Shown here: one piece after another, positions 1 through 64,000 of the stretch
How the letters are laid out: each line of letters starts with the position of its first letter
Position numbering within the stretch: position 1 is the first letter of the stretch
Source: Elusimicrobiota bacterium
Lineage (GTDB): Bacteria; Elusimicrobiota; Elusimicrobia; Elusimicrobiales; UBA9959
Direction of reading: 5' to 3'
Length of the DNA: 64,000 nucleotides
NCBI GenBank assembly: GCA_003450815.1
Contig: DMES01000002.1
Coordinates: 5,591-69,590, forward strand
The notes under the pieces: generated by a model
Told to the model about the DNA's origin: nothing
Database searches by the model: none
The model's input: only the letters and a program-made list of their open reading frames with translations
Made by a program: the position numbers and the translations under genes

Positions 1-1
1 T

Positions 2-526
2 GCAGCTTCGTACGAAGATGTTGATATATACGGCCTTACTCTGGAACTTAAGGACTTCAGGGTTTTCTCGGCGGCCCCGGTTCTTTCGGAGCAGGATGCC
101 GGGTCCGCTGATGAAGTTGCGGCTGTTAAGCCGCGCTTCCGCCGCAAGGGCGTGCCGGAGCTTGATAATTCAGATCTTGTGGTTGCCGGCGTCGGGGCCA
201 TAAAAGTAGTTTTGGCCCAGGTAAACACTAAAGATGTGGAGCGCTTTCTTGCGAAACGCCTACAATTCCTGGGCAGGCCTAAGGTGACGCTTACGCCAAC
301 GATACTGCGGTATTCGGATCTTCACCGTAAGATCAATGCTGAGTTCTCTCTTGAGGTGAAAAGAAATTCTCTTTTCACTCTGAAACTGGATTCTTTCGAG
401 TGGGCGGGATATCATGTCCCTAAATTTGTTGCGCGTAACTTGGCCTTTAACTACGATTTCGCGTTAAGCCCTTACATGCTGAGTTTTGACACGATCAATA
501 TGCCGTTGACAGGCCGCTTTTATTAA
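2..526 (+). CDS. 3' part of a gene that starts upstream of the window; possible outer-membrane beta-barrel C-terminus
   Basis: Frame is open from base 2 to TAA 524-526 (the track shows only the GTG-initiated 152..526 piece). It ends ...MPLTGRFY with a terminal aromatic residue, as in many OMPs. No family recognised. Confidence 0.35.
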   Translation, partial: AASYEDVDIYGLTLELKDFRVFSAAPVLSEQDAGSADEVAAVKPRFRRKGVPELDNSDLVVAGVGAIKVVLAQVNTKDVERFLAKRLQFLGRPKVTLTPTILRYSDLHRKINAEFSLEVKRNSLFTLKLDSFEWAGYHVPKFVARNLAFNYDFALSPYMLSFDTINMPLTGRFY

Positions 527-549
527 AAAATTTTGCGGCAAAATTTTTT
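525..549 (+). terminator. A/T-rich palindrome directly after the stop codon (weak terminator candidate)
   Basis: aaaaaattttgcggcaaaatttttt: aaaattttgc and gcaaaatttt are reverse complements, followed by a T run. Confidence 0.3.
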
Positions 550-560
550 ACCATGGAATA

Positions 561-1391
561 ATGGAAAAAGACTATAATTTTCTTCTTTTATGCGCAAGCA
601 CTATAGTGTTTGGCGGTTGCGTGCCGCTTGACGAGGCTTCGCTGCCCAAAGCCCAGGCTTCGCGGGCCATGCAAGCGCCTTATAAGGAGCTTTATCCCGG
701 CTATAAAAGCAATGAGAGCCTGCATTTTGTGGTTAAAGCGTATTCTTCCGAAACAACGCAGCGCTACAGTTCCTTGTGTGAAGAAGACTACCAGCGAATC
801 ATGGTCGATCTGGGCATTTACTCCTTTGTGCCTTCAAAGCCTTATAATATCGTCATCTACGGCGATGCGGCTGAATATCATCTTAAAACTTCGCAGCCGG
901 CCTGGTCGGGGGGGATAACATACGGCAATGCCATACTTATTTACGACTTCGAAGGTTCTCCCGGCATTCTGGCCCATGAAATGACGCATCTGGTATTTAA
1001 CGAGTTTATGGGGCTTTCCGCTCCCGAGAGTCTGCGCTGGCTTAATGAAGGTATCGCAGTCTACGAGCAGATGCGCGCCGACTATCCTTCCAAAGCCAGT
1101 TATGAGGGCAAAATAGCGAGTGATATTTCATTGAATCCTATCCCGTTTTCACAGATGATGAACCTGGTACCCCGCGGCGAGAATGATGCCATGGTTGAGC
1201 GCTGGTATGCACAGGCCGGCTCAGTGGCGTCTTTCATGTTAAGGCAGGGCGGCTCGCTCAATTTTTCTTATTTTTTAGGCCGCCTGAAAGACGGACAGGG
1301 GCTGGATGAAGCCGCTGCTGCCTCTTTCGGCGGACTGTGGAAGGATATGAAGGATGTAGAGCGGACCTGGCTATTGGAAATAAAGCGTTAA
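561..1391 (+). CDS. Predicted lipoprotein zinc metallopeptidase (HExxH, MA-clan like)
   Basis: N-terminal hydrophobic signal ending ...IVFGGC (lipobox-like Cys). HEMTH motif (GILAHEMTHLVFNEF) with downstream NEGIAVYE as a possible third ligand. Confidence 0.55.
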   Translation: MEKDYNFLLLCASTIVFGGCVPLDEASLPKAQASRAMQAPYKELYPGYKSNESLHFVVKAYSSETTQRYSSLCEEDYQRIMVDLGIYSFVPSKPYNIVIYGDAAEYHLKTSQPAWSGGITYGNAILIYDFEGSPGILAHEMTHLVFNEFMGLSAPESLRWLNEGIAVYEQMRADYPSKASYEGKIASDISLNPIPFSQMMNLVPRGENDAMVERWYAQAGSVASFMLRQGGSLNFSYFLGRLKDGQGLDEAAAASFGGLWKDMKDVERTWLLEIKR

Positions 1392-1393
1392 TT

Positions 1394-3589
1394 ATGAATT
1401 CCGATGATCCAAAAATAAAGAAAGCCGTGGTTCCCCTTGAAGGCGTGCATTGCGCCTCCTGTGTGGCGCGCATTGAAAAGAGCCTGGGCAATACCCGCGG
1501 TATAGACCGCGTTTCAGTGCACCTTCCTTCAAAAACAGCTTTCCTTTTTTATGACCCCGCTTTGATCACCCCGCTTCAGATAGAGGGGAAAATTGAAGAA
1601 CTCGGCTACAAGGCACTGGCTTTTTCAGAGTCAACGCTGAAGTCGGAAAGCGTGGCGGTGGAATCGCTCCTGCGCGAAAAAGACATGTTCCGCAACCGTT
1701 TCTGGCTTGCGGCCGGCGGAGCCTTGTTTTTGTTTTCAGGCGGTTTTTTTGATCTTTCCCCTTATACCGGCATGCCGGTTGCGGCTGTAGTCTGGCTTTG
1801 GGGAGGCCGGCATTTCCACCAGGGGATGTTTAAGTCTTTAAAGGCCAGAACAGCCAATATGGATACACTGGTTTCCATGAGTACCAGCGTTACTTTTTTT
1901 TACGGGGTGTTTGTCACTCTTTTCCCATCGGTCATCCCGGTTTCATATCACGCCCAGTGGCATGAAGTGGCTATGCTCATAGCTTTCATCAATCTGGGCC
2001 GCTGGCTTGAGGCCCGCTCAAAAAACAAGGCGGGAGAGGCGGTTTCGCGCCTTTTTTCAATTGTGCCCAAGTTCGCCCGCCGTCTTCGGGCGGGCGCCGA
2101 GGAAACCGTGCCGGTTTCAGATATAGTGCCCGGCGATATTGTCAGTCTGCGCCCCGGAGAGCAGGTTCCGGTGGACGGTGTGGTAAAGCGCGGCGCCTCG
2201 GCCCTTGATGAAAGCCTGCTCACCGGCGAGGTACTGCCGGTGGATAAGTTGCCCGGCTCAAAACTTTACGCCGGCACCATAAATAAAAACGGGGCTTTGG
2301 AATTTAAGGCCACCGGTGTCGGAGAGGATATGGTGCTGACAAAAATTATAAAAGCTGTGGCTGAGTCCCAGGCGGCAAAAAGTTCAATACAGCACCTAGT
2401 GGATAAAATTTCGGCCTGGTTCGTGCCGGCTGTTTTTTTTATAGCGGCTTTTTCAGCCGCCGTATGGCTGCGTTACGGAGAACCCTCCCAGGCGGTAAAT
2501 GTCTTTGCCGCGGTACTCGCGGTGGCCTGCCCCTGCGCAATGGGGCTTGCGGTTCCCATGGCGATAGTGGTAGGTTTCGGACGCGCGGCAGCTTCAGGTA
2601 TTCTTATAAGGAACCCTGATGTGCTTGAGCACGCGGCAAAAATTGACGCGGTTTTATTCGACAAGACGGGCACTTTGACCTCGGGGCTGCTTCGGGTAAT
2701 AAATGTAAAACCTAACGATATATCCGAAGGTTCATTCGTAGAATTGCTAGCGTCAGTGGAGGAAAAATCGGAACATCCGCTGGCGCACGCGGTGCGGCAA
2801 TTCGCCGCTGAGCGCGGCATAAAACCGGAGACGCCCGCATCCTTTGAGGCGCTACCCGGGAAAGGCGTAAGGGTTAAGTTGTCGGCGGGCTTGGCGCTTG
2901 CGGGATCCGCCAAGTGGCTTGCGTATAAAGGCGTGTCTATACCGGAGTCCGCGCTTGCCGCGCTTGATGGAACAGAAGGTTCCGCCCTGTTCTTGGCGTT
3001 AAACGGCCAGTTTAAGGGATATGCCGAGTTTGGCGACGCTTTACGACCGGAGGCCCCGGCCGTGCTTCGCGCGCTGAGCGATATGGGAATTGAACCGGTG
3101 CTGGTTTCCGGCGACCGCCAAAAAGCGGTAATGGCTGTGGCGCAAAAGCTTTCCATAAAAACCTTTTACTCTGAAATATTCCCTGAGGAAAAACGGCGGA
3201 TCTTGCTGCGCTACAAGGCCCTTGGCAGAAAGACGGCCATGGTCGGCGACGGATTTAACGACGCCGCGGCTCTTTCCGAGGCCGACATAGGAGTGGCCAT
3301 GCGTTCAGGCGCCGATATCGCCGTGCGTGCGAGCGATATAACCCTTATGAATAACGACCTTTCTTCCCTGGTGGAAGCGGTCAAGCTTTCGAGGGCCATT
3401 AAAAAAGTGATCAACCAGAATCTTTTCTGGGCTTTCGCGTACAATACCGTGCTTATCCCGCTTGCGGCCGGGGCGCTGTATCCTTCTTTGGGCTTTACCA
3501 TCCCGCCCTACTTTGCCGGCGGAGCCATGGCTTTAAGTTCGGTTTCTGTGGTAATTAATTCTCTCAGACTGAGAAAAATGAGAATATGA
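1394..3589 (+). CDS. copA: Copper-translocating P-type ATPase
   Basis: HMA domain GVHCASCVARIE, CPC motif (ACPCAMGLA), DKTGTLT phosphorylation site and GDGFNDAAAL hinge. ATG 1394 (MNSDDPK...) is preferred over the track start 1337, which overlaps the upstream gene. Confidence 0.9.
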   Translation: MNSDDPKIKKAVVPLEGVHCASCVARIEKSLGNTRGIDRVSVHLPSKTAFLFYDPALITPLQIEGKIEELGYKALAFSESTLKSESVAVESLLREKDMFRNRFWLAAGGALFLFSGGFFDLSPYTGMPVAAVVWLWGGRHFHQGMFKSLKARTANMDTLVSMSTSVTFFYGVFVTLFPSVIPVSYHAQWHEVAMLIAFINLGRWLEARSKNKAGEAVSRLFSIVPKFARRLRAGAEETVPVSDIVPGDIVSLRPGEQVPVDGVVKRGASALDESLLTGEVLPVDKLPGSKLYAGTINKNGALEFKATGVGEDMVLTKIIKAVAESQAAKSSIQHLVDKISAWFVPAVFFIAAFSAAVWLRYGEPSQAVNVFAAVLAVACPCAMGLAVPMAIVVGFGRAAASGILIRNPDVLEHAAKIDAVLFDKTGTLTSGLLRVINVKPNDISEGSFVELLASVEEKSEHPLAHAVRQFAAERGIKPETPASFEALPGKGVRVKLSAGLALAGSAKWLAYKGVSIPESALAALDGTEGSALFLALNGQFKGYAEFGDALRPEAPAVLRALSDMGIEPVLVSGDRQKAVMAVAQKLSIKTFYSEIFPEEKRRILLRYKALGRKTAMVGDGFNDAAALSEADIGVAMRSGADIAVRASDITLMNNDLSSLVEAVKLSRAIKKVINQNLFWAFAYNTVLIPLAAGALYPSLGFTIPPYFAGGAMALSSVSVVINSLRLRKMRI

Positions 3590-3649
3590 TTACACGGATT
3601 TAATACGGCGATTACACAGATTGTATCTTGATCCCAGAAACAAAAGTTG
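3588..3649. repeat. Left copy of GATTACAC-rich inverted repeat
   Basis: 3588-3632 is the reverse complement of 4664-4708 with 3 mismatches in 45 nt. Looser complementarity continues to 3649/4647. It starts on the copA stop codon. Confidence 0.85.
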
Positions 3650-3663
3650 GCGAAGGAGTATAT

Positions 3664-4074
3664 ATGAAAACAAAGTTCGGCTATACTTCGGGCCAGGCCC
3701 GCAGCGTGGGGAAAATAACACTGCCGAGTATTGAGGCCTGGGAAAACCAGTACAGACGGGATTACACTATAAAGATAGTCCACCCGGAATTTACCTCCGT
3801 CTGCCCGAAAACAGGTTTGCCTGATTTCGGCACGATTACTGTTGAATATATCCCGGGGAAAATGGTGCTGGAACTTAAGTCGCTTAAGTATTATTTCCTG
3901 CAATACCGAAATATCGGTATTTTTATGGAAAATATAGCGAACCGTGTTCTTGACGATGTGGTGCGGGCTATAAAGCCAAAAAGCTGTACGGTAACCGGAG
4001 AGTTCACCCCCAGAGGCGGCTTACGCTCAGTAATAACCGCACAATACAAGAGAAAACCCCAAAAAATCAGATAA
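3664..4074 (+). CDS. queF: NADPH-dependent 7-cyano-7-deazaguanine (preQ0) reductase, unimodular type
   Basis: PEFTSVCPKTGLPDFGTITVEY and the QueF motif ELKSLKYYF. ATG 3664 is preceded by a GAAGGAG RBS. Confidence 0.85.
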   Translation: MKTKFGYTSGQARSVGKITLPSIEAWENQYRRDYTIKIVHPEFTSVCPKTGLPDFGTITVEYIPGKMVLELKSLKYYFLQYRNIGIFMENIANRVLDDVVRAIKPKSCTVTGEFTPRGGLRSVITAQYKRKPQKIR

Positions 4075-4096
4075 AATGTTGCTTCAACATTTTATT
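4073..4096 (+). terminator. Hairpin overlapping the queF stop
   Basis: aaaatgttg-ctt-caacatttt is a perfect 9-bp stem followed by a T-rich tail. Confidence 0.5.
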
Positions 4097-4119
4097 AGGA
4101 TTTGCGAAAAGAATGCGGG

Positions 4120-4148
4120 TTGCCGTCCTAAAAAATATATTATAAAAT
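4120..4148 (+). promoter_or_regulatory. Sigma70-like promoter candidate (TTGCCG-17-TAAAAT)
   Basis: TTGCCG at 4120-4125, a 17-nt spacer and TAAAAT at 4143-4148. It would drive the non-coding region and tRNA-Val downstream. Confidence 0.4.
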
Positions 4149-4170
4149 CACAGTAAGAGATATCGCTCTT

Positions 4171-4194
4171 CTGTGCAGTGCGGGCGGGGTGCGA
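4171..4194 (+). repeat. 24-nt perfect direct repeat, copy 1
   Basis: ctgtgcagtgcgggcggggtgcga is identical to 4367-4390. Both copies are followed by ..aggccc and a CCC...GGG-closed hairpin. Confidence 0.9.
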
Positions 4195-4366
4195 TAGGCC
4201 CGTGCGAATACCTTCGTTAGAGAGCACGGGTTCCTTTTAGGAGAGGTTCAGTGAGCGTTTCCGGCTTAATGCCGGAATAGCGAACGACGAAGGGGAGCTT
4301 AGCTCCCCTCGTGGAGCACCGGGCCGCGATACCTTTTAAGGCCCGGCGGTTAATCCGCCCCGAACG

Positions 4367-4390
4367 CTGTGCAGTGCGGGCGGGGTGCGA
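4367..4390 (+). repeat. 24-nt perfect direct repeat, copy 2
   Basis: Identical to 4171-4194. Confidence 0.9.
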
Positions 4391-4395
4391 CAGAG

Positions 4396-4445
4396 GCCCA
4401 GTTGGCGCAGCGGGTAGTGCCCTGGGAAAGTATGACACAGTCGGC
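4396..4445 (+). pseudogene. tRNA-Val-derived remnant (5' acceptor and D arm only)
   Basis: gcccagttggcgcagcgggtagtgc (4396-4420) matches the first 24 nt of the intact tRNA at 4480 with one indel and one mismatch. The tgggaaag that follows matches the 3' anticodon stem. No anticodon loop or T arm can be formed. Confidence 0.5.
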
Positions 4446-4479
4446 ATAGCTATTTTCCGGAGCCCGCAAAGCGGTTTTT

Positions 4480-4554
4480 GCCCAGTTGGCGCAGCGGTAG
4501 CGCGTTCCCTTGACATGGGAAAGGTCACAGGTTCGATCCCTGTACTGGGCACCA
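4480..4554 (+). tRNA. tRNA-Val (anticodon GAC), CCA encoded
   Basis: Manual cloverleaf: acceptor GCCCAGT/ACTGGGC, D arm GCGC-AGCGGTA-GCGC, anticodon arm TTCCC-TTGACAT-GGGAA, variable AGGTC, T arm ACAGG-TTCGATC-CCTGT, then A-CCA. Confidence 0.9.
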
Positions 4555-4560
4555 TTTTTA

Positions 4561-4586
4561 GTTCCTGCTCTAACAGCAGCAGGAAC
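4561..4586 (+). other. Perfect 9-bp hairpin after the tRNA (processing or terminator element)
   Basis: gttcctgct-ctaacagc-agcaggaac. No clear T run follows. Confidence 0.4.
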
Positions 4587-4589
4587 AAT

Positions 4590-4633
4590 GATTACACAGA
4601 TTACCGGGGAAGATTACACAGGTTAAGATGTAG
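4590..4633. repeat. Degenerate direct copy of the GATTACAC repeat
   Basis: gattacacagattaccggggaagattacacaggttaagatgtag has the same two GATTACAC words 22-23 nt apart as 3588-3632. It faces the inverted copy at 4647-4708. Confidence 0.6.
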
Positions 4634-4646
4634 TAGTTTGGTTTTA

Positions 4647-4708
4647 CAGCTTTTGTTTCAGAAATCAAGATGCAATCTGTGTAATCGTCGTGTTAAATCC
4701 GTGTAATC
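4647..4708. repeat. Right (inverted) copy of the GATTACAC-rich repeat
   Basis: See 3588-3649. It ends 11 nt before the thrS ATG. Confidence 0.85.
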
Positions 4709-4719
4709 ATAATTCTTTT

Positions 4720-6489
4720 ATGGTAGAAGAAAAACCTGAAAATTATGTTGAAAAAATGCGCCATTCGCTGTCGCATGTCATGGCGGAGGCAGTGGTGGAG
4801 CTTTTCCCCGACACGAAACTGGGTATCGGGCCGGCCATAGAGAACGGTTTTTATTACGATTTTGACACCCCTCATCATTTCGTCCCCGATGATTTGCCCG
4901 CCATAGAAAAGAAAATGCGCCATATTATAGCCCAGGCGCAGAAATTTGAGCGGTCAGAAATGCCGAAGGAAGAAGCGCTAAAGTATTTCAGCGGTCGGGG
5001 TGAAAAGTACAAAGTGGAACTGGTCAGCGACCTGACCGACGGCACTATCAGCATTTATAAAAACGGGCCTTTTTCGGACCTGTGCAAGGGACCGCATGTA
5101 GAGCATACCGGCAAGATCAAGGCCTTTAAGCTTATGTCTATCGCCGGCGCTTACTGGCGCGGCAACGAAGCGAACCCGATGCTTCAGCGCATATACGGCG
5201 TGGCCTTTGAAACTCCGACGGAACTTGACGCCTATATTAAAATGCAGGAGGAGGCGGCAAAGCGCGACCATCGTAAGCTTGGCAAGCAGCAGGAGATTTT
5301 TGTCTTTGACGATGATGTCGGCCCCGGGCTTCCTCTTTGGCTGCCCAACGGCGCTGTGATAATAGAGGAGCTTGAGCGGCTGGCCAAGGAAACCGAGGCC
5401 GCCAGCGGCTATCAACGCGTAAAAACGCCGCATATCTGCAAAGAGACTTTGTACCGAAAAAGCGGCCACCTGCCGTATTATGCGGAAAGCATGTTCCCCG
5501 CGATGGATATTGACGGGCAGAAATATTACCTGAAGCCGATGAACTGCCCGCACCACCACAAGATATACGGCGCCAAGCCCCGCAGCTACCGCGACCTGCC
5601 CGTGCGCCTGGCCGAGTACGGCACCTGCTACCGCTACGAACAGTCCGGAGAGCTTTTTGGCTTGATGCGCGTGCGCTCGATGCAGATGAACGACGCTCAC
5701 ATCTATTGCACACCGGAGCAGTTTCAGGAGGAGTTCCTGGCGGTCTGCCGCATGTATCTTGGCTACTTTAAGATCTTCGGCATAGAAAAGTATGTTATGC
5801 GTTTCAGCACGCATTCAGACGAAGGGTTGGGCAAGAAATATGTGGATAACAAAGAGATGTGGCAGTCCACGGAAAAAATGGTCCATGAGGCCTTGGTTAA
5901 CGGAGGGTTGCCGTTCAAGGAAATCCCCAACGAGGCCGCATTTTACGGCCCGAAGATAGATGTCCAGATCTGGAGCGCCATAGGCAAAGAGTTCTCTTTG
6001 GCAACCAACCAGGTGGACTTTGCCGTGCCGGGCCGCTTCGGCCTGGTGTATAAAGACAAGGACGGTACTGAAAAGACTCCGCTGTGCATACATCGCGCGC
6101 CGCTGGGCACACATGAGCGCTTTGTGGGATTTCTTCTGGAGCATTTCGCCGGCCACTTCCCCTTGTGGCTTGCTCCCACGCAGGTGAAAATTTTAACCAT
6201 TACTTCAAACGAAGAGGATTATGTCCGCGGGATTTCAGATAAACTGAAAGCTGAGGGCTTCAGGGTTTCGCTTGACCTTGGCGCCGATACCATCGGCTCC
6301 AAAGTGCGCCTTGCTGCCATAGAAAAACCTGCCTGCACGCTGATAGCCGGCAAGAAGGAGAAGGCGGAAGGCACCATCGCCCTGCGGCTTAAAGGCGGCA
6401 AAAACCTTTACGGCCTTAAGCCGGATGAGGTTATAGCTAATCTCAAAAAAGAAAGGGACAGCCGCGCGCTCGTCAGCGTGTATATTTAG
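4720..6489 (+). CDS. thrS: Threonine--tRNA ligase, short form without the N-terminal TGS domain
   Basis: Editing-domain HSLSHVMAEAV motif, RDHRKLGK, class II catalytic core (NCPHHHKIY, FGLMRVRSMQMNDAHIY) and an anticodon-binding C-terminus. ATG 4720 (MVEEKPEN) is chosen because the track start 4690 lies inside the repeat. Confidence 0.9.
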   Translation: MVEEKPENYVEKMRHSLSHVMAEAVVELFPDTKLGIGPAIENGFYYDFDTPHHFVPDDLPAIEKKMRHIIAQAQKFERSEMPKEEALKYFSGRGEKYKVELVSDLTDGTISIYKNGPFSDLCKGPHVEHTGKIKAFKLMSIAGAYWRGNEANPMLQRIYGVAFETPTELDAYIKMQEEAAKRDHRKLGKQQEIFVFDDDVGPGLPLWLPNGAVIIEELERLAKETEAASGYQRVKTPHICKETLYRKSGHLPYYAESMFPAMDIDGQKYYLKPMNCPHHHKIYGAKPRSYRDLPVRLAEYGTCYRYEQSGELFGLMRVRSMQMNDAHIYCTPEQFQEEFLAVCRMYLGYFKIFGIEKYVMRFSTHSDEGLGKKYVDNKEMWQSTEKMVHEALVNGGLPFKEIPNEAAFYGPKIDVQIWSAIGKEFSLATNQVDFAVPGRFGLVYKDKDGTEKTPLCIHRAPLGTHERFVGFLLEHFAGHFPLWLAPTQVKILTITSNEEDYVRGISDKLKAEGFRVSLDLGADTIGSKVRLAAIEKPACTLIAGKKEKAEGTIALRLKGGKNLYGLKPDEVIANLKKERDSRALVSVYI

Positions 6490-6514
6490 ATAACCTGGGG
6501 GATGGTAATATAGC

Positions 6515-7093
6515 ATGCGCTTTAAATTCACAAAGCTGAAACTTAGAGGACTCGTTCTTGTGGAACCGGAAGTAGGCAGCGATGCGCGGGGCACATTTTC
6601 AGAAATATATAAAAGCTCCGTATTCAGCAAAGCCGGCATTAAAGAAACTTTTGTGCAGGATAACCGTTCCGTTTCACAAAAAGGCGTGTTGCGCGGCCTG
6701 CACTATCAGCGCCGACCGTTTGCGCAGGCAAAACTGGTGAGCTGCGGCAGGGGGCGTGTTTTAGATGTGGCCGTGGATTTGCGTCGTGGGTCAAAAACAT
6801 TCAAAAAGTGGTTCGGTGTGGAGCTTTCGGGCGAAAATCGCCTTTCGCTTTTTATCCCGGCGGGTTTTGCCCATGGTTTTCTGGCGCTTGAGGATGGTTC
6901 CGAACTCACTTATAAATGTTCAAAAGAGTACGCCCCCGCATATGATGCGGGCATAAGGTGGGATGACCCCGCGGTAGGGGTAAAATGGCCGGTTAAAAAA
7001 CCGCGGCTCTCCGAAAAAGACAGCAATTTGCCGGTTTTATCCGCCGTAAAATCCCGGCGGATTCGTCAAAAAGTATGGCGGAAAGAGCGCTAA
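6515..7093 (+). CDS. rfbC: dTDP-4-dehydrorhamnose 3,5-epimerase
   Basis: RmlC cupin motifs RGLHYQ, GRVLDVAVDLRRGSKTF and FIPAGFAHGF. Confidence 0.85.
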   Translation: MRFKFTKLKLRGLVLVEPEVGSDARGTFSEIYKSSVFSKAGIKETFVQDNRSVSQKGVLRGLHYQRRPFAQAKLVSCGRGRVLDVAVDLRRGSKTFKKWFGVELSGENRLSLFIPAGFAHGFLALEDGSELTYKCSKEYAPAYDAGIRWDDPAVGVKWPVKKPRLSEKDSNLPVLSAVKSRRIRQKVWRKER

Positions 7094-7172
7094 CCTGTGA
7101 GGTTAAGGTGAATGGCTAGAGGTATATCGGCTTCCTAAAAGCCTAACTGCCTACAAGCCTGGCCACCTGAAA
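7094..7172. repeat. Short-period (8-nt unit) two-armed repeat between rfbC and rfbB
   Basis: The right arm reads cctaaaag cctaactg cctacaag cctggcca cctgaaaa. The left arm carries the complementary ..agg-type units (gaggttaa ggtgaatg gctagagg). Confidence 0.6.
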
Positions 7173-7190
7173 AATCAGGAGTGTTTCATA

Positions 7191-8273
7191 ATGACTAAAA
7201 CCATGCTTGTTACAGGCGGTGCGGGGTTTATCGGCTCAAACTTTATTCGTTTTGTTTTTGAAAAAACCGGGTTTAAAGGGCGGATAGTAAATTTTGACAA
7301 ACTTACTTACGCCGGCCTGCGCGGGAATCTAAGCGATATAGAACGCCGCTTCGGCCCCAAACGGTATGTTTTTATAAAGGGAGACATTTGCAACTTTAAA
7401 AAAGTTAATGCGGTGATTAGAAAATACGATGTTTCAGTAATAGTCAATTTCGCGGCAGAGACCCATGTCGACCGCTCTATACACGGCCCGAGAGAGTTTA
7501 TAGAAACCAATATAACCGGCGCCTTTAACCTGCTTGAGTGCGCCCGGGCCAACTGGAAAAACAGGAAAGACGTCCGGTTCCACCACATCAGCACCGACGA
7601 GGTGTTTGGTTCGCTCGGGAAGACCGGCCGCTTCATGGAAACCACGCCTTACGATCCCAGAAGCCCGTATTCGGCCGCGAAAGCTTCATCCGATCACCTT
7701 GCGCGGGCTTATTTCCACACTTACGGCCTGCCGGTCACTATTTCCAACTGCTCTAATAATTACGGGCCTTACCAGCATCCGGAAAAACTCATCCCGCTGG
7801 CGCTTCTTAAAGCTGTTGACGGCGAGCCCATACCGGTTTATGGCGACGGTGGAAATACGCGCGACTGGCTGTTTGTGGAGGACCACTGCCGGGCCATCTG
7901 GGTTATTCTCAGGCGCGGCAGACCCGGAGAAACATATAATGTGGGCGGCAACTGTGAAAAAAGAAATCTTGAAACCTTGAGGGCGTTATTCCGGGCCCTT
8001 GAAAAACTTAAGCCCTCCGTTAAAAATCAGATGCTTAAAGGGTGCCGCTACGAAGAGCTGATAACTTTTGTGAAAGACCGCGCCGGGCATGATCGACGCT
8101 ATGCAATAGATTCCGGGAAAATCAAGAGAGAATTGGGCTGGAAACCTCGCTTCGGCTTTAGCGAAGGTCTTGAAGCGACTGTCGCCTGGTATCTGGCGCA
8201 TGGCAGCCGGCTGAAAAAAACCGTGGCCGCGTCCTATCGTGCCTGGCTGAAAAAGAACTATATTTTGCGCTGA
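7191..8273 (+). CDS. rfbB: dTDP-glucose 4,6-dehydratase
   Basis: GGAGFIGSNF Rossmann motif, STDEVFG, YSAAKASSDHL (YxxxK) and GETYNVGG. Confidence 0.9.
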   Translation: MTKTMLVTGGAGFIGSNFIRFVFEKTGFKGRIVNFDKLTYAGLRGNLSDIERRFGPKRYVFIKGDICNFKKVNAVIRKYDVSVIVNFAAETHVDRSIHGPREFIETNITGAFNLLECARANWKNRKDVRFHHISTDEVFGSLGKTGRFMETTPYDPRSPYSAAKASSDHLARAYFHTYGLPVTISNCSNNYGPYQHPEKLIPLALLKAVDGEPIPVYGDGGNTRDWLFVEDHCRAIWVILRRGRPGETYNVGGNCEKRNLETLRALFRALEKLKPSVKNQMLKGCRYEELITFVKDRAGHDRRYAIDSGKIKRELGWKPRFGFSEGLEATVAWYLAHGSRLKKTVAASYRAWLKKNYILR

Positions 8274-8313
8274 AAAAGTGTCTCCCCCTTAATTTGCTGA
8301 AATTTGATAATTT

Positions 8314-9810
8314 ATGACCAATAATATTTTCGGCGTAATACTGGCCGGCGGCGCGGGAACCCGCCTTTGGCCGCTTAGCCGAAAGCTTCTGCCAAAACAA
8401 TTTTTGCGCCTTGGAAAAGAAGACTCCCTTTTTGAGAAAACAGTATCAAGAATAACCCCTTTGACCGGTATAAATAATATAGTAGTGGTAACAAATAAAC
8501 TGCACGCCTTCGGCTCGGGCTACCATCAGCTGAAAAAACTGCGAATGCTGATAGAGCCGGAAGCCAGGAACACAGCTCCCGCCATAGGTCTCGCCTGCCT
8601 GTATCTGCTTAAAATATGCGGCAATGACCCAGTTGCCGTGGTGCTTCCCTCAGACCATATGATAGCCGACCGAAAGGCTTTTCTTAAAGTTTTGTCTGTG
8701 GCGGTCAAAGAAGCAGAAAAGGGGAAAATCGTTACGCTCGGCATAACGCCCGATTCCCCTGAAACCGGTTATGGATACATTAAGAGGGGGAAACCGATAA
8801 CAGTCACAAGTCACAAGTCACAAGTCACAAGTCACAAGCCAGAAGTCACAGGTCACAGGTCACAGGTTGTAAACGGGGATTTCTGCGGAGAGGTTTTTAG
8901 TGTTGATAAATTCGTGGAAAAGCCGGATTTTGAGACGGCCCGTAAATATCTGGAAAACGGCGGTTATTACTGGAACGCGGGGATGTTTGTCTTTAAGGCT
9001 TCGGTTATGCTTGAGGAATTTAAAAAATATCTGCCCGCGGCTTATAACCTGCTTGAAAAAATAAATAAAGAGGCTTTTGAAGGTGAAAAAGTAAATTATG
9101 ACGGCCTTGCCACCTTGTTCTCAAAAATGCCGGCCATTTCCATAGACTACGCGGTAATGGAGAAGTCCGATCGGGTTTGCGTTATCCCTTCAAAATTCGG
9201 CTGGAGCGATGTTGGCAGCTGGCATTATTTCTATAGCGCGCTTCCCAAGGACGGGAACGGTAATGTTAAATTAGGAGACGTCCTGGCCCTTGACGCGCGG
9301 GACAACCTGCTCTATTCCGGCAGCAGGCTTGTAACGGCCATAGGTGTTAAGAACCTGGCCATTATAGAAACCAGCGATGCTATTCTGGTTTCGGAGATCA
9401 ACCACTCGCAGAAAGTTAAAAAGATCGTAGATGAGCTAAAAAAACAGAACAGGCGCGAGCTGGACGAGCATATAACCGTGGAGCGCCCCTGGGGTTCTTA
9501 CACGGTGCTTGACGACTTGCCCAACTACAAAGTTAAAAAACTTAAAATTTATCCGGGTCACAAAATAAGCTATCAATACCACAACCGTCGTTCAGAGCAT
9601 TGGTTTGTTGTCAAGGGTTCGGCTGAGGTTACCTTGGACGGGAAAAAGATGAAAATACGGAAAAACCGTCATGTGGACATACCGCTTAAAGCCAGACATA
9701 TGCTCTTTAATCCGGGCCCGGCGGACCTGGAGATAATAGAGGTCCAGTCGGGCGCTTATTTCGGCGAAGACGATATTATCCGTTTAAACGATTTCTACGG
9801 CAGGAAGTAG
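8314..9810 (+). CDS. manC: Mannose-1-phosphate guanylyltransferase / mannose-6-phosphate isomerase (bifunctional type), carrying a repeat-encoded insertion
   Basis: ILAGGAGTRLWPLSR, ETGYGYI, EKPD...YWNAGMFVF and a C-terminal cupin (WGSYTVL..., HRRSEHWFVV). Confidence 0.85.
   Translation: MTNNIFGVILAGGAGTRLWPLSRKLLPKQFLRLGKEDSLFEKTVSRITPLTGINNIVVVTNKLHAFGSGYHQLKKLRMLIEPEARNTAPAIGLACLYLLKICGNDPVAVVLPSDHMIADRKAFLKVLSVAVKEAEKGKIVTLGITPDSPETGYGYIKRGKPITVTSHKSQVTSHKPEVTGHRSQVVNGDFCGEVFSVDKFVEKPDFETARKYLENGGYYWNAGMFVFKASVMLEEFKKYLPAAYNLLEKINKEAFEGEKVNYDGLATLFSKMPAISIDYAVMEKSDRVCVIPSKFGWSDVGSWHYFYSALPKDGNGNVKLGDVLALDARDNLLYSGSRLVTAIGVKNLAIIETSDAILVSEINHSQKVKKIVDELKKQNRRELDEHITVERPWGSYTVLDDLPNYKVKKLKIYPGHKISYQYHNRRSEHWFVVKGSAEVTLDGKKMKIRKNRHVDIPLKARHMLFNPGPADLEIIEVQSGAYFGEDDIIRLNDFYGRK
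8803..8872 (+). repeat. Heptanucleotide tandem repeat inside manC
   Basis: GTCACAA x5 perfect (8803-8837), then gccagaa, GTCACAG x3 and gttgtaa. It encodes ...VTSHKSQVTSHKPEVTGHRSQVV... Confidence 0.9.
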
Positions 9811-9931
9811 AGAAAGATGCGTCGAGGCAAGGATGTAAAGACGCAAGGAGGGGTGAAAGAAAATATTCTCAAGACTGCTTTGCATTTTAAGTCTAAGTTG
9901 CTTTGCGTCTAAATTGCTATGCATCTAAAGG
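9811..9931. repeat. Two-armed 8-nt-unit repeat element (GCATAGCA/ATTTAGAG family) between manC and gmd
   Basis: The forward arm 9819-9858 reads gcgtcgag gcaaggat gtaaagac gcaaggag. The reverse arm 9875-9930 reads ctgctttg cattttaa gtctaagt tgctttgc gtctaaat tgctatgc atctaaag. Confidence 0.75.
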
Positions 9932-9938
9932 TGAATGT

Positions 9939-11075
9939 ATGAAAAAGGCATTAATAACCGGCATAACCGGACAGGACGGGGCGTATCTGGCGGAACTACT
10001 TCTTAAAAAAGGCTATGAAGTGCATGGTGTCAGACGCCGTTCGTCCTCCTTTAATACGGCCAGGATAGACCATCTTTACAGCGACCCGCACAATAAAGGT
10101 GTGCGCCTTAAACTGTATTATGGAGATCTTACTGATTGTCCGGCTTTGGTTCATATCATGCAGAGAGTACGTCCCGATGAGGTTTATAATCTTGGCGCTC
10201 AGAGCCATGTGGCGGTAAGTTTTGAACAGCCGGAATATACCGGCAATGCCGACGCTCTTGGAACATTGCGCCTGCTGGAAACCATAAGGATACTGGGACT
10301 TGAAAAACATACAAAGTTCTATCAAGCTTCCACTTCTGAGCTGTTTGGGCAGGTACGCGAGACCCCTCAGAGCGAAAAAACGCCTTTTTATCCGCGCTCA
10401 CCTTACGGTGTGGCCAAGCTTTACGCCTACTGGATTACCGTCAATTACCGTGAATCCTATAATATGTTCGCTGCCAACGGTATACTCTTTAACCATGAGT
10501 CGCCACTCAGGGGCGCTACTTTTGTCACTCGCAAAATAACCATGGCGCTGCCGCGGATCCTTCTGGGCCGGCAAAACTGCCTGTATCTAGGCAACCTTGA
10601 TGCCAAGAGGGACTGGGGGCACGCAAGGGATTATGTTGAGGGTATGTGGCGTATGCTTCAGCAGAAGCGGCCTGGTGATTTCGTTCTTGCCACCGGAGAG
10701 CAGCATTCCGTAAGGGAGTTTGTGGATATAGCCGCCCGCAAAATGGGCATGGTTTTGGAATGGAAGGGCAGTGGGCCCGCTGAGCTTGGTATACTTAAAG
10801 CCTTTAAAAAACCATCGGAAGTTGAGTTGTGCCGTGGGGACATAAAAGCCAGGCTTGGAGATGTTTTGGTGCGGGTTGACCCGAAATATTATCGCCCCGC
10901 AGAAGTGGAAACGTTACTCGGAAATCCGGCTAAGGCTAAGAAAATACTTGGGTGGAAGCCAAAAACTTCCTTTGAAGACTTGGTTACTGAAATGGCCATG
11001 TCCGATCTGCGGGGTGCGCTTCGTGAATTGCATTTGGAAAAAGGCGGTTTTAAAGTGAAGAGCCGGGCAGAATAA
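9939..11075 (+). CDS. gmd: GDP-mannose 4,6-dehydratase (long form)
   Basis: [38 protein letters not shown] and [13 protein letters not shown] 9939 (MKKALITG) is used because the track start 9903 lies in the repeat. Confidence 0.9.
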
Positions 11076-11099
11076 TAGGCCGATTTAATATAGTGCAAC

Positions 11100-12053
11100 A
11101 TGAACAAAGCTTTAATAATAGGAGTAAGCGGCCAGGATGGGGCGTATCTGTCAAAATCACTCTTAGCAAAAGGCTATAGGGTCTTTGGTTCCTCAAGAGA
11201 GATTAATAACAATAATTTCACCAATCTAAAAACCCTTGATGTTTTTGACAAGGTTTCCGTGCTGCCGCTTAATCCCAGCAGGTTTTCCGAGGTTTTCGCG
11301 ATTGTTAAAAATGTCGTACCGGATGAAATTTATAATCTGGCCGGGCAAAGTTCGGTCAGCCAGTCTTTTTTGCGGCCGCTTGAGACCATAGAAAGCATAG
11401 CCTCTTCCACCGTCAATCTGCTAGAGGCGGTTCGCATTTCGGGGGCTCAGATCCGCTTTTACTCCAGCGTTTCCAGCGACTGTTTCGGAGGCACTGACTT
11501 TCACGCCGACGAAAGCACCTCTTTTAATCCCAAAAGCCCTTATGCAATAGCTAAAGCAATGGCTTTCTGGGCAACCAAAAATTACAGGCTGGCGTATGGT
11601 ATTTTTGCCTGTTCAGGCATACTTTTTAATCATGAGTCTCCCCTCCGGAACGAAAATTTTGTGACAGGTAAAATAATCAATACCGCACTAAGAATAAAAA
11701 ATGGCTCAAAGGAAAGGCTTAAGCTGGGCGATATTTCAGTCATAAGAGATTGGGGCTGGGCTGAAGAATTTGTGGAAAGCATGTGGCTGGTGCTTCAGCA
11801 GAAAAAACCTGATGATTTCGTGATTGCGACAGGTGAAAGTAATAGCCTTGAGGCACTGGTGCGCGAAGCTTTTCTCGCTTTCGGCCTTAATTGGAAAGAC
11901 CATGTGGATTTTGACGCTTCTTTTTTACGGCCGTTGGACATAAAGGCAGAATACGCGAACCCAGCCAAGGCTTCTGAAATACTCGGCTGGAAGGCGAAGT
12001 TTAAAATGCGAGATGTGGTGCATGCGTGGGGCAAGGCGTTGGGAAATATATAA
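11100..12053 (+). CDS. Second GDP-mannose 4,6-dehydratase-family protein (short form, variant active-site triad)
   Basis: [40 protein letters not shown] and SPYAIAKAMAFW (YxxxK kept). However, it has SSVSSDCFG where gmd has ASTSELFG. Confidence 0.6.
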   Translation: MNKALIIGVSGQDGAYLSKSLLAKGYRVFGSSREINNNNFTNLKTLDVFDKVSVLPLNPSRFSEVFAIVKNVVPDEIYNLAGQSSVSQSFLRPLETIESIASSTVNLLEAVRISGAQIRFYSSVSSDCFGGTDFHADESTSFNPKSPYAIAKAMAFWATKNYRLAYGIFACSGILFNHESPLRNENFVTGKIINTALRIKNGSKERLKLGDISVIRDWGWAEEFVESMWLVLQQKKPDDFVIATGESNSLEALVREAFLAFGLNWKDHVDFDASFLRPLDIKAEYANPAKASEILGWKAKFKMRDVVHAWGKALGNI

Positions 12054-12068
12054 TTGCGGAGGCTCCTT

Positions 12069-12851
12069 ATGAAAGTCGTAATTCTGGCGGGCGGTTTGGG
12101 TACCAGGCTTTCGGAAGAAACGGACCTGAAACCCAAACCTATGGTTGAAATAGGCCAGCACCCGATACTTTGGCACATAATGAAACTGTATTCCAGTTAC
12201 GGCTTCAACGATTTTGTGCTTTGTCTTGGCTACAAAGGGTATCTGCTGAAAGAATATTTCGCCAACTACTTCCTGCACCAGGCCGATGTTACCATAGATT
12301 TGAGAAATAATAAGTTGAAAGTGCATCACAGGAAGGCAGAGCCATGGAAAGTGACCCTTGTGGATACCGGCCTTAACACTATGACCGGAGGGCGCATAAA
12401 AAGGATAGCAAAGTACGTAGGCAACGAAACCTTCATGCTAACTTATGGCGATGGTGTGGCCGATGTAAACATGAAAAAGCTGGTGGAATTTCACAAAAAG
12501 CACAAAAGGAAGGCCACTATAACCGCAGTGCAGCCGATCGGCAGGTTTGGCGCCATTGACATAGGCCAGGCGGGAGAGGCCGTGTCTTTCCAGGAAAAAC
12601 CGCTGGGCGACGGCGCCTGGATAAACGGCGGTTTTTTTGTGCTTGAGCCGGAAGTGTTCAAATATATACGCGACGACGCTTCAATCTGGGAGCGTCAGCC
12701 GCTTGAAACCCTGACCAGAGAAAAACAGCTTTCTGTCTACAGGCATAAAGGCTTTTGGAAATGCATGGATACGCTTCGAGATAAGCAGGAGTTGGAAAAT
12801 TTTTGGCGCTCCGGAAATGCCCCATGGAAAGTCTGGAAGGAAGGGCAATGA
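12069..12851 (+). CDS. rfbF: Glucose-1-phosphate cytidylyltransferase
   Basis: MKVVILAGGLGTRLSEETDLKPKPMVEIG..ILWHIMK. GGAGG RBS before ATG 12069. Confidence 0.85.
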   Translation: MKVVILAGGLGTRLSEETDLKPKPMVEIGQHPILWHIMKLYSSYGFNDFVLCLGYKGYLLKEYFANYFLHQADVTIDLRNNKLKVHHRKAEPWKVTLVDTGLNTMTGGRIKRIAKYVGNETFMLTYGDGVADVNMKKLVEFHKKHKRKATITAVQPIGRFGAIDIGQAGEAVSFQEKPLGDGAWINGGFFVLEPEVFKYIRDDASIWERQPLETLTREKQLSVYRHKGFWKCMDTLRDKQELENFWRSGNAPWKVWKEGQ

Positions 12852-13954
12852 AAGACAGGTTTTGGGCCGGGAAAAAGGTGTTCCTTACGGGCAATACAGG
12901 CTTTAAGGGAAGCTGGTTGTCGCTGTGGCTAAATAGTATGGGCGCCAAAGTTTATGGCTATGCCCTGAAGCCGCCTACCAGGCCCAGCCTTTTTGATCTT
13001 TGTTCCATCGGCAAAATAACAAACACAACCATCGCCGATATCCGCGACGCTGGCCGCCTTAAAAAGGCGCTTAAAACGGCCTTGCCCGATATAGTTATCC
13101 ATATGGCGGCTCAGCCGCTGGTACGAGAATCTTACCGTGCGCCGGCGGAAACCTACGATACCAACGTGATGGGGACTGTGAACCTGTTGGAGGCTGTGCG
13201 CGCCTGCGGCAGAGTGAGAGCGGTGGTAAATGTCACCACCGACAAGTGCTATGAGAACAAGGAACGTCCGATTGCCTATCGCGAAGGCGAGCCCCTTGGT
13301 GGTTATGACCCGTATTCCTCCAGCAAGGCCTGCTCCGAGCTGGTCACTTCCGCCTACCGCAACTCATTTTTCAACCCCATGTGCTATTCTCTTAACTCTA
13401 AACTCTTAACTCCCAACTCACAACTTTCGTCTCACCATGTGGCTTTAGCTTCGGCCCGCGCGGGCAATGTGATAGGAGGGGGAGACTGGGCGGACGACAG
13501 GCTTATACCGGATATAATACGGGCTGCTTTGAGCGGCAAAAAAGTCCTGATAAGGAACCCCCGCGCAATAAGGCCATGGCAGCATGTGCTTGAGCCTTTG
13601 AGCGGATACCTGCTTCTGGCGCAGAAACTTTACCGGAAGGGCCCCGCCTATGCCCAGGCCTGGAATTTCGGCCCGGTGGAGTCAGACGCTAAAGATGTGG
13701 AATGGATAGTAAAACGCATGTTCCAAAAGTGGAGTGTCGCTCCCGGCTATGTTTTGGACTCATCCCGCCATCCGCATGAGGCCCATTACCTTAAACTGGA
13801 TTCTTCAAAGGCGCGGCGCGCGCTGCTCTGGCGTCCGCGCTGGAATATCGGCCAGGCGATAGACCGGGTTATTGATTGGACAGAAGCCTATACGCGCAAA
13901 GAAGACATGCGAGGGGTCTGTTTAAGGCAGATAGAAGGATATGAAGAGGCATAG
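12848..13954 (+). CDS. rfbG: CDP-glucose 4,6-dehydratase, carrying a repeat-encoded insertion
   Basis: KKVFLTGNTGFKGSWLSLWL, YDPYSSSKACSELV and RAGNVIGGGDW. ATG 12848 overlaps the rfbF stop (ATGA). Confidence 0.85.
   Translation: MKDRFWAGKKVFLTGNTGFKGSWLSLWLNSMGAKVYGYALKPPTRPSLFDLCSIGKITNTTIADIRDAGRLKKALKTALPDIVIHMAAQPLVRESYRAPAETYDTNVMGTVNLLEAVRACGRVRAVVNVTTDKCYENKERPIAYREGEPLGGYDPYSSSKACSELVTSAYRNSFFNPMCYSLNSKLLTPNSQLSSHHVALASARAGNVIGGGDWADDRLIPDIIRAALSGKKVLIRNPRAIRPWQHVLEPLSGYLLLAQKLYRKGPAYAQAWNFGPVESDAKDVEWIVKRMFQKWSVAPGYVLDSSRHPHEAHYLKLDSSKARRALLWRPRWNIGQAIDRVIDWTEAYTRKEDMRGVCLRQIEGYEEA
13389..13437 (+). repeat. Heptamer-periodic tract inside rfbG
   Basis: ctcttaa ctctaaa ctcttaa ctcccaa ctcacaa ctttcgt ctcacca encodes ...SLNSKLLTPNSQLSSHH... 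Confidence 0.7.
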
Positions 13955-14031
13955 CAGTTTAGATGTAAAGCAATTTAGCGGCAGGGTCATTTAGAGGCAC
14001 AGCAGTTTGGAGGCACGAAGGCGTAGAAGAC
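13944..14031. repeat. 8-nt-unit repeat array (GCATAGCA/ATTTAGAG family) overlapping the rfbG stop
   Basis: From 13949 there are 10 consecutive units: gcatagca gtttagat gtaaagca atttagcg gcagggtc atttagag gcacagca gtttggag gcacgaag gcgtagaa. 13944-13970 is the inverted partner of 14459-14485. Confidence 0.8.
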
Positions 14032-14091
14032 ATATCTTTTAGCGGTTAAATTTCTGGACTACCGAATTGTTAAGTGTTGAGCGGAGGGGGT

Positions 14092-14451
14092 ATGGCTGGA
14101 TTATATAAAGGTCTTAAAGTTTGGGAGAACAGTGTAAACCTCATAAAAAATATATATTCGGTAGCGGAAAAGCTGCCTAAAAGCGAGGAATATAACCTCA
14201 AGCAGCAATTAAAAAGGGCGGTAGTTTCGGTAGCGTTAAACATAGCAGAAGGAAAAGGGCGAAAATCAGCGAAAGAATTTTCCAATTTTCTAAATATATC
14301 GTTCGGATCTTTATGTGAAGTGGAAGCTATATTAACTTTGTGCCAAGAATTGAACTATCTTTCCAATCTGGAAGATACTTTCTCGCGCATAGAAGTGTTA
14401 TTAAAAATGCTCTCTTCTTTAAAAAATAGTTTGGCTGAGAAACAGTCTTAA
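14092..14451 (+). CDS. Four-helix-bundle protein (family formerly called 23S rRNA intervening-sequence protein)
   Basis: LKVWENSVNL...LPKSEEYNLKQQLKRAVVSVALNIAEGKGRKSAKEFSNFLNISFGSLCEVE is the characteristic pattern. GGAGGGGG RBS before ATG 14092. Confidence 0.75.
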   Translation: MAGLYKGLKVWENSVNLIKNIYSVAEKLPKSEEYNLKQQLKRAVVSVALNIAEGKGRKSAKEFSNFLNISFGSLCEVEAILTLCQELNYLSNLEDTFSRIEVLLKMLSSLKNSLAEKQS

Positions 14452-14456
14452 ATGTT

Positions 14457-14495
14457 GTCTTTACATCTAAATTGCTTTGCCTCTTTGCATCTATC
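14457..14495. repeat. Reverse-orientation 8-nt-unit repeat (same family)
   Basis: The sequence is gtctttacatctaaattgctttgcctctttgcatctatc. 14459-14485 is the reverse complement of 13944-13970 with 25/27 identity. Confidence 0.8.
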
Positions 14496-14501
14496 ACTAT
14501 C

Positions 14502-15245
14502 ATGGAAATAATCTTCTTAGGCACCAATGGCTGGTACGACACTTCCACCGGCAATACCGTCTGCGCCCTTGTAAAGACAAAGCGCTTTGATATTGTGTTG
14601 GACGCGGGTAACGGTCTGACCAAACTTGACCGCTATTGCGACGGTTCCAAACCGGTCTATCTTTTCCTCAGCCATTTCCACCTGGACCACATAATAGGTC
14701 TGCACGCCCTGTTGAAATTCAGGTTTCGCAAAGGGCTCACTATATTCGCGCAAAAGGGCGCGCGACGCGTATTGAAAACATTCGTAAACGCCCCTTTTAC
14801 CATGCCTCTGGATAAACTGCCTTATTCCGTAAAAATAGTTGAACTTCCCGACGAAGCCCCAAAGTTGCCTTTTAAGGCTGAAAGTCTGCCGCTTGAGCAT
14901 TCCGACCCGGTGCTTGGCTTGCGTCTGCGACTTGACGGTAAAACCATTGTCTATTGCACCGATACAGGCCATTGTGCAAACGCTCTTAAGCTGGCGAAAA
15001 GGGCGGATCTGCTTATCTCCGAATGCTCCCATCTTTCGGGCGAGGAGAACCCCGGTTGGCCTCATTTTAATCCAGAAACGGCCGCCAGACTGGCGCTTGT
15101 GGCGGGGGTAAAGAATCTCGTGCTTACTCATTTCGCTGCGGACAGATATTCTACCATGCGCCGCAGGACCGCGGCGTTGCGCGTGGCTCGTAGGATATTT
15201 CCCGGCTCCGCCGCCGCAAAAGACGGAATGCGGATGAGACTGTAG
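14502..15245 (+). CDS. MBL-fold metallo-hydrolase (RNase Z / ElaC-like short form)
   Basis: HxHxDH motif (LSHFHLDHIIGL), later D/H ligands (CTDTGH, LTHF) and N-terminal IIFLGTNG. Confidence 0.7.
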   Translation: MEIIFLGTNGWYDTSTGNTVCALVKTKRFDIVLDAGNGLTKLDRYCDGSKPVYLFLSHFHLDHIIGLHALLKFRFRKGLTIFAQKGARRVLKTFVNAPFTMPLDKLPYSVKIVELPDEAPKLPFKAESLPLEHSDPVLGLRLRLDGKTIVYCTDTGHCANALKLAKRADLLISECSHLSGEENPGWPHFNPETAARLALVAGVKNLVLTHFAADRYSTMRRRTAALRVARRIFPGSAAAKDGMRMRL

Positions 15246-15265
15246 GAATCCGTTACTATGCAGGT

Positions 15266-15368
15266 AGACAGAATGCAGAAGTCAGAATACAGAATAGCCG
15301 CTCTCAATAAGCTTCCGATAGCTTTTGCCGCTTTCTGGCTTCTGAATTCTGACTCCTGACTTCCTGAA
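15266..15368. repeat. Two-armed heptamer repeat element
   Basis: The left arm reads cagaatg cagaagt cagaata cagaata. The right arm reads ttctggc ttctgaa ttctgac tcctgac, so the arms are complementary. Confidence 0.75.
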
Positions 15369-15387
15369 TAACCATACAAGGACCCCA

Positions 15388-16758
15388 ATGACCCGTGAAG
15401 AAATTCTAAACGCTGTAAGGGCCTACCATTCGGTTGCTTTTTCCGTTAAGCCTTTCAATAGGGAAAAGGACACTGTTCGCTACGCCGGAAGGGTGTTTGA
15501 CGAAAAAGAACTTGTGGCTCTGGTGGACTCGTCGCTTGATTTTTGGCTGACAGAAGGACGTTACGCCGAGAGTTTCGCCGAAAAGATCTCGGATTTTCTT
15601 GAAGTTGAAAATGTAATCCTGACAAATTCCGGCTCGTCCGCCAACCTGCTCGCGCTTTCGGCTCTGACATCAAAAAAACTAGGCAAAAAAAGACTTGTGC
15701 CCGGCGATGAGGTTATCACTGTCGCCGCGGGATTTCCTGCGACGGTGACTCCGATTCTGCAGAACGGTCTGATTCCGGTTTTTGTGGATGTGGAAATACC
15801 CACCTACAATGTAAATATTGAAGCCCTTAAAAAAGCTGTTTCACCTAAAACCCGCGCTGTCTTTCTAGCTCATACACTCGGCAACCCTTTTAATGTTGAA
15901 GAGGTAATAAAAATCGTTAAAGAACATGACCTGTGGCTTATAGAGGACAACTGCGACGCGCTCGGCAGCAGATATAGATGCGTAGAGGCGCAGCAATTTG
16001 GAGGCATAGGAACGTCCCCTCCGCGCCTCCACGCCTCCACGCCTCCACGCTTCCAGTACACCGGCACATTCGGGCATATCGCCACAATTTCTTTTTATCC
16101 AGCCCACCATATTACCACTGGTGAAGGCGGTGCCGTGGTGACCAATAACGAGCAATTGTCCCAGATCATACGCTCGTTCAGGGATTGGGGACGCGACTGC
16201 TACTGCGCCGGCGGGGAAAACAATACCTGCGGCAAGCGTTTCTCGCAGCAATTCGGTACGCTTCCCCCCGGATACGACCATAAATATGTTTATTCCGAGC
16301 TGGGCTACAACCTGAAAATGACCGATATGCAGGCGGCTATAGGTTCCGCACAAATGGACAAGCTTGAAATGTTCGGCGAGAAAAGACGCGGGAATTTCAA
16401 GCGTTACCAGAAGATGTTTTCCGCATACTCGCGCTTCCTTCTCCTTCCGGAGGCTACTCCTGGCTCGGATCCCTCCTGGTTCACCTATATTGTGTCCGTC
16501 AGGGACAACGCCCCCTTCAGTCGCAATGACCTGGTGACATTCCTGAACGAGCGCCGGATAGAAACAAGAAACATCTTCGCCGGCAATATGATTCGCCAGC
16601 CGGCTTTTATTGGCAGGCCCTGCCGTGTGCATGGGGAACTGAGCGTTACCGACTTCATCATGAACAATACTTTTTTCCTTGGAACTTATCCCGGTATGAC
16701 CGGCGATATGTTCGCCTATGTTGAAGACTGTGTCGCCGAATTTATGGGACGGTTTTAA
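15388..16758 (+). CDS. rfbH: CDP-4-dehydro-6-deoxyglucose 3-dehydrase (E1, PMP/[2Fe-2S] enzyme), carrying a repeat-encoded insertion
   Basis: GDEVITVAAGFPATVTPILQNGLIPVFVDV, FYPAHHITTGEGG (His in place of the aminotransferase Lys), DWGRDCYCAGGENNTCGKRF (Cys cluster) and SDPSWF. Confidence 0.85.
   Translation: MTREEILNAVRAYHSVAFSVKPFNREKDTVRYAGRVFDEKELVALVDSSLDFWLTEGRYAESFAEKISDFLEVENVILTNSGSSANLLALSALTSKKLGKKRLVPGDEVITVAAGFPATVTPILQNGLIPVFVDVEIPTYNVNIEALKKAVSPKTRAVFLAHTLGNPFNVEEVIKIVKEHDLWLIEDNCDALGSRYRCVEAQQFGGIGTSPPRLHASTPPRFQYTGTFGHIATISFYPAHHITTGEGGAVVTNNEQLSQIIRSFRDWGRDCYCAGGENNTCGKRFSQQFGTLPPGYDHKYVYSELGYNLKMTDMQAAIGSAQMDKLEMFGEKRRGNFKRYQKMFSAYSRFLLLPEATPGSDPSWFTYIVSVRDNAPFSRNDLVTFLNERRIETRNIFAGNMIRQPAFIGRPCRVHGELSVTDFIMNNTFFLGTYPGMTGDMFAYVEDCVAEFMGRF
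15971..16056 (+). repeat. 8-nt-unit palindromic repeat inserted in frame in rfbH
   Basis: The first arm gatatagat gcgtagag gcgcagca atttggag gcatagga belongs to the intergenic family. The second arm tccgcgcc tccacgcc tccacgcc tccacgct is largely complementary. It encodes RCVEAQQFGGIGTSPPRLHASTPPRFQ. Confidence 0.8.
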
Positions 16759-16842
16759 AGGCATAGATGCGTAGAGGCATAGCAGTTTAGAGGCATGGAG
16801 GCATAGCAATTTAGATGCGTAGAGGCGTAGCAATTTAGAGGT
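16759..16842. repeat. 8-nt-unit repeat array (10 units) after rfbH
   Basis: From 16761 the units are gcatagat gcgtagag gcatagca gtttagag gcatggag gcatagca atttagat gcgtagag gcgtagca atttagag. Confidence 0.85.
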
Positions 16843-16850
16843 GTTCTAAT

Positions 16851-17540
16851 ATGGCTATTGTCAAGAAGTACAGATCCGAGGTCGTCGCCGTTGAAAATCC
16901 TGTCTCCGACATCAGGACCGTTACCCTGCGGCCTCTTGAGAAGGCTTACAAGTACAATCCCGGCCAGTTCCTTCACCTGGCGCTTGATGAATTTGACCCG
17001 GCCAGACCATGGCCCGAATCGCGCTGCTTTTCCATGCAGAGCTCTCCGGATCAGGAGACGATTAAAATAACCTTCGCGGAAAAGGGGAAATTCACCGCGC
17101 GCATGGCGCGCGAACTCGCTCCGGGAAAAGTTATTTATGTCAAACTGCCCTACGGGGATCTGTTTTCAATAGCGCATAACACGCAAAAAACCGTCTTTGT
17201 AGCGGGTGGGACCGGTATTACTCCTTTTCTTTCGCTGTTTACCTCTCCGGAATTCGCTGCATATCAAAATCCCAGTCTTTATTTCGGGCTGCGGAGTCTA
17301 TCGCATCACCTTTATGCGGCCGACCTGGAAAAAGCCCTGGGTGTCAATCCCTCTTTTTCCGTCAAGCTGCAGAATGAGGAAAAAGACGGACGGCTTGATA
17401 TTCAGAAGATCTTCGGCGAAAATGGCCCCTCCGCCGTTTATTTCATTTCGGGGCCTCCTGTCATGATTAAAAGTTTTAAATCATTCCTGGCCTCCAACGG
17501 CGTCCCGCCTGAAAACATCAGAACGGACGATTGGGAATAG
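16851..17540 (+). CDS. FNR-family FAD/NAD(P)H oxidoreductase; candidate E3 reductase partner of RfbH but without a [2Fe-2S] ferredoxin domain
   Basis: RCFSMQS (RxYS-type flavin motif) and VFVAGGTGITPFLS (NAD(P)H-binding motif). It is 229 aa and has no N- or C-terminal Cys-rich ferredoxin module. Confidence 0.6.
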   Translation: MAIVKKYRSEVVAVENPVSDIRTVTLRPLEKAYKYNPGQFLHLALDEFDPARPWPESRCFSMQSSPDQETIKITFAEKGKFTARMARELAPGKVIYVKLPYGDLFSIAHNTQKTVFVAGGTGITPFLSLFTSPEFAAYQNPSLYFGLRSLSHHLYAADLEKALGVNPSFSVKLQNEEKDGRLDIQKIFGENGPSAVYFISGPPVMIKSFKSFLASNGVPPENIRTDDWE

Positions 17541-17555
17541 TATTGCCGGCAACAC

Positions 17556-17650
17556 TGTCCCCCTTGCCCGCTTAATCCCGCATCATTCCCGCCTGTGGCG
17601 GGAAGTAAGCTTTACCCCTTCAGCGGCTTCCACGCGGATGGCGGTGGGGA
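17556..17650. repeat. Looser two-armed repeat / hairpin region
   Basis: cccgc recurs 3 times at 10-11 nt spacing, facing gcgg(g) 4 times. The central perfect hairpin is ttcccgcc-tgt-ggcgggaa. Confidence 0.45.
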
Positions 17651-17738
17651 GTCAGTTTCAGCCGATTTGGACCGCCTCCTAAATGGTAAAATGTAATTAT
17701 CCCGGGAACTATGCAATTGCCGGTCTAGCGGAGGAAAA

Positions 17739-19265
17739 ATGGGGAAGAATATTTTTGACAAATTGTTCGTGCTTGAGATGGCAAATAACCATATGGGTGA
17801 TGTGGAGCACGGTATAAACATCGTCAGGCAGTTCGGAAAAGTATGCCGTAAATTTGATTTCCAGTTCGCCTTCAAATTTCAGTACAGGCAGCTTGACACA
17901 TTTATTCACCCCGTCTATAAAGGCAGGAAAGATATCAAGTACGTGGCCAGGTTCGAAGAGACCAGATTATCAGAACAGCAATTTCTTGAGATCAAGAAAG
18001 AGATGGACGCCAACGGGTTTATGGCCGTTTGCACTCCCTTTGACGAACCCTCGGTTGACCTTGTTGAAAAGCACGGTTACGACATAATAAAGGTTGCCAG
18101 TTGCTCGTTTACCGACTGGCCGCTTCTGGAAAGGGTGGCGGCTACAGATAAACCTGTCATACTATCAACCGCCGGCGCTCAATTGCATGATATAGACAAC
18201 GTGATGGCCTTTATGGAACATAGAAAAAAGACCTTCGCTCTGATGCATTGTGTGGGCGAATATCCCACCGCCAAAGAGCATTATGAGCTTAACCAGATAG
18301 ATTTTTTTCGGAAAAGATACCCCGAAGCCGTGATCGGCTACTCAACACATGAAGATCCGGATAATTACGCGGCTGTGCAGATAGCTATAGGGAAGGGCGC
18401 ATCTATCCTTGAACGTCATGTGGGCCTTAAAACGGAAAAGTATGATGTGAATCAATATTCATCCAGACCGGATCAGGCTGAGAAGTGGCTCTCATCCGCA
18501 CGGGACGCATTTACAATGTGTGGTGTCAGCGGTATACGACGCGACATAACCGGGAAAGAAGCGGATGACCTCAAGGGCCTTCAGCGGGGCGTATTCGCCA
18601 GTACGGATATAAGGCCCGGAGACAGAATAACCTCTTCCAATGTCTTTTATGCCATCCCGAACCTTGCCGGGCAGGTGCTCACAAACGATCTTTCAAAATA
18701 CACACTCTTCACGGCGAAGACGCATGTCCCGGTCGGCAAGCCTGTAATGTCCGGTGACGTTGAGTGCAAAAACATACGCGGAAAAGTTTTTGAAATAGTG
18801 GCGAAGCTCCGCGATATCGTACTGGAAAGCAGGGTGGCGCTGCCGCCCAAAATTGAACTGGAACTGTCGCATCAGTACGGGCTTGAGAAAATAGACCGGT
18901 TCGGCGCGAATATAATAAACTGCATCAACAGGGAATATTGCAAAAAGATAATAATCATGCTTCCAGGGCAGGAGAATCCTTCGCATTCCCATAAGAAAAA
19001 AGAGGAAACCTTTCAGATCCTGCATGGCAGCCTTATTCTGAATATTGACGGCGTGGAAACAGAGCACAAGCACGGTGAAATAGTGGTGGTGGAGAGAGGC
19101 GTAAAGCACAGCTTCAGGTCCGATTCCGGGGCTATCTTCGAAGAGGTCTCCACCACGCATTATAAAGACGATTCGTATTACGACGACGTTCAGATAATGG
19201 AGAACAAGAACAGGAAGACTGAAATAACTTTCTGGTCCGACTGGTTCCTGAAGCCGGTTAAATGA
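17739..19265 (+). CDS. NeuB-family (sialic-acid-synthase-like) aldolase with SAF domain and C-terminal cupin domain
   Basis: FVLEMANNHMGDVEHG, KFQ, IIKVASCSFTDWPLLE, KPVILSTAG, LMHCVGEYP and STHEDPD..ILERHVGL. A SAF-like segment follows, then the cupin HSHKKKEETFQILHG...GVKHSF. Confidence 0.6.
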   Translation: MGKNIFDKLFVLEMANNHMGDVEHGINIVRQFGKVCRKFDFQFAFKFQYRQLDTFIHPVYKGRKDIKYVARFEETRLSEQQFLEIKKEMDANGFMAVCTPFDEPSVDLVEKHGYDIIKVASCSFTDWPLLERVAATDKPVILSTAGAQLHDIDNVMAFMEHRKKTFALMHCVGEYPTAKEHYELNQIDFFRKRYPEAVIGYSTHEDPDNYAAVQIAIGKGASILERHVGLKTEKYDVNQYSSRPDQAEKWLSSARDAFTMCGVSGIRRDITGKEADDLKGLQRGVFASTDIRPGDRITSSNVFYAIPNLAGQVLTNDLSKYTLFTAKTHVPVGKPVMSGDVECKNIRGKVFEIVAKLRDIVLESRVALPPKIELELSHQYGLEKIDRFGANIINCINREYCKKIIIMLPGQENPSHSHKKKEETFQILHGSLILNIDGVETEHKHGEIVVVERGVKHSFRSDSGAIFEEVSTTHYKDDSYYDDVQIMENKNRKTEITFWSDWFLKPVK

Positions 19266-19855
19266 AACCCGTCAGGACCATCGTATGGGATGTGGATGAC
19301 ACGCTTAATGATCTAATGCGCGTTTGGCTGGATGAATGGTTCCTGCCGCGCAATATTCAAGTTAAAGCGCGGTATATGGATATTAAAGCCAATCCTCCGC
19401 ATAAAATACTAGGCATAAATCTTGAGGACTATCTCAGTTCTTATGACAAATTCAGGCTTTCCGGCAGTTATGCCCAAATGCCTCCGGCCGGCGCGGCGCT
19501 TCGCTGGTTTAAGGCTGAAGGTCATAACTACAGGCATATAGCTCTTACCGCCGTACCGCTTTGCGCGGCGCATGAATCCGCAGGATGGGTTTTCAGGCAT
19601 TTCGGGCGCTGGATAAGAACATTTCATGTGGTGCCGTCTCCTAGGAAAAGCGCCCCTGCGCCTCTTTACGAAGCAGAGAAAGCTGATTTTATAAAGCGGC
19701 TGGACCGTTGCGACTTCTTTGTGGATGACAGCCGGCGCAATCTTGCCCCCGTCGCGCGGCTCGGAGTTAAATGTGTGCTGGTTCCAAAGCCCTGGAACGG
19801 GGCAAAAGGCACCCTTTCAGAAGCGCTTGGTAAAATCAGGGGAATGAGGCTATGA
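19262..19855 (+). CDS. HAD-superfamily phosphatase-like protein
   Basis: DxDxT motif (VWDVDDTLND) near the N-terminus and DD in FFVDDS near the C-terminus. ATGA overlap with the upstream gene. Confidence 0.5.
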   Translation: MKPVRTIVWDVDDTLNDLMRVWLDEWFLPRNIQVKARYMDIKANPPHKILGINLEDYLSSYDKFRLSGSYAQMPPAGAALRWFKAEGHNYRHIALTAVPLCAAHESAGWVFRHFGRWIRTFHVVPSPRKSAPAPLYEAEKADFIKRLDRCDFFVDDSRRNLAPVARLGVKCVLVPKPWNGAKGTLSEALGKIRGMRL

Positions 19856-21657
19856 TAAAACTTTCCGATTATGTGATGAATTTCCTTTCCGGCCTTAAAG
19901 TCGGCAATATATTCCTTCTGCCGGGTGGGGGAGCCATGCATCTTGTGGATTCCCTGGGCCGGAACCGCGCTTTGAGCTATACCGGCTGTCTTCATGAACA
20001 GGCGGCTGTAATAGCCGCTGACGCCTATGCGCAGTATAAAGGGACTCTCGGAGTCGCTCTTGTTACCACCGGGCCGGGCGGCACTAACGCCATTACCGGC
20101 GTGGCCGCCTCGTGGATAGATTCCACTCCGCTGCTTGTGCTTTCGGGGCAGGCTAAAAGATGCGATCTTATTGGCAGCAGCGGCCTCCGCCAGAGAGGCA
20201 TACAGGAAGCCGATATCATTGCTATAGTAAAATCAGTCACCAAATATGCAGTAACCGTAATGGACCCGTATTCCATACGGTACCACCTTGAGAAGGCCGT
20301 TTTCCTGGCCTGTAGCGGCCGCCGGGGGCCGGTCTGGCTGGATATTCCGCTGGATGTGCAGGGCGCAAAAATAGACGAAAAAAAACTTAAGGGTTTTAAA
20401 TCTCCGAAACCAGCGGCTAAAGAAAGAAACCAGGCGCGGGCGGCGGCTGTCAGGGCCATCGAACTCCTGAACAAAGCCGAAAGACCGGTGATACTTGCCG
20501 GCGCGGGGATAAGGATGGCTGGCGCTTTGGAAGATTTCCGCGCCCTGGCGGCCGGATTAAAACTGCCTGTGCTTACCACCTGGCGCGCCGCCGATTTTCT
20601 GGCGGAGGACTGTCCTTTTTATTTTGGAAGGCCGGGTTCTATCGCCGGGCGCGGCGCTAATTTTATACAGCAGAACTCCGACCTTATCATTACTGTGGGC
20701 GCAAGGCTTGACCTGCCGCAGGTCGGTCATAATTACGGGCTTTTCGCCCGTGGCGCTAAAAAAGTGGTGGTTGACATAGATCCGAGGGAGATAGCAAAGC
20801 TGAATATGCGTGTGGACGTCAAAGCCGTATGTGACGCGAAGCTTTTCATATCGGAATTCATAAAAAATGCCGGCGGTGTAAAGGAAAAGAACCGTTCTCC
20901 CTGGCTTTCCAGGTGCGCTTATTGGAAAGCTACGTATCCTGTGGGGATGAACGTGCCTTCCGGACAAAATACCCGGGTCAACACCTACTCCCTGATAGAC
21001 GTCTTATCACGGTTAATGAATAGCGGCGACATCCTGGTCCCGGGGAGTTCCGGTTCCTGCGCCGAGATAACTATGCAGGCTTTCAGGGTTACGTCCGGGC
21101 AGCGCATACTGAACACTCCTGGGCTTGGCTCAATGGGTTTCGGCCTTCCAGCAAGCATAGGGGCCTGTATAGCCGGCGGCGGAAAAAGAACGGTAAGCGT
21201 AATAGGTGACGGAGGCCTTCAGCACAATATACAGGAACTTGAGACCATACATCGCCTAAAGCTTCCAGTTAAAATTTTCGTTTTAAGCAATAACGGCTAC
21301 AGTTCCATAAGGCTGATGCAGGCCAGGCATTTTAACGGCAACTATGTCTGCTGCGGACCTTCAAGCGGACTTACGGTTCCTGATACCGTGAAGGTGGCGT
21401 CGGCGTATGGACTTAAAACATACAGAATACATAATTCCCGGCGGCTTGCCGCGGACGTTAAAAAAGTTCTTGAAATGCAGGGTCCTGTGATATGTGAAGT
21501 CATGGTTGACCCTGATTTGGAGACTGCGCCGCGACTGTCTTCGGCTGTAAGGCAGGACGGTTCAATAGTATCAAAACCGCTTGAGGACCTTTGGCCCTTT
21601 CTGGACCGGGAAGAATTTGCGTCGAATATGATCGTGAAGCCGCTGGAAGAGTCATAA
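19852..21657 (+). CDS. Thiamine-diphosphate-dependent enzyme, acetolactate-synthase large-subunit family (YerE-like candidate)
   Basis: N-terminal LPGGGAMHLVDSL..HEQAA..TTGPGGTN, central FAD-like domain, and C-terminal GSMGFGLP...GDGGLQHNIQELET...NNGY ThDP motif. Confidence 0.75.
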   Translation: MIKLSDYVMNFLSGLKVGNIFLLPGGGAMHLVDSLGRNRALSYTGCLHEQAAVIAADAYAQYKGTLGVALVTTGPGGTNAITGVAASWIDSTPLLVLSGQAKRCDLIGSSGLRQRGIQEADIIAIVKSVTKYAVTVMDPYSIRYHLEKAVFLACSGRRGPVWLDIPLDVQGAKIDEKKLKGFKSPKPAAKERNQARAAAVRAIELLNKAERPVILAGAGIRMAGALEDFRALAAGLKLPVLTTWRAADFLAEDCPFYFGRPGSIAGRGANFIQQNSDLIITVGARLDLPQVGHNYGLFARGAKKVVVDIDPREIAKLNMRVDVKAVCDAKLFISEFIKNAGGVKEKNRSPWLSRCAYWKATYPVGMNVPSGQNTRVNTYSLIDVLSRLMNSGDILVPGSSGSCAEITMQAFRVTSGQRILNTPGLGSMGFGLPASIGACIAGGGKRTVSVIGDGGLQHNIQELETIHRLKLPVKIFVLSNNGYSSIRLMQARHFNGNYVCCGPSSGLTVPDTVKVASAYGLKTYRIHNSRRLAADVKKVLEMQGPVICEVMVDPDLETAPRLSSAVRQDGSIVSKPLEDLWPFLDREEFASNMIVKPLEES

Positions 21658-21658
21658 A

Positions 21659-22546
21659 ATGAAAATACTGTTAACCGGCGGGAAAGGCTTTATAGCGCGA
21701 AACCTGTGCGAGCAGCTGTGCACTGAACACCAGGTATGTGCCCCCGGAAGCGAAGAGCTGGACCTCCTTGACGCGCCGAAGGTCGGGAATTTTATTAAGG
21801 ATGGCGGGTTTGATGTTGTCGTTCACACGGCCACCTATGACGCCGCCCCCAAAGCTTCCACAAAAGATCCCTCAAAGGTACTTGAGAAAAACCTGCGGAT
21901 GTTTTTCTCAGTAGCGCGCTGCTCCCGGGATTTCGGTAAAATGATCTATTTCGGTTCGGGCGCGGAATTCAGCCGGGAGCATTGGAAACCCCGGATGGCT
22001 GAAGACTATTTTGACGCGAATATTCCCTGCGATCAATATGGGCTCTCAAAATACATCATGACCAAATACGCGCAGAGTTCAGCCAATATTTATAACCTGC
22101 GGCTTTTCGGGGTATTCGGTAAATATGACGACTGGCGTTACCGTTTTATTCCCAATGTCTGCGCCCGGGCGGCTATAAACCTTCCGGTAATCATTAATCA
22201 GTGCAGATTTTTTGATTTTCTCTACATTGACGATCTGGCACGGATAGTCAGTTGGTTCATTGCCAATAAGCCCAGCGGCAAGGTTTACAATGTCTGCACT
22301 GGCGCGCCGCAGGATTTTAAAACCCTTGCTGAAAAAGCGGTGAGAATATCGGGAAAAAAACTGAAAATAATCGTTCAAAACCCTGGATCCGGGGTGGAAT
22401 ACAGCGGGGATAATTCGGCGCTTCTGGAAGAGTTAAAGGGGTTTAAGTTCACATCCCCTGACACTGGGATAAAGATCGTATACGACTGGTGTGAAAGCCG
22501 CAGGGCCGATATTTCAAAAGCGGCGGCGGACGGTCAGCTTTTATGA
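21659..22546 (+). CDS. NAD-dependent epimerase/reductase (extended SDR)
   Basis: MKILLTGGKGFIARNL Rossmann motif and YGLSKYIMTKY (YxxxK). Confidence 0.65.
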   Translation: MKILLTGGKGFIARNLCEQLCTEHQVCAPGSEELDLLDAPKVGNFIKDGGFDVVVHTATYDAAPKASTKDPSKVLEKNLRMFFSVARCSRDFGKMIYFGSGAEFSREHWKPRMAEDYFDANIPCDQYGLSKYIMTKYAQSSANIYNLRLFGVFGKYDDWRYRFIPNVCARAAINLPVIINQCRFFDFLYIDDLARIVSWFIANKPSGKVYNVCTGAPQDFKTLAEKAVRISGKKLKIIVQNPGSGVEYSGDNSALLEELKGFKFTSPDTGIKIVYDWCESRRADISKAAADGQLL

Positions 22547-23040
22547 GCATCGCCACGGCCATAAAATCGCTGGAAAGACACATCTCCGACCCCCGGCTGG
22601 GCCTGCCTGAAGAAGTTTTTTTCTTTGTCAGCCGGCTGACCCCGATGGTAAACGTGGATTTGCTTGTAAAGGATGAGAAAGGACGGACGCTTTTGGCCTG
22701 GAGGAACGATAGGTTTTCCGGGATGGGCTGGCATTTACCCGGCGGAATTGTCCGTTTCAAAGAGAAACTGGAAAATAGGGTGATGAAGGTTGCAGAAGCC
22801 GAAATCGGCGCGTCGGTCAATTTTGATCCGGCGCCTGTCGCCATAAATCAGTTCATCTGCGGCCATGATACCAGAGGCCATTTTATATCGTTGCTGTATA
22901 AGTGTTCGATTTCAGGCGGCTACGCTCCGCCCAACGAAGGTTTGTCCCCTACGGATGAGGGATATTTACGCTGGCATGGAACCTGTCCCAAAAATCTGCT
23001 TAAAGTGCACGAGATATACAGAAAACATATATGCCAATAA
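22543..23040 (+). CDS. Nudix hydrolase, GDP-mannose mannosyl hydrolase-like
   Basis: Nudix box GGIVRFKEKLENRVMKVAEAEIG. The overall layout resembles WcaH/NudD (TPMVNVDLLV..., YLRWH). Confidence 0.6.
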   Translation: MSIATAIKSLERHISDPRLGLPEEVFFFVSRLTPMVNVDLLVKDEKGRTLLAWRNDRFSGMGWHLPGGIVRFKEKLENRVMKVAEAEIGASVNFDPAPVAINQFICGHDTRGHFISLLYKCSISGGYAPPNEGLSPTDEGYLRWHGTCPKNLLKVHEIYRKHICQ

Positions 23041-24167
23041 CTCATTGCAGGGTTTGCGGTCATGAGTTTTTCAGCAGTCCGCTGTTGCGCTATGCAAATA
23101 TGCCGAAAGCCGCCCAATTCCTGCCGTCCGCGGCGGCGCTTAAAAAGGATGCGGGAACTGGCCTAGAGGTCTGCCAGTGTTCGGGTTGCGGACTGGTCCA
23201 GCTGAGCAATGAGCCAGTGCCTTATTACAGGGAGGTCGTGCGCGCCTCAGCTTTTTCGCCGGAAATGAGAGATTTCCGCGTTAAGCAATTCAGCCGTTTT
23301 GTGCGGAAGTACGCCCTGAAAGGCGGAAAAGTGATTGAGATCGGCTGCGGCCGCGGCGAGTATCTTTCTTTAATGCGGCGGACCGGAGCGGATGTTTACG
23401 GATTGGAGTATTCAGGCAAAGCGGTTGACCATTGCCGCCGGGAAGGGTTGAAAGTTTCAAGGGGTTTTCTCGGGAACAGTCACGCGAAGCTCCGGGGTGG
23501 GCCGTTCCAGGCTTTTTTTATTTTGAGTTTTCTTGAGCATCTGCCGGAACCTAATTCCACGCTTAGGGAAGCATATAATAATCTGTCCGACGGCGGTTAC
23601 GGCCTTGTGGAAGTGCCTAATTTTGACATGATAATGCGGAAAAATCTTTTTTCCGAATTTATATCCGACCACCTTTTATATTTTACCAAAGATACTCTGG
23701 TCGCTGCGTTGGACCGCAACGGTTTTGAGGTCCTTGAGTGCAAGGAAATCTGGCGTGATTATATAATCTCGGCCGTTGTGCGGAAGAGGGGAAAACTGGA
23801 CCTGTCCCGGTTCCACCGGCGTCGGACTGCGCTGGCAGTGGAAATAAACGCGTATATACGCCGTTTTAAACCCGGCAAAGTGGCTGTGTGGGGAGCCGGC
23901 CACCAGGCGCTTACCGTAATGTCGCTGGCCTCTCTGGCCGGTAAAATACGCTATGTGGTGGATTCCGCGCCTTTTAAACAGGGAAAATACACGCCAGCCA
24001 CGCATATACCGATAGTTTCTCCCGCTTCGATTGTAACTGATCCGGTGGATGCCGTAATAGTTATGGCGGCCGGATATTCCGACGAAGTGGCCGGAATTAT
24101 ACGGCGGAAGTACGACGGGAAAATAAATATTTCCATTTTGAGAGAGCGCGGGCTGGAAACCGTTTAA
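23031..24167 (+). CDS. SAM-dependent NDP-sugar C-methyltransferase family protein
   Basis: N-terminal Zn-ribbon (CRVCGHEF...CQCSGCGLVQL), SAM motif VIEIGCGRGEY and a C-terminal Rossmann-like domain (VAVWGAGHQA) typical of C-methyltransferases. Confidence 0.65.
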   Translation: MPITHCRVCGHEFFSSPLLRYANMPKAAQFLPSAAALKKDAGTGLEVCQCSGCGLVQLSNEPVPYYREVVRASAFSPEMRDFRVKQFSRFVRKYALKGGKVIEIGCGRGEYLSLMRRTGADVYGLEYSGKAVDHCRREGLKVSRGFLGNSHAKLRGGPFQAFFILSFLEHLPEPNSTLREAYNNLSDGGYGLVEVPNFDMIMRKNLFSEFISDHLLYFTKDTLVAALDRNGFEVLECKEIWRDYIISAVVRKRGKLDLSRFHRRRTALAVEINAYIRRFKPGKVAVWGAGHQALTVMSLASLAGKIRYVVDSAPFKQGKYTPATHIPIVSPASIVTDPVDAVIVMAAGYSDEVAGIIRRKYDGKINISILRERGLETV

Positions 24168-24172
24168 ATCAA

Positions 24173-25867
24173 ATGAATATCCTCCTTGTTTTTCCGCTTA
24201 ACGAGCCTTATGACGAGATAATCACCGCGAATAAGACGGCCTGGAAATCAAAACTTAATCCCTATAAAAACATAAAAAAGCTGGACTGCGCGTATCCGAC
24301 CGGCCTGTTATCCATTGCCTCGTACGTTAAGAAGCACGTTCCCGAAGCTAACGTGAAAATTTTGGACCTGAACGCGGTTCTGATCCGGGTAGCAAAAAGG
24401 AAAAGCGAGGGTTCCGAGACTTTTGCCGGATATGGGTATGAAGATCTCCTGAAGGAATCGATGTCGCTGCTTGGTGGATTTATCCCTGATATTACCGGCA
24501 TCTCAACGCTTTTTTGCAGCAACTACCGGGATTTGAAGCCCCTGGCGGCGTTTTTAAAAAAAGCATATCCAAAAAACCTGGTTGTTTGCGGTGGGCATCT
24601 GGCTTCGGCTTGTTACGAACGGATTTATTACGACAAACATGAAATTGACGCTATAGGGTTTGGTGAAGGTGAAATACCGTTCCGCGAGCTGGCCTGCGCC
24701 GTTTTGCGCGGAAAAGCGGCGGAATATTTATCCTCAAGCCCCTATTGGATCACTAAGGCGAAAACAGGGGCCGGCGTTAAATTTGCGCCCCAAAAAACCG
24801 CGCTGGCCGATCTGGATGAGATCCCTCCGTTCGATTTCGGCATGCTGGTGTTCCCGGAGGCCTATTTTAACTCGACCAGGTATTTCTTTGTGATAGACTC
24901 TCGGGAGGATAAAAAGGAGATATTTATTTTTTCCTCAAGGGGCTGCCAGTATAAGTGTGTTTTCTGCGCGTCGCAGAATGTCCATGGCAACGCCGTCCGG
25001 TTCCACAGCGTTGACAGGATCCGGAGCGACATACGTTATTATCACGAGCGTTACGGCATAACCAGATTTGTGTTTTATGACGACCATTTCCTGTCGGACA
25101 AAGCCAGGGCGCTGGAGATCCTTGAATTTATCTCGCGTCAGGGATTTACCGCTGAAATTCCCACGCCGGCTTTTTTCTCGCTGGACGGGGAGATAGCCGC
25201 CGCCATGAAGCGGGCCGGCATCAGGGAAGTTAATCTTACTATAGAGAGCGGGAATGAAAACACTTTAAAAAAAATAATCCATAAGCCCGGAAGCCTCAAA
25301 AAGGCGGCGGAAGCCGTGGATATCCTTCACAACGAAGGCATCATTGTGGTTTCAAATATTCTGATAGGCCTGCCGGGAGAGACAAAAGAATCCATCGAAA
25401 GCGGCCTGGAATATCTGCTGACTACGAGTATAGACTGGTTCCAGTGTTTTGTTGTGGCGCCTTTGCCTGGAAGCGAACTGTATGAAATATGCGAGGAAAA
25501 AGGCTACTTCGTGCCTGATTACGATATTTCAACGATGGATTATAAAAAATGTCTGATAAGAACGGCGGATTTCTCACCGGAATATATTGAAAAGAAAGCT
25601 TATGAGATGAATTTGAAGCTGAATTTCACCAATAATTATAATATAAGAATCGGCAATTACCGTGTAGCTCTGATGTTTTTTGAGAGGGTGATAAATTCGG
25701 TAATTGACACGCACGCCTTCGCGTATTATTTTGCCGCGAAATGCTGCCAGGCGTTGCGGCTGGACGGTAAATATGAGATCTATAAGGCAAAATACGCTGA
25801 AATGACGGCAAAATACGTGTTCTGGCGGGAATATTCCGCTCAGTTTAATTTAAAGCCGCTGGATTAA
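24173..25867 (+). CDS. B12-binding-domain radical SAM protein (class B)
   Basis: N-terminal cobalamin-binding-like domain, then a CxxxCxxC motif (SSRGCQYKCVFCAS). Confidence 0.75.
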   Translation: MNILLVFPLNEPYDEIITANKTAWKSKLNPYKNIKKLDCAYPTGLLSIASYVKKHVPEANVKILDLNAVLIRVAKRKSEGSETFAGYGYEDLLKESMSLLGGFIPDITGISTLFCSNYRDLKPLAAFLKKAYPKNLVVCGGHLASACYERIYYDKHEIDAIGFGEGEIPFRELACAVLRGKAAEYLSSSPYWITKAKTGAGVKFAPQKTALADLDEIPPFDFGMLVFPEAYFNSTRYFFVIDSREDKKEIFIFSSRGCQYKCVFCASQNVHGNAVRFHSVDRIRSDIRYYHERYGITRFVFYDDHFLSDKARALEILEFISRQGFTAEIPTPAFFSLDGEIAAAMKRAGIREVNLTIESGNENTLKKIIHKPGSLKKAAEAVDILHNEGIIVVSNILIGLPGETKESIESGLEYLLTTSIDWFQCFVVAPLPGSELYEICEEKGYFVPDYDISTMDYKKCLIRTADFSPEYIEKKAYEMNLKLNFTNNYNIRIGNYRVALMFFERVINSVIDTHAFAYYFAAKCCQALRLDGKYEIYKAKYAEMTAKYVFWREYSAQFNLKPLD

Positions 25868-25924
25868 AATCTTTTTACCATGCTCCGCCCTTCTAGGCGG
25901 GGATGCCCCGGGACAAGTCTATTC

Positions 25925-26698
25925 ATGAAAAACAAATTCATTGGTTTTCGCAGTAAAGCGGCCGGCCGGATCAATATAAAGCTGGGCAAGGCCGGATTTA
26001 CCGTAATAAACCTGACAGAACCTCTGAGGGAGAATGTTGAGGTTTTCCCCGGGGACCCTAAGCCGCAGAAAAAAGTGTTTTGTTCGTTCGAGAAAGACAA
26101 TTGCCGGCATAACATATACCTGGTGGGTGATCATAACCACCATCCGCACGGGGACGCGCCCAATCATCAAAATCTCCGGTGTAAAAAAATGGGTTTTGAG
26201 TTCTGGGGCCTGGATTTTGTGTTTAACAAAGCCTGCCTGATAGATCTATCAGGTTCGGAAGGTTCCGTTAAGTCCTACGGAGTAACATATTTAAAAAAAA
26301 TAACAGACGCGCATCTCAGCCCTTATCTGGCCCGAATAGGGAAAAGCGGAGCTTTGATACTGAGGACCGGTTATGACAGGTGGCTGGAATCAAATAAAAA
26401 ACATCTCCCGGGCGGTATCCCGTATCTGGACAAAAGCGCGGTTGACCTGATTTCCAAATTCAAGAAACTTAAGGTTATAGGGATAGATAGCCTGACGATA
26501 GATGGAACGGGAAAAAATTACGCGCACAGAAAACTTAAAGATAAGTTTATAGTGGAAAGCCTTGTCAACCTGTACGGTATTCCCGCAAAAGCCAGGTCAG
26601 GGTTTTATCTGCAGACAAGCCCGATAGCTATAGTGGGAGCCACGGGCGGGCCTGTTCTGGCATATGCCTATATACCGAAGGCAGGGTATAGGGGCTAG
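25925..26698 (+). CDS. Cyclase-family (kynurenine-formamidase-like) protein
   Basis: VINLTEPL..VFPGDP and a variant metal motif GDHNHHPHGDAPNH (compare HxGTHxDxPxH). ATG 25925 is preferred. Confidence 0.5.
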   Translation: MKNKFIGFRSKAAGRINIKLGKAGFTVINLTEPLRENVEVFPGDPKPQKKVFCSFEKDNCRHNIYLVGDHNHHPHGDAPNHQNLRCKKMGFEFWGLDFVFNKACLIDLSGSEGSVKSYGVTYLKKITDAHLSPYLARIGKSGALILRTGYDRWLESNKKHLPGGIPYLDKSAVDLISKFKKLKVIGIDSLTIDGTGKNYAHRKLKDKFIVESLVNLYGIPAKARSGFYLQTSPIAIVGATGGPVLAYAYIPKAGYRG

Positions 26699-26727
26699 CG
26701 GATAGGGGTTAGAGCAGAGAAAATGCT

Positions 26728-27651
26728 ATGACAAAAGTTAATATCGGATTTATCGGGCTTGGGAAAATGGGCGGGCTTGTCGCGCGAAGGCTTGCCGGAG
26801 CCGGATACAAACTGTTCGTGCATGACCGTATCCACGCTAACATGCTGGCGATATCCCGGAAAGGCGCGAACGCCTGCCGCTCGCCTGAAGAACTGGCTTA
26901 TGCCCTGTCCGCGCCCCGCGTAATAATGCTGTGCATCCCGGCGGGTGCCGCCATTGATGAGCTTATACGGCAAGTGTCCCCTGTTTTGACTAAAGGGGAT
27001 ATCCTGGCGGATCTGGGTAACTCTTTCTACCACGACAGCGTTAAAAGGGCCGGCGCGTTAAGAAAGCGCGGGGTTCATTTTATAGATGTCGGCATGAGCG
27101 GTGGGGTGACTGGGGCGCGGAACGGCGCCTGTCTGATGATAGGCGGAGTAAAAAGACAGGCTGTCAAACTGGATGGTATTTTCAAAGCTATTTCTAAAAA
27201 CGGCTCTTATAAATATTTCAGCCGCCCCGGTGCAGGACACCTGATCAAAGGATTTCATAATTTGATCGAATACGGATATCTGCAGTCATTGGCCGAAGGT
27301 CTGGAAAGTCTTTACAGGATCTCAGTGAAGGGGAAAATGAAGCTGGACCTGGCGGAGGTTTGCGATATATGGTCGCGCGGGAGCATAATCGAATCCCGGC
27401 TGGTCTTCGACGCGAAAACCGCGCTTAGACTGAATCCGGGCCTGAAAGGGATATCCGGTTCCGTGAACGGGCAGACGCTCTCCGAGATGCGGAGACTTAT
27501 TCGCGTAGCGTCCGCTTCAGGGGTCAGGAACTATTCCGGAGCGGCCGCCGTAAGAGCCAGGCTGCGATCGCGCAGTAAGCCCACATATTCCGGAAAGCTG
27601 ATAAACGCCATAAGAAATGTTTTCGGAGGCCACAGCGAATGGAAGAAGTAG
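26728..27651 (+). CDS. 6-phosphogluconate dehydrogenase (decarboxylating)-like NAD(P) oxidoreductase, short YqeC/GntZ type
   Basis: IGFIGLGKMGGLVARRL, GNSFYHDS, GMSGGVTGARNGACLMIGG, GAGHLIKGFHNLIEYG and a C-terminal NVFGGHSEWKK. Confidence 0.7.
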   Translation: MTKVNIGFIGLGKMGGLVARRLAGAGYKLFVHDRIHANMLAISRKGANACRSPEELAYALSAPRVIMLCIPAGAAIDELIRQVSPVLTKGDILADLGNSFYHDSVKRAGALRKRGVHFIDVGMSGGVTGARNGACLMIGGVKRQAVKLDGIFKAISKNGSYKYFSRPGAGHLIKGFHNLIEYGYLQSLAEGLESLYRISVKGKMKLDLAEVCDIWSRGSIIESRLVFDAKTALRLNPGLKGISGSVNGQTLSEMRRLIRVASASGVRNYSGAAAVRARLRSRSKPTYSGKLINAIRNVFGGHSEWKK

Positions 27652-29072
27652 CGGCCGGACTTGATATAGGCACCTCCTCCATAAAACTGGTCCTGCGGGG
27701 CCGGAAAGGGGTAGTCTATTCGGCTATAAAGCGGCATTCAGGCCCGGCTGATAAAAGGGAGCTTCCTCCCGGTCTGCTGCTGTCGGATGTGTTTCGCATG
27801 CTGCGGTCCGCGGCCGTAGAGAATAAAAATTTTAAGATCAAAGCCATAGGCCTTAGCGCGCTTTATCCAAGTCTTATAGTTTTAGACGCACAAGGAAAAC
27901 CCCTTACCCGGATAATGACCTGGCTGGATGAAAAAGGTGGGGAAGCGGCCGGGAAATTCCGCAAGGGCGCTCTCGCCGCTTCCTTGCACAAAAGGACGGG
28001 CTGTCCGGCCCATGGATCCTATCCGCTCTGGAAACTTATCTGGCTCAGAAAGAACAAGCCGGAGATATTCCGGCCAGCGGCTAAATTTCTTTCACTGCCG
28101 GATTATCTTGTATACAGGCTGACGGGAAAATATGCGGTTTCCCGGGCTATCGCTTCCACCACCGGGCTTTTTAATATCAGAACGCTCGAATGGGATAAAA
28201 AAGCGTTGGCGTTGGCCGGAATATCCGCCGCGCAGCTCCCTGAATGTTTCAGCATATATCATCTCGAGCCCATACTTCAGGGGCCGCGTTTTGAAACCGG
28301 GCTGCCTCCGGACGCTGTTGTAGTCCTTGGGGCGGGTGACGGGCACTTGTGCAATATCGGCGCGGGTTGTGCCGATGGAAAGGTCTGCTCCACCGTAGGC
28401 GCAAGTTCCGCTGTCAGGGTTATCGGGCCTCTCAAAGGCTATAATCCTTCGGTGTGGCGGTATTACCTCTACGGCGATAAATATGTTTCCGGTATCGCGG
28501 CTAACGCCGGGTTAAGCACGCTGGAATGGTTCGTGAAGGATATCCTGCGGGAAAAGTCTGAGCGCCTGCCCCGCCTTATCTCTGGTCTTGACCCCGCTCT
28601 CACGACCGGAATTGTATTTCTGCCTTTTTTAGACGGAGAAAGAGGTCCCGGATATAATCAGGGAATGTCCGCGGCTTTCATGGGGCTCAGGTCCTCCGAC
28701 GGGAGCAGGGAAATGTTCAAGGCCGTGCTTGAGGGGCTATTCTTCAGCCTCTACCACTGCCTGGAGGTTTTATTCGGCAACACCCGCAAACCGGCGGAAA
28801 TAACGGCTACAGGCGGATACGCGCGATTCCCTGGATTGCTCCAGCTGCAGGCGGATATTTTCGGCATGCGTGTAAAGGCTATAGATTCGGACGAGGCTTC
28901 CGCGGACGGATCGGCCAAGGTGGCGTTAACGGCGCTTGGCACGATCTCGTCCCCTTTGGCGATCAAGCCGGGGATACGGAAAATATACTTCCCCGACAGC
29001 CGCAGGCAATTGGAGTATAAGGTGAAGTACGCCGCATACAGAAAATTTTACGAAATGCAGGCTGATAAATGA
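27639..29072 (+). CDS. FGGY-family carbohydrate kinase
   Basis: GLDIGTSSIKLVL, GAGDGHLCNIGAG and ATGGYARFPGLLQLQADIFG. Confidence 0.7.
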   Translation: MEEVAAGLDIGTSSIKLVLRGRKGVVYSAIKRHSGPADKRELPPGLLLSDVFRMLRSAAVENKNFKIKAIGLSALYPSLIVLDAQGKPLTRIMTWLDEKGGEAAGKFRKGALAASLHKRTGCPAHGSYPLWKLIWLRKNKPEIFRPAAKFLSLPDYLVYRLTGKYAVSRAIASTTGLFNIRTLEWDKKALALAGISAAQLPECFSIYHLEPILQGPRFETGLPPDAVVVLGAGDGHLCNIGAGCADGKVCSTVGASSAVRVIGPLKGYNPSVWRYYLYGDKYVSGIAANAGLSTLEWFVKDILREKSERLPRLISGLDPALTTGIVFLPFLDGERGPGYNQGMSAAFMGLRSSDGSREMFKAVLEGLFFSLYHCLEVLFGNTRKPAEITATGGYARFPGLLQLQADIFGMRVKAIDSDEASADGSAKVALTALGTISSPLAIKPGIRKIYFPDSRRQLEYKVKYAAYRKFYEMQADK

Positions 29073-30181
29073 CCCCCGATCAGAAACCCGCTGAAACCGG
29101 CGTTCCGCTGGTCAGTATTGTCGTGCCGGTGTATAACGCCGAAGCGACCCTTGAGCAGTGCGTTGAAAGTGTGCTTTCACAGACATACCGAAACACGGAA
29201 CTGATACTTGTGGACGACGGTTCCACGGATGCCGGCGGTGACATATCCGAAGGCTATGGCCGGCGCTACGATAGGATAAAATCTTTTCATTGCGGTAACG
29301 GGGGGCCGTCCGCCGCCAGGAATTACGGCATAAATAAAGCGAACGGTGAATTGTTGTTTTTTCTGGATGCCGACGACTATCTGCCCGCTCACGCTATAAG
29401 TTCCCTTGTCGAGAATTATTCCCGGTGCGGCGCGGACATGGTGGTGGGAGATTTTCAGCATGTATCAGCCGGCGGGCAGGCGGCCGGCGGCGGAGGGGCC
29501 TTTGCGGAGAGCCGGTTGATGCAAAAACCTGAAATTGTGGATTACGCTTTCGCCTATCTGCGTAAGCCTAACCGGGCTATTCTATTCGCCTATTCGTGGG
29601 GCCGCTTATTTAAAACAAGCATAATCCGCGGCTGCAATATCCTGTTTAATCCGGAACTGCATACCTTCGAGGATGTGGCGTTTAATTTTGACTATCTAAA
29701 ACACGCGCGGACGGTGTCGTTCGTGAAGCAGGTAGCGTATGAGCACCGGATCTGCGAAAATTATTCTTCGGCCACTATGACGGTGTCCGGCGATCCTAAA
29801 AAAATGTTCGGCTATAGGAGCGCGCTTAAAAACATACGCGGGTTCCTTGAAGAAGCCTGTGCGAACCCTGAAATAAGTGAGGCGGTAGGGCACGCGAATG
29901 TTTTCCTGACCATCATTCAGCTTGTCCGTATCTGCGGCCAGATAAACGCGTCCAACAAAAAAGAGCTCTATGGGCTGGTCAGGGAGGTTATCTCTGATCC
30001 CGGCTTGAGGAGAGATCTGCTGTTTTATCGCCCGTCAAACAGGGACAGCCGGCTTATCCCGCTGCTCATAAGACTAAGGCTGGCGCCGCTTGTCGTGGCG
30101 GTTTGCCGGCATAAGGCGGCTAAAAGATATGGAAGAGGGTTTGCCGCAAACCCGTGTAATTTTTTTCTGGGAGGCGTTTAA
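29069..30181 (+). CDS. Glycosyltransferase family 2
   Basis: VSIVVPVYNAEATLEQCVESVLSQTY, LVDDGSTD and LDADD. Confidence 0.8.
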   Translation: MTPDQKPAETGVPLVSIVVPVYNAEATLEQCVESVLSQTYRNTELILVDDGSTDAGGDISEGYGRRYDRIKSFHCGNGGPSAARNYGINKANGELLFFLDADDYLPAHAISSLVENYSRCGADMVVGDFQHVSAGGQAAGGGGAFAESRLMQKPEIVDYAFAYLRKPNRAILFAYSWGRLFKTSIIRGCNILFNPELHTFEDVAFNFDYLKHARTVSFVKQVAYEHRICENYSSATMTVSGDPKKMFGYRSALKNIRGFLEEACANPEISEAVGHANVFLTIIQLVRICGQINASNKKELYGLVREVISDPGLRRDLLFYRPSNRDSRLIPLLIRLRLAPLVVAVCRHKAAKRYGRGFAANPCNFFLGGV

Positions 30182-31422
30182 TGCCGCGTGCCGTGAAGTT
30201 TAACGCCGGAGAGGCAGTGGAAAAGCTGAAAGATGGATCGGTCCCTGTAATAATATTCGGAGCCGGGGTTGTGGGCGAAGCTTTATTTTATGCCTGTGCC
30301 GGCGCCGGTATTGCGGTGGAATGTTTTTGCGATAACAACGCGAACAAAACCCGCGCGCTTTTTTGCGGCGTTAGGGTAATTCATGTTTCTGAACTGAAAA
30401 AAAATTATAAAGATGCCGCTTTCCTGATTTCCGCCGCGGACATAAAAGATGTGGTGGACCAGCTTTGTTCGTTGGGATATTCCAAATGGCATGCGGGAGC
30501 GATATTGCTGCGCGATTTTAATCCGGCCGTGCACCGGTTCAGCGCTCCTTATGAATTTGTTGAGTACGCTGTGGGTACGGCCCTTTTGTGCCAGGACAGC
30601 TTTCTGCTCCCTGATAAGATCTTTCTGCGCAGCGTGGACATAATAGTTACGGAGAGGTGTTCCCTGAAATGCAGGGATTGTTCCAACCTCATGCAGTATT
30701 ATAAGAAACCGGAAAATATCGCTATTGAAGAGGTTTTTCGGGATATTAATGCTCTTTGTGCCGTTGTAGATGAAATTAATGAATTCAGGGTTATAGGCGG
30801 AGAGCCTTTTATGAATCGCGACTTCCATTTAACGGTCAAGTGTCTGATCGATGAACCGAAGGTTAAAAAAGTGGTAATCTATACCAACGGGACGGTCGTC
30901 CCCGCTGAGGAACAGCTGGAGTGTTTAAAGAGCGGCAAGGTTCTGGTTATTATTACTGATTACGGTAGGCTCTCAAAAAAGCTGGAACAGCTTAAAGCGG
31001 CGCTTTCAGATAAAAAAATAGCTTTTTACGTTCCGAAAGCGGGGGGGTGGAGCGATTGCGCCAGGATAGCCAGGCATAACAGGACCGCGTCCGGTCAAAA
31101 GGAAGTTCTTAAAAAATGCTGCGCCAAAAATACTTTCACGCTGTCCGGTGGGCGGCTTTTCAGATGCCCGTTTTCGGCAAATGCTTACAGGCTGGGAGCG
31201 GTTCCGGATAATGCCGGCGACTATGTGGAGCTTATCGGAGAGCAAGGTCCCGACAGTGTCAGGAAGAAGATAAAGAAGCTTCTTTTTGAAAGTGAATTAC
31301 TGGAGATCTGCGATTACTGTAACGGCAGGCCGTTCGGCGCTCCCGAGATCCAGCCGGCGGTACAGGTGAGCGCTCCATTGGACTACGAGAACATCCGGCC
31401 GTCCGGACAGGAGAAAATATAA
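30181..31422 (+). CDS. Radical SAM protein with N-terminal Rossmann-like domain and C-terminal Cys-rich region
   Basis: VIIFGAGVVGE, then VTERCSLKCRDCSNL (CxxxCxxC). C-terminal cysteines KKCCAKN, RCPFS and ICDYCNG. Confidence 0.7.
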   Translation: MPRAVKFNAGEAVEKLKDGSVPVIIFGAGVVGEALFYACAGAGIAVECFCDNNANKTRALFCGVRVIHVSELKKNYKDAAFLISAADIKDVVDQLCSLGYSKWHAGAILLRDFNPAVHRFSAPYEFVEYAVGTALLCQDSFLLPDKIFLRSVDIIVTERCSLKCRDCSNLMQYYKKPENIAIEEVFRDINALCAVVDEINEFRVIGGEPFMNRDFHLTVKCLIDEPKVKKVVIYTNGTVVPAEEQLECLKSGKVLVIITDYGRLSKKLEQLKAALSDKKIAFYVPKAGGWSDCARIARHNRTASGQKEVLKKCCAKNTFTLSGGRLFRCPFSANAYRLGAVPDNAGDYVELIGEQGPDSVRKKIKKLLFESELLEICDYCNGRPFGAPEIQPAVQVSAPLDYENIRPSGQEKI

Positions 31423-32504
31423 TGCCGGCTAATTATGAAAATCTGAAAGCGAACGAGCGGGAAAACCGCGATCTTCTCAAAAAGAATAAGCCGTATGTCT
31501 ATGAAAAAATGATGCGGTACGGCGAAAAGGTAAAAAACGGGGAAAGCATAGCCATCCTTCAGTTCCAGTACGATTACACCTGCAATTTCCAGTGCCGGCA
31601 TTGCTGCATCACCAGACTGCGCGGAAAAAAAGAAGACAGGGTTTTTACCATTAAGGACGTAGGGGAGCTGTCCCGCCAAGCCGATGAAATGGGGCTTGCG
31701 CAGATAGTCATTACCGGAGGTGAGCCCCTCGTATTCCCTGATTTTGACGATATCGTTCGAGCCATAGACCCCCAAAAATTTTACATAGTTTCAGATACAA
31801 ACGGCTGGTTCCTGGATGAGAAAAAGGCGAAACACCTTAAGAGCATCGGCGTTGATAAGATCCAGCTTAGTCTTGACAGCCTTTCGGCGCCGGAACACGA
31901 CGATTTCAGGCGCAAAAAAGGGTCGCACGAGCGGGCTTTAAGGGCTATTGACGCCTCTTTGAAAGCCGGTCTCAACATAATTCTGGCCACCGTTGTGACA
32001 AAGCAGCGGATCGGGTCCATGGAATTTGTCGATTTCCTTGAATTCGCAAAGAGTAAAGGCGTGGGAGTGTTCGTTACTTACGCCAAGCCGGTCGGCGAGT
32101 GGGAGGGCAAGCTGGATATGCTTGTCACCAAAGAGGATATGTCCCGCATGCGCGAACTTGAGAAAAAATACAATGTATTCACCCACCTCACTCCCGCTTA
32201 CGGGCTCAACCTGGGCTGCATTGCGGTAAAAAGGATGGTGTCCATCACGAAATACGGCGATATTATGCCCTGCCCGTACATACATGTTTCTCTGGGCAAC
32301 TTTTTTGAGGAGCCTTTGAAAGATATTATTCAAAGAGGGATGAACATCAAATGTTTCGGCAGGCATGTGGATACCTGTCTGATCGCGGAAGACCGGGAAT
32401 TTATTGAAGAGTATGAGGTTAAAAAAATATACGGCAAACGGCTTCCGGTGCGGTGTGAAGAGGTTTTTACGGAAAAAGATCTTATTGATCCGACTAAGCG
32501 GTAA
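31422..32504 (+). CDS. Radical SAM protein with SPASM/twitch-like C-terminal domain
   Basis: YDYTCNFQCRHCC (CxxxCxxC), ITGGEPL, and GCIAVKRMVSITKYGDIMPCPY plus CFGRHVDTC. Confidence 0.75.
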   Translation: MPANYENLKANERENRDLLKKNKPYVYEKMMRYGEKVKNGESIAILQFQYDYTCNFQCRHCCITRLRGKKEDRVFTIKDVGELSRQADEMGLAQIVITGGEPLVFPDFDDIVRAIDPQKFYIVSDTNGWFLDEKKAKHLKSIGVDKIQLSLDSLSAPEHDDFRRKKGSHERALRAIDASLKAGLNIILATVVTKQRIGSMEFVDFLEFAKSKGVGVFVTYAKPVGEWEGKLDMLVTKEDMSRMRELEKKYNVFTHLTPAYGLNLGCIAVKRMVSITKYGDIMPCPYIHVSLGNFFEEPLKDIIQRGMNIKCFGRHVDTCLIAEDREFIEEYEVKKIYGKRLPVRCEEVFTEKDLIDPTKR

Positions 32505-32522
32505 TGACGGAGGGAGCGAAGA

Positions 32523-33452
32523 ATGAAACTGATAAGCATAGTCACCCATTGTTTTAATGAAGAGGGGAATGTCGGGCCGCTTTACACGCGGGTCAGGGAA
32601 ATATTCCAGAAACTTGGAACTTACAGGTATGAGCATATCTTCATCGACAACGCTTCAACGGATGGGACGCAGGCGGCGCTTAAAAAACTGGCCGCTTCCG
32701 ACTCGAATGTGAAGGTTATACTCAATACCAGAAACTTCGGAGTTGTGCGTTCCGCCTATCATGGTTTCCTGCAGGCTGGCGGCGATGCGGTGATCCCCAT
32801 TGCCGCTGATTTACAGGACCCGCCGGAACTGATAAACGATTTTTTGCGGGAATGGAAAAAAGGTTCCCTGGTGGTTTTGGGGATAAAAAACCGCAGCGAA
32901 GAGCCCGGTTTAATGTTTGCCGTGCGCAAGCTTTACTATAAGATCATAGGCAGTCTGGCTGAAATTAAGATCAACCAGAATAGCACCGGTTTCGGCCTTT
33001 ACGACCGGAAAACCCTTGTGGAACTAAAAAAATGGGAGGACCCCTATCCCTTTTTCAGGGGTCTTGTGTCCGAATTGGGTTTTGAGCCGGCGAAAGTGGA
33101 GTATTCTCAGCCGGTAAGAAAGAGGGGTGTTTCCACAAATAATTTTTACACGCTGTATGATATGGGTGTGCATGGGCTGATCAGCCATTCCAAGGTGCCG
33201 CTCCGCCTGGCGATCTTTATCGGATTTTTTCTCGCTATAGTAAATCTTATCGTGGCGCTGGGGTACTTTGTTTATAAATTGCTTTATTGGAACAGCTTTT
33301 CAATGGGTATCGCGCCGGCGGTCATAGGCCTGTTTTTCTTTTCTTCGGTCCAGCTCATTTTTCTGGGCATACTGGGGGAATATATAGCCGCCATATACAC
33401 GCAAACCCGAAAGCGGCCTTTAGTGATAGAAAAAGAGAGGATAAACTTCTGA
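32523..33452 (+). CDS. gtrB: GT2 polyprenyl-phosphate glycosyltransferase (GtrB/ArnC-like)
   Basis: ISIVTHCFNEEGNV, IDNASTDGT, ADLQDPPE, and two C-terminal TM helices. Confidence 0.75.
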   Translation: MKLISIVTHCFNEEGNVGPLYTRVREIFQKLGTYRYEHIFIDNASTDGTQAALKKLAASDSNVKVILNTRNFGVVRSAYHGFLQAGGDAVIPIAADLQDPPELINDFLREWKKGSLVVLGIKNRSEEPGLMFAVRKLYYKIIGSLAEIKINQNSTGFGLYDRKTLVELKKWEDPYPFFRGLVSELGFEPAKVEYSQPVRKRGVSTNNFYTLYDMGVHGLISHSKVPLRLAIFIGFFLAIVNLIVALGYFVYKLLYWNSFSMGIAPAVIGLFFFSSVQLIFLGILGEYIAAIYTQTRKRPLVIEKERINF

Positions 33453-33874
33453 ACAGGATTTTAGACTGTTCACGCAAGGTAAGGTTCCTTATTGTGGGCG
33501 TCTGGAACACGTTTTTCGGCTATGGCGTATTCTTTGTTATGGATACAGTTTTAGCCGCTTTGTTCCCTTCCCGACGGCTGGCCTATATGTCCGCCATTGT
33601 GGCGTCCAATATTATTGCCGTGTTAAACGCTTATATACTGCACCGGCGAATAACTTTCAGGTCCGCTTCCAAAGGGCGGCTGAAGTTGATGGAGTTTTTT
33701 AGATTCTGCGCCACTTACGCTTTTACAATGGGTTTGAGTATAGGTTTGATGCCGGTATTTGTGGAGCTGTTGCGCTTTTCTCCGAAGTCCGCTGGCTTGC
33801 TGGTTACCCTGCTGTGCGCTTTACTCAGCTATTTCAGCCATGCCAGATTTTCCTTCAAAGAGCCCATATCCTGA
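33449..33874 (+). CDS. gtrA: GtrA-family membrane protein (start codon uncertain)
   Basis: RFLIVGVWNTFFGYGVFF... with four hydrophobic segments. There is no ATG/GTG before the conserved N-terminus; the nearest in-frame candidate is CTG 33449, overlapping the gtrB stop. Confidence 0.55.
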   Translation: MNRILDCSRKVRFLIVGVWNTFFGYGVFFVMDTVLAALFPSRRLAYMSAIVASNIIAVLNAYILHRRITFRSASKGRLKLMEFFRFCATYAFTMGLSIGLMPVFVELLRFSPKSAGLLVTLLCALLSYFSHARFSFKEPIS

Positions 33875-34064
33875 AAAAAAACCAAAGAATTTGAGCGGCT
33901 GTTTAGTTGTTCCTCACTCACAGAGCACCTGTATGCCCGTTTTTCGCCTCGCATTTATCTCAAATCCAAGCCTCCAGCGCGGGCTTTATTAATGCAGGCC
34001 TCAGTAATGGTAAAATATAATCAGGGCGCGAAGCGGTTCCAGTTGCAACCATTCGGGTATATAA

Positions 34065-34601
34065 ATGCGCATAATAAATACGGGCTTAACAAGCGTTCAT
34101 ATAATAGAGCCTACTACGCATAAGGACCTGCGCGGATCTTTTGCCAAATTTTTTAATAGCCGGGAATTCGGGGAAGCCGGTCTTGAGCGCGATTTCAGAG
34201 AAAGTTATTACTCAGTATCGGCTAAAAATGTAATAAGGGGAATGCATTTCCAGGTCCCTCCGGCTGATCATTCCAAGCTGGTTTATGTTCCGCATGGCGC
34301 CATTCTGGATGTCGTTCTGGATATCCGTAAAAAATCAAAAACTTACGGCAAATTCATTGAAACCGAACTTTCCGGAAAAAACAGCAGGGTAATATATATC
34401 CCGAAAGGCTGTGCCCACGGCTTTTTGTCCCTGGAAGACGGTTCTGTATGCGTCTATATGCAGACCAGCGTTTATTCAGCTGCCAATGACTGCGGTATTA
34501 AATGGGATTCTTTCGGTATGGACTGGCCGTGCTCTAATCCAGGTCTTTCGGACAGGGACAGGTCTTTTTTGCCGCTTTGTGAATATACATCCCCGTTTTA
34601 G
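34065..34601 (+). CDS. Second RmlC-like NDP-sugar 3,5-epimerase (cupin)
   Basis: RGMHFQ, KLVYVPHGAILDVVLDIRKKSKTYG and IYIPKGCAHGF. Confidence 0.75.
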   Translation: MRIINTGLTSVHIIEPTTHKDLRGSFAKFFNSREFGEAGLERDFRESYYSVSAKNVIRGMHFQVPPADHSKLVYVPHGAILDVVLDIRKKSKTYGKFIETELSGKNSRVIYIPKGCAHGFLSLEDGSVCVYMQTSVYSAANDCGIKWDSFGMDWPCSNPGLSDRDRSFLPLCEYTSPF

Positions 34602-34604
34602 TGA

Positions 34605-35570
<966 letters not shown>

Positions 35571-35614
35571 TTATGCAACAAATGTTATGTTGGAGATCAT
35601 TGTTCCAAAAGTAG

Positions 35615-35748
35615 TGTAGTCGCAGAGCTTGCTCTGCCCAAAAAATCCAGCGGTAGGGATCTGCCGTGCTATTTGGCGGATACTCTGCCGGACAAGTCTA
35701 TCTATGCGTTCCGAACGCAAATTAGGCAAAGCAAGCTTTGCGACTACA
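35615..35748. repeat. Hairpin/TIR repeat family B, copy 1 (134 bp)
   Basis: The left end tgtagtcgcagagcttgctctgccc and right end ggcaaagcaagctttgcgactaca are inverted repeats. Each end is itself a palindrome. Confidence 0.85.
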
Positions 35749-35874
35749 TACAACTGGAAAACTGAATAAGCATTATGTCGCGTAATTAGTTTGTTGCGAT
35801 ACTAGCTCTGAAGCGCTGAAGTTCTGGAAGATTAAATCGAGCTATGCGTTCCTTTAAATTCACTTGAGCGACTA

Positions 35875-37728
35875 ATGAAAAACACCACCTTGTCCGGCGG
35901 GCTTTTAAGTTTACTGGTGCGCCTCTGGCGCCACCTGACCCGGCGCCGTCAGCGTCAGTTCGTGCTGTTATTGGGCCTTATGCTGGTCAGCGCGGTGGCG
36001 GAAGTTGTCAGCCTGGGCGCAGTGGTGCCGTTTCTGGCCATCCTCACCTCTCCGGAGCGGGTGTTCGCCTATCCTGTTGTGGCTAAGCTGGCGCTTACCT
36101 TTGGCATTACCTCCGCCTCGCAATTGCTGCTGCCCGTAACATTCGCGTTTGCCGCCGCCGCAGTAATAACCGGGGCTATCCGAATGTTTCTGTTGTGGGT
36201 CAGTACCCGGCTTACTTCTGCCAGCGGTTCAGAACTAAGCAGCGAGGTGTACCGCCGCACCCTCTATCAGCCTTATAGGGCGCATGTGGCCCGCAACAGC
36301 AGCGAAATTATCAGCGGCATCATTAACAAAGTAAACGGCGTGGTGTTCGGGGTTATGCTGCCATTGTTGATGCTGGTTAGTTCAACCATATTACTGGTGT
36401 CTATCCTGCTCGCTTTGATAGCCATTAATCCTTTGGCTGCTTTGGTGGCCACTGTCGGCTTCGGCGCAAGTTACGGCGTAATCACCTGGAGATACCGCCG
36501 ACGCCTGTATATAAATGGCCAGCGCATAGGTCATGAGCAAACCCAGGTGCTAAAAGCGCTACAGGAGGGGCTTGGCGGCATCCGTGATATTATTTTGGAC
36601 GGCGCGCAGCCTATATATTGCGACATATACCGGCAGGCAGACTTGCCGTTCCGGCAGTCGGCGGGGGACAACTCGTTCATAGGCCAAAGCCCCCGTTACA
36701 CTATGGAAGCCATAGGGATGGTTCTGATAGTTTCTTTAGCATATGGCCTCAGCCGTCAGGCGGGGGGGATAGCCACAGCCATGCCGGTGCTGGGCGCTCT
36801 GGCGCTCGGCGCGCAGCGCCTGTTGCCTGCCCTACATCAGATATACAGCGCCTGGACAAGCATTGCCGGCAACCAGGCACAATTGACGGATACCATAGAA
36901 ATGCTGGAACAACCGCTGCCTCTTGAGTTACAGCAGCCCGAACCGGAGCCGCTAGTCTTCAATGAGGCCATCCGCTTTGAAAGCGTTGGTTTCCGCTATA
37001 GCAAAGACGGTTCCTCGGTGCTGGACGGACTCACTTTTACCATTCCCAAAGGCGCCCGTGTCGGTTTTGTCGGGAGCACCGGCAGCGGCAAGAGCACCAC
37101 CCTTGACTTGCTGATGGGTTTGCTGACGCCCGATAGCGGTAAAATTCTGGTGGATGGCATACCCATCGCCGGTACCCGCAGGCGGGCTTGGCAGCGGGCT
37201 ATCGCGCATGTTCCGCAAAGCATCTACCTTGCAGATACCACACTGGCGGAGAACATAGCTTTCGGCGTGCCGCGGGCCGACATAAATATGGAGCTGGCGC
37301 GGCAGGCGGCCCGGCAGGCACGGATAGCTGATTTCATAGAAAGCAGGCCTGGTGGTTACAACGCCTATGTGGGGGAGCGGGGCATCCGTCTTTCAGGGGG
37401 AGAACGGCAGCGCATTGGCATTGCCAGGGCGCTCTACAAACAGGCCTGCGTGCTGGTGTTTGACGAGGCTACCAGCGCCCTGGATAGCGCTACCGAGCGG
37501 GCAGTGATGGACGCCATAGAAGGAGTCAACCGGGATGTTACCATTCTGCTGATCGCGCACAGACTTACCACCCTGCGGCGCTGCGACACTATTTTTGAAC
37601 TGGAACACGGCCGCGTGGCGGCGCAAGGCTCATACGAGCAATTGCTTGAATCAAGTCCGGCTTTCCGGCAGGCGGCTCAGGGGCCGCAGAGCCCGGAGCG
37701 GGGAGATAAACCCGAAGATCTTAACTAA
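35875..37728 (+). CDS. ABC exporter, fused TMD-NBD (MsbA/PglK-like)
   Basis: Six N-terminal TM segments, Walker A GSTGSGKST, signature LSGGERQR and Walker B VLVFDEATSALD. Confidence 0.85.
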   Translation: MKNTTLSGGLLSLLVRLWRHLTRRRQRQFVLLLGLMLVSAVAEVVSLGAVVPFLAILTSPERVFAYPVVAKLALTFGITSASQLLLPVTFAFAAAAVITGAIRMFLLWVSTRLTSASGSELSSEVYRRTLYQPYRAHVARNSSEIISGIINKVNGVVFGVMLPLLMLVSSTILLVSILLALIAINPLAALVATVGFGASYGVITWRYRRRLYINGQRIGHEQTQVLKALQEGLGGIRDIILDGAQPIYCDIYRQADLPFRQSAGDNSFIGQSPRYTMEAIGMVLIVSLAYGLSRQAGGIATAMPVLGALALGAQRLLPALHQIYSAWTSIAGNQAQLTDTIEMLEQPLPLELQQPEPEPLVFNEAIRFESVGFRYSKDGSSVLDGLTFTIPKGARVGFVGSTGSGKSTTLDLLMGLLTPDSGKILVDGIPIAGTRRRAWQRAIAHVPQSIYLADTTLAENIAFGVPRADINMELARQAARQARIADFIESRPGGYNAYVGERGIRLSGGERQRIGIARALYKQACVLVFDEATSALDSATERAVMDAIEGVNRDVTILLIAHRLTTLRRCDTIFELEHGRVAAQGSYEQLLESSPAFRQAAQGPQSPERGDKPEDLN

Positions 37729-37817
37729 GTTTTTTTTGGAAGGCTGAAACAGAAAATATATCAAAAGCAATAATTATCTTTCATCCCTCCGGCTGTAGAA
37801 CCCAGGCAAAATGCAGG

Positions 37818-37884
37818 TATGCATAAAATTTAACCTATAAGTGAAAAAATATGCATAAAAAGTTGATTACAGGTTAAATTTTAT
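37818..37884. promoter_or_regulatory. AT-rich region with a perfect 14-bp inverted repeat and an 11-nt direct repeat upstream of the ATPase gene
   Basis: ataaaatttaacct (37823-37836) pairs with aggttaaattttat (37871-37884). tatgcataaaa occurs at 37818-37828 and 37850-37860. Confidence 0.5.
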
Positions 37885-37896
37885 ATAGAATTGAAT

Positions 37897-39075
37897 ATGT
37901 TCAAAAAGCGCTATCTTACCAGCCACATAGCCGCCGACCTGGCGGAAAAGATGGTTTTTATCGGCGGTCCCCGCCAGGTGGGTAAAACCACTCTTTCAAC
38001 CGGCCTTCTTAAAGAATATTTTTCAGATATCGCCTATTTTCTTTGGGATAACAGACAAGACCGTAAAAATATGCTGGCATCAAATTGGCCCGGCTCCGCT
38101 CAGGTATTGGTGTTGGACGAACTGCATAAAATGAAGGGCTGGAAAGGCTACGTTAAAGGGGAGTACGACAAACTTAAAGACAGGTATAAATTTTTGGTAA
38201 CCGGCAGCGCCCGGCTGGATATATTCCGCAAGGGCGGGGATTCCCTGCAGGGCCGCTATCATTATTACAGGCTTCATCCTTTTACGCTGGCGGAAATGCT
38301 TCATGTGGATAATTCCGGCATTACGCCGTTTTCCGAGCTGGAAATTAAGCCGCACACCGCTATTTCCGAACTGGCCGCGCTTGAAAAATTCGGTGGCTTC
38401 CCTGAGACGCTTTCAAAGCAGAGCGAAACCTCACTGCGGCGCTGGCACAACGAGCGCGTTGAACGGGTTTTTCGTGAAGATATACGCGATGTGGAATTTG
38501 TGAGGGATATAAGTTCCATGAAGCTTTTGGGCGACATCCTGCCGGAAAGGGTGGGCGGGCTACTTTCAATAAATTCCCTGCGGGAAGATCTTAACGCCAG
38601 TCACGGCGCCGTGGCGCGCTGGGTGGAACTGCTTGAAACTTTTTATTACATTTTTAGAATTTATCCGTATGCCACCTCAAAGTATAAGTCAATGAAAAAA
38701 GAGCCCAAGGTTTACCTATGGGACTGGTCCGAAGCAGGCGATCCCGCCAAACGATTTGAAAATATGGTGGCTTCGCACCTGCTTAAGCTGGCGCACTTCC
38801 TGCGAGACAGGCATGGGTATAAAGCTGAACTTAATTTCCTGCGCGATCTGGACCGCAAGCGGGAAGTGGACTTTATTGTTTCTGTGGATAACAAACCATG
38901 GTTTAGCGTTGAGGCCAAATTGAGTGATGAGTCTGTCTCCCCGAATCTGGTTTACTTTAAAGAAAAACTGGCTATCCCGTTCAGCTATCAGGTTGTAGGC
39001 AAAAAAGGCGTTGATAGTCTAAAAGGCGGAATCCGCACTATTTCAGCGGACCGTTTTTTTGCGGCGTTGGTATAA
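37897..39075 (+). CDS. AAA-family ATPase with DUF4143-like C-terminal domain
   Basis: Walker A IGGPRQVGKTTL and Walker B VLVLDELH. The C-terminal region is typical of the AAA_14/DUF4143 architecture. Confidence 0.65.
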   Translation: MFKKRYLTSHIAADLAEKMVFIGGPRQVGKTTLSTGLLKEYFSDIAYFLWDNRQDRKNMLASNWPGSAQVLVLDELHKMKGWKGYVKGEYDKLKDRYKFLVTGSARLDIFRKGGDSLQGRYHYYRLHPFTLAEMLHVDNSGITPFSELEIKPHTAISELAALEKFGGFPETLSKQSETSLRRWHNERVERVFREDIRDVEFVRDISSMKLLGDILPERVGGLLSINSLREDLNASHGAVARWVELLETFYYIFRIYPYATSKYKSMKKEPKVYLWDWSEAGDPAKRFENMVASHLLKLAHFLRDRHGYKAELNFLRDLDRKREVDFIVSVDNKPWFSVEAKLSDESVSPNLVYFKEKLAIPFSYQVVGKKGVDSLKGGIRTISADRFFAALV

Positions 39076-39084
39076 GGCTGAAGG

Positions 39085-40773
39085 ATGAGGCAAAACACAC
39101 ATCAAAAGAAGGAATCGTCTTCAACCACCACTGATTCTGTTTGCGGAATTCAGGCCAAAGGGCTGGTCAGTGTGGGTTTGCCCGCGTATAACAGGCCGGG
39201 ACCCTTAAGACGGATGCTTGAAATTATCACCTCCCAGACATACCGCAATCTTGAGATAATAGTGTCGGATAACGCGTCTTCCGACAGTGGAGTGAAAGAA
39301 GTAGTGGAAGAGTTCCTTCTTTGTGACCCGAGAATTAAATATTACCGGCAGGAGCGGAACATCGGGCTGCTTCCCAACGCCGAATTCGTGCTTAAAAAAT
39401 CTACTGGCGAATATTTTACCTGGGTTTCTGATGACGATTGGCGCTCCCCGGAGTTTATAGAACTTCTTGTAGCGGAGCTGGAGAAAGATAAGGCGATAAA
39501 CCTGGCTTTCTGCGACTATCACGAAGTGCGCGAGGACGGCAGCCGGGCTACGGAATACCCGCCGACGCACCTGAAAGTTTTCAAGCCTTTTCAAAGCCGA
39601 TGCAGGCTTCTCAGAACGCTGTCATATTATTTGCAGGACGCGTTTCGCGGCAAGTGCAACCTTTTTTATTCGGTGTTCAGGAAGGCTGCGCTTGACACGC
39701 TTGACTTCAGGGAAATAAGCGGCAGCTATCTTAACATAAATACGGATAGCCTTCTGGTATTCAATATGCTGCAGAAGGGGCCGGCCGCCATAGTTTCCGA
39801 GGCCATGTGCACTCTTACCTGCGGGAATCAAAAACATTACGCGGGGGAGTTCGGCGGCCAGTGGGTAAGCGGCCGGAGTTTTTTTTGCAAATTCCGCGCG
39901 CTTTGGGCTGAGCATAGGCGGGACGCGGTTCTTTTTATAAAGAACGCGGAGTCGTTTACCGAAAAAATATTTATCGGGTCTGCTTTTCTGCCCAGGTTCG
40001 CGCTGTTCTTCTCCGCGGCGGCGGCTAGGAAAATATATAAGACGGCGGGTAAGGGCATCCCCGAAAGCGCGCAGGTTGAAGTTTCTGACCCGAAGGGATT
40101 GCAGCTTCCAAATGTCACGCTGGTGGCTATGGCAACCCGTAATGTGGAGGAAACAGTATGCGCCCTTGAGTATAGCTGCCGCGGAGTTAAATTCGGAAGT
40201 GTGAAACTGCTGTCGCATTATACTCCGCCCGGCCTCTGCAGGAATCCTGAAATAGAGTTTCTGCGCATAGAAAAGGCTAAAGATATAGATGAGTGGTCTT
40301 ACAATATAATTTACGGCCTTAATGTCCACATAAAAACGGATTTCGCGCTTTTGGTCCATGCCGACGGGTTTGTTGTTAACCCCGCTTCTTGGCGGAAAGA
40401 GTTTATGGATTATGATTATATAGGCGCCCCCTGGCCTCTGCCCACCGACGATTTTTCTTACCGCGATGTCAACGGAAATATTGTAAGAGTGGGCAACAGC
40501 GTTTCCCTGCGCAGCAAGCGCCTGCTGGAGCTGCCGGTGAAGCTGAACCTGCCCTGGGAGCCTTACCACGGTTTCTATAACGAAGACGGCTTTATCTGCG
40601 TTAAGAACAGGCATATCTACGAAGCCAACGGCATCAAGTTCGCGCCTCTTGAGGTGGCCAGATATTTTTCTCACGAGGCCATGATCCCTGAAGTCAAAGG
40701 GATAAAGCCTTTTGCTTTCCATAAATGGGCCGGCTCTAACAGTTGCTACCCAAGGTTTAAAGCCATATGCTGA
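39085..40773 (+). CDS. Two-domain glycosyltransferase (N-terminal GT2; C-terminal DUF5672-like)
   Basis: VSVGLPAYNRPGPLRRMLEIITSQTYRNLEIIVSDNASSD and SDDD. The C-terminal half (VTLVAMATRN...) resembles DUF5672. Confidence 0.6.
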   Translation: MRQNTHQKKESSSTTTDSVCGIQAKGLVSVGLPAYNRPGPLRRMLEIITSQTYRNLEIIVSDNASSDSGVKEVVEEFLLCDPRIKYYRQERNIGLLPNAEFVLKKSTGEYFTWVSDDDWRSPEFIELLVAELEKDKAINLAFCDYHEVREDGSRATEYPPTHLKVFKPFQSRCRLLRTLSYYLQDAFRGKCNLFYSVFRKAALDTLDFREISGSYLNINTDSLLVFNMLQKGPAAIVSEAMCTLTCGNQKHYAGEFGGQWVSGRSFFCKFRALWAEHRRDAVLFIKNAESFTEKIFIGSAFLPRFALFFSAAAARKIYKTAGKGIPESAQVEVSDPKGLQLPNVTLVAMATRNVEETVCALEYSCRGVKFGSVKLLSHYTPPGLCRNPEIEFLRIEKAKDIDEWSYNIIYGLNVHIKTDFALLVHADGFVVNPASWRKEFMDYDYIGAPWPLPTDDFSYRDVNGNIVRVGNSVSLRSKRLLELPVKLNLPWEPYHGFYNEDGFICVKNRHIYEANGIKFAPLEVARYFSHEAMIPEVKGIKPFAFHKWAGSNSCYPRFKAIC

Positions 40774-41759
40774 CCACGGAACTATATAACGGGCAGGGGC
40801 TTGGCAATCAATTGTGGAGTTATGTCGTAACAAGAGCGCTAGCCCTGGACAGGGGTCTTGATTTCGGGATAATGCGCCGGGAGAAGTTTAAAGGCGGGGA
40901 TTTTATGGGGCTGGATTTCGGAAAGCGCGTGGAAGGAGGCTCCGGGCCTGAGGGCGGTCCGCCGTCTTCGCTGCCGCGCGGGATTATTAATTACTATGTT
41001 GAAAAAGACATCTGGCATCCAGAGCACCATTGCGATATACGGGATTATGACCCGGGTTTGCCTGCTGTCCCTGATAACACAAAAATAGAGGGTCTTTTTC
41101 AGTCGGAAAAATACATAGCGCACAGGAAAAATGAGATCAGGGAATGGCTGCGGGTTAAGCCGGCTTTTGACTGCCGTGATTTCTCCGCCGAAAATATATG
41201 CATCCTGAATGTGAGGGGCGGGGAATATAAAGGCAATCCGGACCTGATACTGCCAAGAAAATACTGGACTGACGCCGTTGCCAATATGCTCCTGGTCAAC
41301 TCCAGACTTAAATTTGTGGTGATAACCGACGACGTGAAATATGCGGGTAACCTGCTGCCGGAATACAAGGCTTTCCACTTTGACATAGGCAAGGATTACT
41401 GCATTGTAAAGAATGCCAGATATCTTATACTTGCCAATTCAAGTTTTTCTTTTTTTCCGGCCTGGACCAGTGAGGCTGTAAAATATGTAATAGCCCCCAA
41501 GTACTGGGCGCGGCATAATGTTTCTGATGGGTTCTGGGCCTGTGCGTTCAATCTTTACCGGGACTGGCTATGGCAGGACCGCGACGGGAAACTGTTCACC
41601 TTTGAAGAATGTGAAAGCGAATATGCCGACTATAAGGTAGAAAACGGACTTGAGAAATTCGGCGACAAACCCCCTTCGCCGCGGCGGTCTTTACTTGAAA
41701 AATATGCCAGGGGAATTTTAGATGCCGCCTCAAAAGCCAAGCATCGTCTTCTGGATTGA
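40767..41759 (+). CDS. GT11-like (alpha-1,2-fucosyltransferase family) glycosyltransferase, divergent
   Basis: GLGNQLWSY, NVRGGEY (compare HVRRGDY) and ILANSSFSFFPAW. Confidence 0.5.
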   Translation: MLTTELYNGQGLGNQLWSYVVTRALALDRGLDFGIMRREKFKGGDFMGLDFGKRVEGGSGPEGGPPSSLPRGIINYYVEKDIWHPEHHCDIRDYDPGLPAVPDNTKIEGLFQSEKYIAHRKNEIREWLRVKPAFDCRDFSAENICILNVRGGEYKGNPDLILPRKYWTDAVANMLLVNSRLKFVVITDDVKYAGNLLPEYKAFHFDIGKDYCIVKNARYLILANSSFSFFPAWTSEAVKYVIAPKYWARHNVSDGFWACAFNLYRDWLWQDRDGKLFTFEECESEYADYKVENGLEKFGDKPPSPRRSLLEKYARGILDAASKAKHRLLD

Positions 41760-41849
41760 ATTGATGGGTTTATAAGTTGGCAGACTGGTAAAGTAAAAGA
41801 ATATAATCCCTTGTTGTTAGTGCGCGTGACAGAATAATATGGACAATGC

Positions 41850-41903
41850 TGTAGTTGCAGAGTTTACTCTGCCCAAAAAGGCAAAGCAAGCTTTGCCGCT
41901 ACA
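41850..41903. repeat. Hairpin/TIR repeat family B, copy 2 (minimal, the two ends abut)
   Basis: tgtagttgcagagtttactctgcccaaaaaggcaaagcaagctttgccgctaca. Confidence 0.85.
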
Positions 41904-41936
41904 AGGCTATGTCAGTGCCTATCTGCCGAAGGTGTT

Positions 41937-42758
41937 ATGACCGAACTTAAAAAAACCGATACTTTTTTTATAATATCCAACTTTAATACTGATCCCGGGC
42001 TGTATCTGGAGTATTGCGAGAATTATCACATATATGACCAGTCCACGGATCCGGCCATAAGGGAGACGCTTAAGGAAAAATACGCCAAAATATCCTTTGT
42101 GCAAAATACGGGGCATAATATTTCCGACTATTTCCAATTTTTTATTGATAACTATGAGAATCTGCCCTGCTGGATGATGCTTGCCAAGGGCAATATGATA
42201 GGGCGGCATGTATCGCAGAATTATTTTGAGAAGGTGTACGCCAACAAGCATTATACCTTCCTCTATGACGACCGGAGCAATAAAGACAAGCCCGGAGTGG
42301 CCTATCAGTTGTATGACGGCGCTTTTCTGGAAATCAATAACTCCTGGTATGTGCCTTTCCGGACCCATAGGTATTTTTCGGATTATAACGACCTTCTGCG
42401 TTTCGTCTTTAAGGACCCGATAGTGCCGCAATGGGTACTGTTCAGCCCGGGGGGATGTTATATTGTGTCCGCGGAGCAGGTGCGGAAATACCCCAGGGCT
42501 TTTTATGAAAATCTTCTGTGCCTGCTGAACTATATATACTTTCCCTCCGAAGCGCATCAGGTTGAGCGTATGCTGAATATAATCTTTGGCGCCAATTATG
42601 AAATAAATCCGTATATGAGCGACGTTTCCGCTTTCCGCATAAAGCTGGAGGAGCAGGCGAAGCTTAATACGAAAGCTGTCCAGGGCGGGGCGGCCTCTCT
42701 TAAGCGGCGTCTAAAAAACAGGTTTAACGATTTGTTGCACAGATTGATGTTCAGGTAA
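41937..42758 (+). CDS. Hypothetical protein (possibly DUF3431-like glycan-related enzyme)
   Basis: The ORF is 273 aa. NTGHNISDYFQFFIDNYENLP and AHQVERMLNIIFG loosely recall DUF3431. Weak. Confidence 0.3.
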   Translation: MTELKKTDTFFIISNFNTDPGLYLEYCENYHIYDQSTDPAIRETLKEKYAKISFVQNTGHNISDYFQFFIDNYENLPCWMMLAKGNMIGRHVSQNYFEKVYANKHYTFLYDDRSNKDKPGVAYQLYDGAFLEINNSWYVPFRTHRYFSDYNDLLRFVFKDPIVPQWVLFSPGGCYIVSAEQVRKYPRAFYENLLCLLNYIYFPSEAHQVERMLNIIFGANYEINPYMSDVSAFRIKLEEQAKLNTKAVQGGAASLKRRLKNRFNDLLHRLMFR

Positions 42759-42787
42759 TCTTCGGTATAATCAAGCGAGGTTAAAAA

Positions 42788-43387
42788 ATGGACGAGTCAA
42801 AAATAAATGGCGGTGGCGAAGATTTAATGAATATTCTTTCCGACCTGAACCTGAACATCTCAATGAACCCGCGGGGAACCGACAAAGGGGATTCCAAGAC
42901 CTATGTGCGCGGTTTTTATGAATGGGAATTCGGGTTCAGGCGCGTGGCTAAAAACAGGCTTCTGGAGATAGGGGTAAGAAGCGGCGCCTCTATGGCCTTA
43001 TGGGCCAATTTCTTTAAAGACGCGGAAATAATAGGTGTGGATATTGAGCCTGTGGGCACTCCGGAGGGGCCACTGAAGGAATATCTGGCTTATCCCTCCA
43101 TTAAATTTTACTGCAATGACGCTTATTCCGAAGATTTTGCTTTTTTATTGCCCGGTAACTTCACTATTCTGATAGATGACGGGCCGCATACCCTAGCCAG
43201 CCAGAAGCTGTTTTTAGAGCTATACCTGCCAAGGCTGGACAAGGACGGGGTTTTGATAATAGAAGATGTGCAGCGCGCGTACAGAGATTCCTTCCAACTG
43301 ATGATGATGCTCCCGGGAACGAGTTTGTTTTTGAAACCTACGATTTCCGCTCCCGGAGCAGGACAGGGGACGATTTCCTCTTTGTAG
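42788..43387 (+). CDS. Class I SAM-dependent methyltransferase, apparently frameshifted near its 3' end
   Basis: LLEIGVRSGASMALW, IIGVDIEP, ILIDDGPH and VLIIEDV. A second frame stays open from 43219 to 43521 (see findings). Confidence 0.55.
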   Translation: MDESKINGGGEDLMNILSDLNLNISMNPRGTDKGDSKTYVRGFYEWEFGFRRVAKNRLLEIGVRSGASMALWANFFKDAEIIGVDIEPVGTPEGPLKEYLAYPSIKFYCNDAYSEDFAFLLPGNFTILIDDGPHTLASQKLFLELYLPRLDKDGVLIIEDVQRAYRDSFQLMMMLPGTSLFLKPTISAPGAGQGTISSL

Positions 43388-43517
43388 TCCGTCATAATAA
43401 ATCCGGCAAAAGCCAGACCGTGCGGAAGGCGTATTTAACGGCAAGATGTCTGTTAAGCTGGCTTCTGGTCCCGTTGCGCCGGGTCAAAACCTTTATATTG
43501 TGTAGAAGGAAAAGGAA

Positions 43518-44474
43518 ATGAAAATATACGACGCGTTCCTATTCTTTAACGAGTTGGATTTATTGGAAATCAGGCTTAACCTGATGAACGACATCGTAGA
43601 TCATTTCGTGATTTCGGAGTCGGACCTGACTTTTTCTGGCAAACCCAAGCCGCTGTATTACGCCGAGAACAAGGAGCGTTTCAAACCGTTTGAAAGCAAA
43701 ATAATACACCAGGTTATCAGGGACAACCCCGCAGATTTTACCGCGTTAAAGCGCTTTAACCCGCCAGAAAACAAGGATGAGTCCTGTCTTAATATGATTT
43801 ACGGGTTTATAGATGTGGCCGATAACTTCCCTAAGGAAGTGCTCCATTGGGGGCGCGACTTTTTTCAGCGGGAGTCCTTGCACCGGGCGCTTGTTAGTTG
43901 TGCCGATGATGATATAGTGATGTTTTCCGATGTGGATGAAGTCCCTAATCCCGACGCTGTGAAGCAAACTTTAGCCTTGTTCCCCTCAGATAAAATATAC
44001 ACGCTGAGGCAGAAGGAATTCGACTATTACCTCAACATGTACAAGGAGGACAATTGGATGGGGCCCAGGATCGCGCTCTATTCAAGCCTCAAAGCCCTTT
44101 CCCTGAACAAGATACGCGCCATACGCGAGGGCGGGCGAACCCTTGTGGACAGCCCGGACGTATATAACGGCGGTTGGCATTTTACAAGCCTGGGTGGCAC
44201 TGAAAAAATTATTCAGAAGATAGAGTCATGGGGCCACCAGGAATTTAATACCGACAGGATAAAGAAAAAGGTCCAGTCCCGTGTCGAGTCCGGCAGGGAC
44301 ATCTTTAACCGCAAGGGGAGTAAAACGCTTAAGCGTATAGAAGTGGACGAGAAGAATTTTCCCAAATGGCTTGTTGAGAACCAGGGAAAATATGCGCATC
44401 TTATAAATAGTGCGCCTTTGGACTCCTGCAAAGGTTCATTCTTATCGGAACTGCTTAAGAAAATGTTTAGATGA
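43518..44474 (+). CDS. Glycosyltransferase family 17-like protein
   Basis: MKIYDAFLFFNELDLLEIRL is the characteristic N-terminus. It also has SDVDEVP. Confidence 0.65.
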   Translation: MKIYDAFLFFNELDLLEIRLNLMNDIVDHFVISESDLTFSGKPKPLYYAENKERFKPFESKIIHQVIRDNPADFTALKRFNPPENKDESCLNMIYGFIDVADNFPKEVLHWGRDFFQRESLHRALVSCADDDIVMFSDVDEVPNPDAVKQTLALFPSDKIYTLRQKEFDYYLNMYKEDNWMGPRIALYSSLKALSLNKIRAIREGGRTLVDSPDVYNGGWHFTSLGGTEKIIQKIESWGHQEFNTDRIKKKVQSRVESGRDIFNRKGSKTLKRIEVDEKNFPKWLVENQGKYAHLINSAPLDSCKGSFLSELLKKMFR

Positions 44475-45364
44475 GTAAAAAAGTTATCGCGCGTATCAAG
44501 GGTGGCATCGGGAACCAGCTTTTCTGCTATGCCGCCGCCCGCCGTCTGGCGGCGGCCAGCAATGCCGAACTGGTCATTGACGATATTACCGGCTTTGTAT
44601 GGGACCGGCAATATCGCCGCCGGTATATGCTGGATAATTTTCATATTGCTGCGCGCAAGGCGACTCCGGCAGAGCGTCTGGAGCCTTTTGCGCGTTGCAG
44701 ACGTCGTGGTCTGAAATTACTATCCCGTATTAAACCTTTCACACACAGGAGTTATCAGGAACAGGAGGGAATGGATTTTGATGAGCGGCTTTTGGCATTA
44801 AAAGTAAACGGGACGCTTTATCTGGACGGCTATTGGCAGAGCGAAGGCTACTTCAAGGATGTTGAAGAGCTTATCCGGGAGGATTTGCGGATCATCCCGC
44901 CTACAGACGCGCAAAACTTGCGTGTGGCGGAGGAAATTAGCGCCAGCGCCGCAGTAGCCCTGCATGTACGATGGTTTTCCGCGCCGGGCGCCGGGGCGAC
45001 CCACAATATTTCAGCCGATTATTATCGCCGTGCTATCTCATTGGTGGAGGAAAAGGTTAAGTCGCCCAAATATTTTTTGTTTTCAGACGCCCCGGCCGCC
45101 GCGCTAGAAAAAATTGCCCTCCCGGAAGGCCGGGTAACCTGCGTTTCCCATAACCAGGGCGTCGAAGCAGTTTGCGCCGACCTGTGGCTGATGACGCAAT
45201 GCAGGCATTTCATTATCGCCAATAGCACCTTCAGCTGGTGGGGGGCATGGCTGGCTGGCGGAGCGGACAAAAATGTCATTGCGCCGGGCGTAAGTTTAAA
45301 CGGGCTTTCAGCCTGGGGATTTGGCGGACTGATCCCTAAAAATTGGACCACTCTGGATGTGTAA
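44471..45364 (+). CDS. Alpha-1,2-fucosyltransferase (GT11)
   Basis: KGGIGNQLFCYAAARRLA, ALHVRW and IIANSTFSWWGAWL. Confidence 0.8.
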   Translation: MSKKVIARIKGGIGNQLFCYAAARRLAAASNAELVIDDITGFVWDRQYRRRYMLDNFHIAARKATPAERLEPFARCRRRGLKLLSRIKPFTHRSYQEQEGMDFDERLLALKVNGTLYLDGYWQSEGYFKDVEELIREDLRIIPPTDAQNLRVAEEISASAAVALHVRWFSAPGAGATHNISADYYRRAISLVEEKVKSPKYFLFSDAPAAALEKIALPEGRVTCVSHNQGVEAVCADLWLMTQCRHFIIANSTFSWWGAWLAGGADKNVIAPGVSLNGLSAWGFGGLIPKNWTTLDV

Positions 45365-45366
45365 AT

Positions 45367-46329
45367 ATGATGATAAATAGAATGAAAAGGGTGTTAATAC
45401 TCGGAGGTTCCGGGTTTATCGGTAAAAACTTGGTAGAGGAATTACTGGCGGACGACTTTTATTCCGTTATTGTCTTTGATTCAACCGACAACTCTTCCGA
45501 AAAAGAAAAAAGCCGGAAGAACTTCAAATTTTACAGCGGTAATTTTAACGCGGAAGCCGATCTGGAAAAGGTCTTTCAGGAGAATAAAATTGACGTAGTC
45601 GTACATCTTATTTCCACCACCATACCCGCCAGCTCCAACGGGGCTAATATTGTTTATGATATTGAGTCCAACCTGGTGGGTGCCATAAGACTGCTGGCCC
45701 TGATGAAAAAATATAATGTGCCCAAAATAGTTTTTGCGTCATCTGGCGGCACAATATACGGCCTGCCGGAAAACGACGCATGCGCATCGGGCATTGCGGA
45801 GTGCCACGGGAATAATCCGATCTGTTCCCATGGAATTATCAAACTTGCGATTGAAAAATATATCCACCTCTATAAATACCTGAACAATATAGACTATCTG
45901 ATACTTCGGATGTCCAATCCCTATGGGGAATATCATTCCTCCGAAACCCAGGGCCTGATTAATGTCATTCTTAAAAAGGTAATCGCAAAGCACCCGGTTG
46001 TTATCTGGGGGGATGGGGGCATTGTACGCGATTATATTTATGTCAAAGATTGCGTCAAAGCCATTAAACGGCTTATTGACAAGGGAACGGTTAATGAAAT
46101 ATTGAATATCGGCTCCGGGACAGGCCGCTCCATTAACGATATAATCGAGATAATAAGGGAAATTACCGGGGATTTTAAAATTAAGAGAGAAGCTGGCAGG
46201 AAATTTGATGTTCCGCGTGTTGTGCTGGACACGAGCAAACTCAAGTTAATCATTGATTTCAGGCCGACCTCTATTGAAACCGGAATTAAAAATACTTATG
46301 AGTGGCTTTTAAAAAATGAGCCTTTCTGA
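45367..46329 (+). CDS. NAD-dependent epimerase/dehydratase (UDP-hexose 4-epimerase-like SDR)
   Basis: VLILGGSGFIGKNL, ASSGGTIYG and ICSHGIIKLAIEKY (the YxxxK tyrosine position reads H). Confidence 0.65.
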   Translation: MMINRMKRVLILGGSGFIGKNLVEELLADDFYSVIVFDSTDNSSEKEKSRKNFKFYSGNFNAEADLEKVFQENKIDVVVHLISTTIPASSNGANIVYDIESNLVGAIRLLALMKKYNVPKIVFASSGGTIYGLPENDACASGIAECHGNNPICSHGIIKLAIEKYIHLYKYLNNIDYLILRMSNPYGEYHSSETQGLINVILKKVIAKHPVVIWGDGGIVRDYIYVKDCVKAIKRLIDKGTVNEILNIGSGTGRSINDIIEIIREITGDFKIKREAGRKFDVPRVVLDTSKLKLIIDFRPTSIETGIKNTYEWLLKNEPF

Positions 46330-47332
46330 TAAGACCAAAGTGCCGGAAGTTTCCGCGCTGATGTCCTGCTATAACGGCGGCCGCTGGCTGTGCGAAGCGA
46401 TAGACAGCGTTCTGTCCCAGACTTTTAGGGATTTTGAGTTTATTGTGGTGAATGACGGCTCAACTGATAATACCTGGGAAATTATCCAGAGTTATAGAGC
46501 GCGGGATGAGCGTATAGTCGCCATATCAAAAAAAAATACCGGCTTGGCGGACTCGCTTAATACCGGCATCGCGCGCGCACGCGGTTCATGGATAGCCAGA
46601 GTTGACCAGGACGATATTTGCGAACCGGTACGGCTGGAGAAGCAGCTAACCTTTGTTCGCGCGCACCCGGGTGTGGCGCTGCTTGGCTCCGGATTCACGG
46701 AAATAAATGAGGGCGGCGTGATTATAACGGAACATCGCTATCCTTCCAGTCATGACGCTCTTGTCGGCAGGCTGGAGCGCTTGCAGGGGTTTTTTCCGCA
46801 CTCGTCGGCGTTTTATCTTACGGATGCGGCCAGGAAGGCAGGCGGGTACAACACCCGTATTACCCGTGCCGACGATTGGCGTTTATGGCTGGAACTTTCC
46901 CTTAAAGGTAAACTCGCATGCCTGAAAGAGCCTCTTGTCCGAATACGCAAGCATTCAGGGCAAATGTCACTTGACAATAACGGAGCCCGCCAGTACTGCG
47001 ATGCGGCCGCCGCTACTGTGTGTCACTTGTTGCGAAAAGGTGGGCATGAGGATCCTTCTATCAGCCCCGATACGGAAGCCTGGACTTCCTTTTTAGCTTG
47101 GATTGACGGCAGGATAGCGGAGGATGGGGTTTTAGTCCGCAGGAAGGCGTGGGGTGACGCCCGTGCCGCATTTTTCTCCGCGCGGAATAGTTTTTACGGG
47201 GCGATTAAATGCGCTTCAGTTCTGTTCAACTCAGGGTACGCAGCGGAGCTTATATTGAATAAAATTAGAGGTTCAAAACTTCCGGAAAGGCTCGCGCGTG
47301 AGTGGCGTATAATGGCGGCCGGGAAAACATGA
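46316..47332 (+). CDS. Glycosyltransferase family 2
   Basis: VSALMSCYNGGRWLCEAIDSVLSQTF, VVNDGSTD and VDQDD. Confidence 0.8.
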   Translation: MSLSDKTKVPEVSALMSCYNGGRWLCEAIDSVLSQTFRDFEFIVVNDGSTDNTWEIIQSYRARDERIVAISKKNTGLADSLNTGIARARGSWIARVDQDDICEPVRLEKQLTFVRAHPGVALLGSGFTEINEGGVIITEHRYPSSHDALVGRLERLQGFFPHSSAFYLTDAARKAGGYNTRITRADDWRLWLELSLKGKLACLKEPLVRIRKHSGQMSLDNNGARQYCDAAAATVCHLLRKGGHEDPSISPDTEAWTSFLAWIDGRIAEDGVLVRRKAWGDARAAFFSARNSFYGAIKCASVLFNSGYAAELILNKIRGSKLPERLAREWRIMAAGKT

Positions 47333-48450
47333 AACTGGCGATTCTAAATCTTACAGGCGGCGGAATAAGCGGCGGATACAAAAATTACCTCCGGAATATC
47401 CTGCCGTATCTTGCCGCGGATAACCGGCTGGAATCCCTGTTTTGTGTTTCTCCCGTTTCGATGGGAGTTGAAAGCCTGGTTTCCGCGAGCGACAAAATAC
47501 GGTTCGCAAGTTGCGCGCCGTTCAAGCCTTTTCGCAATGGGGTTGATAAAGAAACAGCGCGGTTGCTTTCTTCATACGGGCCTGACGCGATATTTGTTCC
47601 TACGGCAAGAGTGGCCAGGTTCAGGAATGTCCCGGTAGTGACTATGATACAGAACATGGCGCCGCTGGCCGCTTGGGAGTGGTATGGTTTGTGGCAGAAA
47701 TTCAAGCTACTGGTCCAGAAGTATGAGACATACAAGGCTGTGTGCCAGGCTGAAAAAGTGATAGCAATATCCGGATATGTCCGGAGGTTTATTTCGGAAA
47801 AATGGGGTATCGCTGATGAAAAAATAGACTCTATATATTTCGGTACCCCATTGCCGGCGGAAAATCCTGTAAGGCCGCCCAACCTGCCCGAAGATTGGCG
47901 GGATTTCATCTTTACCGCGGGCTCTATTGAGCCGTATCGCTGCCTGGAGGATGTCATAAAGTGCGCCGAATACTGCCGGAAAAAGCTTGCGGTGCCTGTC
48001 AGGATAGTTATAGCGGGACAGGCTAAACAGGACATGCATAAATATGAGCGCTATATTAAAAATATGGCCCTAAAAGCTGGAGTGGCCCCGGACCTTTGCT
48101 GGGTGGGACAAATTCCTGAAGCGGAAATGACCTGGTGTTACAGGAATTGCTCGGCTTTCATTATGACAAGCCGTGTTGAGGCCGGGCCGACCACTGTTCT
48201 TGAAGCCATGAGCTGCGGGGCAATTTGTGTGGCCGCCGATAACGCTCCTCTCCCTGAATTTTTCGGGAATGCCGCTGTTTATTACAGGCCGGGAGATATT
48301 CAAATGCTCGTATTCCGCATCCGCGAAGTGCTTTCATGGGACGCGGAGAAAAGAAAGAAAGTTTCTGCGGCCGCGTACGCGCGCTCCTGCGAGTTTACCT
48401 GGAAAAAATCGGCGGAGAAAACAATAGACCTTTTGGAACGGATACTCTGA
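47329..48450 (+). CDS. Glycosyltransferase family 4
   Basis: GT-B layout with a C-terminal TSRVEAGPTTVLEAMSCG (EX7E region). ATGA overlap with the upstream gene. Confidence 0.7.
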   Translation: MKLAILNLTGGGISGGYKNYLRNILPYLAADNRLESLFCVSPVSMGVESLVSASDKIRFASCAPFKPFRNGVDKETARLLSSYGPDAIFVPTARVARFRNVPVVTMIQNMAPLAAWEWYGLWQKFKLLVQKYETYKAVCQAEKVIAISGYVRRFISEKWGIADEKIDSIYFGTPLPAENPVRPPNLPEDWRDFIFTAGSIEPYRCLEDVIKCAEYCRKKLAVPVRIVIAGQAKQDMHKYERYIKNMALKAGVAPDLCWVGQIPEAEMTWCYRNCSAFIMTSRVEAGPTTVLEAMSCGAICVAADNAPLPEFFGNAAVYYRPGDIQMLVFRIREVLSWDAEKRKKVSAAAYARSCEFTWKKSAEKTIDLLERIL

Positions 48451-48471
48451 TCCATTTACGGAGGCTGCCTG

Positions 48472-49971
48472 GTGAAAAGTGAAGTGATTATTCTTGTCGC
48501 TGGCCGCGTCGCCCAGGCTGCGCTTACTATAGCCGGTTTCAGGCTTATTACAACTTTCCTTTCTCCGACCGATGTCGGCAGTAACTATCTTATTATTTCC
48601 TTGGCAACCTTGTTCGGCATGTTTTTGCATAGCCCGGTGTGCATGTATCTTAATAGGAAATTATTCCTATGGTACGACTCAAAAAATATTTTTAAACATT
48701 TGCTTGCCTATAACATCTATTCCCTTATCGTTGCTGTTTCCGCCGTCCCCATTGTTTTTGTGGCGTGGAAGTTTTTCGGGGTCGGCGCGGGTTTGCCTGG
48801 AATTGTTTTCGCATTGATAGTCGCCTGTTATACCTATGTTCTGAACTGGAATCAGATATTCATCCCTTTTTTAAATGCTTTGGGGTACAAGGCCAGTTTT
48901 GTGTTGCTTACTTTTGCCACCACGGGGCTTGGGCTTTTTTGCTCCGTTTCTTTTGTCTATTTCAGCGGGCCATCCGCTGTGGCTTGGATGTCCGGGCAGG
49001 TGGCCGCCATAGCACTGATAACCGTTATCAGCGCTTATGTCTTTCGTCAAAAAGTTCCTGAGCCGGGGATACCGCACGGAGGAGTATTACAATATGCCAA
49101 CAAGGTTGTTTTCGCAAATATAGCCGGGTTTGCCATACCGCTAGCCGGGGCGGCTTTTTTTATGTGGGCACAGAGTCAATCTTACCGTGTAGTTGTTGAA
49201 AAAATAAATGGGGCGGAGTTTCTGGGGTATCTGGCCGTGGGTTTCAGCATCGCCACCAGCGTGGCCGGTATTCTGGAGTCACTTGTGCAGCAGATTTATT
49301 TGCCGGGATTCTATCGCCGGATAAGCGGGGGGGATAAAGCCGCGCGCCATGCAGCCCTCGCTGAATTGGCCGCCAAGGCTATACCCGTTTATATAATATA
49401 CCTGTTCTTTATAATCGGTTCGGCGGAGTATCTGGTTTCTTTTTTAGTGGCGGAAAGGTATCGGAGCGTTTTTGTTTATGCCCGATACGGGGCATTTATG
49501 GAATTTTTTAGGATGACCGCCAATATACTGGCGTCGGCGGCACATTCTGAAATGCGGACACAAGTCCTTGTCAAGCCGTATTTTTTTGGCGGGATAACGG
49601 CCATTGTTGGCGTCTATCTTGCGGCTTTGTCCTCACACCCGTCCGCGCTGATTCCATCGGTTCTTGCGGTCAGTGGTCTGATTACGGTGGCGGTCATGTG
49701 GCGGGTTACAAATTCAATGTTCAGCCTGGCATCGGATCCGAAACCTTTTATCAGCGTTTTGCTTTTGTCGTTGCTTTTTTTGCCTTTGGCTTTTTTTCAT
49801 GTGCATGGTTTTTTACTTTCTTTAGGTGTATTGCTGGTTTCCGGCTCATACTTTATATTTTTACAGTATAAAGTAGCAGGTAAATGGTTTGACAGCCCTA
49901 AGGCTAATTTTAATGGTGGTTTGGAGTTCGCACATGATGAAAATCTTATCAGGGCTAAACAGGAGTTGTAA
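48472..49971 (+). CDS. wzx: Polysaccharide flippase (Wzx / MOP superfamily-like)
   Basis: About 12-14 predicted TM segments. The N-terminus VAGRVAQAALTIAGFRLITTFLSPTDVG is typical of the family. GGAGG RBS before GTG 48472. Confidence 0.6.
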   Translation: MKSEVIILVAGRVAQAALTIAGFRLITTFLSPTDVGSNYLIISLATLFGMFLHSPVCMYLNRKLFLWYDSKNIFKHLLAYNIYSLIVAVSAVPIVFVAWKFFGVGAGLPGIVFALIVACYTYVLNWNQIFIPFLNALGYKASFVLLTFATTGLGLFCSVSFVYFSGPSAVAWMSGQVAAIALITVISAYVFRQKVPEPGIPHGGVLQYANKVVFANIAGFAIPLAGAAFFMWAQSQSYRVVVEKINGAEFLGYLAVGFSIATSVAGILESLVQQIYLPGFYRRISGGDKAARHAALAELAAKAIPVYIIYLFFIIGSAEYLVSFLVAERYRSVFVYARYGAFMEFFRMTANILASAAHSEMRTQVLVKPYFFGGITAIVGVYLAALSSHPSALIPSVLAVSGLITVAVMWRVTNSMFSLASDPKPFISVLLLSLLFLPLAFFHVHGFLLSLGVLLVSGSYFIFLQYKVAGKWFDSPKANFNGGLEFAHDENLIRAKQEL

Positions 49972-50089
49972 TGTGACCTAGTAAAGTGTTTGTGGTTTTG
50001 CAAAGTAGATTGTGAGCGCCTGTTCGTTTTTTTGCAGAGTTGAAAGAAAAACTAGGGAAAGCTAGTGTGCGCTTTCAAAGGTGGGAAAA

Positions 50090-51520
50090 ATGGGGCTTTT
50101 GTCTTTTGTGACAAGTTATAGGAGATCTGTAGTAAAACTGTTCATTCCATTTTTTTTTATTATCGGATATCTTGTTTCCTTTCAGGTATTTAATTCCCAA
50201 TGGCTTGGCTATTTTCTGCTGACCGCAATGGCGGTGATGTCGGGCTGCTTGGCTTTCAGTTCATTGCGAGGGAGGGAGGAAAGCCAGGTCGCGGCGTGGC
50301 TGGCTTTTTATGTCTTATTGATCTTCGGATATGCAAAATTCTACTGGCTGATTCTTGACCCTTCTCCGGTCCAGGATTTTTTTCCAGGAAGCTGGGCGTG
50401 GCGACATTTCGAAATTCCAGCGACTTTGTTCGACGCCTTCTTAATGCAGACTTTGGGGTTTGTGGGACTTTGTCTTGCGCTGTTTGTTTTTTTAGGGTTC
50501 AAAAAGAAACAAAAAAGATCAGACATCGGACTTATAAATATCAGACCGGCATTTTTTATTCTTTTCCTGCCGTTCCTGGCGGGGCTTTTGCTGGTTTCGT
50601 CATTTCTAGTCTATAGATATAAGGTGGGTTTTCTGGGAATGATATCCAACCCATTGCCGTTCCATCTATCTGGCTTGATCTTTTACCTGCATACCATGGC
50701 CTTACCGATACTTATAATCACTTTTGTGTATCTTTGCGCGACTGCCGCCGGATATTGGCGGTCCAGAATCGGAATACTGGTTTTTATTCTTTGGGCCGTA
50801 TCGGATGTCCTTTTAAGAAGCAGTCGGGCCAGTTTAATGCTTATCCCGCTGCTGGTTTTGTTTTTAGCGCTTAGCGGCGGTATTAAGATCAGGAAATTTG
50901 AAGCCCTGTCGGGGTTTGGGCTGGTTTTTCTGGCGGTAATTCTGGCACCGCTTATATCAAGTTATAGAATTTTCAGGCTTTCCGGTTTGGGTTCATTTGC
51001 CGCTCTTGAATCGTCAACCGCCTCTTTTTCTCCGACAATTGCCGGCTTTCTTAAATCTGTAAGTTTTATTTTTTTCAGGGTTCCCGGAATTGAAACTTCC
51101 GTAATTGTTTCCGGTTTCATAGTGCAATCTCTAGGGGCCAAAGCTTTTAAGGTCATGTTTTCTGGGAAAGGCTTTTCATGGTATCTGGGACATTCAGCAT
51201 TTGGGCTTCCATTTGACGCCCCTAATGGTTTTGCGACTCCTTTTATAGCTCAATGGTATATTGCAGGAGGGTATCCGGGTATAATACTGGCTGGCATAGC
51301 GGTTGCCGTTTTCTCGGTGGCGGTTTGGGATGGTTTAATGAATTCTAAATTTCTAACCGCTCCGGTTGCCAGGGCCTTTTTCCTGCTTTTATTCTTCTGG
51401 TCTCTCACCGAGGGCGTTTCTCCATATCTTGTGAAACAAACATTTGTTTTAATACCGGTATTGCTTATCGCTGAATTTATAGTCAGAATGTTTTTTGTGG
51501 TTCCAGCTGATAAAGGATGA
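50090..51520 (+). CDS. Polytopic membrane protein, candidate O-unit polymerase (Wzy-like)
   Basis: More than 10 hydrophobic segments, no recognisable motif, and a position next to wzx. Confidence 0.4.
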   Translation: MGLLSFVTSYRRSVVKLFIPFFFIIGYLVSFQVFNSQWLGYFLLTAMAVMSGCLAFSSLRGREESQVAAWLAFYVLLIFGYAKFYWLILDPSPVQDFFPGSWAWRHFEIPATLFDAFLMQTLGFVGLCLALFVFLGFKKKQKRSDIGLINIRPAFFILFLPFLAGLLLVSSFLVYRYKVGFLGMISNPLPFHLSGLIFYLHTMALPILIITFVYLCATAAGYWRSRIGILVFILWAVSDVLLRSSRASLMLIPLLVLFLALSGGIKIRKFEALSGFGLVFLAVILAPLISSYRIFRLSGLGSFAALESSTASFSPTIAGFLKSVSFIFFRVPGIETSVIVSGFIVQSLGAKAFKVMFSGKGFSWYLGHSAFGLPFDAPNGFATPFIAQWYIAGGYPGIILAGIAVAVFSVAVWDGLMNSKFLTAPVARAFFLLLFFWSLTEGVSPYLVKQTFVLIPVLLIAEFIVRMFFVVPADKG

Positions 51521-52752
51521 ATTATAATATGCGGATTTTATTCCTGATACAATGTTTTCCATTTCCTCCCTGTGACGGCATAAGTGTGAAGGTGTACACA
51601 CTTATCAGGCACCTGGCCTCAAAAGGATGGGGTTGCGACATCCTGTGCTTTGGAAATCATGATGCCGGTCTCCGCGTGGCTGAATTTGAGAAAATTGCCG
51701 CGGGGGTTAAAGTGCGGGCGGTAATTCCGCTCCCTTCCACCCTGGAACGCGCTTTTGGAACATTGTCCAGTCTATTAAAGGGGCTGCCGCCTTCATTCGG
51801 CGGGTTCAAAAGCCGGAGGTTCCGTGCCGCGCTGGAGAAAATATCAGCGGAGACCGGCTACGACGCGGCTCACTATGATGTGATAAACATGGCGCAATAT
51901 TTGCCTTTCGGCCCAAAAGTCCCGTCTGTTCTTTCTTCAAACGACGCTATTTCTCTTTTCTATTCAGGCATGATAAAAGAGTGCAGCGGGATATTCAGGA
52001 AGGCGTACCTCAGGCTGTCGGCCTGGCTGATAAGGCGCTTTGAGGCGGCATATTACAAGCGTTTTGATAAGGTGCATGTCGTGTCGGAAGCGGACGCCGC
52101 GCATTTAAAAAATATCTGCCCGGAAATTAATCTGGAGGTAATCCCTCTTGTGGTTGACAAGGCATTTATCGACTATAAGCCCCAGCGGGAGCACGGGCAG
52201 GGTAAAGACGCAGTAAGGATAGTCTTTACCGGCAACCTGGCAATTCCCGGCATAGCTAACGGGTTATTTGAATTTCTGGATAACGCCTACGCTGAACTCC
52301 TCTCAGGGGCGTCCCCTTTTGAATTCCATATCTTAGGCCCAAATGCTTCGCCTGAAGATGAGAAACGGGTTTTAGCTTTCCCCGGAGTTAAATATTTGCG
52401 ATGGGCGAAGGATTATAAAGCTTTCTTGATGACGGCTGATATTGTGCTTGTGTTGGATAAGTCCGGTACCGGGATAAAAAACCGCGTGCTTGAAGCCATG
52501 GCTTTCGGCAAGCCTGTGGTAGGCACCAAAATAGCCTTTGGCGGCATTGCCGCGGAAAATGGCAGACATTGCTTTATAAGCAATAGTCCGCAGGAAACAG
52601 GCGCGGAGCTTAAAAGTCTTCTGACAGATACGGCCTTGAGGGAAAAAATCGGGGCATCTGCGCGCGAATTAATACTTTCCAGCTATTCAATGGCCGCGCT
52701 CGGTCCCCAATGGGAACGTTTATACAAAGATATCATCCCCCAGAAATCATAA
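51517..52752 (+). CDS. Glycosyltransferase family 4
   Basis: GT-B layout with GTGIKNRVLEAMAFGKPVVGT (EX7E region). Confidence 0.75.
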   Translation: MNYNMRILFLIQCFPFPPCDGISVKVYTLIRHLASKGWGCDILCFGNHDAGLRVAEFEKIAAGVKVRAVIPLPSTLERAFGTLSSLLKGLPPSFGGFKSRRFRAALEKISAETGYDAAHYDVINMAQYLPFGPKVPSVLSSNDAISLFYSGMIKECSGIFRKAYLRLSAWLIRRFEAAYYKRFDKVHVVSEADAAHLKNICPEINLEVIPLVVDKAFIDYKPQREHGQGKDAVRIVFTGNLAIPGIANGLFEFLDNAYAELLSGASPFEFHILGPNASPEDEKRVLAFPGVKYLRWAKDYKAFLMTADIVLVLDKSGTGIKNRVLEAMAFGKPVVGTKIAFGGIAAENGRHCFISNSPQETGAELKSLLTDTALREKIGASARELILSSYSMAALGPQWERLYKDIIPQKS

Positions 52753-52774
52753 AAGGCTCCTGCTGCCTTTTTTC
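52751..52774 (+). terminator. Rho-independent terminator
   Basis: aaaaggc-tcctgct-gcctttt followed by a T run, immediately after the GT4 stop. Confidence 0.65.
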
Positions 52775-52807
52775 TAATTCTGTGTCTGTTTGTGGAATTG
52801 ATATGTA

Positions 52808-52836
52808 TTGAAAATTAGGTAAAACTAAATTATAAT
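52808..52836 (+). promoter_or_regulatory. Near-consensus sigma70 promoter TTGAAA-17-TATAAT
   Basis: TTGAAA at 52808-52813 and TATAAT at 52831-52836. The ATG of the next gene begins only 8 nt after the -10 element, so the mRNA is probably leaderless. Confidence 0.65.
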
Positions 52837-52843
52837 ACATATC

Positions 52844-53620
52844 ATGTGTAACCAGCTGCAGCTACGGGAAATATTCCATATAGAATTTTTGCGCTACCTC
52901 GCCGCGGATCTGCCGATGGGGCTTTGGGCGCTTAAGGGCGGGGTTAACCTGAGGCTCTTTTTTAAGAGCATCCGGTATTCCGAAGATATGGATATTGATG
53001 TAGAAGAACTACCGGTTGCGTCGGTCCAAAAACGCATAATGCGGATTTTAAATTCCCCTTCATTCCGGGAAAATCTTAAGACTTATGGGATTGCTGAAAT
53101 AAAACCTCCCGATATGGCCGCGGCAAAACAGACGGCGACCACGCAGCGCTTCAAAGTGCATATAGTAAGTTCGGCGGGGGAGGACTATTTTACCAAGGTG
53201 GAATTTTCAAGGCGGGGCTTTCAGGGCGCGCCGGTTACGGAACCGGTGCCGGCCGCCGTTTTAAGACCGTACGCCATGGCGCCGTTTGTGGTGGCGCATT
53301 ATCCGGCGGCCATCGCCGCGGCCCAGAAAATTTCAGCGGTATTGTCCCGCTCTGTTCTGCAGGCCCGCGATATTTTTGATCTTTATCTGCTAAGCTCCCA
53401 AGTGTGCCCCGGAGAGATGAAGCTGCCGTTGCCCGGCAAGGACGAGCTGGCTAAAGCCCGTGAGAATATCCTTAAACCCGGTTTTGAATTGTTCAGGGAC
53501 GCGGTTGCCGTCTACCTGGCTCCGGAGGATCGCAAGATTTATGCCCTGCCGGGAATATGGGACGAGATTAAGCTGACAGCGGCGGATTTTGTGGAGGAAC
53601 TTGGTGATGCCAATGGTTAA
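52844..53620 (+). CDS. Nucleotidyltransferase AbiEii/AbiGii-family toxin (DUF1814)
   Basis: LKGGVNLRLFFKSIRYSEDMDIDV matches the family core (KGGTAL..RFSEDLDF). Confidence 0.7.
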   Translation: MCNQLQLREIFHIEFLRYLAADLPMGLWALKGGVNLRLFFKSIRYSEDMDIDVEELPVASVQKRIMRILNSPSFRENLKTYGIAEIKPPDMAAAKQTATTQRFKVHIVSSAGEDYFTKVEFSRRGFQGAPVTEPVPAAVLRPYAMAPFVVAHYPAAIAAAQKISAVLSRSVLQARDIFDLYLLSSQVCPGEMKLPLPGKDELAKARENILKPGFELFRDAVAVYLAPEDRKIYALPGIWDEIKLTAADFVEELGDANG

Positions 53621-54227
53621 GAAAACTTTGGCGGCGCATATGGCGGTTCTTGGACGGTCAGTTTTTACCGCGCGGGAACTGGCAGCCGTTGCCGGGCGGT
53701 CCGCTTCTGTTGTTTCCCAGGGACTGGCTTTTCTAGCGCGCCAGGGTCTGGCGGTTAAGGTGGCTCATGGCGTGTGGGCTGCCGGCAGCGTAATGCCGAG
53801 CCCCTATGCGGTTATTCCTTACATCCTTCCTAAGCAAAGGGCGTATGTTTCCTTTACAAGCGCTCTTCACCTGCACGGCATTATAGAACAGATTCCGCAG
53901 GTTGTTACGCTGGCCTCGGTAGCCCACACAAAAGAAATATCTATTAATGCGGGTGCTTTTGCCGTGCACCATCTGGCTCCGTCGTTTTTTAGCGGTTTTG
54001 TCTGGCGCGAAAGCGGCGGCTTTTTTATAGCGGAACCGGAAAAAGCGCTTGTGGACTGTCTGTATGTGTCGGCTTTCCGCGAACGCCGGTTTTCCCATTT
54101 CCCGGAGTTGAATTTCCCCGAATCCTTCAGCTTTAAAAAAGCTGAGGCATGGGCGATGCTCATTAAAAGCGGAGCGGCGCATAAGCACGTGCTTAAACGG
54201 CTGGTGGAAATAAAAGCACATATTTAA
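53607..54227 (+). CDS. AbiEi-like antitoxin / winged-helix regulator
   Basis: N-terminal VFTARELAAVAGRSASVVSQGLAFLARQGLAVKVAHGVWA matches the AbiEi pattern ending RGxY-like. It overlaps the toxin gene by 14 nt. GGAGG RBS. Confidence 0.5.
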   Translation: MPMVKKTLAAHMAVLGRSVFTARELAAVAGRSASVVSQGLAFLARQGLAVKVAHGVWAAGSVMPSPYAVIPYILPKQRAYVSFTSALHLHGIIEQIPQVVTLASVAHTKEISINAGAFAVHHLAPSFFSGFVWRESGGFFIAEPEKALVDCLYVSAFRERRFSHFPELNFPESFSFKKAEAWAMLIKSGAAHKHVLKRLVEIKAHI

Positions 54228-54246
54228 AATTTGTTATCATTATATA

Positions 54247-54280
54247 GCGGCGAGGCATTACCGCCGCAAATTATTTTTTT
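54247..54280 (+). terminator. Terminator-like hairpin after the TA pair
   Basis: gcggcg-aggcattac-cgccgc followed by aaattattttttt. Confidence 0.5.
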
Positions 54281-54292
54281 GTAAGGGGTGTA

Positions 54293-55192
54293 ATGGACGT
54301 GGCTGAAACAACAAAAATACTCATATTGGGCGGCGGTGGAATGCTGGGGCATAAGCTTTGGCAATGCCTCTCCCAAAAATTCCCCGGAACTGTCGTTTCC
54401 ATAAGAAAAAAACGTGATTTTTACGCCGGCTGCGGGCTCTTTACCGGGCCCAATGTGGTGGATGGCCTGGACCTCAGGGATTTTACCCGCCTTAACGCCG
54501 TTCTTGATGATGTTAAACCCTCCGTTATAGTCAATTGCGCAGGAGTTACGCTGCGCAATAAAGAAGCCCTGGATAAAAACTCTGTCATTTCCATTAATGC
54601 TCTTCTGCCGCACAGGCTGGCCGCCTGGTGCTCAAAAAACGGGGCACGGCTTATTCATTTCAGCACGGTCTGTGTTTTTGACGGCAGGCTGGGCGGCTAT
54701 ACCGAGGACTCGTTACCGGACGCACTGGAACTTTACGGTAACACAAAGGCCTTGGGTGATGTTTTAGCGCCGTTCGCTGTTACTCTCCGGTCCTCTTTTA
54801 TAGGCAGAGAGATATTCGGCGGCTCGGAGCTGCTGGAATGGTTCCTTGCCCAGAAAGGCAAAAAAATAAAGGGTTTCCGCAAAGCTTTATTTACCGGCCT
54901 TACCACCAACCGGCTTGCGGAACTTGTCTCGGACCTGATTGAAAATCACACCGCGTTAAATGGCCTTTACCATGTTTCCAGCGAGACTCTTTCAAAATAT
55001 GATTTACTGGGCCTTATGAAAGAAGCGTATAAGATAAATGTGGAGATAGAGTTGGACGATAGTTTTGTGTGCAAGCGCGATCTGAATGGGAACAGGTTTA
55101 TACAGGCGGCGGGTTTTAACTGCCCGCCATGGCGGCGGATGATGGCAGACATGGCCGCTGATGCCACACCATACGGTAAATGGCCGTCTTAA
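54293..55192 (+). CDS. RmlD-family NAD(P)H 4-reductase (WbvR-like candidate)
   Basis: ILILGGGGMLGHKL, YGNTKALGD (YxxxK), about 300 aa. Confidence 0.65.
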   Translation: MDVAETTKILILGGGGMLGHKLWQCLSQKFPGTVVSIRKKRDFYAGCGLFTGPNVVDGLDLRDFTRLNAVLDDVKPSVIVNCAGVTLRNKEALDKNSVISINALLPHRLAAWCSKNGARLIHFSTVCVFDGRLGGYTEDSLPDALELYGNTKALGDVLAPFAVTLRSSFIGREIFGGSELLEWFLAQKGKKIKGFRKALFTGLTTNRLAELVSDLIENHTALNGLYHVSSETLSKYDLLGLMKEAYKINVEIELDDSFVCKRDLNGNRFIQAAGFNCPPWRRMMADMAADATPYGKWPS

Positions 55193-55262
55193 GGCCATAG
55201 GCCCTGATACGGCACAGCCATAGGCTAGGCCGTCTGAAGGCCATAAGCCCTGATACGGCACA
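55182..55262 (+). repeat. Two 35-nt direct repeats (33/35 identical) with a 46-nt period
   Basis: The copies are ggccgtcttaaggccataggccctgatacggcaca (55182-55216) and ggccgtctgaaggccataagccctgatacggcaca (55228-55262). The first overlaps the stop codon; the second ends 2 nt before the GGAGGA RBS. Confidence 0.85.
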
Positions 55263-55278
55263 TTGGAGGAGAATTAAC

Positions 55279-56289
55279 ATGATCTTTAAAGGGAAAACAG
55301 TCCTGATTACCGGCGGAACAGGGTCTTTCGGCCATGAGCTTTTGAAAACTATAATTGCCAAGGATTTTAAAGAGGTCAGAATATTCAGCCGGGATGAACT
55401 TAAGCAGGAGATGATGCGCATCCAGCTTAATAATTCCCGTGTAAAGTTTTATATCGGAGATGTGAGAGACAGAGATAGCGTGGATCAGGTTATGAAAGGG
55501 GTGGATATGGTGTTTCACGCGGCCGCACTAAAGCAGGTGCCCTCCTGCGAGTTTTTCCCCATGCAGGCGGTGCTGACAAATATTCTTGGCAGTAGTAATG
55601 TGGTGGAATCCGCGATCCAGCATAAAGTAGAAAATGTTGTGTGCCTTGGCACGGACAAAGCTGTTTACCCGGCAAATGCTATGGGCATGACCAAGGCCCT
55701 TATGGAAAAGGTTGCCCAGGCAGTGTGCCGGGGCTTGAGTGAAAAAGACACCAAGGTTTCCTGCGTCAGGTACGGCAATGTTATGTGCTCGCGGGGGTCA
55801 GTAATCCCGCTGTTCATAAAACAGATAAAGGAAAAAAAGTCCATAACCGTTACCGACGCCGCAATGACCAGATTCCTGCTGCCGCTGGATGAGGCGATAA
55901 AGCTTGTCCTGTTCGCTTTTTCCAACGCCAGACAGGGAGATATTTTTATTAAAAAGTCTCCGGCTTGCACCGTGGGAGATCTTGCCGCTGCGTTAAAGGA
56001 ATTATTCAAGTCCGATGTTCCGGTTAAAAACATTGGCATACGCCACGGGGAAAAATTATATGAAACCCTGGCCACTATTGAGGAACTGCGCCGTGCTGAA
56101 GATATGGGGAACTATTTCCGGGTCAAAATGGACGACAGGGACCTGAATTACAACAAGTATTTTACCGAAGGTGACAAAAAGGAAGCGCTGCTGTCGGAGT
56201 ACACTTCGCACAATACGCAGCGTTTGAGCGTGAAAGGCGTAAAAGAAATGTTGCTGAAGCTGCCGGAAGTGACGGCTGAAATGGAATGA
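55279..56289 (+). CDS. UDP-N-acetylglucosamine 4,6-dehydratase/5-epimerase (CapE/FnlA/WbvB family)
   Basis: KTVLITGGTGSFGHEL, AAALKQVP, LGTDKAVYPANAMGMTKALMEK and YGNVMCSRGSVIP. Confidence 0.85.
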   Translation: MIFKGKTVLITGGTGSFGHELLKTIIAKDFKEVRIFSRDELKQEMMRIQLNNSRVKFYIGDVRDRDSVDQVMKGVDMVFHAAALKQVPSCEFFPMQAVLTNILGSSNVVESAIQHKVENVVCLGTDKAVYPANAMGMTKALMEKVAQAVCRGLSEKDTKVSCVRYGNVMCSRGSVIPLFIKQIKEKKSITVTDAAMTRFLLPLDEAIKLVLFAFSNARQGDIFIKKSPACTVGDLAAALKELFKSDVPVKNIGIRHGEKLYETLATIEELRRAEDMGNYFRVKMDDRDLNYNKYFTEGDKKEALLSEYTSHNTQRLSVKGVKEMLLKLPEVTAEME

Positions 56290-56392
56290 GCCGGTATTTA
56301 TTGCAGTATCTTGCACTATGTCGCATACTTAATTCATGATGTAATACCCTGTGCAAAGTTTTGCCGCGTGATACTACAAAAAGGAGATTTTT

Positions 56393-57526
56393 ATGTCTTT
56401 GAAAGTGATGACAATAGTGGGTACCAGACCGGAAATAATAAAACTCAGCCGCGTTATGAGCGAACTGGAGCAGCATGTGACCCATGTTCTGGTGCACACC
56501 GGCCAGAATTACGACTACGAACTTAACGAGATATTTTTCAAGGAACTCGGAATACGCAAGCCGGATTATTTCCTTAACTCCGCCGGCGCCACCCTTGCCG
56601 CTACAATAGGCGTTATAATAGCCAAGGCTGACGAGGTTATGGAGGAAGAGAAGCCCGACTGCATACTGCTCTACGGTGATACGAATAGCTGCCTTTCCGT
56701 AATAGCCGCCAAACGGCGCAAGATACCGATATTCCACATGGAAGCCGGCAACCGCTCCTTTGACCAGCGCGTGCCCGAGGAATTGAATCGCAAAGTGGTG
56801 GACCACTTAAGCGACATAAATATGACGCTTACAGAACACGCCCGCCGTTATCTGTTGGCTGAGGGGATAAGGCCGGAAACTGTCATTAAGACCGGCTCTC
56901 CTATGAAAGAGGTGCTGGCGCATTATATGCCGAAAATACTTAAGTCTGATGTTCTTAAACGCCTTAAGCTTAAGGATAGCGGCTATTTTGTGGTCAGCGC
57001 CCATCGCGAGGAAAATGTGGACAGCCCGGAGAATTTCAGGAACCTGCTCGGTTCGCTTAACGCTTTGGCAAAAAAATATTCAATGCCGGTGATAGTTTCT
57101 ACCCATCCCCGCACAAGGAAGAAACTTGAAGAGCTGGGAGTAAAAGGGTTCGATAAGCGCATAAGTTTTCTTAAGCCGCTTGGTTTTTACGATTATGTCA
57201 AACTGCAGCTCAACGCTTTCTGCGTTGTCTCTGACAGCGGTACTATAACCGAAGAATCCACCATGCTTAATTTTCCGGCCGTAACCATACGCCAGGCCCA
57301 CGAGAGGCCGGAAGGCATGGATGAGGGCACGCTTATAATGTGCGGCCTTAAAACCGAACGGGTGCTTGAATCGGTTGCTGTTGTGGTTAAACAGCATTCA
57401 AGGAAGCAGAGGCGCTTCCGTCTGGTTCCGGATTATAACACGGATAATGTGTCAAAAAAAGTTTTGCGCATAATTCTCAGCTACACCGACTATATAAACC
57501 GCACGGTCTGGCATCGCGCGGTCTGA
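56393..57526 (+). CDS. UDP-N-acetylglucosamine 2-epimerase family (non-hydrolysing; FnlC/WbvD-like)
   Basis: VMTIVGTRPEIIKLSRV, GDTNS, HMEAGNRSFD..PEE.NR and SDSGTITEE. Confidence 0.85.
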   Translation: MSLKVMTIVGTRPEIIKLSRVMSELEQHVTHVLVHTGQNYDYELNEIFFKELGIRKPDYFLNSAGATLAATIGVIIAKADEVMEEEKPDCILLYGDTNSCLSVIAAKRRKIPIFHMEAGNRSFDQRVPEELNRKVVDHLSDINMTLTEHARRYLLAEGIRPETVIKTGSPMKEVLAHYMPKILKSDVLKRLKLKDSGYFVVSAHREENVDSPENFRNLLGSLNALAKKYSMPVIVSTHPRTRKKLEELGVKGFDKRISFLKPLGFYDYVKLQLNAFCVVSDSGTITEESTMLNFPAVTIRQAHERPEGMDEGTLIMCGLKTERVLESVAVVVKQHSRKQRRFRLVPDYNTDNVSKKVLRIILSYTDYINRTVWHRAV

Positions 57527-57536
57527 CTGCCTTCCT

Positions 57537-58751
57537 ATGCCGGACAAACTGAAGGTTTTGATAATAACCGAAAGGTTTTACCCGGAGGAATTTATAATCA
57601 ACGACCTGGCGGCCGTTTGGGCGGCCGGGGATTTTTGTGTGGATGTGCTTACGCAGGCACCCAGTTATCCTTTTGGCATAATCTTCAAGGGTTACTCAAA
57701 TAATTTTTTTGCCGCTGAACGCTGGAAAGATATTAATATTTCCAGGTTTTTTACTGTAACCGGCTACCGGGATTCCCTCTTTTTAAAGCTGCTGAATTAT
57801 TTCAGCTTTGCTTTGGCCGGCAGTATAGCCGTGTTGTTCCTGGCGCGAAAATATGACCGCATATTCGTTTATCAGACCGGGCCGCTTACCCTGGCGCTTC
57901 CAGCGGTACTGGCCCGCCGGCTTTATGGCATACCTGTAACCATCTGGACGCAGGATCTCTGGCCGGACATGGTATATGCCTACGGATTTAAAAAAACGCG
58001 GCCGCTTGCCTGGTGTCTTGACAGAGTGATAGGTTTTATTTACCACAGTTGCGACAATATTCTTGTTTCTTGCTCAGGCTTTGCTTCGCGTGTGGCGCAA
58101 TACGCTCCGGGTAAAGATATTAAGCATTTCCCAAACTGGCCCACGGTGCTGCCGGATGGAGGAGCGGAGAGAGCCGCACTGCCCGCAGGTTTCAACTTTA
58201 CCTTTGCCGGTAACGTGGGAAAGCTCCAGAATCTGGAGAATGTTTTGCGAGGCTTCGGGCTTGCTTCAAAAATAAACCCTGAAATACGGCTTAATATCGT
58301 GGGTGACGGCTCACATCTTGAAACGCTTAAAACTATCGCGCACAATGAAAAAGTAAAAGGCGTCACTTTCTGGGGCCGTAAAAACCTCTCAGCTATGCCG
58401 GGTTTCTTTAATGCCAGCGATGTTATGATTATTTCCCTCAGTAATACCCCAGGACTTAACCTTACCGTGCCCGCTAAGTTCCAGGCTTATCTTGCTTTTC
58501 ATAAACCGGTTTTCTGCGTGATGGGCGGCGCGGTAAGAGCCCTTGTGGAAAAACACAACACCGGCTTTTGCGCGGACCCGGACCGGCTGGAAGCCATCCG
58601 CGATGGCTTTCTGAAGTTTTATTCGCTGCGTGGCGGCGGCCTGGCGGACTTCGTGGGAAATTCCAGGCGCCTGCTTGAGGCTGAATATGACAGGGGGAGA
58701 ATAATAGCGGCAATAGCGGCTACAGTGCGTGACCTGACACTTAAGGTATAA
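57537..58751 (+). CDS. GT4 glycosyltransferase, WbuB-like (L-6-deoxy-HexNAc transferase candidate)
   Basis: LKVLIITERFYPEEFIINDLA...VDVLTQAPSYPFG matches the WbuB-type N-terminus. Confidence 0.65.
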   Translation: MPDKLKVLIITERFYPEEFIINDLAAVWAAGDFCVDVLTQAPSYPFGIIFKGYSNNFFAAERWKDINISRFFTVTGYRDSLFLKLLNYFSFALAGSIAVLFLARKYDRIFVYQTGPLTLALPAVLARRLYGIPVTIWTQDLWPDMVYAYGFKKTRPLAWCLDRVIGFIYHSCDNILVSCSGFASRVAQYAPGKDIKHFPNWPTVLPDGGAERAALPAGFNFTFAGNVGKLQNLENVLRGFGLASKINPEIRLNIVGDGSHLETLKTIAHNEKVKGVTFWGRKNLSAMPGFFNASDVMIISLSNTPGLNLTVPAKFQAYLAFHKPVFCVMGGAVRALVEKHNTGFCADPDRLEAIRDGFLKFYSLRGGGLADFVGNSRRLLEAEYDRGRIIAAIAATVRDLTLKV

Positions 58752-58775
58752 TAGCGCAATGGCGGGTAAAAAATA

Positions 58776-60188
58776 ATGTTTGTTTTCAGATGGCGCAGGC
58801 TGTTTCTTTTTTTGGGCGACGCAGTATTGTTTTATGCGGCTTTGGCGGCCGCTCTTGTTGTGCGCCACTTTGGCCCGATTCCCTTTGATTTTTTTATTCA
58901 GCACATTAAGGTGTTTTCAGTTTTTTTGCCGGTCTGGGCCGGAATTTTTTACGTTATCGGTTTTTATGACATACGCCGTATAAATAAGCTTGTAAATCTT
59001 ATAAATTCCGCCCTTATAGCTTTCGCGGTTAATCTTGCCGCGGCCTCCGCTTTGTTTTACGCTTTTTATCTGCAACTCGGTCTTACGCCCAAAACCCATC
59101 TTTTCCTGACATTAAGCTTCCTGCATGTTTTTGCCGTAATCTGGCGCCGTATCTGGACCAGATTTTTTCTTTCAAAGCTGCTTGTGCAGAGGGTTTCTTT
59201 TTTGGGGACCAATTCCCTGCTTGAGGAAATCTGCAAAGATCTGCAAAAAAATCCGCACCTGGGTTTTGTTGTTACTCCGCTGCCGGACCTGAAGGCTAAA
59301 GACGCGCAAAGCGAAGCTTACTGGCGGCCGGACGGCAGAAGGGGCGGGGAACTTGCGCAAAAAATAGATCTGCTGGTGGTTGACGCTGATGATGCGGAGA
59401 AAAACCCCATGGTTGAAAGCCTGCTGCTGTCGACCGCCGTAATGGAAGAGATTCCTATAATCACCCATCTGGATTTTTATGAGGATCTTTACGGCAAGAT
59501 ACCCCCTGAGTATGCCGCCAAACCCAACTGGCTTTTAAGCAATGTGCTGCATAAAAATAACGCGCTGTACGCAGTAATCAAGCGCGGAATGGATATTGTC
59601 GCCGCTTCTTTCGTGTTGCTGCTTACTCTGCCTCTTCTGGCGGCGGTTTACTGCGCGCTGAAAATTTCCGGCATGGGCGGGATCCCGGTTTTCTTTTTTC
59701 AAAAGCGCGTGGGTTACCTGGGCAGGCGGTTCATTATATGGAAATTTAGGACCATGGTGCAGGGGGCCGACAAGGCCGGACCTCTTTACCGGGCATCCGC
59801 CGGCGACGACCGCGTAACACGTCTGGGCCGTTTTTTGCGCCGGACACGCCTGGATGAATTGCCGCAGTTGTGGAATGTCCTTAAAGGGGAGATGTCGGTT
59901 GTTGGGCCGCGGCCTGAATGGATACGCGAGGTGCGGATACTTGAACGCAGTGTGCCGCATTATCATCTGCGACACCTGGTTAAGCCTGGTGTCACCGGTT
60001 GGGCGCAAATACATCTGCAGGCAACCTCAAGCGAATTGGAATCCCTTGAAAAACTGCATTATGACCTCTACTATGTCAAGAACCTTTCGCTGGCGCTGGA
60101 TATAGGTATCATACTGCGCACCTTCCGCAGGGTTTTTCAGAAAGATGCTTCCTTTGCGGCAAGAGAAAAGCTGAAGGCTGAAGGCTGA
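58776..60188 (+). CDS. Polyprenyl-phosphate phosphoglycosyl transferase (WbaP-type initiating enzyme)
   Basis: N-terminal TM bundle and the C-terminal bacterial sugar transferase domain (KRGMDIVAA..., [50 protein letters not shown]). Confidence 0.85.
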
Positions 60189-60226
60189 AGGCTGAAGGCT
60201 GAAGGCTGAAGGCTGAAGGCTGAAGG
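60171..60226 (+). repeat. Perfect heptanucleotide tandem repeat (CTGAAGG)x8 spanning the stop codon
   Basis: 56 nt with no mismatch. The last residues ...LKAEG and the TGA stop (60186-60188) are encoded by the repeat. Confidence 0.95.
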
Positions 60227-60314
60227 AAGAGCATCCATTAGGTTCAATTTATTTTAATCGGCCCAATAGCCTTACTAAATGTCGGTTCATAGTGCTACAG
60301 CCGCATGTTGGTCC

Positions 60315-60339
60315 TGTAGTGGCAAAGCTTGCTTTGCCC
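60315..60339. repeat. Hairpin/TIR repeat family B, copy 3 (single end)
   Basis: tgtagtggcaaagcttgctttgccc contains the perfect palindrome ggcaaagc-tt-gctttgcc. Confidence 0.75.
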
Positions 60340-60359
60340 ACAGTCATTTACAAGACTTT

Positions 60360-61610
60360 ATGGCGGAAACATTAAAAATATCCCGGTTGGAAAAGGCTCT
60401 TGAATGGGCTGTCTATGTCTTCTCGGCTTCCGTCTTGCTTTCTATAACCGTAAGTCAGGCGGCCTTATTGCTTATTGCCATTTTGCTTGTTTGCCTTGGC
60501 GCAAAAGATAAAAACAAGGCCGGCGCATACTTTGGGCGGATAAAGGGAAGCGGGCTGCTTCTTCCTTTTTTCCTGTTTTTCATCGCTTATATCTTTTCCG
60601 CTATGGTCGGAGTAGACAGTAAGAACAGCTTTTCATTCCTTAATTCAGAACTCCTGAAAGCCCTGGCTTGCTTTGCGCTTATTGCGGCTGTGCCCGGCAT
60701 AAAGGTCTCCGCCGCGGGCGCGTGGTATGCCGCCGGCGCGACATTAGCGGGCGCGCTTGGTATCTGGCAATTTATACAAGGGAATATCTATTCAAACGGT
60801 ATTGATTTCGCCCGGGCGCACGGGAAAATGTACGCCGTTACCTATGGGGAAACAATGGCGGTGGCGCTGGTATTTTCTTTGCTGTGTTTTATAAATTCAA
60901 AAAAAGAAACCTTTGTGCGCAAAGCGTATTTTGCCTCCACGCTCATTCTGGCCGCGGCTTTTTCCATGAGCCTGAGCCGCGGTCCCGCTATAGGGCTTGC
61001 CTTCGCGCTGGGTATGCTGTATTTTTTTGAACCGCGTTCGCGCAAAATACTGCGCGTGGCCGCGGTGATCTGCTTTGCGGCGCTGGTCGCCATATTTTCA
61101 GCGGTTCCGTCTTTAAGGCTTAAGCTGATCTCTATCCCGCGCGGTATGGTCCAACTGGTATCCGGAAGCAAAAACGCCGCCGCCGGCGTAGACGACAGTT
61201 CATCTATACGCATGGAGATGTGGAAGGTTGGGGTTAAAATAATCCGCGACTATCCGCTTGGAGGCGTTGGGCCGGATAATGTCAAGCGGATATTCGGTTT
61301 TTATCATCCGGGGTTGTTTGACGGCAGATACAACTCAAATGATGTCCATAACCTTTATCTCCAGAAGACGGCCGAGTATGGCCTGCCAGGCGGCTTGATC
61401 TTTGTTTATCTCCTGGTTTCTTTTTTGCGGCTGGTATATAAAAAATATCGCGAATTCCGCAGCGTGGAAAGCCTATGGGCGTTGACGGCGCTGACGGGAT
61501 TTTACATTATGATGCTTACAGATTCGTCTTTCCATCTGCCCAGGGTGGCTATGAGCCTGTATTTCATGCTGGCGCTTTCGCAGACAACGGATAAACAGGC
61601 TGAAGGTTGA
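60360..61610 (+). CDS. O-antigen ligase / Wzy_C-domain family membrane protein
   Basis: About 10 TM segments, a loop with SLSRGPAIGLAFAL, and a later periplasmic loop with DVHNLYLQKTAEYGLPG typical of the family. ATG 60360 is used because the track start 60279 runs through the repeat. Confidence 0.6.
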   Translation: MAETLKISRLEKALEWAVYVFSASVLLSITVSQAALLLIAILLVCLGAKDKNKAGAYFGRIKGSGLLLPFFLFFIAYIFSAMVGVDSKNSFSFLNSELLKALACFALIAAVPGIKVSAAGAWYAAGATLAGALGIWQFIQGNIYSNGIDFARAHGKMYAVTYGETMAVALVFSLLCFINSKKETFVRKAYFASTLILAAAFSMSLSRGPAIGLAFALGMLYFFEPRSRKILRVAAVICFAALVAIFSAVPSLRLKLISIPRGMVQLVSGSKNAAAGVDDSSSIRMEMWKVGVKIIRDYPLGGVGPDNVKRIFGFYHPGLFDGRYNSNDVHNLYLQKTAEYGLPGGLIFVYLLVSFLRLVYKKYREFRSVESLWALTALTGFYIMMLTDSSFHLPRVAMSLYFMLALSQTTDKQAEG

Positions 61611-61625
61611 GGGCTGAAGGGAAAG
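61598..61625 (+). repeat. Degenerate GGCTGAA heptamer tract overlapping the stop codon
   Basis: ggctgaa ggttgag ggctgaa gggaaag. The gene ends ...QAEG-TGA, like the transferase at 60188. Confidence 0.6.
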
Positions 61626-61690
61626 ATACGGCTGATATGAAAATATTTTCCGTCCTTTAGTCTTAATCGTTCATTTTCCCAAAAATAATT

Positions 61691-61827
61691 GGCAGTGGCA
61701 GAGTTTACTCAGTCGTGGACAGCGCCAGGGGAAACCGCAATGCGGTGTCCCCTCAGCCGTTGGGAAGGGGTGGCCCGCGACAGGCCAGAGTCACTGCCGA
61801 AGAGGCAAAGCAAGCTTTGCAACTACA
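61691..61827. repeat. Hairpin/TIR repeat family B, copy 4 (137 bp, disrupted left end)
   Basis: The left end is ggcagtggcagagtttactc... and the right end is ggcaaagcaagctttgcaactaca. The internal segment is GC-rich and hairpin-forming. Confidence 0.7.
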
Positions 61828-61861
61828 AAAGCAGGTGATGCGGATGTGGCGGGTTAACGAG

Positions 61862-61888
61862 TTGAGTGGTTACAGAATTTGTTATAAT
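61862..61888 (+). promoter_or_regulatory. Promoter candidate for gap (extended -10 TGtTATAAT)
   Basis: TATAAT at 61883-61888 is preceded by TG at 61880-61881. A weak -35 TTGAGT sits 15 nt upstream. Confidence 0.4.
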
Positions 61889-61891
61889 TAA

Positions 61892-63019
<1,128 letters not shown>

Positions 63020-63060
63020 AGTTGGGGGGGGGAGGCGTTGCGAGTTGGGAGTTAAACTCT
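63020..63060. repeat. GAGTTGG-type short-period tract after gap
   Basis: gagttgg ggggggg aggcgtt gcgagtt gggagtt aaactct. It shares the 14-mer gagttgggagttaa with the reverse complement of the rfbG insert; a 14-mer match alone is not significant in 64 kb. Confidence 0.4.
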
Positions 63061-63088
63061 CAAACAAACTTCGAAGGAGACCGCAAAT

Positions 63089-64000
63089 ATGGCAAAAAAA
63101 GTTCTGATAATGGGAGCTGCAGGCAGGGATTTCCATAATTTTAATGTTTATTATCGCGACAACAAGGATTACGAAGTGGTGGCGTTTACCGCTTTTCAGA
63201 TCCCGAACATAGCGGGACGCAAATACCCCGCGGTACTGGCAGGGAAACTATATCCGTCCGGCATACCGATTTATGAGGAAAAAGAGATGCCGGGGCTTAT
63301 AAAGAAGCTCAAGGTGGACGAGGTTGTGTTCGCTTATTCGGATGTGAGCTTTGACACTGTTATGTCCAAAGGATCTATAGCGCTCGCCTGCGGAGCCGAC
63401 TTTAAGCTGCTCAGCGGCGACCACACCTTTATAAAGTCCAAAAAACCGGTCGTGTCGGTATGCGCGGTGCGCACCGGCTGCGGAAAAAGCCAGACCACCC
63501 GTATGATAGCGGGTATGCTTAAAGAGATGGGCAAGAAGGTAGTGGCTATACGCCACCCCATGCCCTATGGCGATCTGTCCGAGCAGATATGGCAGAGGTT
63601 CGCTTCGCTTAAGGATCTGGAAAAGCATAAATGCACCATTGAGGAAATGGAAGAGTACGAACCGCATATAGCCGCCGGCTGTATCGTTTACGCCGGTGTG
63701 GATTACGGCAAAATACTTGCCGAGGCCGAAAAGGAGGCCGATGTCATTTTGTGGGACGGAGGCAATAACGACCTGCCTTTTTATAAGCCCGACCTTCACA
63801 TAGTTGTAACCGATCCGCTGCGTCCCGGCCATGAGGAGATGTATCATCCGGGCGCCACAAACCTGCGTATGGCTGATGTCGTGATAATAAACAAGGTCGA
63901 CACCGCCGAGCCGGATGCCGTTGAAAAGGTGAAGGATAATATCAAGCGCATGAACCCCAGGGCCAGGATTATTGAAGCCGAGTCCCCCGTTACCATTGAA
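63089..64000 (+). CDS. P-loop NTPase of the cyclic-2,3-diphosphoglycerate-synthetase-like / predicted GTPase family (3' end beyond the window)
   Basis: Not in the ORF track because no stop is reached. My translation from ATG 63089 (AAGGAGA RBS) is open to base 64000: MAKKVLIMGAAGRDFHNFN..., Walker A CAVRTGCGKSQT, DGGNND and IINKVD. Confidence 0.5.
   Translation, partial: MAKKVLIMGAAGRDFHNFNVYYRDNKDYEVVAFTAFQIPNIAGRKYPAVLAGKLYPSGIPIYEEKEMPGLIKKLKVDEVVFAYSDVSFDTVMSKGSIALACGADFKLLSGDHTFIKSKKPVVSVCAVRTGCGKSQTTRMIAGMLKEMGKKVVAIRHPMPYGDLSEQIWQRFASLKDLEKHKCTIEEMEEYEPHIAAGCIVYAGVDYGKILAEAEKEADVILWDGGNNDLPFYKPDLHIVVTDPLRPGHEEMYHPGATNLRMADVVIINKVDTAEPDAVEKVKDNIKRMNPRARIIEAESPVTIE

Follow-up and report, generated by a model that had tools for sequence, protein, structure and literature searches.

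Two gene-less members of an apparently undescribed GxxExxY-linked palindromic element family as the probable origin of the inverted repeats between copA and thrS

In this study, we revisited the inverted repeats that bracket queF and tRNA-Val between copA and thrS in the window, by which we mean the whole 64-kb stretch of DNA that was analysed. The repeats are real and represent two copies, both lacking a gene, of a widespread family of small palindromic elements that has apparently not been described. We establish here that they belong to this family, what its architecture is, that it is linked to GxxExxY genes and that the synteny of the bracketed genes is ancestral. As an explanation of the locus as a whole, it is probable that one complete and one half member of this GxxExxY-linked family came to lie on either side of ordinary host genes.

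Results

Repeat arms at the copA–thrS locus

An inverted-repeat search identified two 65 nt arms at 3585–3649 and 4647–4711, which are 89% complementary and 997 nt apart, and a third arm at 4583–4624 that faces the right copy at 4674–4715 (42 nt, 74% complementary). Much of this had been described in an initial annotation, and all of its coordinates were reproduced by the inverted-repeat search and the ORFs. On alignment, the 45-mer at 3588–3632 differs from the reverse complement of 4664–4708 at three positions; the left copy begins on the copA stop codon, as claimed (the ORF ends at 3589, and the TGA at 3587–3589 overlaps the first repeat base at the terminus TGATTACAC); the right copy, which ends GTGTAATCAT, stops at 4708, 11 nt upstream of the thrS ATG at 4720; and the segment in between holds, as stated there, queF, a non-coding stretch, a tRNA remnant and tRNA-Val but no recombinase. 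What had been missed is that every arm is a dimer of the 13-mer GATTACACNGATT (GATTACACRGATT) with 22-nt spacing. All six copies of this 13-mer in the window, for which shuffles give an expectation of 0.05, are located at the copA–thrS locus, and they form three pairs (3588/3610, 4590/4612 and 4674/4696), each 22 nt apart and therefore within the 20–23 nt spacing of the family. The features are:

3585–3649, + strand: H1, a solo half-element in the copA/queF spacer, absent from relatives
3588–3600 (GATTACACGGATT) and 3610–3622 (GATTACACAGATT), + strand: 13-mers of H1
3623–3649: inner 27 nt of H1, homologous to the loop-proximal part of the thrS-side element
3664–4074, + strand: queF (PF14489), by synteny an ancestral host gene and not cargo
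4396–4419: tRNA 5′ remnant, 24 nt
4480–4554, + strand: tRNA-Val(GAC), an ancestral host gene
4561–4587, + strand: short GC-rich hairpin gttcctgctctaacagcagcaggaac, directly 3′ of tRNA-Val and outside the element
4588–4624, + strand: H3, left arm of the complete palindromic element
4590–4602 (GATTACACAGATT) and 4612–4624 (GATTACACAGGTT, one mismatch), + strand: 13-mers of H3
4625–4673: loop of the complete element, 49 nt
4647–4711, − strand: H2, right arm plus the loop-proximal 27 nt, with 13-mers at 4674–4686 and 4696–4708

The complete element spans 4588–4711 in the tRNA-Val/thrS spacer, and its 13-mers (4590–4708) have the family layout of two direct and two inverted copies (++--) around the 49-nt loop. 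H1 is a solo ++ half (3588–3622), and the reverse complement of H2 is 89% identical to it. The RNA fold of 4555–4722 has a predicted energy of −56.3 kcal/mol (z = −6.9), and the core AACAGCAGG of the hairpin that follows tRNA-Val is common to relatives at the same place. Neither an ORF nor a GxxExxY remnant was found in the loop at 4625–4673, and HMM and tblastn searches found no GxxExxY ORF or remnant in the entire window; the copies in the window are therefore of the ORF-less form. With the covariance models of Rfam 15, tRNA-Val was the sole match, and nothing relevant was seen in 3500–4800 up to an E-value of 10. The neighbours of the segment are genes for a peptidase, copA, thrS, rmlC and rmlB; all genes of the locus lie on one strand with short spacers, and a promoter-like site is present at 4120–4148. 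As a separate observation, IVP genes in this window and in the relative L122 are framed by similar periodic inverted repeats.

A widespread family in short operon spacers

More than 119 sites in genome contigs match the GATTACACNGATT dimer pattern exactly, where about 0.02 are calculated to occur by chance. These matches carry at least 15 phylum-level labels, with record titles that include Elusimicrobia, Omnitrophota, Bacteroidota, Deltaproteobacteria, Planctomycetia, Nitrospirae, Cloacimonadota and WOR-3 among others, and several cultured Mucilaginibacter strains bear the elements. With spacings of 20–23 nt, the commonest architecture is ++-- (39, plus variants), followed by the solo ++ form (31 cases); the usual forms are thus a compact palindrome of ~75–125 nt and a solo half, and the window has one of each. 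Co-directional gene pairs flank 92 of 113 elements, at median distances of 30 nt to the upstream stop and 20 nt to the downstream start, and elsewhere the neighbours include rpsL/rpsG, atp, gatB, trpS and ABC transporter genes. The two elements described here are placed in the same manner: a left half adjoining a stop codon, as in H1, is seen in six other solo halves, and a right half adjoining a start codon, as in H2, is the commonest arrangement in the family. The element terminus begins TG...CA, with a T before the outer motif copy in 71%. The searchable literature, whose coverage here was incomplete, yielded no description of the motif or of the architecture.

One subclade of GxxExxY genes (PD-(D/E)XK, PF13366) has the same motif arrays on its flanks. 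In this full-length form, a gene of about 370 nt encoding roughly 122 aa lies between the arms, and it is the only recurrent cargo of the family. Genes confirmed as PF13366/TIGR04256 were found inside ++[ORF]-- in L082, L078 and L067, and among 80 metagenome loci with their closest relatives the motif lies within 150 nt in 57 and on both sides in 42. The inner motif copies often contain the start ATG (left copy) and the stop TAA (right copy): in eight loci the final 3 nt of the inner upstream copy are the ATG, and in 14 the stop codon overlaps the first downstream copy. Solo halves that adjoin GxxExxY fragments or genes (L057, L114, L054, L109 and L023) form a deletion series. In GxxExxY clades that are more distant, other phased motifs (CACGAAA, GTTTAAATC and TGATGnAAAC) occupy the same layout, and the motif class tracks the clustering of the proteins, a co-variation that could reflect simple linkage. 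Fold searches with an AlphaFold model of the GxxExxY protein, a mediocre model with a pLDDT of 65.7, returned no significant match.

Conservation of sequence and copying within genomes

Several measures indicate that, family-wide, it is the motif sequence that is conserved and not base pairing. Pairing at the N positions of the motif shows no excess over expectation (17 vs 19.9 and 27 vs 23.7), departures from the motif lack a compensating change in 97 cases and have one in two, and spacer complementarity is 0.40 vs 0.42 with shuffled partners. Spacers and loops show no relationship from one copy to another, and the 13-mers alone are maintained.

This bears on an alternative in which the repeats act at the RNA level: H1 would pair with H2 in a copA–queF–tRNA-Val–thrS co-transcript, forming a roughly 65-bp duplex around queF, a structured non-coding RNA and tRNA-Val, and RNase III would cut the stem and separate three expression units, as in rRNA operon stems or rRNA intervening sequences. 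The predicted energy of the H1–H2 duplex is −93.4 kcal/mol vs −42.3 for H3–H2, the minimum-energy fold of a 1171-nt model transcript pairs 61 of the 65 H2 bases with H1, the arrangement of the genes on one strand with short spacers would suit such a transcript, and RNase III is known to cut intervening sequences with 28-bp terminal stems (PMC4990558). However, H1 is absent from every relative examined, and any role of such a stem would therefore be recent and dispensable. The promoter-like site points to a tRNA transcript of its own, H3, which is nearer, is a competitor of H1 for pairing with H2, and pairing is not the feature that the family has kept. On balance, we regard a long-range stem as unlikely.

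Conservation of sequence rather than pairing would also be in agreement with phased 13-mers that bind a host regulator of queF and thrS, with similar regulons elsewhere, and the direct repeats are indeed phased by two helical turns, palindromic in layout and near start codons. It is nevertheless very improbable that they are such operators, as the same 13-mer occurs beside unrelated housekeeping genes in at least 15 phylum-level groups, close relatives lack it at the corresponding genes, entire elements have been duplicated inside genomes, and the motif is linked to a single small gene family, which its arrays physically enclose.

Evidence for copying comes from L038, in which two copies of a whole element lie 2 kb from each other; they are nearly identical between GATTACAC and GTGTAATCAAT, and their flanks are unrelated. 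Arms from different genomes are 0.68±0.05 identical (99.9th percentile 0.85), compared with 0.89 for H1 and H2 and 0.91 for the arms of L046/L070. The view that the window holds two independent relics does not, in its simple form, predict that H1 is closer to H2 than H3 is; since H1 and H2 are 89% identical and H2 and H3 74%, a recent copying or gene-conversion event is needed.

No recurrent transposase family was found near the elements, and among 57 elements no target-site duplication was detected, as flank matches of 2–5 nt at offsets 0–4 did not rise above a shuffled-partner control. Of the readings put forward in the initial annotation, MITE-like footprints come closest: the repeats are ORF-less members of a multi-copy, multi-phylum family, but one that has no target-site duplication and a nuclease gene in place of a transposase. 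Mobilization as REP/BIME-like repeats by a RAYT (Y1 HUH transposase), or as a classical DDE-type MITE, would account for short palindromic intergenic repeats that lie within operons, form doublets and occur in many copies per genome, and a Y1_Tnp gene is present downstream of thrS in the relative L127. This is very doubtful, as L127 is without the GATTACAC motif, phmmer and tblastn searches with its Y1_Tnp as the query found no homologue in the window or in 119 motif loci, and the motif is conserved across phyla, unlike REPs, which are species-specific.

Comparison with Elusimicrobia relatives

The order and orientation peptidase–copA–queF–tRNA-Val–thrS are kept in L122, L123, L126 and L127 (ThrS identity 76–88%), and tRNA-Val is found at the equivalent place in L122, L125, L126, L127 and L208. 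GATTACAC repeats are lacking in L126 and L127, and the copA–queF gap is 10 nt in L127 and 34 nt in L122. L122, although without H1, has a diverged two-plus-two element (a GATTACRGCGAT variant) at the thrS site. The preserved gene order, with two relatives free of repeats, indicates that the copA–thrS genes are ancestral and the repeats later arrivals in two neighbouring spacers; a clean pair of empty and filled sites with exact junctions was not found. Two independent assemblies with the same queF agree in the orientation of copA, H1 and queF, and L001, the only one of the two that reaches thrS, matches the window there as well.

The proposal of an invertible or mobilised cassette, with the 65-nt inverted repeats (89% identity) as recombination sites at which the 1.1-kb queF–tRNA segment flips or moves as a unit, has a parallel in the enclosure of GxxExxY cargo between ++ and --, with the left arm near an upstream stop and the right arm near a downstream start as here, but it is scarcely credible given the constant gene order in four relatives, the single orientation in both assemblies, the lack of a recombinase both inside the segment and up to about 5 kb away, and the GxxExxY gene as the only cargo that recurs in the family. 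The initial annotation had held that its pairing of repeats would be incidental if the 45-mer were a generic intergenic repeat and no relative showed an empty site or another orientation; the repeat has proved generic, and none of the relatives examined lacks or inverts the cassette, but repeat-free sites do occur among them.

Discussion

A selfish element with a linked nuclease gene, similar to rRNA intervening sequences, most likely gave rise to the copies in the window, which would be its non-autonomous relics. In the mechanism that we propose, the motif arrays would be binding or cleavage sites for the element-encoded nuclease-fold protein, and the GxxExxY protein would promote copying of the element without target-site duplication. 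ORF-less copies would be deletion derivatives, which may persist, and may sometimes be copied again, where co-transcribed housekeeping genes are separated by short spacers. The simplest view of H1 would be that the thrS-side element was copied a second time, in part and in inverted orientation, and the bracketing of queF and tRNA-Val would be a by-product of repeats landing in adjacent spacers. Insulation of transcripts by paired hairpins, as also suggested in the initial annotation, may be a side effect.

More tentatively, and with the odds in our view somewhat against it in this general form, GxxExxY PD-(D/E)XK proteins may be the mobilising nucleases of an unrecognised class of palindromic elements without target-site duplication. 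Each clade would recognise its own phased motif arrays, with start and stop codons in the inner sites; ORF-less miniatures would be non-autonomous offspring across housekeeping operons of many phyla, and the four-helix-bundle ‘IVS proteins’ would ride in a similar frame.

For the locus itself the result is deflationary, as queF–tRNA-Val is ordinary conserved synteny and neither a mobile nor an invertible cassette. The wider interest lies in a 13-nt motif that has been kept with hardly a change across at least 15 phylum-level groups, in more than 100 genome stretches. One GxxExxY subclade is linked to it, with sister clades that have other motifs in the same layout, and this provides a testable hypothesis for PF13366 and, by parallel, for PF05635, two very common families of unknown function. 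Since cultured Mucilaginibacter strains carry the elements, experiments are feasible. Many of the short palindromes in bacterial operon spacers may have arisen from elements of this kind, and the family may also be connected with the rRNA intervening sequences, which have long lacked an explanation.

Several known systems share parts of this design. Integron attC sites, 60–140 nt in length, are imperfect palindromes that separate closely spaced genes and have two pairs of protein sites and a centre that varies. The palindromic elements have a similar position, two site pairs and a variable centre; however, the two sites within an arm are direct and not inverted, no integrase was seen near the copA–thrS locus, and the flanking housekeeping genes there are conserved in a fixed order. 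The ends of Tn7 and Mu carry several direct transposase-binding sites about 22 bp apart that are inverted between ends, which is reminiscent of the direct, ~22-nt-phased copies in each end of the palindromic elements, likewise inverted between ends, and of their TG...CA terminus, although these elements have neither a DDE transposase nor a 5-bp duplication and their cargo is about 370 nt. Correia/NEMIS and ERIC MITEs are, like the elements described here, about 100 nt long, ORF-less, with inverted ends, inserted beside genes and co-transcribed with them. The palindromic elements differ from these in the lack of target-site duplication, in ends that are multi-site arrays and not simple terminal repeats, and in spacers and loops that are unrelated between copies while the 13-mers are maintained. 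REP/BIME sequences (REPIN) are short palindromic repeats of operon spacers that form hairpin doublets, and their copies are presumably served by a RAYT encoded elsewhere. Many non-autonomous copies of the palindromic elements may similarly depend on a protein encoded elsewhere, but the linked gene lies inside the repeats and encodes a PD-(D/E)XK-fold protein rather than a Y1 transposase, and the motif is common to many phyla.

The 23S rRNA intervening sequences are small selfish insertions with terminal inverted repeats, in which the stem is cut by RNase III; their distribution is sporadic, and horizontal transfer is assumed (PMC4990558; PMC11270868). Some carry an S23p/23S_rRNA_IVP (PF05635) ORF. 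Both systems consist of terminal inverted repeats around a short ORF or none, are sporadic and thought to be horizontally transferred, and reside in highly transcribed units. Stems are predicted at the elements in the window, and by analogy with the intervening sequences these might be cleaved by RNase III. In contrast to the intervening sequences, the palindromic elements are located in the spacers of protein-coding and tRNA operons and not in rRNA helices, their arms are built from phased copies of a 13-nt motif that is conserved between phyla, and the gene that they enclose encodes a GxxExxY protein of the PD-(D/E)XK type.

Repeats between copA and thrS

The features at this locus, in window positions, are as follows.

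1337-3589: copA ORF
3585-3649: H1, a solo half-element in the copA-queF spacer
4480-4554: tRNA-Val(GAC)
4583-4624: H3, left arm of the complete palindromic element in the tRNA-Val-thrS spacer (the thrS-side element)
4647-4711: H2, right arm of the same element
4720: ATG of thrS

As proposed in the initial annotation, long inverted repeats are present here: H1 and H2, separated by 997 nt, measure 65 nt each and show 89% complementarity, the 45-mers within them differ at 3 positions as claimed, and the third copy reported to face the right arm is H3 (74% against H2). The placement described relative to the genes also holds, with the left arm overlapping the copA stop codon and the right arm ending 11 nt from the thrS ATG. 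Pfam searches identified copA as an E1-E2 ATPase with an HMA domain and also confirmed queF and thrS, and ARAGORN and Rfam both found a single tRNA-Val. What had been missed is the substructure of the arms, each of which consists of two copies of GATTACACRGATT at 22-nt spacing. Six copies of this motif occur in the 64-kb window, all at the copA-thrS locus, against 0.05 expected from shuffles. The tRNA was the sole Rfam match, with nothing for the repeats, and promoter and terminator scans of 3400-4900 gave site counts not above those of shuffles. We also observed that the thrS start, 11 nt past the element (4709-4722, AATCATAATTCTTTTATG), is not accompanied by a recognisable Shine-Dalgarno sequence; the thrS leaders of two relatives, L126 and L127, differ from that of the window.

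A widespread family of palindromic elements

Using the exact dimer GATTACACNGATT, 7-11 nt, GATTACACNGATT as the query against one genome per species (596 Gb), we found matches in at least 119 genome stretches, against a calculated chance expectation of about 0.02. Record titles among the matches listed name Elusimicrobia, Omnitrophota, Bacteroidota (many Mucilaginibacter), Ignavibacteriaceae, Deltaproteobacteria/Syntrophaceae, Nitrospirae, Nitrospinota, Planctomycetia/Brocadiaceae, Cloacimonadota, WOR-3, Aerophobetes, Atribacterota, Desantisbacteria, Stahlbacteria, Gemmatimonadaceae, Clostridia and Gammaproteobacteria. Mucilaginibacter kameinonensis, M. lappiensis and M. pankratovii are among the carriers. 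Mapping motif copies with up to two mismatches showed that, among the matches listed, the commonest layout is ++-- (two direct and two inverted copies; 39 and close variants), which measures about 75-125 nt in total, its copies 20-23 nt apart in each arm and its centre variable, followed by the solo ++ half (31). The window therefore holds one of each standard form, and its repeats are ordinary for their family.

The genes flanking the elements are co-directional in 92 of 113 cases among the matches listed, and the median distances for these 113 elements are 30 nt past the upstream stop and 20 nt ahead of the downstream start. The neighbours are housekeeping genes, for example rpsL/rpsG, atp, gatB, trpS and ABC transporters. 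Among the matches listed, 19 solo halves are right halves by a start codon and 6 are left halves by a stop codon; H2 fits the former pattern and H1 the latter. The start-proximal half, being kept more often (19 versus 6 among the matches listed), may contribute to expression of the downstream gene. Distant lineages have elements at identical intergenic sites: the rpsL-rpsG site is occupied in both Mucilaginibacter and a Planctomycetia MAG (L021, L041, L047), and the rpsK-rpsD and pstB-phoU sites in several metagenome contigs (L143-L168). A viral origin was rejected, with just 12 matches among 2.9 million viral contigs.

Association with GxxExxY genes

Among the matches listed, a single non-housekeeping family recurs near the elements: a protein some 122 aa in length, assigned at E values between 1e-35 and 1e-38 to PF13366 (PDDEXK_3) and TIGR04256 (GxxExxY). 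Its gene lies exactly between the ++ and -- arms in L082, L078 and L067 and adjoins arms in L054 and L109, and the D...ExK residues of the protein are invariant. In the reverse test, which covered 80 metagenome loci encoding the closest relatives of this protein, the motif was present within 150 nt of the gene at 57 loci (about 0.02 hits per locus by chance, calculated) and on both sides of it at 42. At those loci + copies are upstream and - copies downstream, the exceptions being a few composite cases. Gene and motif copies are very closely coupled: a - copy starts on base two of the TAA stop at 14 loci, the inner + copy (GATTACACAGATG) ends with the ATG at 8, and at recurrent sites, e.g. rpsK-rpsD and pstB-phoU, the gene and the host operon are co-oriented.

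Distant GxxExxY clades are without GATTACAC, the motif that defines the present family, and have other motifs (CACGAAA, GTTTAAATC, TGATGnAAAC) in the same phased inverted layout, and the motif class tracks the clustering of the proteins. The frames in other clades (L185, L187, L195 and similar) include CATTGATGTAAACAGAT with a period of about 20 nt, CTGTTTAAATC with about 10-11 nt and CACGAAAG with about 8-10 nt, and in some of these loci the last repeat likewise shares bases with the start codon. Because several 'solo halves' adjoin truncated GxxExxY genes (L057, L114, L023), ORF-bearing, truncated and miniature elements would constitute a series of decay. The 64-kb window itself has no GxxExxY gene.

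PDDEXK_3 has been catalogued merely as 'function unknown, multiple transfers' (PMC3424549). A structure model of modest quality (pLDDT 65.7) shows a PD-(D/E)XK-like alpha-alpha-beta-beta-beta-alpha-beta order; Foldseek gave no significant match of this model in the PDB, and a sequence search of the PDB gave no match. All-against-all ORF clustering of about 900 kb around the elements (119 loci) returned housekeeping families and GxxExxY only, with no recurrent transposase or recombinase, and Y1_Tnp was not found around family elements in the window and the 119 listed loci. We suggest that the GxxExxY protein binds or cuts its flanking motif arrays and that it may drive copying of the element, in which case copies lacking the ORF would rely on it in trans.

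Motif recognition or RNA pairing

Pairing and conservation were assessed in 54 distinct ++-- elements. At the free position N of the motif, pairing was observed 17 times in outer copies (19.9 expected) and 27 times in inner copies (23.7 expected); motif deviations were compensated in the partner in 2 cases and single in 97, equal to a control with mismatched partners, and spacer complementarity was 0.40 versus 0.42 with shuffled partners. Selection for hairpin pairing was rejected on these grounds: N does not covary with its partner, changes to the motif go uncompensated and the spacers lack complementarity. Selection thus acts on the sequence and phasing of each 13-mer, which points to a protein that recognises it and not to hairpin upkeep. 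A T precedes the outer copy in 71%, giving TGATTACAC, and the spacers between copies are A-rich. The window's TA-TGATTACAC...GTGTAATCA-TA is suggestive of a TA duplication; family-wide there is none, and target-site duplications were not detectable across the family at any offset.

The main rival explanation is that H1 and H2 would form an RNA duplex. The local H3-H2 hairpin is stable in the predicted fold (-56 kcal/mol, z = -6.9), and the H1:H2 duplex is predicted to be stronger still (-93 kcal/mol) and prevails in a model co-transcript; however, H1 is missing from all relatives examined, which argues against an established RNA role.

Origin of H1 and gene order in relatives

Between genomes, arm identity across 65 nt is 0.68 +/- 0.05 (99.9th percentile 0.85), and H1 and H2 lie above this at 0.89. 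Comparable copies occur elsewhere: L038 has two whole ++-- elements at a distance of 2 kb whose sequences are nearly the same from GATTACAC to GTGTAATCAAT and whose flanks are unrelated, and in one Elusimicrobia MAG arms from two contigs are 0.91 identical. H1 matches H2 in reverse complement, starting at the terminus and continuing across 27 nt of loop, and the match ends at the queF ribosome-binding site. An inverted copy of the thrS-side element that had been truncated would have this appearance; the likeness may instead stem from gene conversion between two older copies.

By its ThrS the window belongs in Elusimicrobia, the best named match being GWC2_51_8 at 88%. The thrS neighbourhoods compared were those of relatives with 94, 88, 87, 77 and 76% ThrS identity. 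Wherever contigs reach far enough (L122, L123, L126, L127), Peptidase_MA_2, copA, queF, tRNA-Val(GAC) and thrS have the same order and orientation. The GATTACAC motif is absent from L126 and L127 at up to two mismatches, and the copA-queF gap in L127 is 10 nt. In L122 this spacer is 34 nt long and without a repeat, and the tRNA-Val-thrS spacer has a diverged two-plus-two element of variant GATTACRGCGAT. In the closest relative (L208, 94%) and in L124/L125 (87%), a different palindrome with AGGGG/CCCCT periods of about 10 nt replaces the GATTACAC element in the tRNA-Val-thrS spacer:

L208, 110-210
L124, 50-140
L125, 125-215

Over copA, H1 and queF the window is matched by two assemblies with the same QueF, one of which (L001) reaches thrS and matches there too. 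As synteny is kept in relatives while the spacer repeats differ, the arrangement of copA, queF, tRNA-Val and thrS is ancestral, H1 arrived recently and the tRNA-Val-thrS spacer is a hot spot of palindromic element turnover; the different palindromes in the closest relatives therefore indicate fast turnover of hairpin elements at one site. MITE-like footprints, one reading offered in the initial annotation, came nearest to being correct in that the repeats are members of a repeat family, although target-site duplications and a recurrent transposase were not found. An invertible or mobile queF-tRNA-Val cassette is rejected on the basis of the identical order and orientation in these four relatives, L126 and L127 being without the repeats.

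Two side observations concern the same relatives. L126 (77%) has an insertion of about 300 nt between copA and queF (4935-5230) with another inverted repeat type (CACAAAAGGCACA...). L127, itself without GATTACAC, has a Y1_Tnp (PF01797) gene just 3' of thrS, followed by toxin-antitoxin-like small genes (Gp49, dnstrm_HI1420; 8210-8803).

Other palindromes and RNA features

Further repeat features of the window are:

13944-14011 and 14459-14485: inverted arrays framing the IVS protein gene, about 16-nt period, 93% over 27 nt
14074-14451: '23S rRNA IVS protein' gene, four-helix bundle (PF05635, TIGR02436)
15271-15363: ORF-less palindrome, periodic arms GAATGCAGAAGTCAGAATACAGAA / TTCTGAATTCTGACTCCTGACTTC, 83%, 45-nt loop
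35615-35748: inverted repeat, 27 nt, 89%, 80-nt loop, not periodic

The frame at 13944-14485 has the same design as the GxxExxY elements, but motif and gene family differ, and the palindrome at 15271-15363 may be another miniature element of this general design.

Between queF and tRNA-Val, the non-coding DNA at 4120-4395, for which no Rfam family was found, has a promoter-like site (4120-4148), a predicted multi-branch fold (4150-4400; -119.6 kcal/mol, z = -4.35) and a direct repeat of 27 nt (4171-4197 and 4367-4393, 96%), the 27-mer being the conserved leader directly 5' of tRNA-Val in L208 and L125. Within 4396-4479, a second copy of the initial 24 nt of tRNA-Val (GCCCAGTTGGCGCAGCGGGTAG, one extra G) lies 84 nt 5' of the intact gene and continues into unrelated sequence, which suggests an insertion or duplication of about 66-196 nt in the 5' part of the tRNA-Val gene. 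Where the window has non-coding RNA only between queF and tRNA-Val, L122 has a PF05635 gene (5302-5664; segment 5245-5760) flanked by inverted arrays that repeat every 10 nt (GCAACGGAAAGCTACTGAAGGCTATGGAAGG...). L123, whose ThrS protein is the same as that of L122, has an extra PF05635 gene of 75 aa between exbD and tonB that L122 is without, and this is a presence/absence polymorphism.

Comparison with known systems

A literature search on the motif and on GxxExxY found nothing relevant within the searchable literature, and the GATTACAC family appears to be undescribed in it. The intervening sequences of rRNA are selfish, framed by inverted repeats, sometimes equipped with a PF05635 ORF and excised by RNase III (PMC4990558; PMC11270868). 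By analogy with them, the arms of the present elements may double as an RNA stem.

Follow-up and report, generated by a model that had tools for sequence, protein, structure and literature searches.

Bacterial tRNA 5′ leaders are mostly regarded as short, throwaway sequences. The RtT RNA of the E. coli tyrT operon (RF00391) is made of repeated structured units of ~170-200 nt holding a partial tRNA copy; these units are processed out of the primary transcript of the tRNA, and their function is obscure. In the 3′ETS-leuZ sRNA sponge and in the MALAT1/mascRNA pair, a non-tRNA RNA is split from a tRNA-like partner by tRNA-processing enzymes, the 3′ ends being set by RNase P for MALAT1/mascRNA. T-boxes are structured leaders linked to tRNA, which stand before aminoacyl-tRNA synthetase or amino-acid genes. 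Among the structured intergenic repeats of bacteria, the REP/BIME, ERIC, Correia and REPIN elements are multicopy and patchy, occur in tandem or in clusters, and break assemblies; they are simple palindromes or have inverted repeats at their termini, and a cognate transposase often accompanies them. Ornate bacterial RNAs of obscure function, such as ROOL and GOLLD, often lie near tRNA genes and are possibly co-transcribed with them (PMC5737381).

The 330 nt preceding a tRNA-Val gene in the window (the whole stretch of 64,000 nt analysed here) contain a member of a conserved RNA family absent from Rfam 15, which we call X. RtT is an analogue only, since its repeats are placed 3′ of the tRNA, whose 3′ end they contain, whereas X is found on the 5′ side, and it is the 5′ part of the tRNA that its companion module, Y, carries. 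Unlike RtT, X accompanies tRNAs of many identities as well as tmRNA; the two match neither in sequence nor in structure, and RF00391 gave no match in the window or in 19 homologous loci. The 3′ETS-leuZ and MALAT1/mascRNA cases are single-locus, short or unrelated RNAs, whereas X is a multicopy eight-helix conserved 5′-leader module with a putative release and function. ROOL and GOLLD measure 500-800 nt, are frequently prophage-borne, are not set against the tRNA +1 and are represented in Rfam, with no match to X. In contrast with these prophage-associated RNAs, no X was found in the viral contigs matched by our pattern scan; the three matches there are chance ones devoid of any covariance-model match, and give no sign of a phage origin. 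X shares the repeat behaviour of REP/BIME, ERIC, Correia and REPIN, but differs from them by a strand-specific multi-branch fold, by its termini, which are not inverted, and by an exact junction to RNase P substrates. The likeness to T-boxes includes a superficial resemblance of the X sequence GUGGAGUACCG to the T-box GGUGGUACCGCG. X, however, stands before tRNAs, and its UGGN-like tetranucleotide is variable (UGGA, UAGA, UGAA, UAAA). A T-box assignment was rejected: RF00230 does not match, there is no terminator, and the downstream gene is a tRNA.

The region from 4150 to 4479 is modular and does not form a single RNA domain. A truncated-unit remnant, a complete X unit and the tRNA-derived hairpin module Y follow one another up to the tRNA gene, as detailed here:

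4120 to 4148, plus strand: promoter-like site TTGCCG-17-TAAAAT, 9 of 12 consensus matches
4150 to 4174, plus strand: small hairpin ACAGUAAGAG...CUCUUCUGU, near the putative transcript start, not kept in homologous locus L017
4171 to 4197, plus strand: 5′-truncated X-unit remnant of 27 nt, first copy of the 24/27-mer
4195 to 4396, plus strand: complete X unit, aligned to the covariance model along its full 195 positions
4367 to 4393, plus strand: second 24/27-mer copy (final base of the P7 5′ strand, P7 loop, P7 3′ strand, P8 3′ strand, start of the linker)
4396 to 4479, plus strand: module Y, derived from tRNA-Val according to comparison with the tRNA and with relatives
4480 to 4554, plus strand: tRNA-Val(GAC) with encoded CCA (ARAGORN and Rfam, 68.3 bits)

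The neighbours are queF and thrS, integrase being absent, and the GC content reaches 55-69% inside the region versus 30-40% in the adjoining intergenic DNA. The first-pass annotation had described this stretch as rich in hairpins and lacking a credible ORF, and both statements hold. The hairpins are indeed present, with a minimum free energy of -149.8 kcal/mol for 4150-4479 (z = -4.0 relative to shuffles). The ORFs across the region use TTG or GTG starts only, the two long ones extend into the tRNA gene, and the X homologues differ by indels whose lengths are not multiples of 3. The minus strand folds comparably (z = -3.8), so energy by itself cannot tell the relevant strand. The one-base gap described before the mature tRNA 5′ end has to be corrected, the T-run stopping at 4479 and the tRNA starting at 4480. 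As to the proposed promoter, the site does exist, but one of this grade is expected per kb by chance, and alone it is no better than that. Its support is comparative, since X homologues start 10-45 nt past a TATAAT-like -10 box in at least 12 homologous loci.

The X fold comprises eight helices over ~195 nt, distributed between a 5′ domain (P1-P4) and a 3′ domain (P5-P7) closed by P8:

4199 to 4230, plus strand: P1 hairpin CCCGUGC/GCACGGG, 6 of 7 pairs covarying
4232 to 4247, plus strand: P2, a short hairpin whose 3′ strand continues into the invariant GGUUCAG
4251 to 4285, plus strand: P3, with tandem G·A/A·G (GYGAGC/GCGARC), 100% paired and bearing P3a
4259 to 4277, plus strand: P3a, distal hairpin on P3, 6 of 7 pairs covarying
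4287 to 4312, plus strand: P4 hairpin ACGAAGGGGAGC uua GCUCCCCUCGU, from alignment pairing
4316 to 4388, plus strand: 3′ domain closed by P8 (GCA 4316-4318 with UGC 4386-4388)
4319 to 4346, 4347 to 4357 and 4358 to 4385, plus strand: P5, P6 and P7, respectively, inside P8, from alignment pairing
4389 to 4395, plus strand: single-stranded linker GACAGAG (GACA + 3 nt), which adjoins the tRNA or tmRNA +1 in most homologues

The 5′ domain is built round a near-invariant junction, GGUUCAG-YGAGCG...AGCGARCGACGA, and the P1 loop is also conserved, with a length of 16-18 nt (..ACCUUCGU(U)AG..). In the window, P7 carries two A·G mismatches. P8 shows two-sided covariation, GCA/UGC being replaced by GUA/UAC, GCG/CGC, GCC/GGC or GGGA/UCCC in homologues. 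RNAalifold suggested that the P1 loop UCGUA pairs with the tail UGCGA as a pseudoknot. This pairing shows one-sided changes only and was set aside because the same tail bases form the truly covarying P8.

X was found at ~28 distinct metagenomic loci, with at least 33 units, by BLASTN and a covariance model among the matches listed. Most of these homologues come from one exact-pattern scan, again among the matches listed, which skews the sampling towards the conserved core; most of the 120 metagenome pattern matches listed are chance ones, only ~35 passing the covariance model. The model gives 192.8 bits on the window X, which is itself a seed member, and 21-138 bits on the homologues outside the seed. 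The hosts are uncultured Elusimicrobia-type bacteria, some of the metagenome loci bearing no Elusimicrobia label. Applied to a MAFFT alignment, the manual structure reaches 90.3% pairing and 25 of 54 pairs show changes on both sides, compared with 34-49% pairing in slid controls. In a 27-sequence alignment, 91.3% of the cells are paired and 34 of 53 pairs (187 cells) are compensatory, versus 41-51% pairing and at most 17 pairs in the slid controls; this alignment is model-fitted, which inflates its pair counts, whereas the MAFFT-based count is free of that bias. Among non-canonical pairs, G·U/U·G outnumber A·C/C·A by 40 to 3, an excess which assigns the fold to the tRNA-sense strand. The covariation check proposed at first pass thus comes out in favour of a structured RNA, P8 being confirmed separately.

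The first-pass annotation had also pointed to a perfect 24-mer repeat, beyond chance. The 24-mer, CTGTGCAGTGCGGGCGGGGTGCGA, occurs exactly twice in the 64 kb, at 4171-4194 and 4367-4390, whereas none of 100 shuffled controls yields any 24-mer match, even with 3 mismatches; the repeat lengthens to 27 nt with one mismatch. In the X unit, this sequence makes up the 3′ border module, running from the P7 loop and 3′ strand through the P8 3′ strand into the linker. The first copy contains the P7 loop, the P7 3′ strand, the P8 3′ strand UGC and a linker GAUAG. The duplication is due to a partial X unit lying upstream of the full one, as in tandem arrays at other loci; partial units likewise precede full units in L088, L172, L085 and L017, and an independently assembled contig (L207) starts exactly at position 4367.

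Module Y was first noticed as a copy of the tRNA-Val 5′ half within 4396-4420. Indeed, 4396-4413 is identical to the start of the tRNA (4480-4497) at 18/18 positions, and 4418-4430 matches 4511-4523 of the tRNA gene at 85%. The Y hairpin (4396-4438) keeps tRNA positions 1-18 intact, has lost most of the anticodon arm and is closed by a CCCAG/CUGGG stem; it is followed by a spacer, a 4-bp hairpin (4464-4474) and U5 (4475-4479). Y also lacks the 3′ half of the T-arm and the acceptor strand on the 3′ side, and it is not recognised as a tRNA by ARAGORN or RF00005, the genuine tRNA-Val(GAC) being the sole call. One to three tandem Y units precede tRNA-Val in L011, L017, L023, L026, L028 and L032. 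The terminator scan reported none at 4464-4479, the CCGC/GCGG stem of 4 bp being below the criterion of at least 5 bp, and no convincing -35/-10 pair was seen within Y, between X and the tRNA. Since the 84 nt of Y separate X from the tRNA in the window, RNase P would free X together with Y there, and not X alone.

The X family is not bound to tRNA-Val: at least eight tRNA amino-acid identities, plus tmRNA, are found downstream. Among the matches listed, 27 loci have an intact 3′ side, and 22 of these have a tRNA or tmRNA downstream; the X unit nearly always finishes with GACA + ~3 nt. X lies directly against a tRNA in 15 of them (Leu, Arg with three anticodons, Ser with two, Lys, Gly, Ala, Pro), against tmRNA in three (L140, L178, L189), and is followed by Y and then a tRNA (Val, Ser) in four. 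ARAGORN coordinates put GACA 3 nt from +1 in 15 of the 22 junctions, the range being 2-6 nt. The bacterial RNase P protein reportedly touches the leader at -4 to -8, with A favoured at -4, according to the work attributed to Koutmou et al. in 2010; a GACA at -7 to -4 agrees with this preference. More rarely, X stands ahead of mRNAs, in three copies (MotA-family, NrdR, RelA/SpoT-like), where RNase P is unable to set its 3′ end. Stand-alone copies without a downstream tRNA (L096/L165, L149) argue that X exceeds a passive leader. Only some of the tRNAs on the contigs examined have X, which is dispensable for tRNA maturation according to this distribution.

Searches among known families leave X unassigned, in line with the initial impression of an unclassified structured RNA or leader matching no known family. 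At gathering thresholds, Rfam 15 returned no family other than tRNA in the window, and only tRNA and tmRNA in 19 X-bearing loci; when 4000-4750 was scanned at E<=10, nothing over the region scored better than tfoR, with 13.7 bits against a 70-bit threshold. Targeted terms retrieved no such element from the accessible literature, be it full text (sequence strings included) or two Breaker-lab motif surveys. Several candidates were rejected individually. A tmRNA had been considered because of GCGAACGACGAA, an 'ANDE' tag-like start; ARAGORN is negative, the string pairs as the P3 3′ and P4 5′ strands, and indels of 7-10 nt, not in triplets, destroy any such reading frame in homologues. By inspection, the tandem G·A of P3 has Watson-Crick pairs on either side, unlike a hammerhead core, and P1 has no P3/L3 counterpart as an HDV-like fold would require. 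A group II intron, evoked by the border GUGCGAC (compare GUGYG), has no Rfam match, the 195-nt unit is too small, and the UGC of this putative intron end is the covarying P8 3′ strand.

The reading we favour, to which we would give an even chance, makes X an RNA module carried in the leader, transcribed together with the tRNA and released through RNase P cleavage, perhaps trans-acting and partly repeat-like. Transcription would start at the promoter just upstream of the region and read through the truncated-unit remnant (4171-4197), the full X, Y (4396-4479) and the tRNA. RNase P would then cut at the tRNA 5′ end and the whole leader would detach. In most homologues, although not in the window, X meets +1 through the 7-nt linker GACA + NNN, and RNase P would set its exact 3′ end. 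The freed structured RNA may be long-lived and serve in trans as the partner of a protein or of another RNA. At the DNA level, X would amplify in tandem, be lost by recombination between border modules and be swapped between loci. Multicopy status, tandem arrays and patchiness suit a selfish repeat just as well.

Such a selfish repeat is a real though less probable possibility. X would be a cassette colonising harmless, highly transcribed tRNA and tmRNA leaders without host benefit, RNase P possibly stripping whatever precedes +1 and border-module recombination accounting for turnover, with the fold perhaps maintained because it helps X propagate or leaves the leader inert. The distribution of X speaks for it. 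One contig, Ga0118677_10000236, holds two copies (L098 and L172), five large contigs of one metagenome hold seven units, an identity of 95% links copies from unrelated loci (L090 vs L093, L093 vs L140), three tandem arrays comprise 2, 2 and 3 units, and some units are 5′-truncated. At the queF/tRNA-Val locus, X is present only in the window strain and L017 out of ~33 related Elusimicrobia loci; L005, L009 and L015 have just a solo border hairpin with GCGACAGAU, L024 has P5-P8 alone, and other mobile insertions occupy the same intergenic spacer in relatives. L002 matches the window at 100% identity over 3530 nt and then carries a different X body, nearer to that of L193, although this variant may be an assembly path through the repeat. 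X is thus multicopy in the manner of MITE/REP-type elements. Its ends, AAGCCCGCG... and ...GGUGCGACA, are on the other hand not mutual inverted copies, and X has neither an associated transposase nor a target-site duplication, the flanking direct repeat belonging to the unit itself (L094a has none on the left). A constant distance of ~3 nt to +1 at unrelated tRNAs is also unexpected for a merely harmless site, and ~60 nt of unpaired sequence, near-invariant across divergent subfamilies, would be unusual in junk.

It is rather unlikely that X acts in cis, as a leader that would gate the access of RNase P, protect the 5′ end, or render the polymerase resistant to termination on untranslated transcripts. 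This would fit with its position at the extreme 5′ end of transcripts, right after promoters, with the short linker of fixed length to +1 and with the copies preceding mRNAs. In the window, the upstream 24-mer could moreover rival the downstream copy for the P7 and P8 5′ strands, which would give two alternative folds. The downstream genes however have no common theme, and most tRNAs manage without X. No terminator/anti-terminator pair is seen, the hairpin and U5 at 4464-4479 not being kept in the other Y-bearing loci, and tandem and stand-alone copies are hard to account for in this way.

More improbable still is a new ornate RNA class with an RNase P-dependent life cycle, in which X would be born as a tRNA or tmRNA leader with an exact 3′ end, and would spread either by joining its 3′-OH to other 5′-monophosphate tRNAs or tmRNAs before being copied into DNA, or through a ribozyme at the junction. 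RNA-level spread or a junction ribozyme would explain together the ~3-nt junctions at unrelated tRNAs, the 5′ truncation and the tandem arrays. Taken on its own, the proposal that X is catalytic, as a ribozyme cutting unit borders or the tRNA junction, or mobile at the RNA level, as a leader re-joined to 5′-monophosphate RNAs and copied into DNA, appears very unlikely. The big ornate fold with its many invariant unpaired nucleotides, the fixed border sequence shared by tandem units, truncation on the 5′ side and the exact 3′ junction with structurally alike but sequence-unrelated targets would all be in keeping with it; yet Rfam gives no match to a self-cleaving ribozyme family (hammerhead, HDV-like, twister, twister-sister, hatchet, pistol) up to E<=10, genes for a reverse transcriptase or a ligase are not linked to X, and the junction distance is variable.

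That the region is nothing but a scar, left at the tRNA gene by duplication or integration and devoid of RNA-level function, is hardly credible and already contradicted for X: the first-pass alternative was right in that the perfect 24-mer direct repeat and the partial tRNA copy are duplication products, at a locus which is an insertion hot spot in relatives, but no scar can explain a fold of eight helices that is conserved and covaries across ~28 loci (among the matches listed) in a family present at many other tRNAs; an att scar in particular was rejected, as classical ones are 3′ fragments whereas the repeated part here is a tRNA 5′ fragment just 84 nt upstream, between neighbours that include no integrase, and the non-tRNA part of Y, CCCUGGGAAAGUAUGA, is kept between species with a QueF only ~80% identical to that of the window.

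The reading of X as a leader-borne module freed by RNase P keeps our preference. More than 30 covarying base pairs are found in this RNA of ~195 nt, separated by a 7-nt linker from the RNase P site of many tRNAs and of tmRNA. Whichever reading is true, a family that Rfam lacks is now provided with an alignment, a covariance model and a structure that can be tested. If X is selfish, it would be the first known repeat specialised on the 5′ edge of RNase P substrates, and how a target defined by RNA structure gets recognised would become a question. If X is a stable product, it would represent a new abundant non-coding RNA family, made as a by-product of tRNA maturation.

The window sequence is identical to JGI Ga0103681_1000161, and its source is an uncultured member of the Elusimicrobiota, the closest relatives of its QueF being found in Elusimicrobia/Elusimicrobiales MAGs only (77-88% identity). 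The local gene order is as follows:

end at 3589: heavy-metal P-type ATPase gene
3664-4074: queF
4150-4479: 330-nt region, hairpin-rich
4171-4194: 24-mer, copy 1
4195-4396: X, a structured RNA unit of ~195 nt
4367-4390: 24-mer, copy 2
4396-4479: Y, a tRNA-Val-derived hairpin module
4480-4554: tRNA-Val(GAC)
4720-6489: thrS, 589-aa product

At 589 aa, the ThrRS (4720-6489) is a short version of the enzyme: it comprises tRNA_SAD, class II core and anticodon-binding domains but lacks the N-terminal TGS domain. A perfect 11-bp hairpin (ATAAAATGTTG/CAACATTTTAT, 4071-4095) overlaps the queF stop codon, and a GC-rich one without U-run (GUUCCUGCU...AGCAGGAAC, 4561-4586) lies immediately 3' of the tRNA; neither was called a terminator by a terminator scan. 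A ~55-nt composite repeat, in which two GATTACAC(A/G)G boxes are spaced by 22 nt, is present three times in the window, at 3583-3640 (+), 4585-4625 (+) and 4656-4713 (-). Copies 1 and 3 are ~90% identical inverted repeats bracketing queF, X and tRNA-Val, each immediately 5' of a start codon (queF and thrS), and the segment 4583-4715 folds into a long hairpin (z = -5.7). Since this motif was absent from all other loci fetched, it is specific to the window strain; it could represent operator sites, MITE ends or an invertible segment.

The 330-nt region is a GC island within AT-rich intergenic DNA. The 24-mer that the first-pass annotation had seen twice occurs indeed exactly twice (4171 and 4367), with 0 matches in shuffles even with three mismatches, and is extendable to 27 nt with one mismatch. 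The proposed copy of the tRNA-Val 5' part was also recovered, in that 4396-4413 repeats tRNA nucleotides 1-18 exactly and 4418-4430 matches 4511-4523 at 85%. The strong folding expected from the hairpins is borne out on the plus strand (z = -4.0 relative to shuffles), and the minus strand also folds better than shuffles (z = -3.8). The tRNA is the sole Rfam match in the region, at gathering thresholds and at E<=10. As for the suggested promoter, both hexamers are present, but such a site is expected once per kb by chance.

X has a real, strand-specific and conserved fold, absent from Rfam. Its elements are listed 5' to 3':

P1: hairpin with the conserved loop ..(U/A)CCUUCG(U/C)AGCAA..
P2: element between P1 and P3
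P3: helix with tandem G·A/A·G, capped by the variable hairpin P3a
P4: element between P3 and the 3' domain
3' domain: P5, P6 and P7, closed by P8
P8: GCA just 5' of P5, paired with UGC just 3' of P7
linker: GACA+NNN, single-stranded

The search for homologous loci (L-numbers) in metagenome contigs used an exact pattern made of the two best-conserved strings of X, GGTTCAGNGAGCG...GCGANCGAC; this biases the set and gave at least 120 loci, mostly chance matches. Three viral-contig matches are not family members. Among the matches listed, BLASTN and a covariance model seeded with 15 units delineate at least 33 units, distributed over at least about 28 separate loci. Non-seed sequences score 21-138 bits, with E-values that are rough owing to a shortened calibration. 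Tandem arrays hold two units in L094 (205.7 and 204.4 bits) and L198, and three in L104. No Rfam family covers X in 19 X-bearing loci, and no description of it was found in literature searches or in term searches of two motif surveys.

In a MAFFT alignment, the manual structure is 90.3% paired (slid controls, 34-49%), and both partners vary in 25 of 54 pairs. With 27 model-aligned sequences, an alignment that leans towards the covariance model, the values are 91.3% (slid controls, 41-51%) and 34 of 53 compensatory pairs (187 cells). P8, identified by inspection and then counted, varies from GCA/UGC to GUA/UAC (L198a, L088), GCG/CGC (L089, L186), GCC/GGC (L123) and GGGA/UCCC (L096, L149). Cells with G·U/U·G are in excess over those with A·C/C·A (40 versus 3), which assigns the fold to the tRNA-sense strand. 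Near-invariance is seen at about 60 positions that are unpaired or lie in junctions (GGUUCAG-GAGCG, AGCGA-CGACGA, CCUUGU-GAGCAC). A divergent subfamily (L090, L093, L130, L140, L157, L189) lacks P1 and has a P1-type loop in P5 and a large P4-loop insertion.

X is multicopy: two copies lie on a single 118-kb contig (L098, L172) and seven units on five large contigs of the same metagenome. Copies at unrelated loci reach 95.7% identity, and the window X is 88.6% identical to that before tRNA-Leu in L193, versus 82.8% for the orthologous L017. Copy 2 of the 24-mer begins with the final base of the P7 5' strand and runs through the P7 loop and the 3' strands of P7 and P8 into the linker, of which it includes the first two bases; copy 1 is this border module by itself, the remnant of a 5'-truncated upstream unit. 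Partial units also precede full ones in L088, where P5-P7 are retained (partial covariance-model match), L172, L085 and L017. The border modules of L017 share only ~11 nt, so the perfect 24-mer is lineage-specific; it results in two A·G mismatches within the window P7, which points to gene conversion or to recombination of recent date. Short-read contigs of other samples end at or near border repeats, and L207 begins exactly at 4367 and is identical to the window downstream. L002 is identical to the window (3530/3530) to about 4207, then has a different X body (89.9% identity to L193 versus 86.6% to the window), either a true cassette exchange or an assembly path through the repeat, and may be an artefact. 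That X is a selfish repeat is a possible, tentative reading of this multicopy behaviour.

X adjoins the 5' ends of RNase P substrates in a fixed geometry. Among 27 loci with an intact 3' side, it directly abuts a tRNA in 15 (Leu-CAA, Leu-GAG, Arg-CCT (three loci), Arg-GCG, Arg-TCT, Ser-TGA, Ser-GGA (three loci), Lys-TTT, Gly-TCC, Ala-GGC, Pro-CGG), is followed by a Y module and a tRNA in 4, abuts tmRNA in 3, precedes mRNAs in 3 (MotA family, NrdR, RelA/SpoT-like HD_4) and stands alone in 2. GACA lies 3 nt before the first tRNA or tmRNA base (+1) in 15 of 22 junctions (range 2-6 with ARAGORN boundaries, two or three of the 2-nt cases being boundary differences from Rfam coordinates). Other tRNAs of the same contigs lack X. 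A -10-like box occurs 10-45 nt 5' of X in at least 12 loci; a promoter-like string, GTTACCAAATATCCTAAAAT, upstream of X or of tRNA-Leu in L111, L086 and L135, is common to several tRNA or X transcription units of one group of metagenome contigs. In two mRNA contexts (L158 1266-1270, L093 12570-12576), the start codon is only 1-2 nt after GCGACA; a Shine-Dalgarno sequence is not obvious in L158 (RelA/SpoT-like), and AAGGAGG is supplied by the P7 3' strand itself in L093. A cis-regulatory role of X is unlikely, and activity as a catalytic or mobile element at the RNA level very improbable.

Y lies directly 3' of GACAGAG, the place held at other loci by the tRNA itself. It is a tRNA-Val copy minus most of the anticodon arm and everything past the T-stem start, deletions that create a new CCCAG/CUGGG hairpin; its non-tRNA part is kept across species. 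In L089 and L186, X is followed by an analogous module derived from tRNA-Ser. A related ~55-nt insertion, GGUGGACUUAGCGGCAGUCUUGCGCCACC AUGGACACAAU, which resembles that module, lies inside X between P4 and P8/P5 in L088 (~13175-13235) and L098 (~4700-4760), and has a GACACA(A/G)U motif in common with the window Y.

About 33 Elusimicrobia loci have the same tRNA-Val downstream of queF, with a highly variable spacer usually holding only a TATAAT-type box and 8-20 nt. L017 is the only one of them in which the entire 330-nt region has a homologous counterpart (77% identity). One to three tandem pseudo-tRNA-Val units (GCCCAGUUGGCGCAGCGGUAGCNCCCUGGGAAAGUAUGAC...) occupy the spacer in L011, L023, L026, L028 and L032, and only a hairpin and a GCGACAGAU-like sequence in L005, L009 and L015. 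L024 has three hairpins and GGUGCGACAAGG directly 5' of the tRNA; of X, it retains just the 3' domain (P5-P8), and a Y-family DNA polymerase gene (IMS domains, 3405-4634 (-)) is inserted between queF and the tRNA. L004 (3454-3816), L020 and L025 carry in the tRNA-Val leader region a cassette whose 120-aa ORF belongs to the 23S_rRNA_IVP family (PF05635, E = 4e-37) and is flanked by GGAAGG/GCAACGGAAGG-type repeats. In the spacer of L030, an IS200-like Y1 transposase gene (PF01797, 3495-4145) is flanked by GTTAACCCTGAGGGTTAAC palindromes, a RAYT/REP-like arrangement. That the 330-nt region is purely a scar, as the first-pass annotation had alternatively proposed, is hardly credible.

The nearest known analogue of X comes from the E. 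coli tyrT operon, namely its RtT repeat family. These repeats are not homologous to X: they lie 3' of the tRNA and are confined to one tRNA, whereas X is found at the 5' end of many. In the leader, the RNase P protein makes contact at positions -4 to -8 and prefers A at -4; the GACA at -7 to -4 would fit this. The reading of X as a leader-borne RNA module, to which we give about an even chance, is compatible with that of a selfish repeat: X would be transcribed from the tRNA promoter and detached from the tRNA by RNase P, and the released RNA may then persist.

Follow-up and report, generated by a model that had tools for sequence, protein, structure and literature searches.

Short-period repeat arrays and an array-flanked intervening-sequence protein gene in an Elusimicrobiota genome

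Repeat arrays at gene junctions

The window, the whole 64,000-nt stretch of DNA analyzed here, lies on a contig of an Elusimicrobiota MAG and carries short-period repeat arrays between, across, and inside genes, all described below as read on the plus strand. Three independent assemblies give an identical sequence, which excludes an assembly artefact. The window was scanned with TRF and sliding autocorrelation against shuffled sequence. At array sites, autocorrelation rises above the highest value in 20 dinucleotide shuffles at lags 7, 8, 14, 16, 21, and 24, and at none of the remaining lags between 4 and 24. TRF arrays with periods of 7, 8, 14–16, 21, or 24 number 15 at a score of at least 30 (3.3 in shuffles), 10 at 36 or above (0.73), and 7 at 45 or above (0.33). 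Matches are found at 8802–8864 (period 7, 9.0 copies), 9891–9929 (period 16), 13389–13419 (period 7), 13945–14016 (period 16), 15268–15296 and 15333–15369 (both period 7), 16018–16055 (period 8), 16759–16841 (period 16/24), and 60170–60226 (period 7, 8.1 copies). The first-pass annotation had called the intergenic DNA strongly periodic, and this is borne out at most of its sites; repeats of period 7, 8, and 16 far exceed shuffles. The 16-mer GCATAGCAATTTAGAG, allowing up to three mismatches, occurs in 10 copies (0.72 expected), all confined to 9.8–16.9 kb of the window.

That annotation also placed repeats at nearly every gene junction, which overstates the case: five sites are clear and one is weak, and these only among 11 junctions. 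Within these 11, arrays fill every spacer longer than ~45 nt, the last one excepted. The manC|gmd junction contains an ORF-less two-armed array (9815–9930) formed by a degenerate purine-rich arm (9815–9858) and a reverse arm of the 16-mer family (9875–9930), the last unit of which leaves an AAGGTG ribosome-binding site for gmd. The fold z score of 9811–9938 is only −1.7; membership in the 16-mer family is nonetheless clear, and a homologous element (L129, 5611–5706, z −2.7) occupies this junction in the sister species. Between the MBL gene and rfbH, a second ORF-less array (15266–15369) is built of heptamers, with CAGAATG CAGAAGT CAGAATA CAGAATA facing TTCTGGC TTCTGAA TTCTGAC TCCTGAC. Its arms are 83% complementary, and none of 200 shuffles is as stable as the predicted fold of 15255–15375 (z −4.1), in line with the earlier proposal that opposed arms would pair into long imperfect hairpins. 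Its unit AGTCAGR also flanks IVP genes (see below) of Nostoc and Aulosira (L173 and L174), and 16 nt of the window, TCTGACTCCTGACTTC at 15349–15364, are identical to the Nostoc flank (L173).

A one-armed array of ten 8-mers in 16/24-nt super-units immediately follows the rfbH stop codon (16760–16841); the units originally quoted for 16761–16840 read exactly so. TAG is present in all three frames, and the last unit, TTTAGAGGTG, provides the ribosome-binding site of the downstream reductase gene. The same junction measures only 1 nt in L127, and in L129 it is occupied by another array, which is two-armed (z −6.4). The proposed element between rfbC and rfbB (7094–7172) is a weak member, probably a decayed two-armed 8-mer element: the purine-rich arm comes first, with a TRF score of 33, a fold z score of −1.9, and autocorrelation not above shuffles, and the orthologous junction of L129 carries an element of the GCCATAG family. 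The region 17556–17650, previously assigned to the same architecture, does not belong to it. It is an irregular, GC-rich imperfect hairpin without assigned strand, has no periodicity above shuffles by TRF or autocorrelation, folds with a z score of −1.4, and places its pyrimidine-rich arm first, the opposite polarity. Elsewhere the window contains a distinct family that is truly REP-like and has a GTAG head.

Arrays inside and across coding sequences

The arrays were at first thought to have no coding capacity. Three are in fact translated in frame, in rfbH, rfbG, and manC, and two provide the gene upstream with its stop codon. The in-frame arrays of manC and rfbG, and those at 60170 and 61594, had been overlooked. 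The rfbH insert (15971–16056) is a two-armed 8-mer array with 5′ arm GCGTAGAG GCGCAGCA ATTTGGAG GCATAGGA and 3′ arm (CCTCCACG)4, and it too is predicted to form a hairpin (z −2.6). It adds about 24 residues in a loop, where alignment to PDB entry 3BCX breaks at query residues 197–224; nearly all rfbH homologs are 431–440 residues long. Different arrays are found at this site in L129 and L127.

In manC, (AGTCACA)9 (8802–8864, 91% matches) encodes a (VTSHKSQ)3-like 21-residue insert at which alignment to PDB entry 2X5S breaks, making the protein ~21–25 residues longer than crystal-structure homologs. The site holds (GCCATAN)4 in the sister species and no array in L128, and the unit AGTCACA recurs at positions 679 and 5078 of L006 and 17612 of L129. 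The rfbG heptamers (13389–13430; CTCTTAA CTCTAAA CTCTTAA CTCCCAA CTCACAA) add 13 residues, seen as a gap against PDB entries 1WVG and 1RKX, and the unit variants keep TAA outside the reading frame; L129 has a homologous array here and L128 none. The perfect (GCTGAAG)8 array (60170–60226, 100% matches) starts within a priming glycosyltransferase gene, which ends at 60188 with a TGA stop given by the repeat. The O-antigen ligase gene ends in related units (61594–61625).

Inverted arrays flank PF05635 genes

Between rfbG and the MBL gene lies a four-helix-bundle, Avd-like gene for a 23S rRNA intervening-sequence protein (IVP; 14092–14451), preceded by a strong ribosome-binding site, GGAGGGGG. The first-pass annotation overlooked this central clue, an IVS-protein homolog enclosed by inverted arrays. 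The product matches Pfam PF05635 (7.4e-32) and TIGR02436 (2.3e-31) and is recorded by NCBI as HAH30708.1, four helix bundle protein; its nearest solved homolog is the Xanthomonas XCC0516 pentamer (PDB entry 2GSC, E 3.8e-18). The 5′ purine-rich arm (13944–14028) comprises approximately ten forward 8-nt units with the 16-nt super-unit GCATAGCARTTTAGAK (TRF period 16, 4.5 copies), and codes for the final residues of rfbG and its TAG stop (13952–13954). The 3′ pyrimidine-rich arm (14457–14495) repeats these 8/16-nt units in reverse complement and stops 6 nt short of the MBL gene start. Segments 13944–13970 and 14459–14485 are 93% complementary, and the flank inverted-repeat score is 44 (z 12.3). 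In the predicted RNA fold of 13936–14500 (z −3.6), both the MFE and centroid structures close the IVP ORF with a terminal stem of ~37 bp. This is the sole full copy in the window. Two related species share the arrangement, with a single compensatory change from T-A to C-G, and all close homologs of the protein occupy one syntenic slot, which indicates vertical descent.

We surveyed 22 PF05635 loci from Elusimicrobiota, Endomicrobia, Smithella, Paceibacterota, Gemmatirosa, and cyanobacteria, a sample of top hits and plasmids rather than a genome-wide census. The inverted-array architecture is present at 20 of the 22 (flank inverted-repeat scores 28–63, z 4.6–20.9), and the arms consist of 7- or 8-nt units in tandem. 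In the two exceptions the arrays are direct instead of inverted (L168) or non-complementary (L165). The architecture is specific for IVP genes, as only one of 103 control genes has an IVP-like score: values stay at or below 20 for all 53 remaining window genes and for 31 non-IVP genes from 50 kb of a Nostoc punctiforme plasmid, whose two IVP genes score 42 and 58; among 19 IVP neighbors, a single gene reaches 28. Six of the seven TRF period-7 arrays in the Nostoc punctiforme 50 kb (score at least 40) lie at the two IVP genes, one inside.

The surveyed loci represent ~20 genomic contexts, including dnaX|recR, kinase|sigma54 regulator, cas6|cas4, nrdB|nrdA, parA|parB, and Wzc|CpsB. Across these, repeat unit and period track the IVP protein clade. 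Units of 8 nt occur in the clade 54–75% identical to the window protein and 7-nt units in cyanobacterial clades, and a unit is common to each of the pairs L165/L172 (80% identical, GGCAGAG), L163/L168 (74%, GCTAAAA), and L170/L171 (72%, GGGAANA). Such co-variation would not be expected of a passenger gene, and so argues against MITE-like non-autonomous transposons moved by an unseen transposase (for example of RAYT or IS200/IS605 type), with IVP as passenger or preferred target. Dispersed small composites such as TTACGGCCTATGGCAATAGCCGTATCTAAAA, with four copies in 28 kb of the sister genome, variable occupancy of orthologous junctions, and the GTAG-head family, suggestive of a hairpin-mobilising activity in the genome, would fit that explanation; no signature of terminal inverted repeats with target-site duplication was found, nor any transposase in the window and related loci, and we consider it very unlikely.

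At 18 of the 20 IVP loci the purine-rich arm comes first, as it does in ~10 of the 11 ORF-less pairs, and ORF-less arrays use units that flank IVP genes in the same genome or in other phyla. If the arrays were instead intercistronic RNA elements, recruited by the host for stability of upstream cistrons, processing of polycistronic mRNA, or translational uncoupling, the IVP link would be incidental. Their position directly 3′ of stop codons with ribosome-binding sites spared or provided, fold z scores as low as −6.4, and conservation of the manC|gmd and IVP-flank hairpins between species agree with this. A purely intercistronic role, as first suggested, is hard to reconcile with the in-frame copies in three enzymes, with one-armed arrays unable to form a hairpin, and with orthologous junctions that are empty or carry unrelated units in close relatives. 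U-tracts are absent, terminator-like sites are not enriched, and stem mismatches (G-U to A-C, 21:14) give no clear sign of selection at the RNA level. Selected RNA elements appear an unlikely explanation.

Distribution and origin of the arrays

The presence and absence of arrays is lineage-specific. In the sister species (~79% nucleotide identity), arrays occupy these junctions and others as well, and their units often differ; closer relatives (80–85% amino-acid identity) lack them. The IVP gene and most of the arrays are missing from L127 and L128. In ~120 kb of Elusimicrobiota sequence there is one IVP gene against dozens of arrays, so most arrays have no IVP gene nearby; among the loci examined, the heptamer families GCCATAG, CTCTTAA, and GCTGAAG adjoin none. 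Unit families of the window also occupy the junctions of a glycine-cleavage operon in the sister genome, which makes them genome-wide rather than glycan-specific. This counts against the earlier alternative of recombination substrates that shuffle glycan-gene cassettes, as do arrays bracketing IVP genes within operons of dnaX-recR, cas, nrd, and par. Polysaccharide clusters do contain many of the IVP cassettes and arrays, and relatives differ in gene order around the MBL gene; shuffling nevertheless seems extremely improbable.

Plain long-unit microsatellites, arising from a lineage-specific slippage bias toward 7–8-nt steps with neither an element nor a dedicated protein, would account for the perfect runs of (GCTGAAG)8, (AGTCACA)5, and (TCAAACCC)4 of L127, which indicate recent slippage, and for differences in array length between species. 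Heptamers are over-represented in many bacteria, for which a polymerase-footprint hypothesis has been offered (PMC4692102). Slippage explains growth, but not origin or dispersal. Identical units and 19–31-nt composites recur at unlinked loci and in species only ~79% identical, and units are shared even with other phyla. Complementary inverted pairs of fixed polarity and tight association with one gene family also speak against microsatellites, which we regard as improbable.

On balance, the arrays probably represent a widespread IVS-type selfish hairpin cassette, either as its termini or as solo or ORF-less derivatives of it. Its full form would be a purine-rich tandem array of 7–8-nt units, a PF05635 IVP gene, and a complementary pyrimidine-rich array. 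The elements at 9815–9930 and 15266–15369, the rfbH insert, and probably 7094–7172 would be miniature two-armed copies, and 16760–16841, 8802–8864, 13389–13430, and 60170–60226 one-armed arrays. Copies may persist where they do least harm, either just past a stop codon with a ribosome-binding site left or supplied, or in frame in enzyme surface loops, and slippage could then lengthen, shorten, and homogenise them. Arms are predicted to pair in RNA as stems of 25–45 bp, probable RNase III substrates by analogy with rRNA intervening sequences, whose cleavage might punctuate the polycistronic transcript; efficient cutting of the rfbH hairpin would be self-destructive, which weighs against the cassette, as do the two exceptional IVP loci, the vertical descent of close IVP homologs, the many arrays with no IVP gene nearby, and the G-U to A-C ratio of the stems. 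IVP probably recognises the repeat unit; its binding, like the mode of spread, we infer. The cassette has no associated nuclease, recombinase, or reverse transcriptase, and IVP lacks a catalytic motif, leaving mobility without a mechanism, and neither a target-site duplication nor a clean empty site was found.

The 23S IVS of Coxiella combines the same parts: its S23p ORF lies downstream of tandem heptamers that vary in copy number, and RNase III cuts its 28-bp terminal stem (PMC4990558). We agree that the arrays are not CRISPR. They were initially described as no known repeat family, and Rfam gives no match; arrays of this kind have, however, been reported, as dispersed heptamers in Xanthomonas and Nostoc, some in inverted pairs just past stop codons (PMC4692102), and as TAACTGA arrays (PMC4679880). 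Of the analogs then offered, heptameric STRR-type repeats are the closest published, and REP/BIME elements are poor because the units here are 7–8 nt and non-palindromic. STRR and GGGAATC arrays are akin to the cassettes and ORF-less derivatives described here, and the IVP link may account, too, for heptamer repeats that have long been a puzzle in cyanobacteria and Xanthomonas. In Xanthomonas, GGGAATC repeat #15 overlaps the start of XCC0516, the IVP homolog of PDB entry 2GSC.

Tandem arrays of the sugar-pathway segment

The window is part of a 93-kb Elusimicrobiota MAG contig (NCBI proteins HAH30708.1 and HAH30710.1), and its sequence is identical to a JGI contig and to a Logan contig; a look-up by exact protein gave identical copies alone. 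In the repeat-rich segment every gene lies on the + strand: rfbC (6515-7093), rfbB (7191-8273), manC (8314-9810), gmd (9939-11075), a GDP-sugar reductase gene (11100-12053), rfbF (12069-12851), rfbG (12848-13954), the gene of a four-helix-bundle protein (IVP; 14092-14451), a gene for an RNase Z-like protein of MBL fold (14502-15245; match below the family cut-off), rfbH (15388-16758), a flavin reductase gene (16851-17540) and a NeuB-like gene starting at 17739. The MBL-fold gene is a constant member of such sugar clusters at varying position (in the window, in locus L129 of the sister species GWA2_51_34, and in the relatives L135, L127 and L128), and is bracketed by arrays or hairpins in nearly all of them.

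The periodicity of the DNA between these genes, described in a first-pass annotation, lies far above chance by TRF, sliding autocorrelation and mismatch search, and the 8-mers that the annotation quoted at 16761-16840 are exact. Lags of 7, 8, 14, 16, 21 and 24 nt alone exceed the maximum of 20 dinucleotide shuffles in sliding autocorrelation; TRF finds 10 arrays scoring at least 36 where 0.73 are expected, and mismatch search of the window finds the 16-mer GCATAGCAATTTAGAG 10 times (0.72 expected). Head-to-tail arrays of period 7 with at least three copies lie at 8802-8864, 13389-13419, 15268-15296, 15333-15369 and 60170-60226 (TRF and autocorrelation). The 16-mer family has periods of 8, 16 and 24 nt, beyond a strictly heptameric definition of STRR repeats, and the TAG-8/16 family, of 8-nt units with a 16-nt super-unit, occupies five sites in the window. 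Units are contiguous and without spacers, so the arrays are indeed not CRISPR, and RNA folding bears out the pairing of opposed arms into long imperfect hairpins. Stem mismatches (G-U:A-C = 21:14), examined for selection at the RNA level, give no clear strand signal. The placing of arrays at nearly every junction was overstated: sizeable spacers are filled, with five clear sites and one weak one among 11 junctions. The array proposed at 7094-7172 is weak, and 17556-17650 is excluded because it is not periodic and its arm polarity is opposite. The observation is real, with two sites dropped and several added.

Contrary to the proposal that the arrays have no coding capacity, manC, rfbG and rfbH each contain one that is translated in frame and coincides with a gap against crystal-structure homologues. 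Two others, at 13949 and 60170, provide the gene before them with its stop codon, and in the array inside rfbG variation among the units holds TAA out of frame. The arrays obey tolerance rules, lying after stop codons, in frame within genes, and avoiding stops; perfect runs reveal slippage-type growth. An independent short-read assembly (Logan SRR6482189_52) has its terminus at 8810, inside (AGTCACA)9, and therefore broke there. Such arrays should be expected in the annotation of MAGs, since they break short-read assemblies, add peptide repeats to conserved enzymes, and create or shift both stop codons and ribosome-binding sites. An extra loop of about 12 aa in GAPDH (61967-63019) relative to solved structures, at 62270-62310, is not a nucleotide tandem array.

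The roles first proposed for the arrays, as intercistronic RNA stability or processing elements or as recombination substrates that shuffle glycan gene cassettes, are unsupported as stated. Intrinsic terminators were rejected: terminator-like sites number 15, against 14.6 in shuffles, and the arrays contain none, but for a 5-bp stem (7166-7179) on the margin of the weak site 7094-7172. Arrays of TRAP-, CsrA- or Shine-Dalgarno-like motifs were dropped, as only some unit families are GAG- or GGA-rich. Rfam gave no match to the arrays at the gathering threshold or at E <= 1.

A hairpin cassette around IVP genes

The product of the gene at 14092-14451 belongs to PF05635 (Pfam, 7.4e-32) and TIGR02436 (2.3e-31), a family variously named 23S rRNA intervening-sequence protein, S23p and Avd-like; its closest solved homologue is XCC0516 (PDB entry 2GSC). 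PF05635 proteins are very common and have solved structures, and we know of no role for them outside DGRs. The gene is flanked by a forward array (13944-14028) and a reverse array (14457-14495) whose arms are 93% complementary. In the predicted RNA, a terminal stem of about 37 bp encloses the IVP ORF in the MFE and the centroid structure alike (z -3.6). This arrangement is kept in L129 and L135, with one compensatory change.

The architecture extends to IVP homologues of unrelated lineages, which are intercalated genes within otherwise conserved operons. Complementary arrays of tandem 7- or 8-nt units bracket the IVP ORF at 20 of 22 loci (flank inverted-repeat z 4.6-20.9). The units are 8-mers between genes for a sensor kinase and a sigma54 regulator (L136) and between dnaX and recR of Endomicrobia (L146), CTNNGAAG between glycosyltransferase and Fic genes (L148-150), NGAAGATT in Smithella (L151-154), TTAGANGC between the Wzc and CpsB genes of Paceibacterota (L155-160), GGGCAGGA in Gemmatirosa (L166) and (AGGTGAC)n between cas6 and cas4 (L162). 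Cyanobacterial plasmids carry (TAGGGAG)n (L161), (GGGTGTR)n (L164, L169), (GGGAAAA)n (L167, L170), (GGGAACA)n (L171), (GGCAGAG)n (L172) and (AGTCAGR)n (L173, L174). The two exceptions are L168, with long arrays in direct orientation, and L165, with non-complementary arrays beside an IS. PF05635 genes are typically wedged in conserved pairs such as kinase and regulator, dnaX and recR, cas6 and cas4, nrdB and nrdA, parA and parB, or Wzc and CpsB (L136, L146, L151, L155, L161, L162, L168, L170); some lie on the opposite strand, and many lie within polysaccharide clusters.

The bracketing is specific to IVP genes. In flank inverted-repeat score, the 53 other genes of the window reach at most 20, and 18 of 19 neighbors of IVP genes at most 18, the remaining one scoring 28. 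On a Nostoc punctiforme plasmid, of which 50 kb were scored, the values are 42 and 58 for the two four-helix-bundle genes and no higher than 20 for the 31 others; six of the seven TRF period-7 arrays scoring at least 40 there lie at (one of them inside) these two IVP genes. About 90% of the IVP loci examined are bracketed by arrays, against 1% or less of controls.

The purine-rich arm is the 5' one at 18 of the 20 IVP loci and in about 10 of 11 ORF-less pairs. As a hairpin keeps its polarity on either strand, this polarity belongs to the element itself. Across differing genomic contexts and orders, both the sequence and the period of the unit go with the IVP clade, so that either element and protein move as one or the protein recognizes the unit. 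ORF-less pairs share units with IVP flanks: the 16-mer family does so in the window and in GWA2_51_34, and in the pair at 15266-15369, 16 bases are identical to sequence flanking the IVP genes of Nostoc and Aulosira. Only one IVP gene is present in the roughly 120 kb of Elusimicrobiota DNA examined, and ORF-less forms therefore greatly outnumber full ones; a search with an HMM built from the 22 IVP proteins brought up neither another IVP gene nor a remnant in the window, in L127 and L128, or in L006, a second GWA2_51_34 contig.

Presence, absence and turnover in relatives

L129, from Elusimicrobia GWA2_51_34, has about 79% nucleotide identity to the window and full synteny. It carries arrays at nearly all junctions, often of a different unit family or where the junction in the window is empty. 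The same loops of manC and of rfbH hold different unit families in the two species: the manC site has (GCCATAN)4 where the window has (AGTCACA)9, and the rfbH site has a longer two-armed 8/16-mer array. RfbH homologues are nearly all of 431-440 aa, and the rfbH insert of the window is missing from Elusimicrobiota proteins at 80-85% identity. L127, with an RfbH 85% identical, provides a third version of the site, (GAAGGTTN)4 opposite (TCAAACCC)4 (fold z -5.1); it is without the four-helix-bundle gene, in whose place a REP-like hairpin stands at the rfbG-MBL junction. L128 is without inserts, yet has arrays of its own, including GGGAATC; heptamers GGGAATC/GGGGATC, with the unit of the Xanthomonas arrays, lie at its positions 300-320 and 2088-2108, one set intergenic and one inside an rfbB-like coding sequence.

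Presence and absence of the arrays are insertion-like. On the question of MITEs, inverted arms are present and the L127 junctions are empty, at 11 nt (MBL-rfbH) and 1 nt (rfbH-reductase), but no target-site duplication or precise boundary is definable between filled and empty junctions. The cassette has no linked nuclease, recombinase or reverse transcriptase.

L006 was found with a DNA pattern and carries a glycine-cleavage operon, at whose junctions are the unit families GTCACAA, GCCATAA and CCACTAA and the 16-mer, common to the window and the sister species. The arrays are therefore genome-wide, lineage-specific and fast-turning-over. AGTCACA, GCCATAG, TAGTGG and TAG-16 recur on both GWA2_51_34 contigs and in the window; judged on these three sequences, few unit families recur at unlinked sites and between species, which is more than slippage alone explains. 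A genome-wide search with the pattern GAGGCATAGCARTTTAGA gave four matches, three of them single chance occurrences (Nostoc infC upstream regions and one unknown MAG) and the fourth, in GWA2_51_34, real. The pattern GCATAGCARTTTAGA, searched metagenome-wide, was too permissive and gave single chance matches; among the matches listed, none was a new family member on a check of tandem context.

Relation to known repeats and other elements of the window

Heptamer repeat families (STRR, GGGAATC, TAACTGA) have been known since 1990 and used for strain fingerprinting, with no origin or function described. The STRR repeats of heterocystous cyanobacteria, reportedly described by Mazel et al. 1990, are an apt analogy for the arrays, as first suggested, although the contig is an Elusimicrobiota MAG and not the (heterocystous) cyanobacterial host of a strict definition. 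Rickettsia palindromic elements are said (Ogata et al. 2000) to be palindromic repeats lying in frame in conserved protein genes; the likeness is in-frame insertion translated as extra loops, whereas those elements are non-tandem, of 100-150 nt, confined to one genus and without a linked protein gene. The arrays are a multi-family 7/8-nt variant of a known, unexplained type of bacterial repeat.

Heptamers of Xanthomonas (GGGAATC) occupy 186 sites and form 70-75 convergent inverted pairs per genome, with 89-93% of the sites in intergenic DNA close to the stop codon of the gene upstream; GGGGAYT arrays of Nostoc and Anabaena are treated in the same paper (PMC4692102). Like these, the arrays here are dispersed, mostly intergenic tandem repeats near the upstream stop codon and between co-directional genes, vary strongly in length and sequence among relatives, and are in some cases intragenic. 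They differ in that several unit families of 7 and 8 nt, with 16/24-nt super-units, occur together, in not being G-quadruplex-prone, and in their Elusimicrobiota host. The supplementary table of that paper places Xanthomonas repeat #15 on the start codon of XCC0516 (PMC4692102). TAACTGA arrays of Beggiatoaceae, Cyanobacteria and Bacteroidetes have a patchy cross-phylum distribution that suggests horizontal spread (PMC4679880). They too are intergenic tandem sets of a stop-codon-bearing heptamer, but mostly single-orientation sets just 5' of start codons, with inverted pairs nearly absent (one reported).

REP, BIME and REPIN elements are extragenic inverted doublets that fold as hairpins, non-autonomous, with one flanked RAYT "master" gene (PMC3116915). 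The resemblance lies in numerous non-autonomous copies linked to one protein-coding gene flanked by repeats. However, a REP unit is a palindrome of 20-40 nt headed by GTAG, and RAYT is an established HUH enzyme, while the units here are of 7-8 nt and non-palindromic, and no catalytic activity is known for the linked protein. Another family in the window, of REP-like hairpins, does have the GTAG head (TGTAGTYGCAGAGYTTRCTCTGCC-CAAAAA-GGCAAAGCAAGCTTTGCSRCTACA; 41855-41910, 35615-35748, 61697-61827 and 60315-60338, and L127 214-277). In two of its copies the arms are separated by an insert of about 80 nt, and the L127 copy lies at the rfbG-MBL junction, where the window has the IVP cassette.

[quoted passage not shown] The cassette shares with these the PF05635 protein, an ORF inside a long terminal stem, and tandem short repeats. 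In contrast, it is found in operons, in either orientation, with a protein gene on each side; explicit 7-8-nt arrays make up its arms, and many copies are ORF-less, some of them translated. The window contains no rRNA, the sole Rfam match being a tRNA; the cassette stands between rfbG and the MBL-fold gene, not in helix 9, 25 or 45 of a 23S rRNA. As far as found, the strong link of such repeats to the IVS-protein family is undescribed: it is absent from the heptamer papers and the other literature searched, though absence there is no proof of novelty.

By analogy to rRNA IVSs, to which demonstrated RNase III excision is confined (PMC4990558), the arms may pair in the transcript and be cut by RNase III. 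The IVP would bind the repeat unit, and ORF-less arrays would derive from, or depend on, IVP cassettes. The link, reproducible and both physical and evolutionary, makes the PF05635 protein a candidate to bind the repeats and the repeats its candidate ligand. It would also bring both into one scheme with rRNA intervening sequences, which would be one of the habitats of a wider element. A joint reading, put forward tentatively and with some doubt, takes STRR, GGGAATC and the window arrays as more than microsatellites, namely as the termini and ORF-less offspring of a single class of hairpin cassette, ancient and spread across phyla, with a PF05635 signature gene, rRNA IVSs being its rRNA-resident subset and each IVP clade recognizing its own 7/8-nt unit. 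There would then perhaps be one unit per subunit of an IVP pentamer, and the IVP, by analogy with its DGR homologue Avd, might work alongside a nucleic-acid enzyme in the processing or propagation of the element.

Further repeats occur elsewhere in the window. A 62-nt inverted repeat (3585-3646 and 4650-4711; 90% identity, with GATTACACRG units) brackets queF (3628-4074) and a tRNA gene (4480-4551), with a partial tRNA-like copy at about 4395-4440; the intervening segment could be integrated or invertible. A direct 24-nt repeat at 55193-55262, GGCCATARGCCCTGATACGGCACA, spaced by GCCATAGG-type units, is related to a small dispersed GCCATAG element with the core TTACGGCCTATGGCAATAGCCGTATCTAAAA, of which 28 kb of GWA2_51_34 contain at least four copies. 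Non-orthologous spacers of the window (61772-61797) and of L129 (13851-13876) share a 26-nt sequence, GGCCAGCGACAGGCCAGAGTCACTGC, with 96% conservation; it may be a further dispersed element of small size, or else a small RNA.
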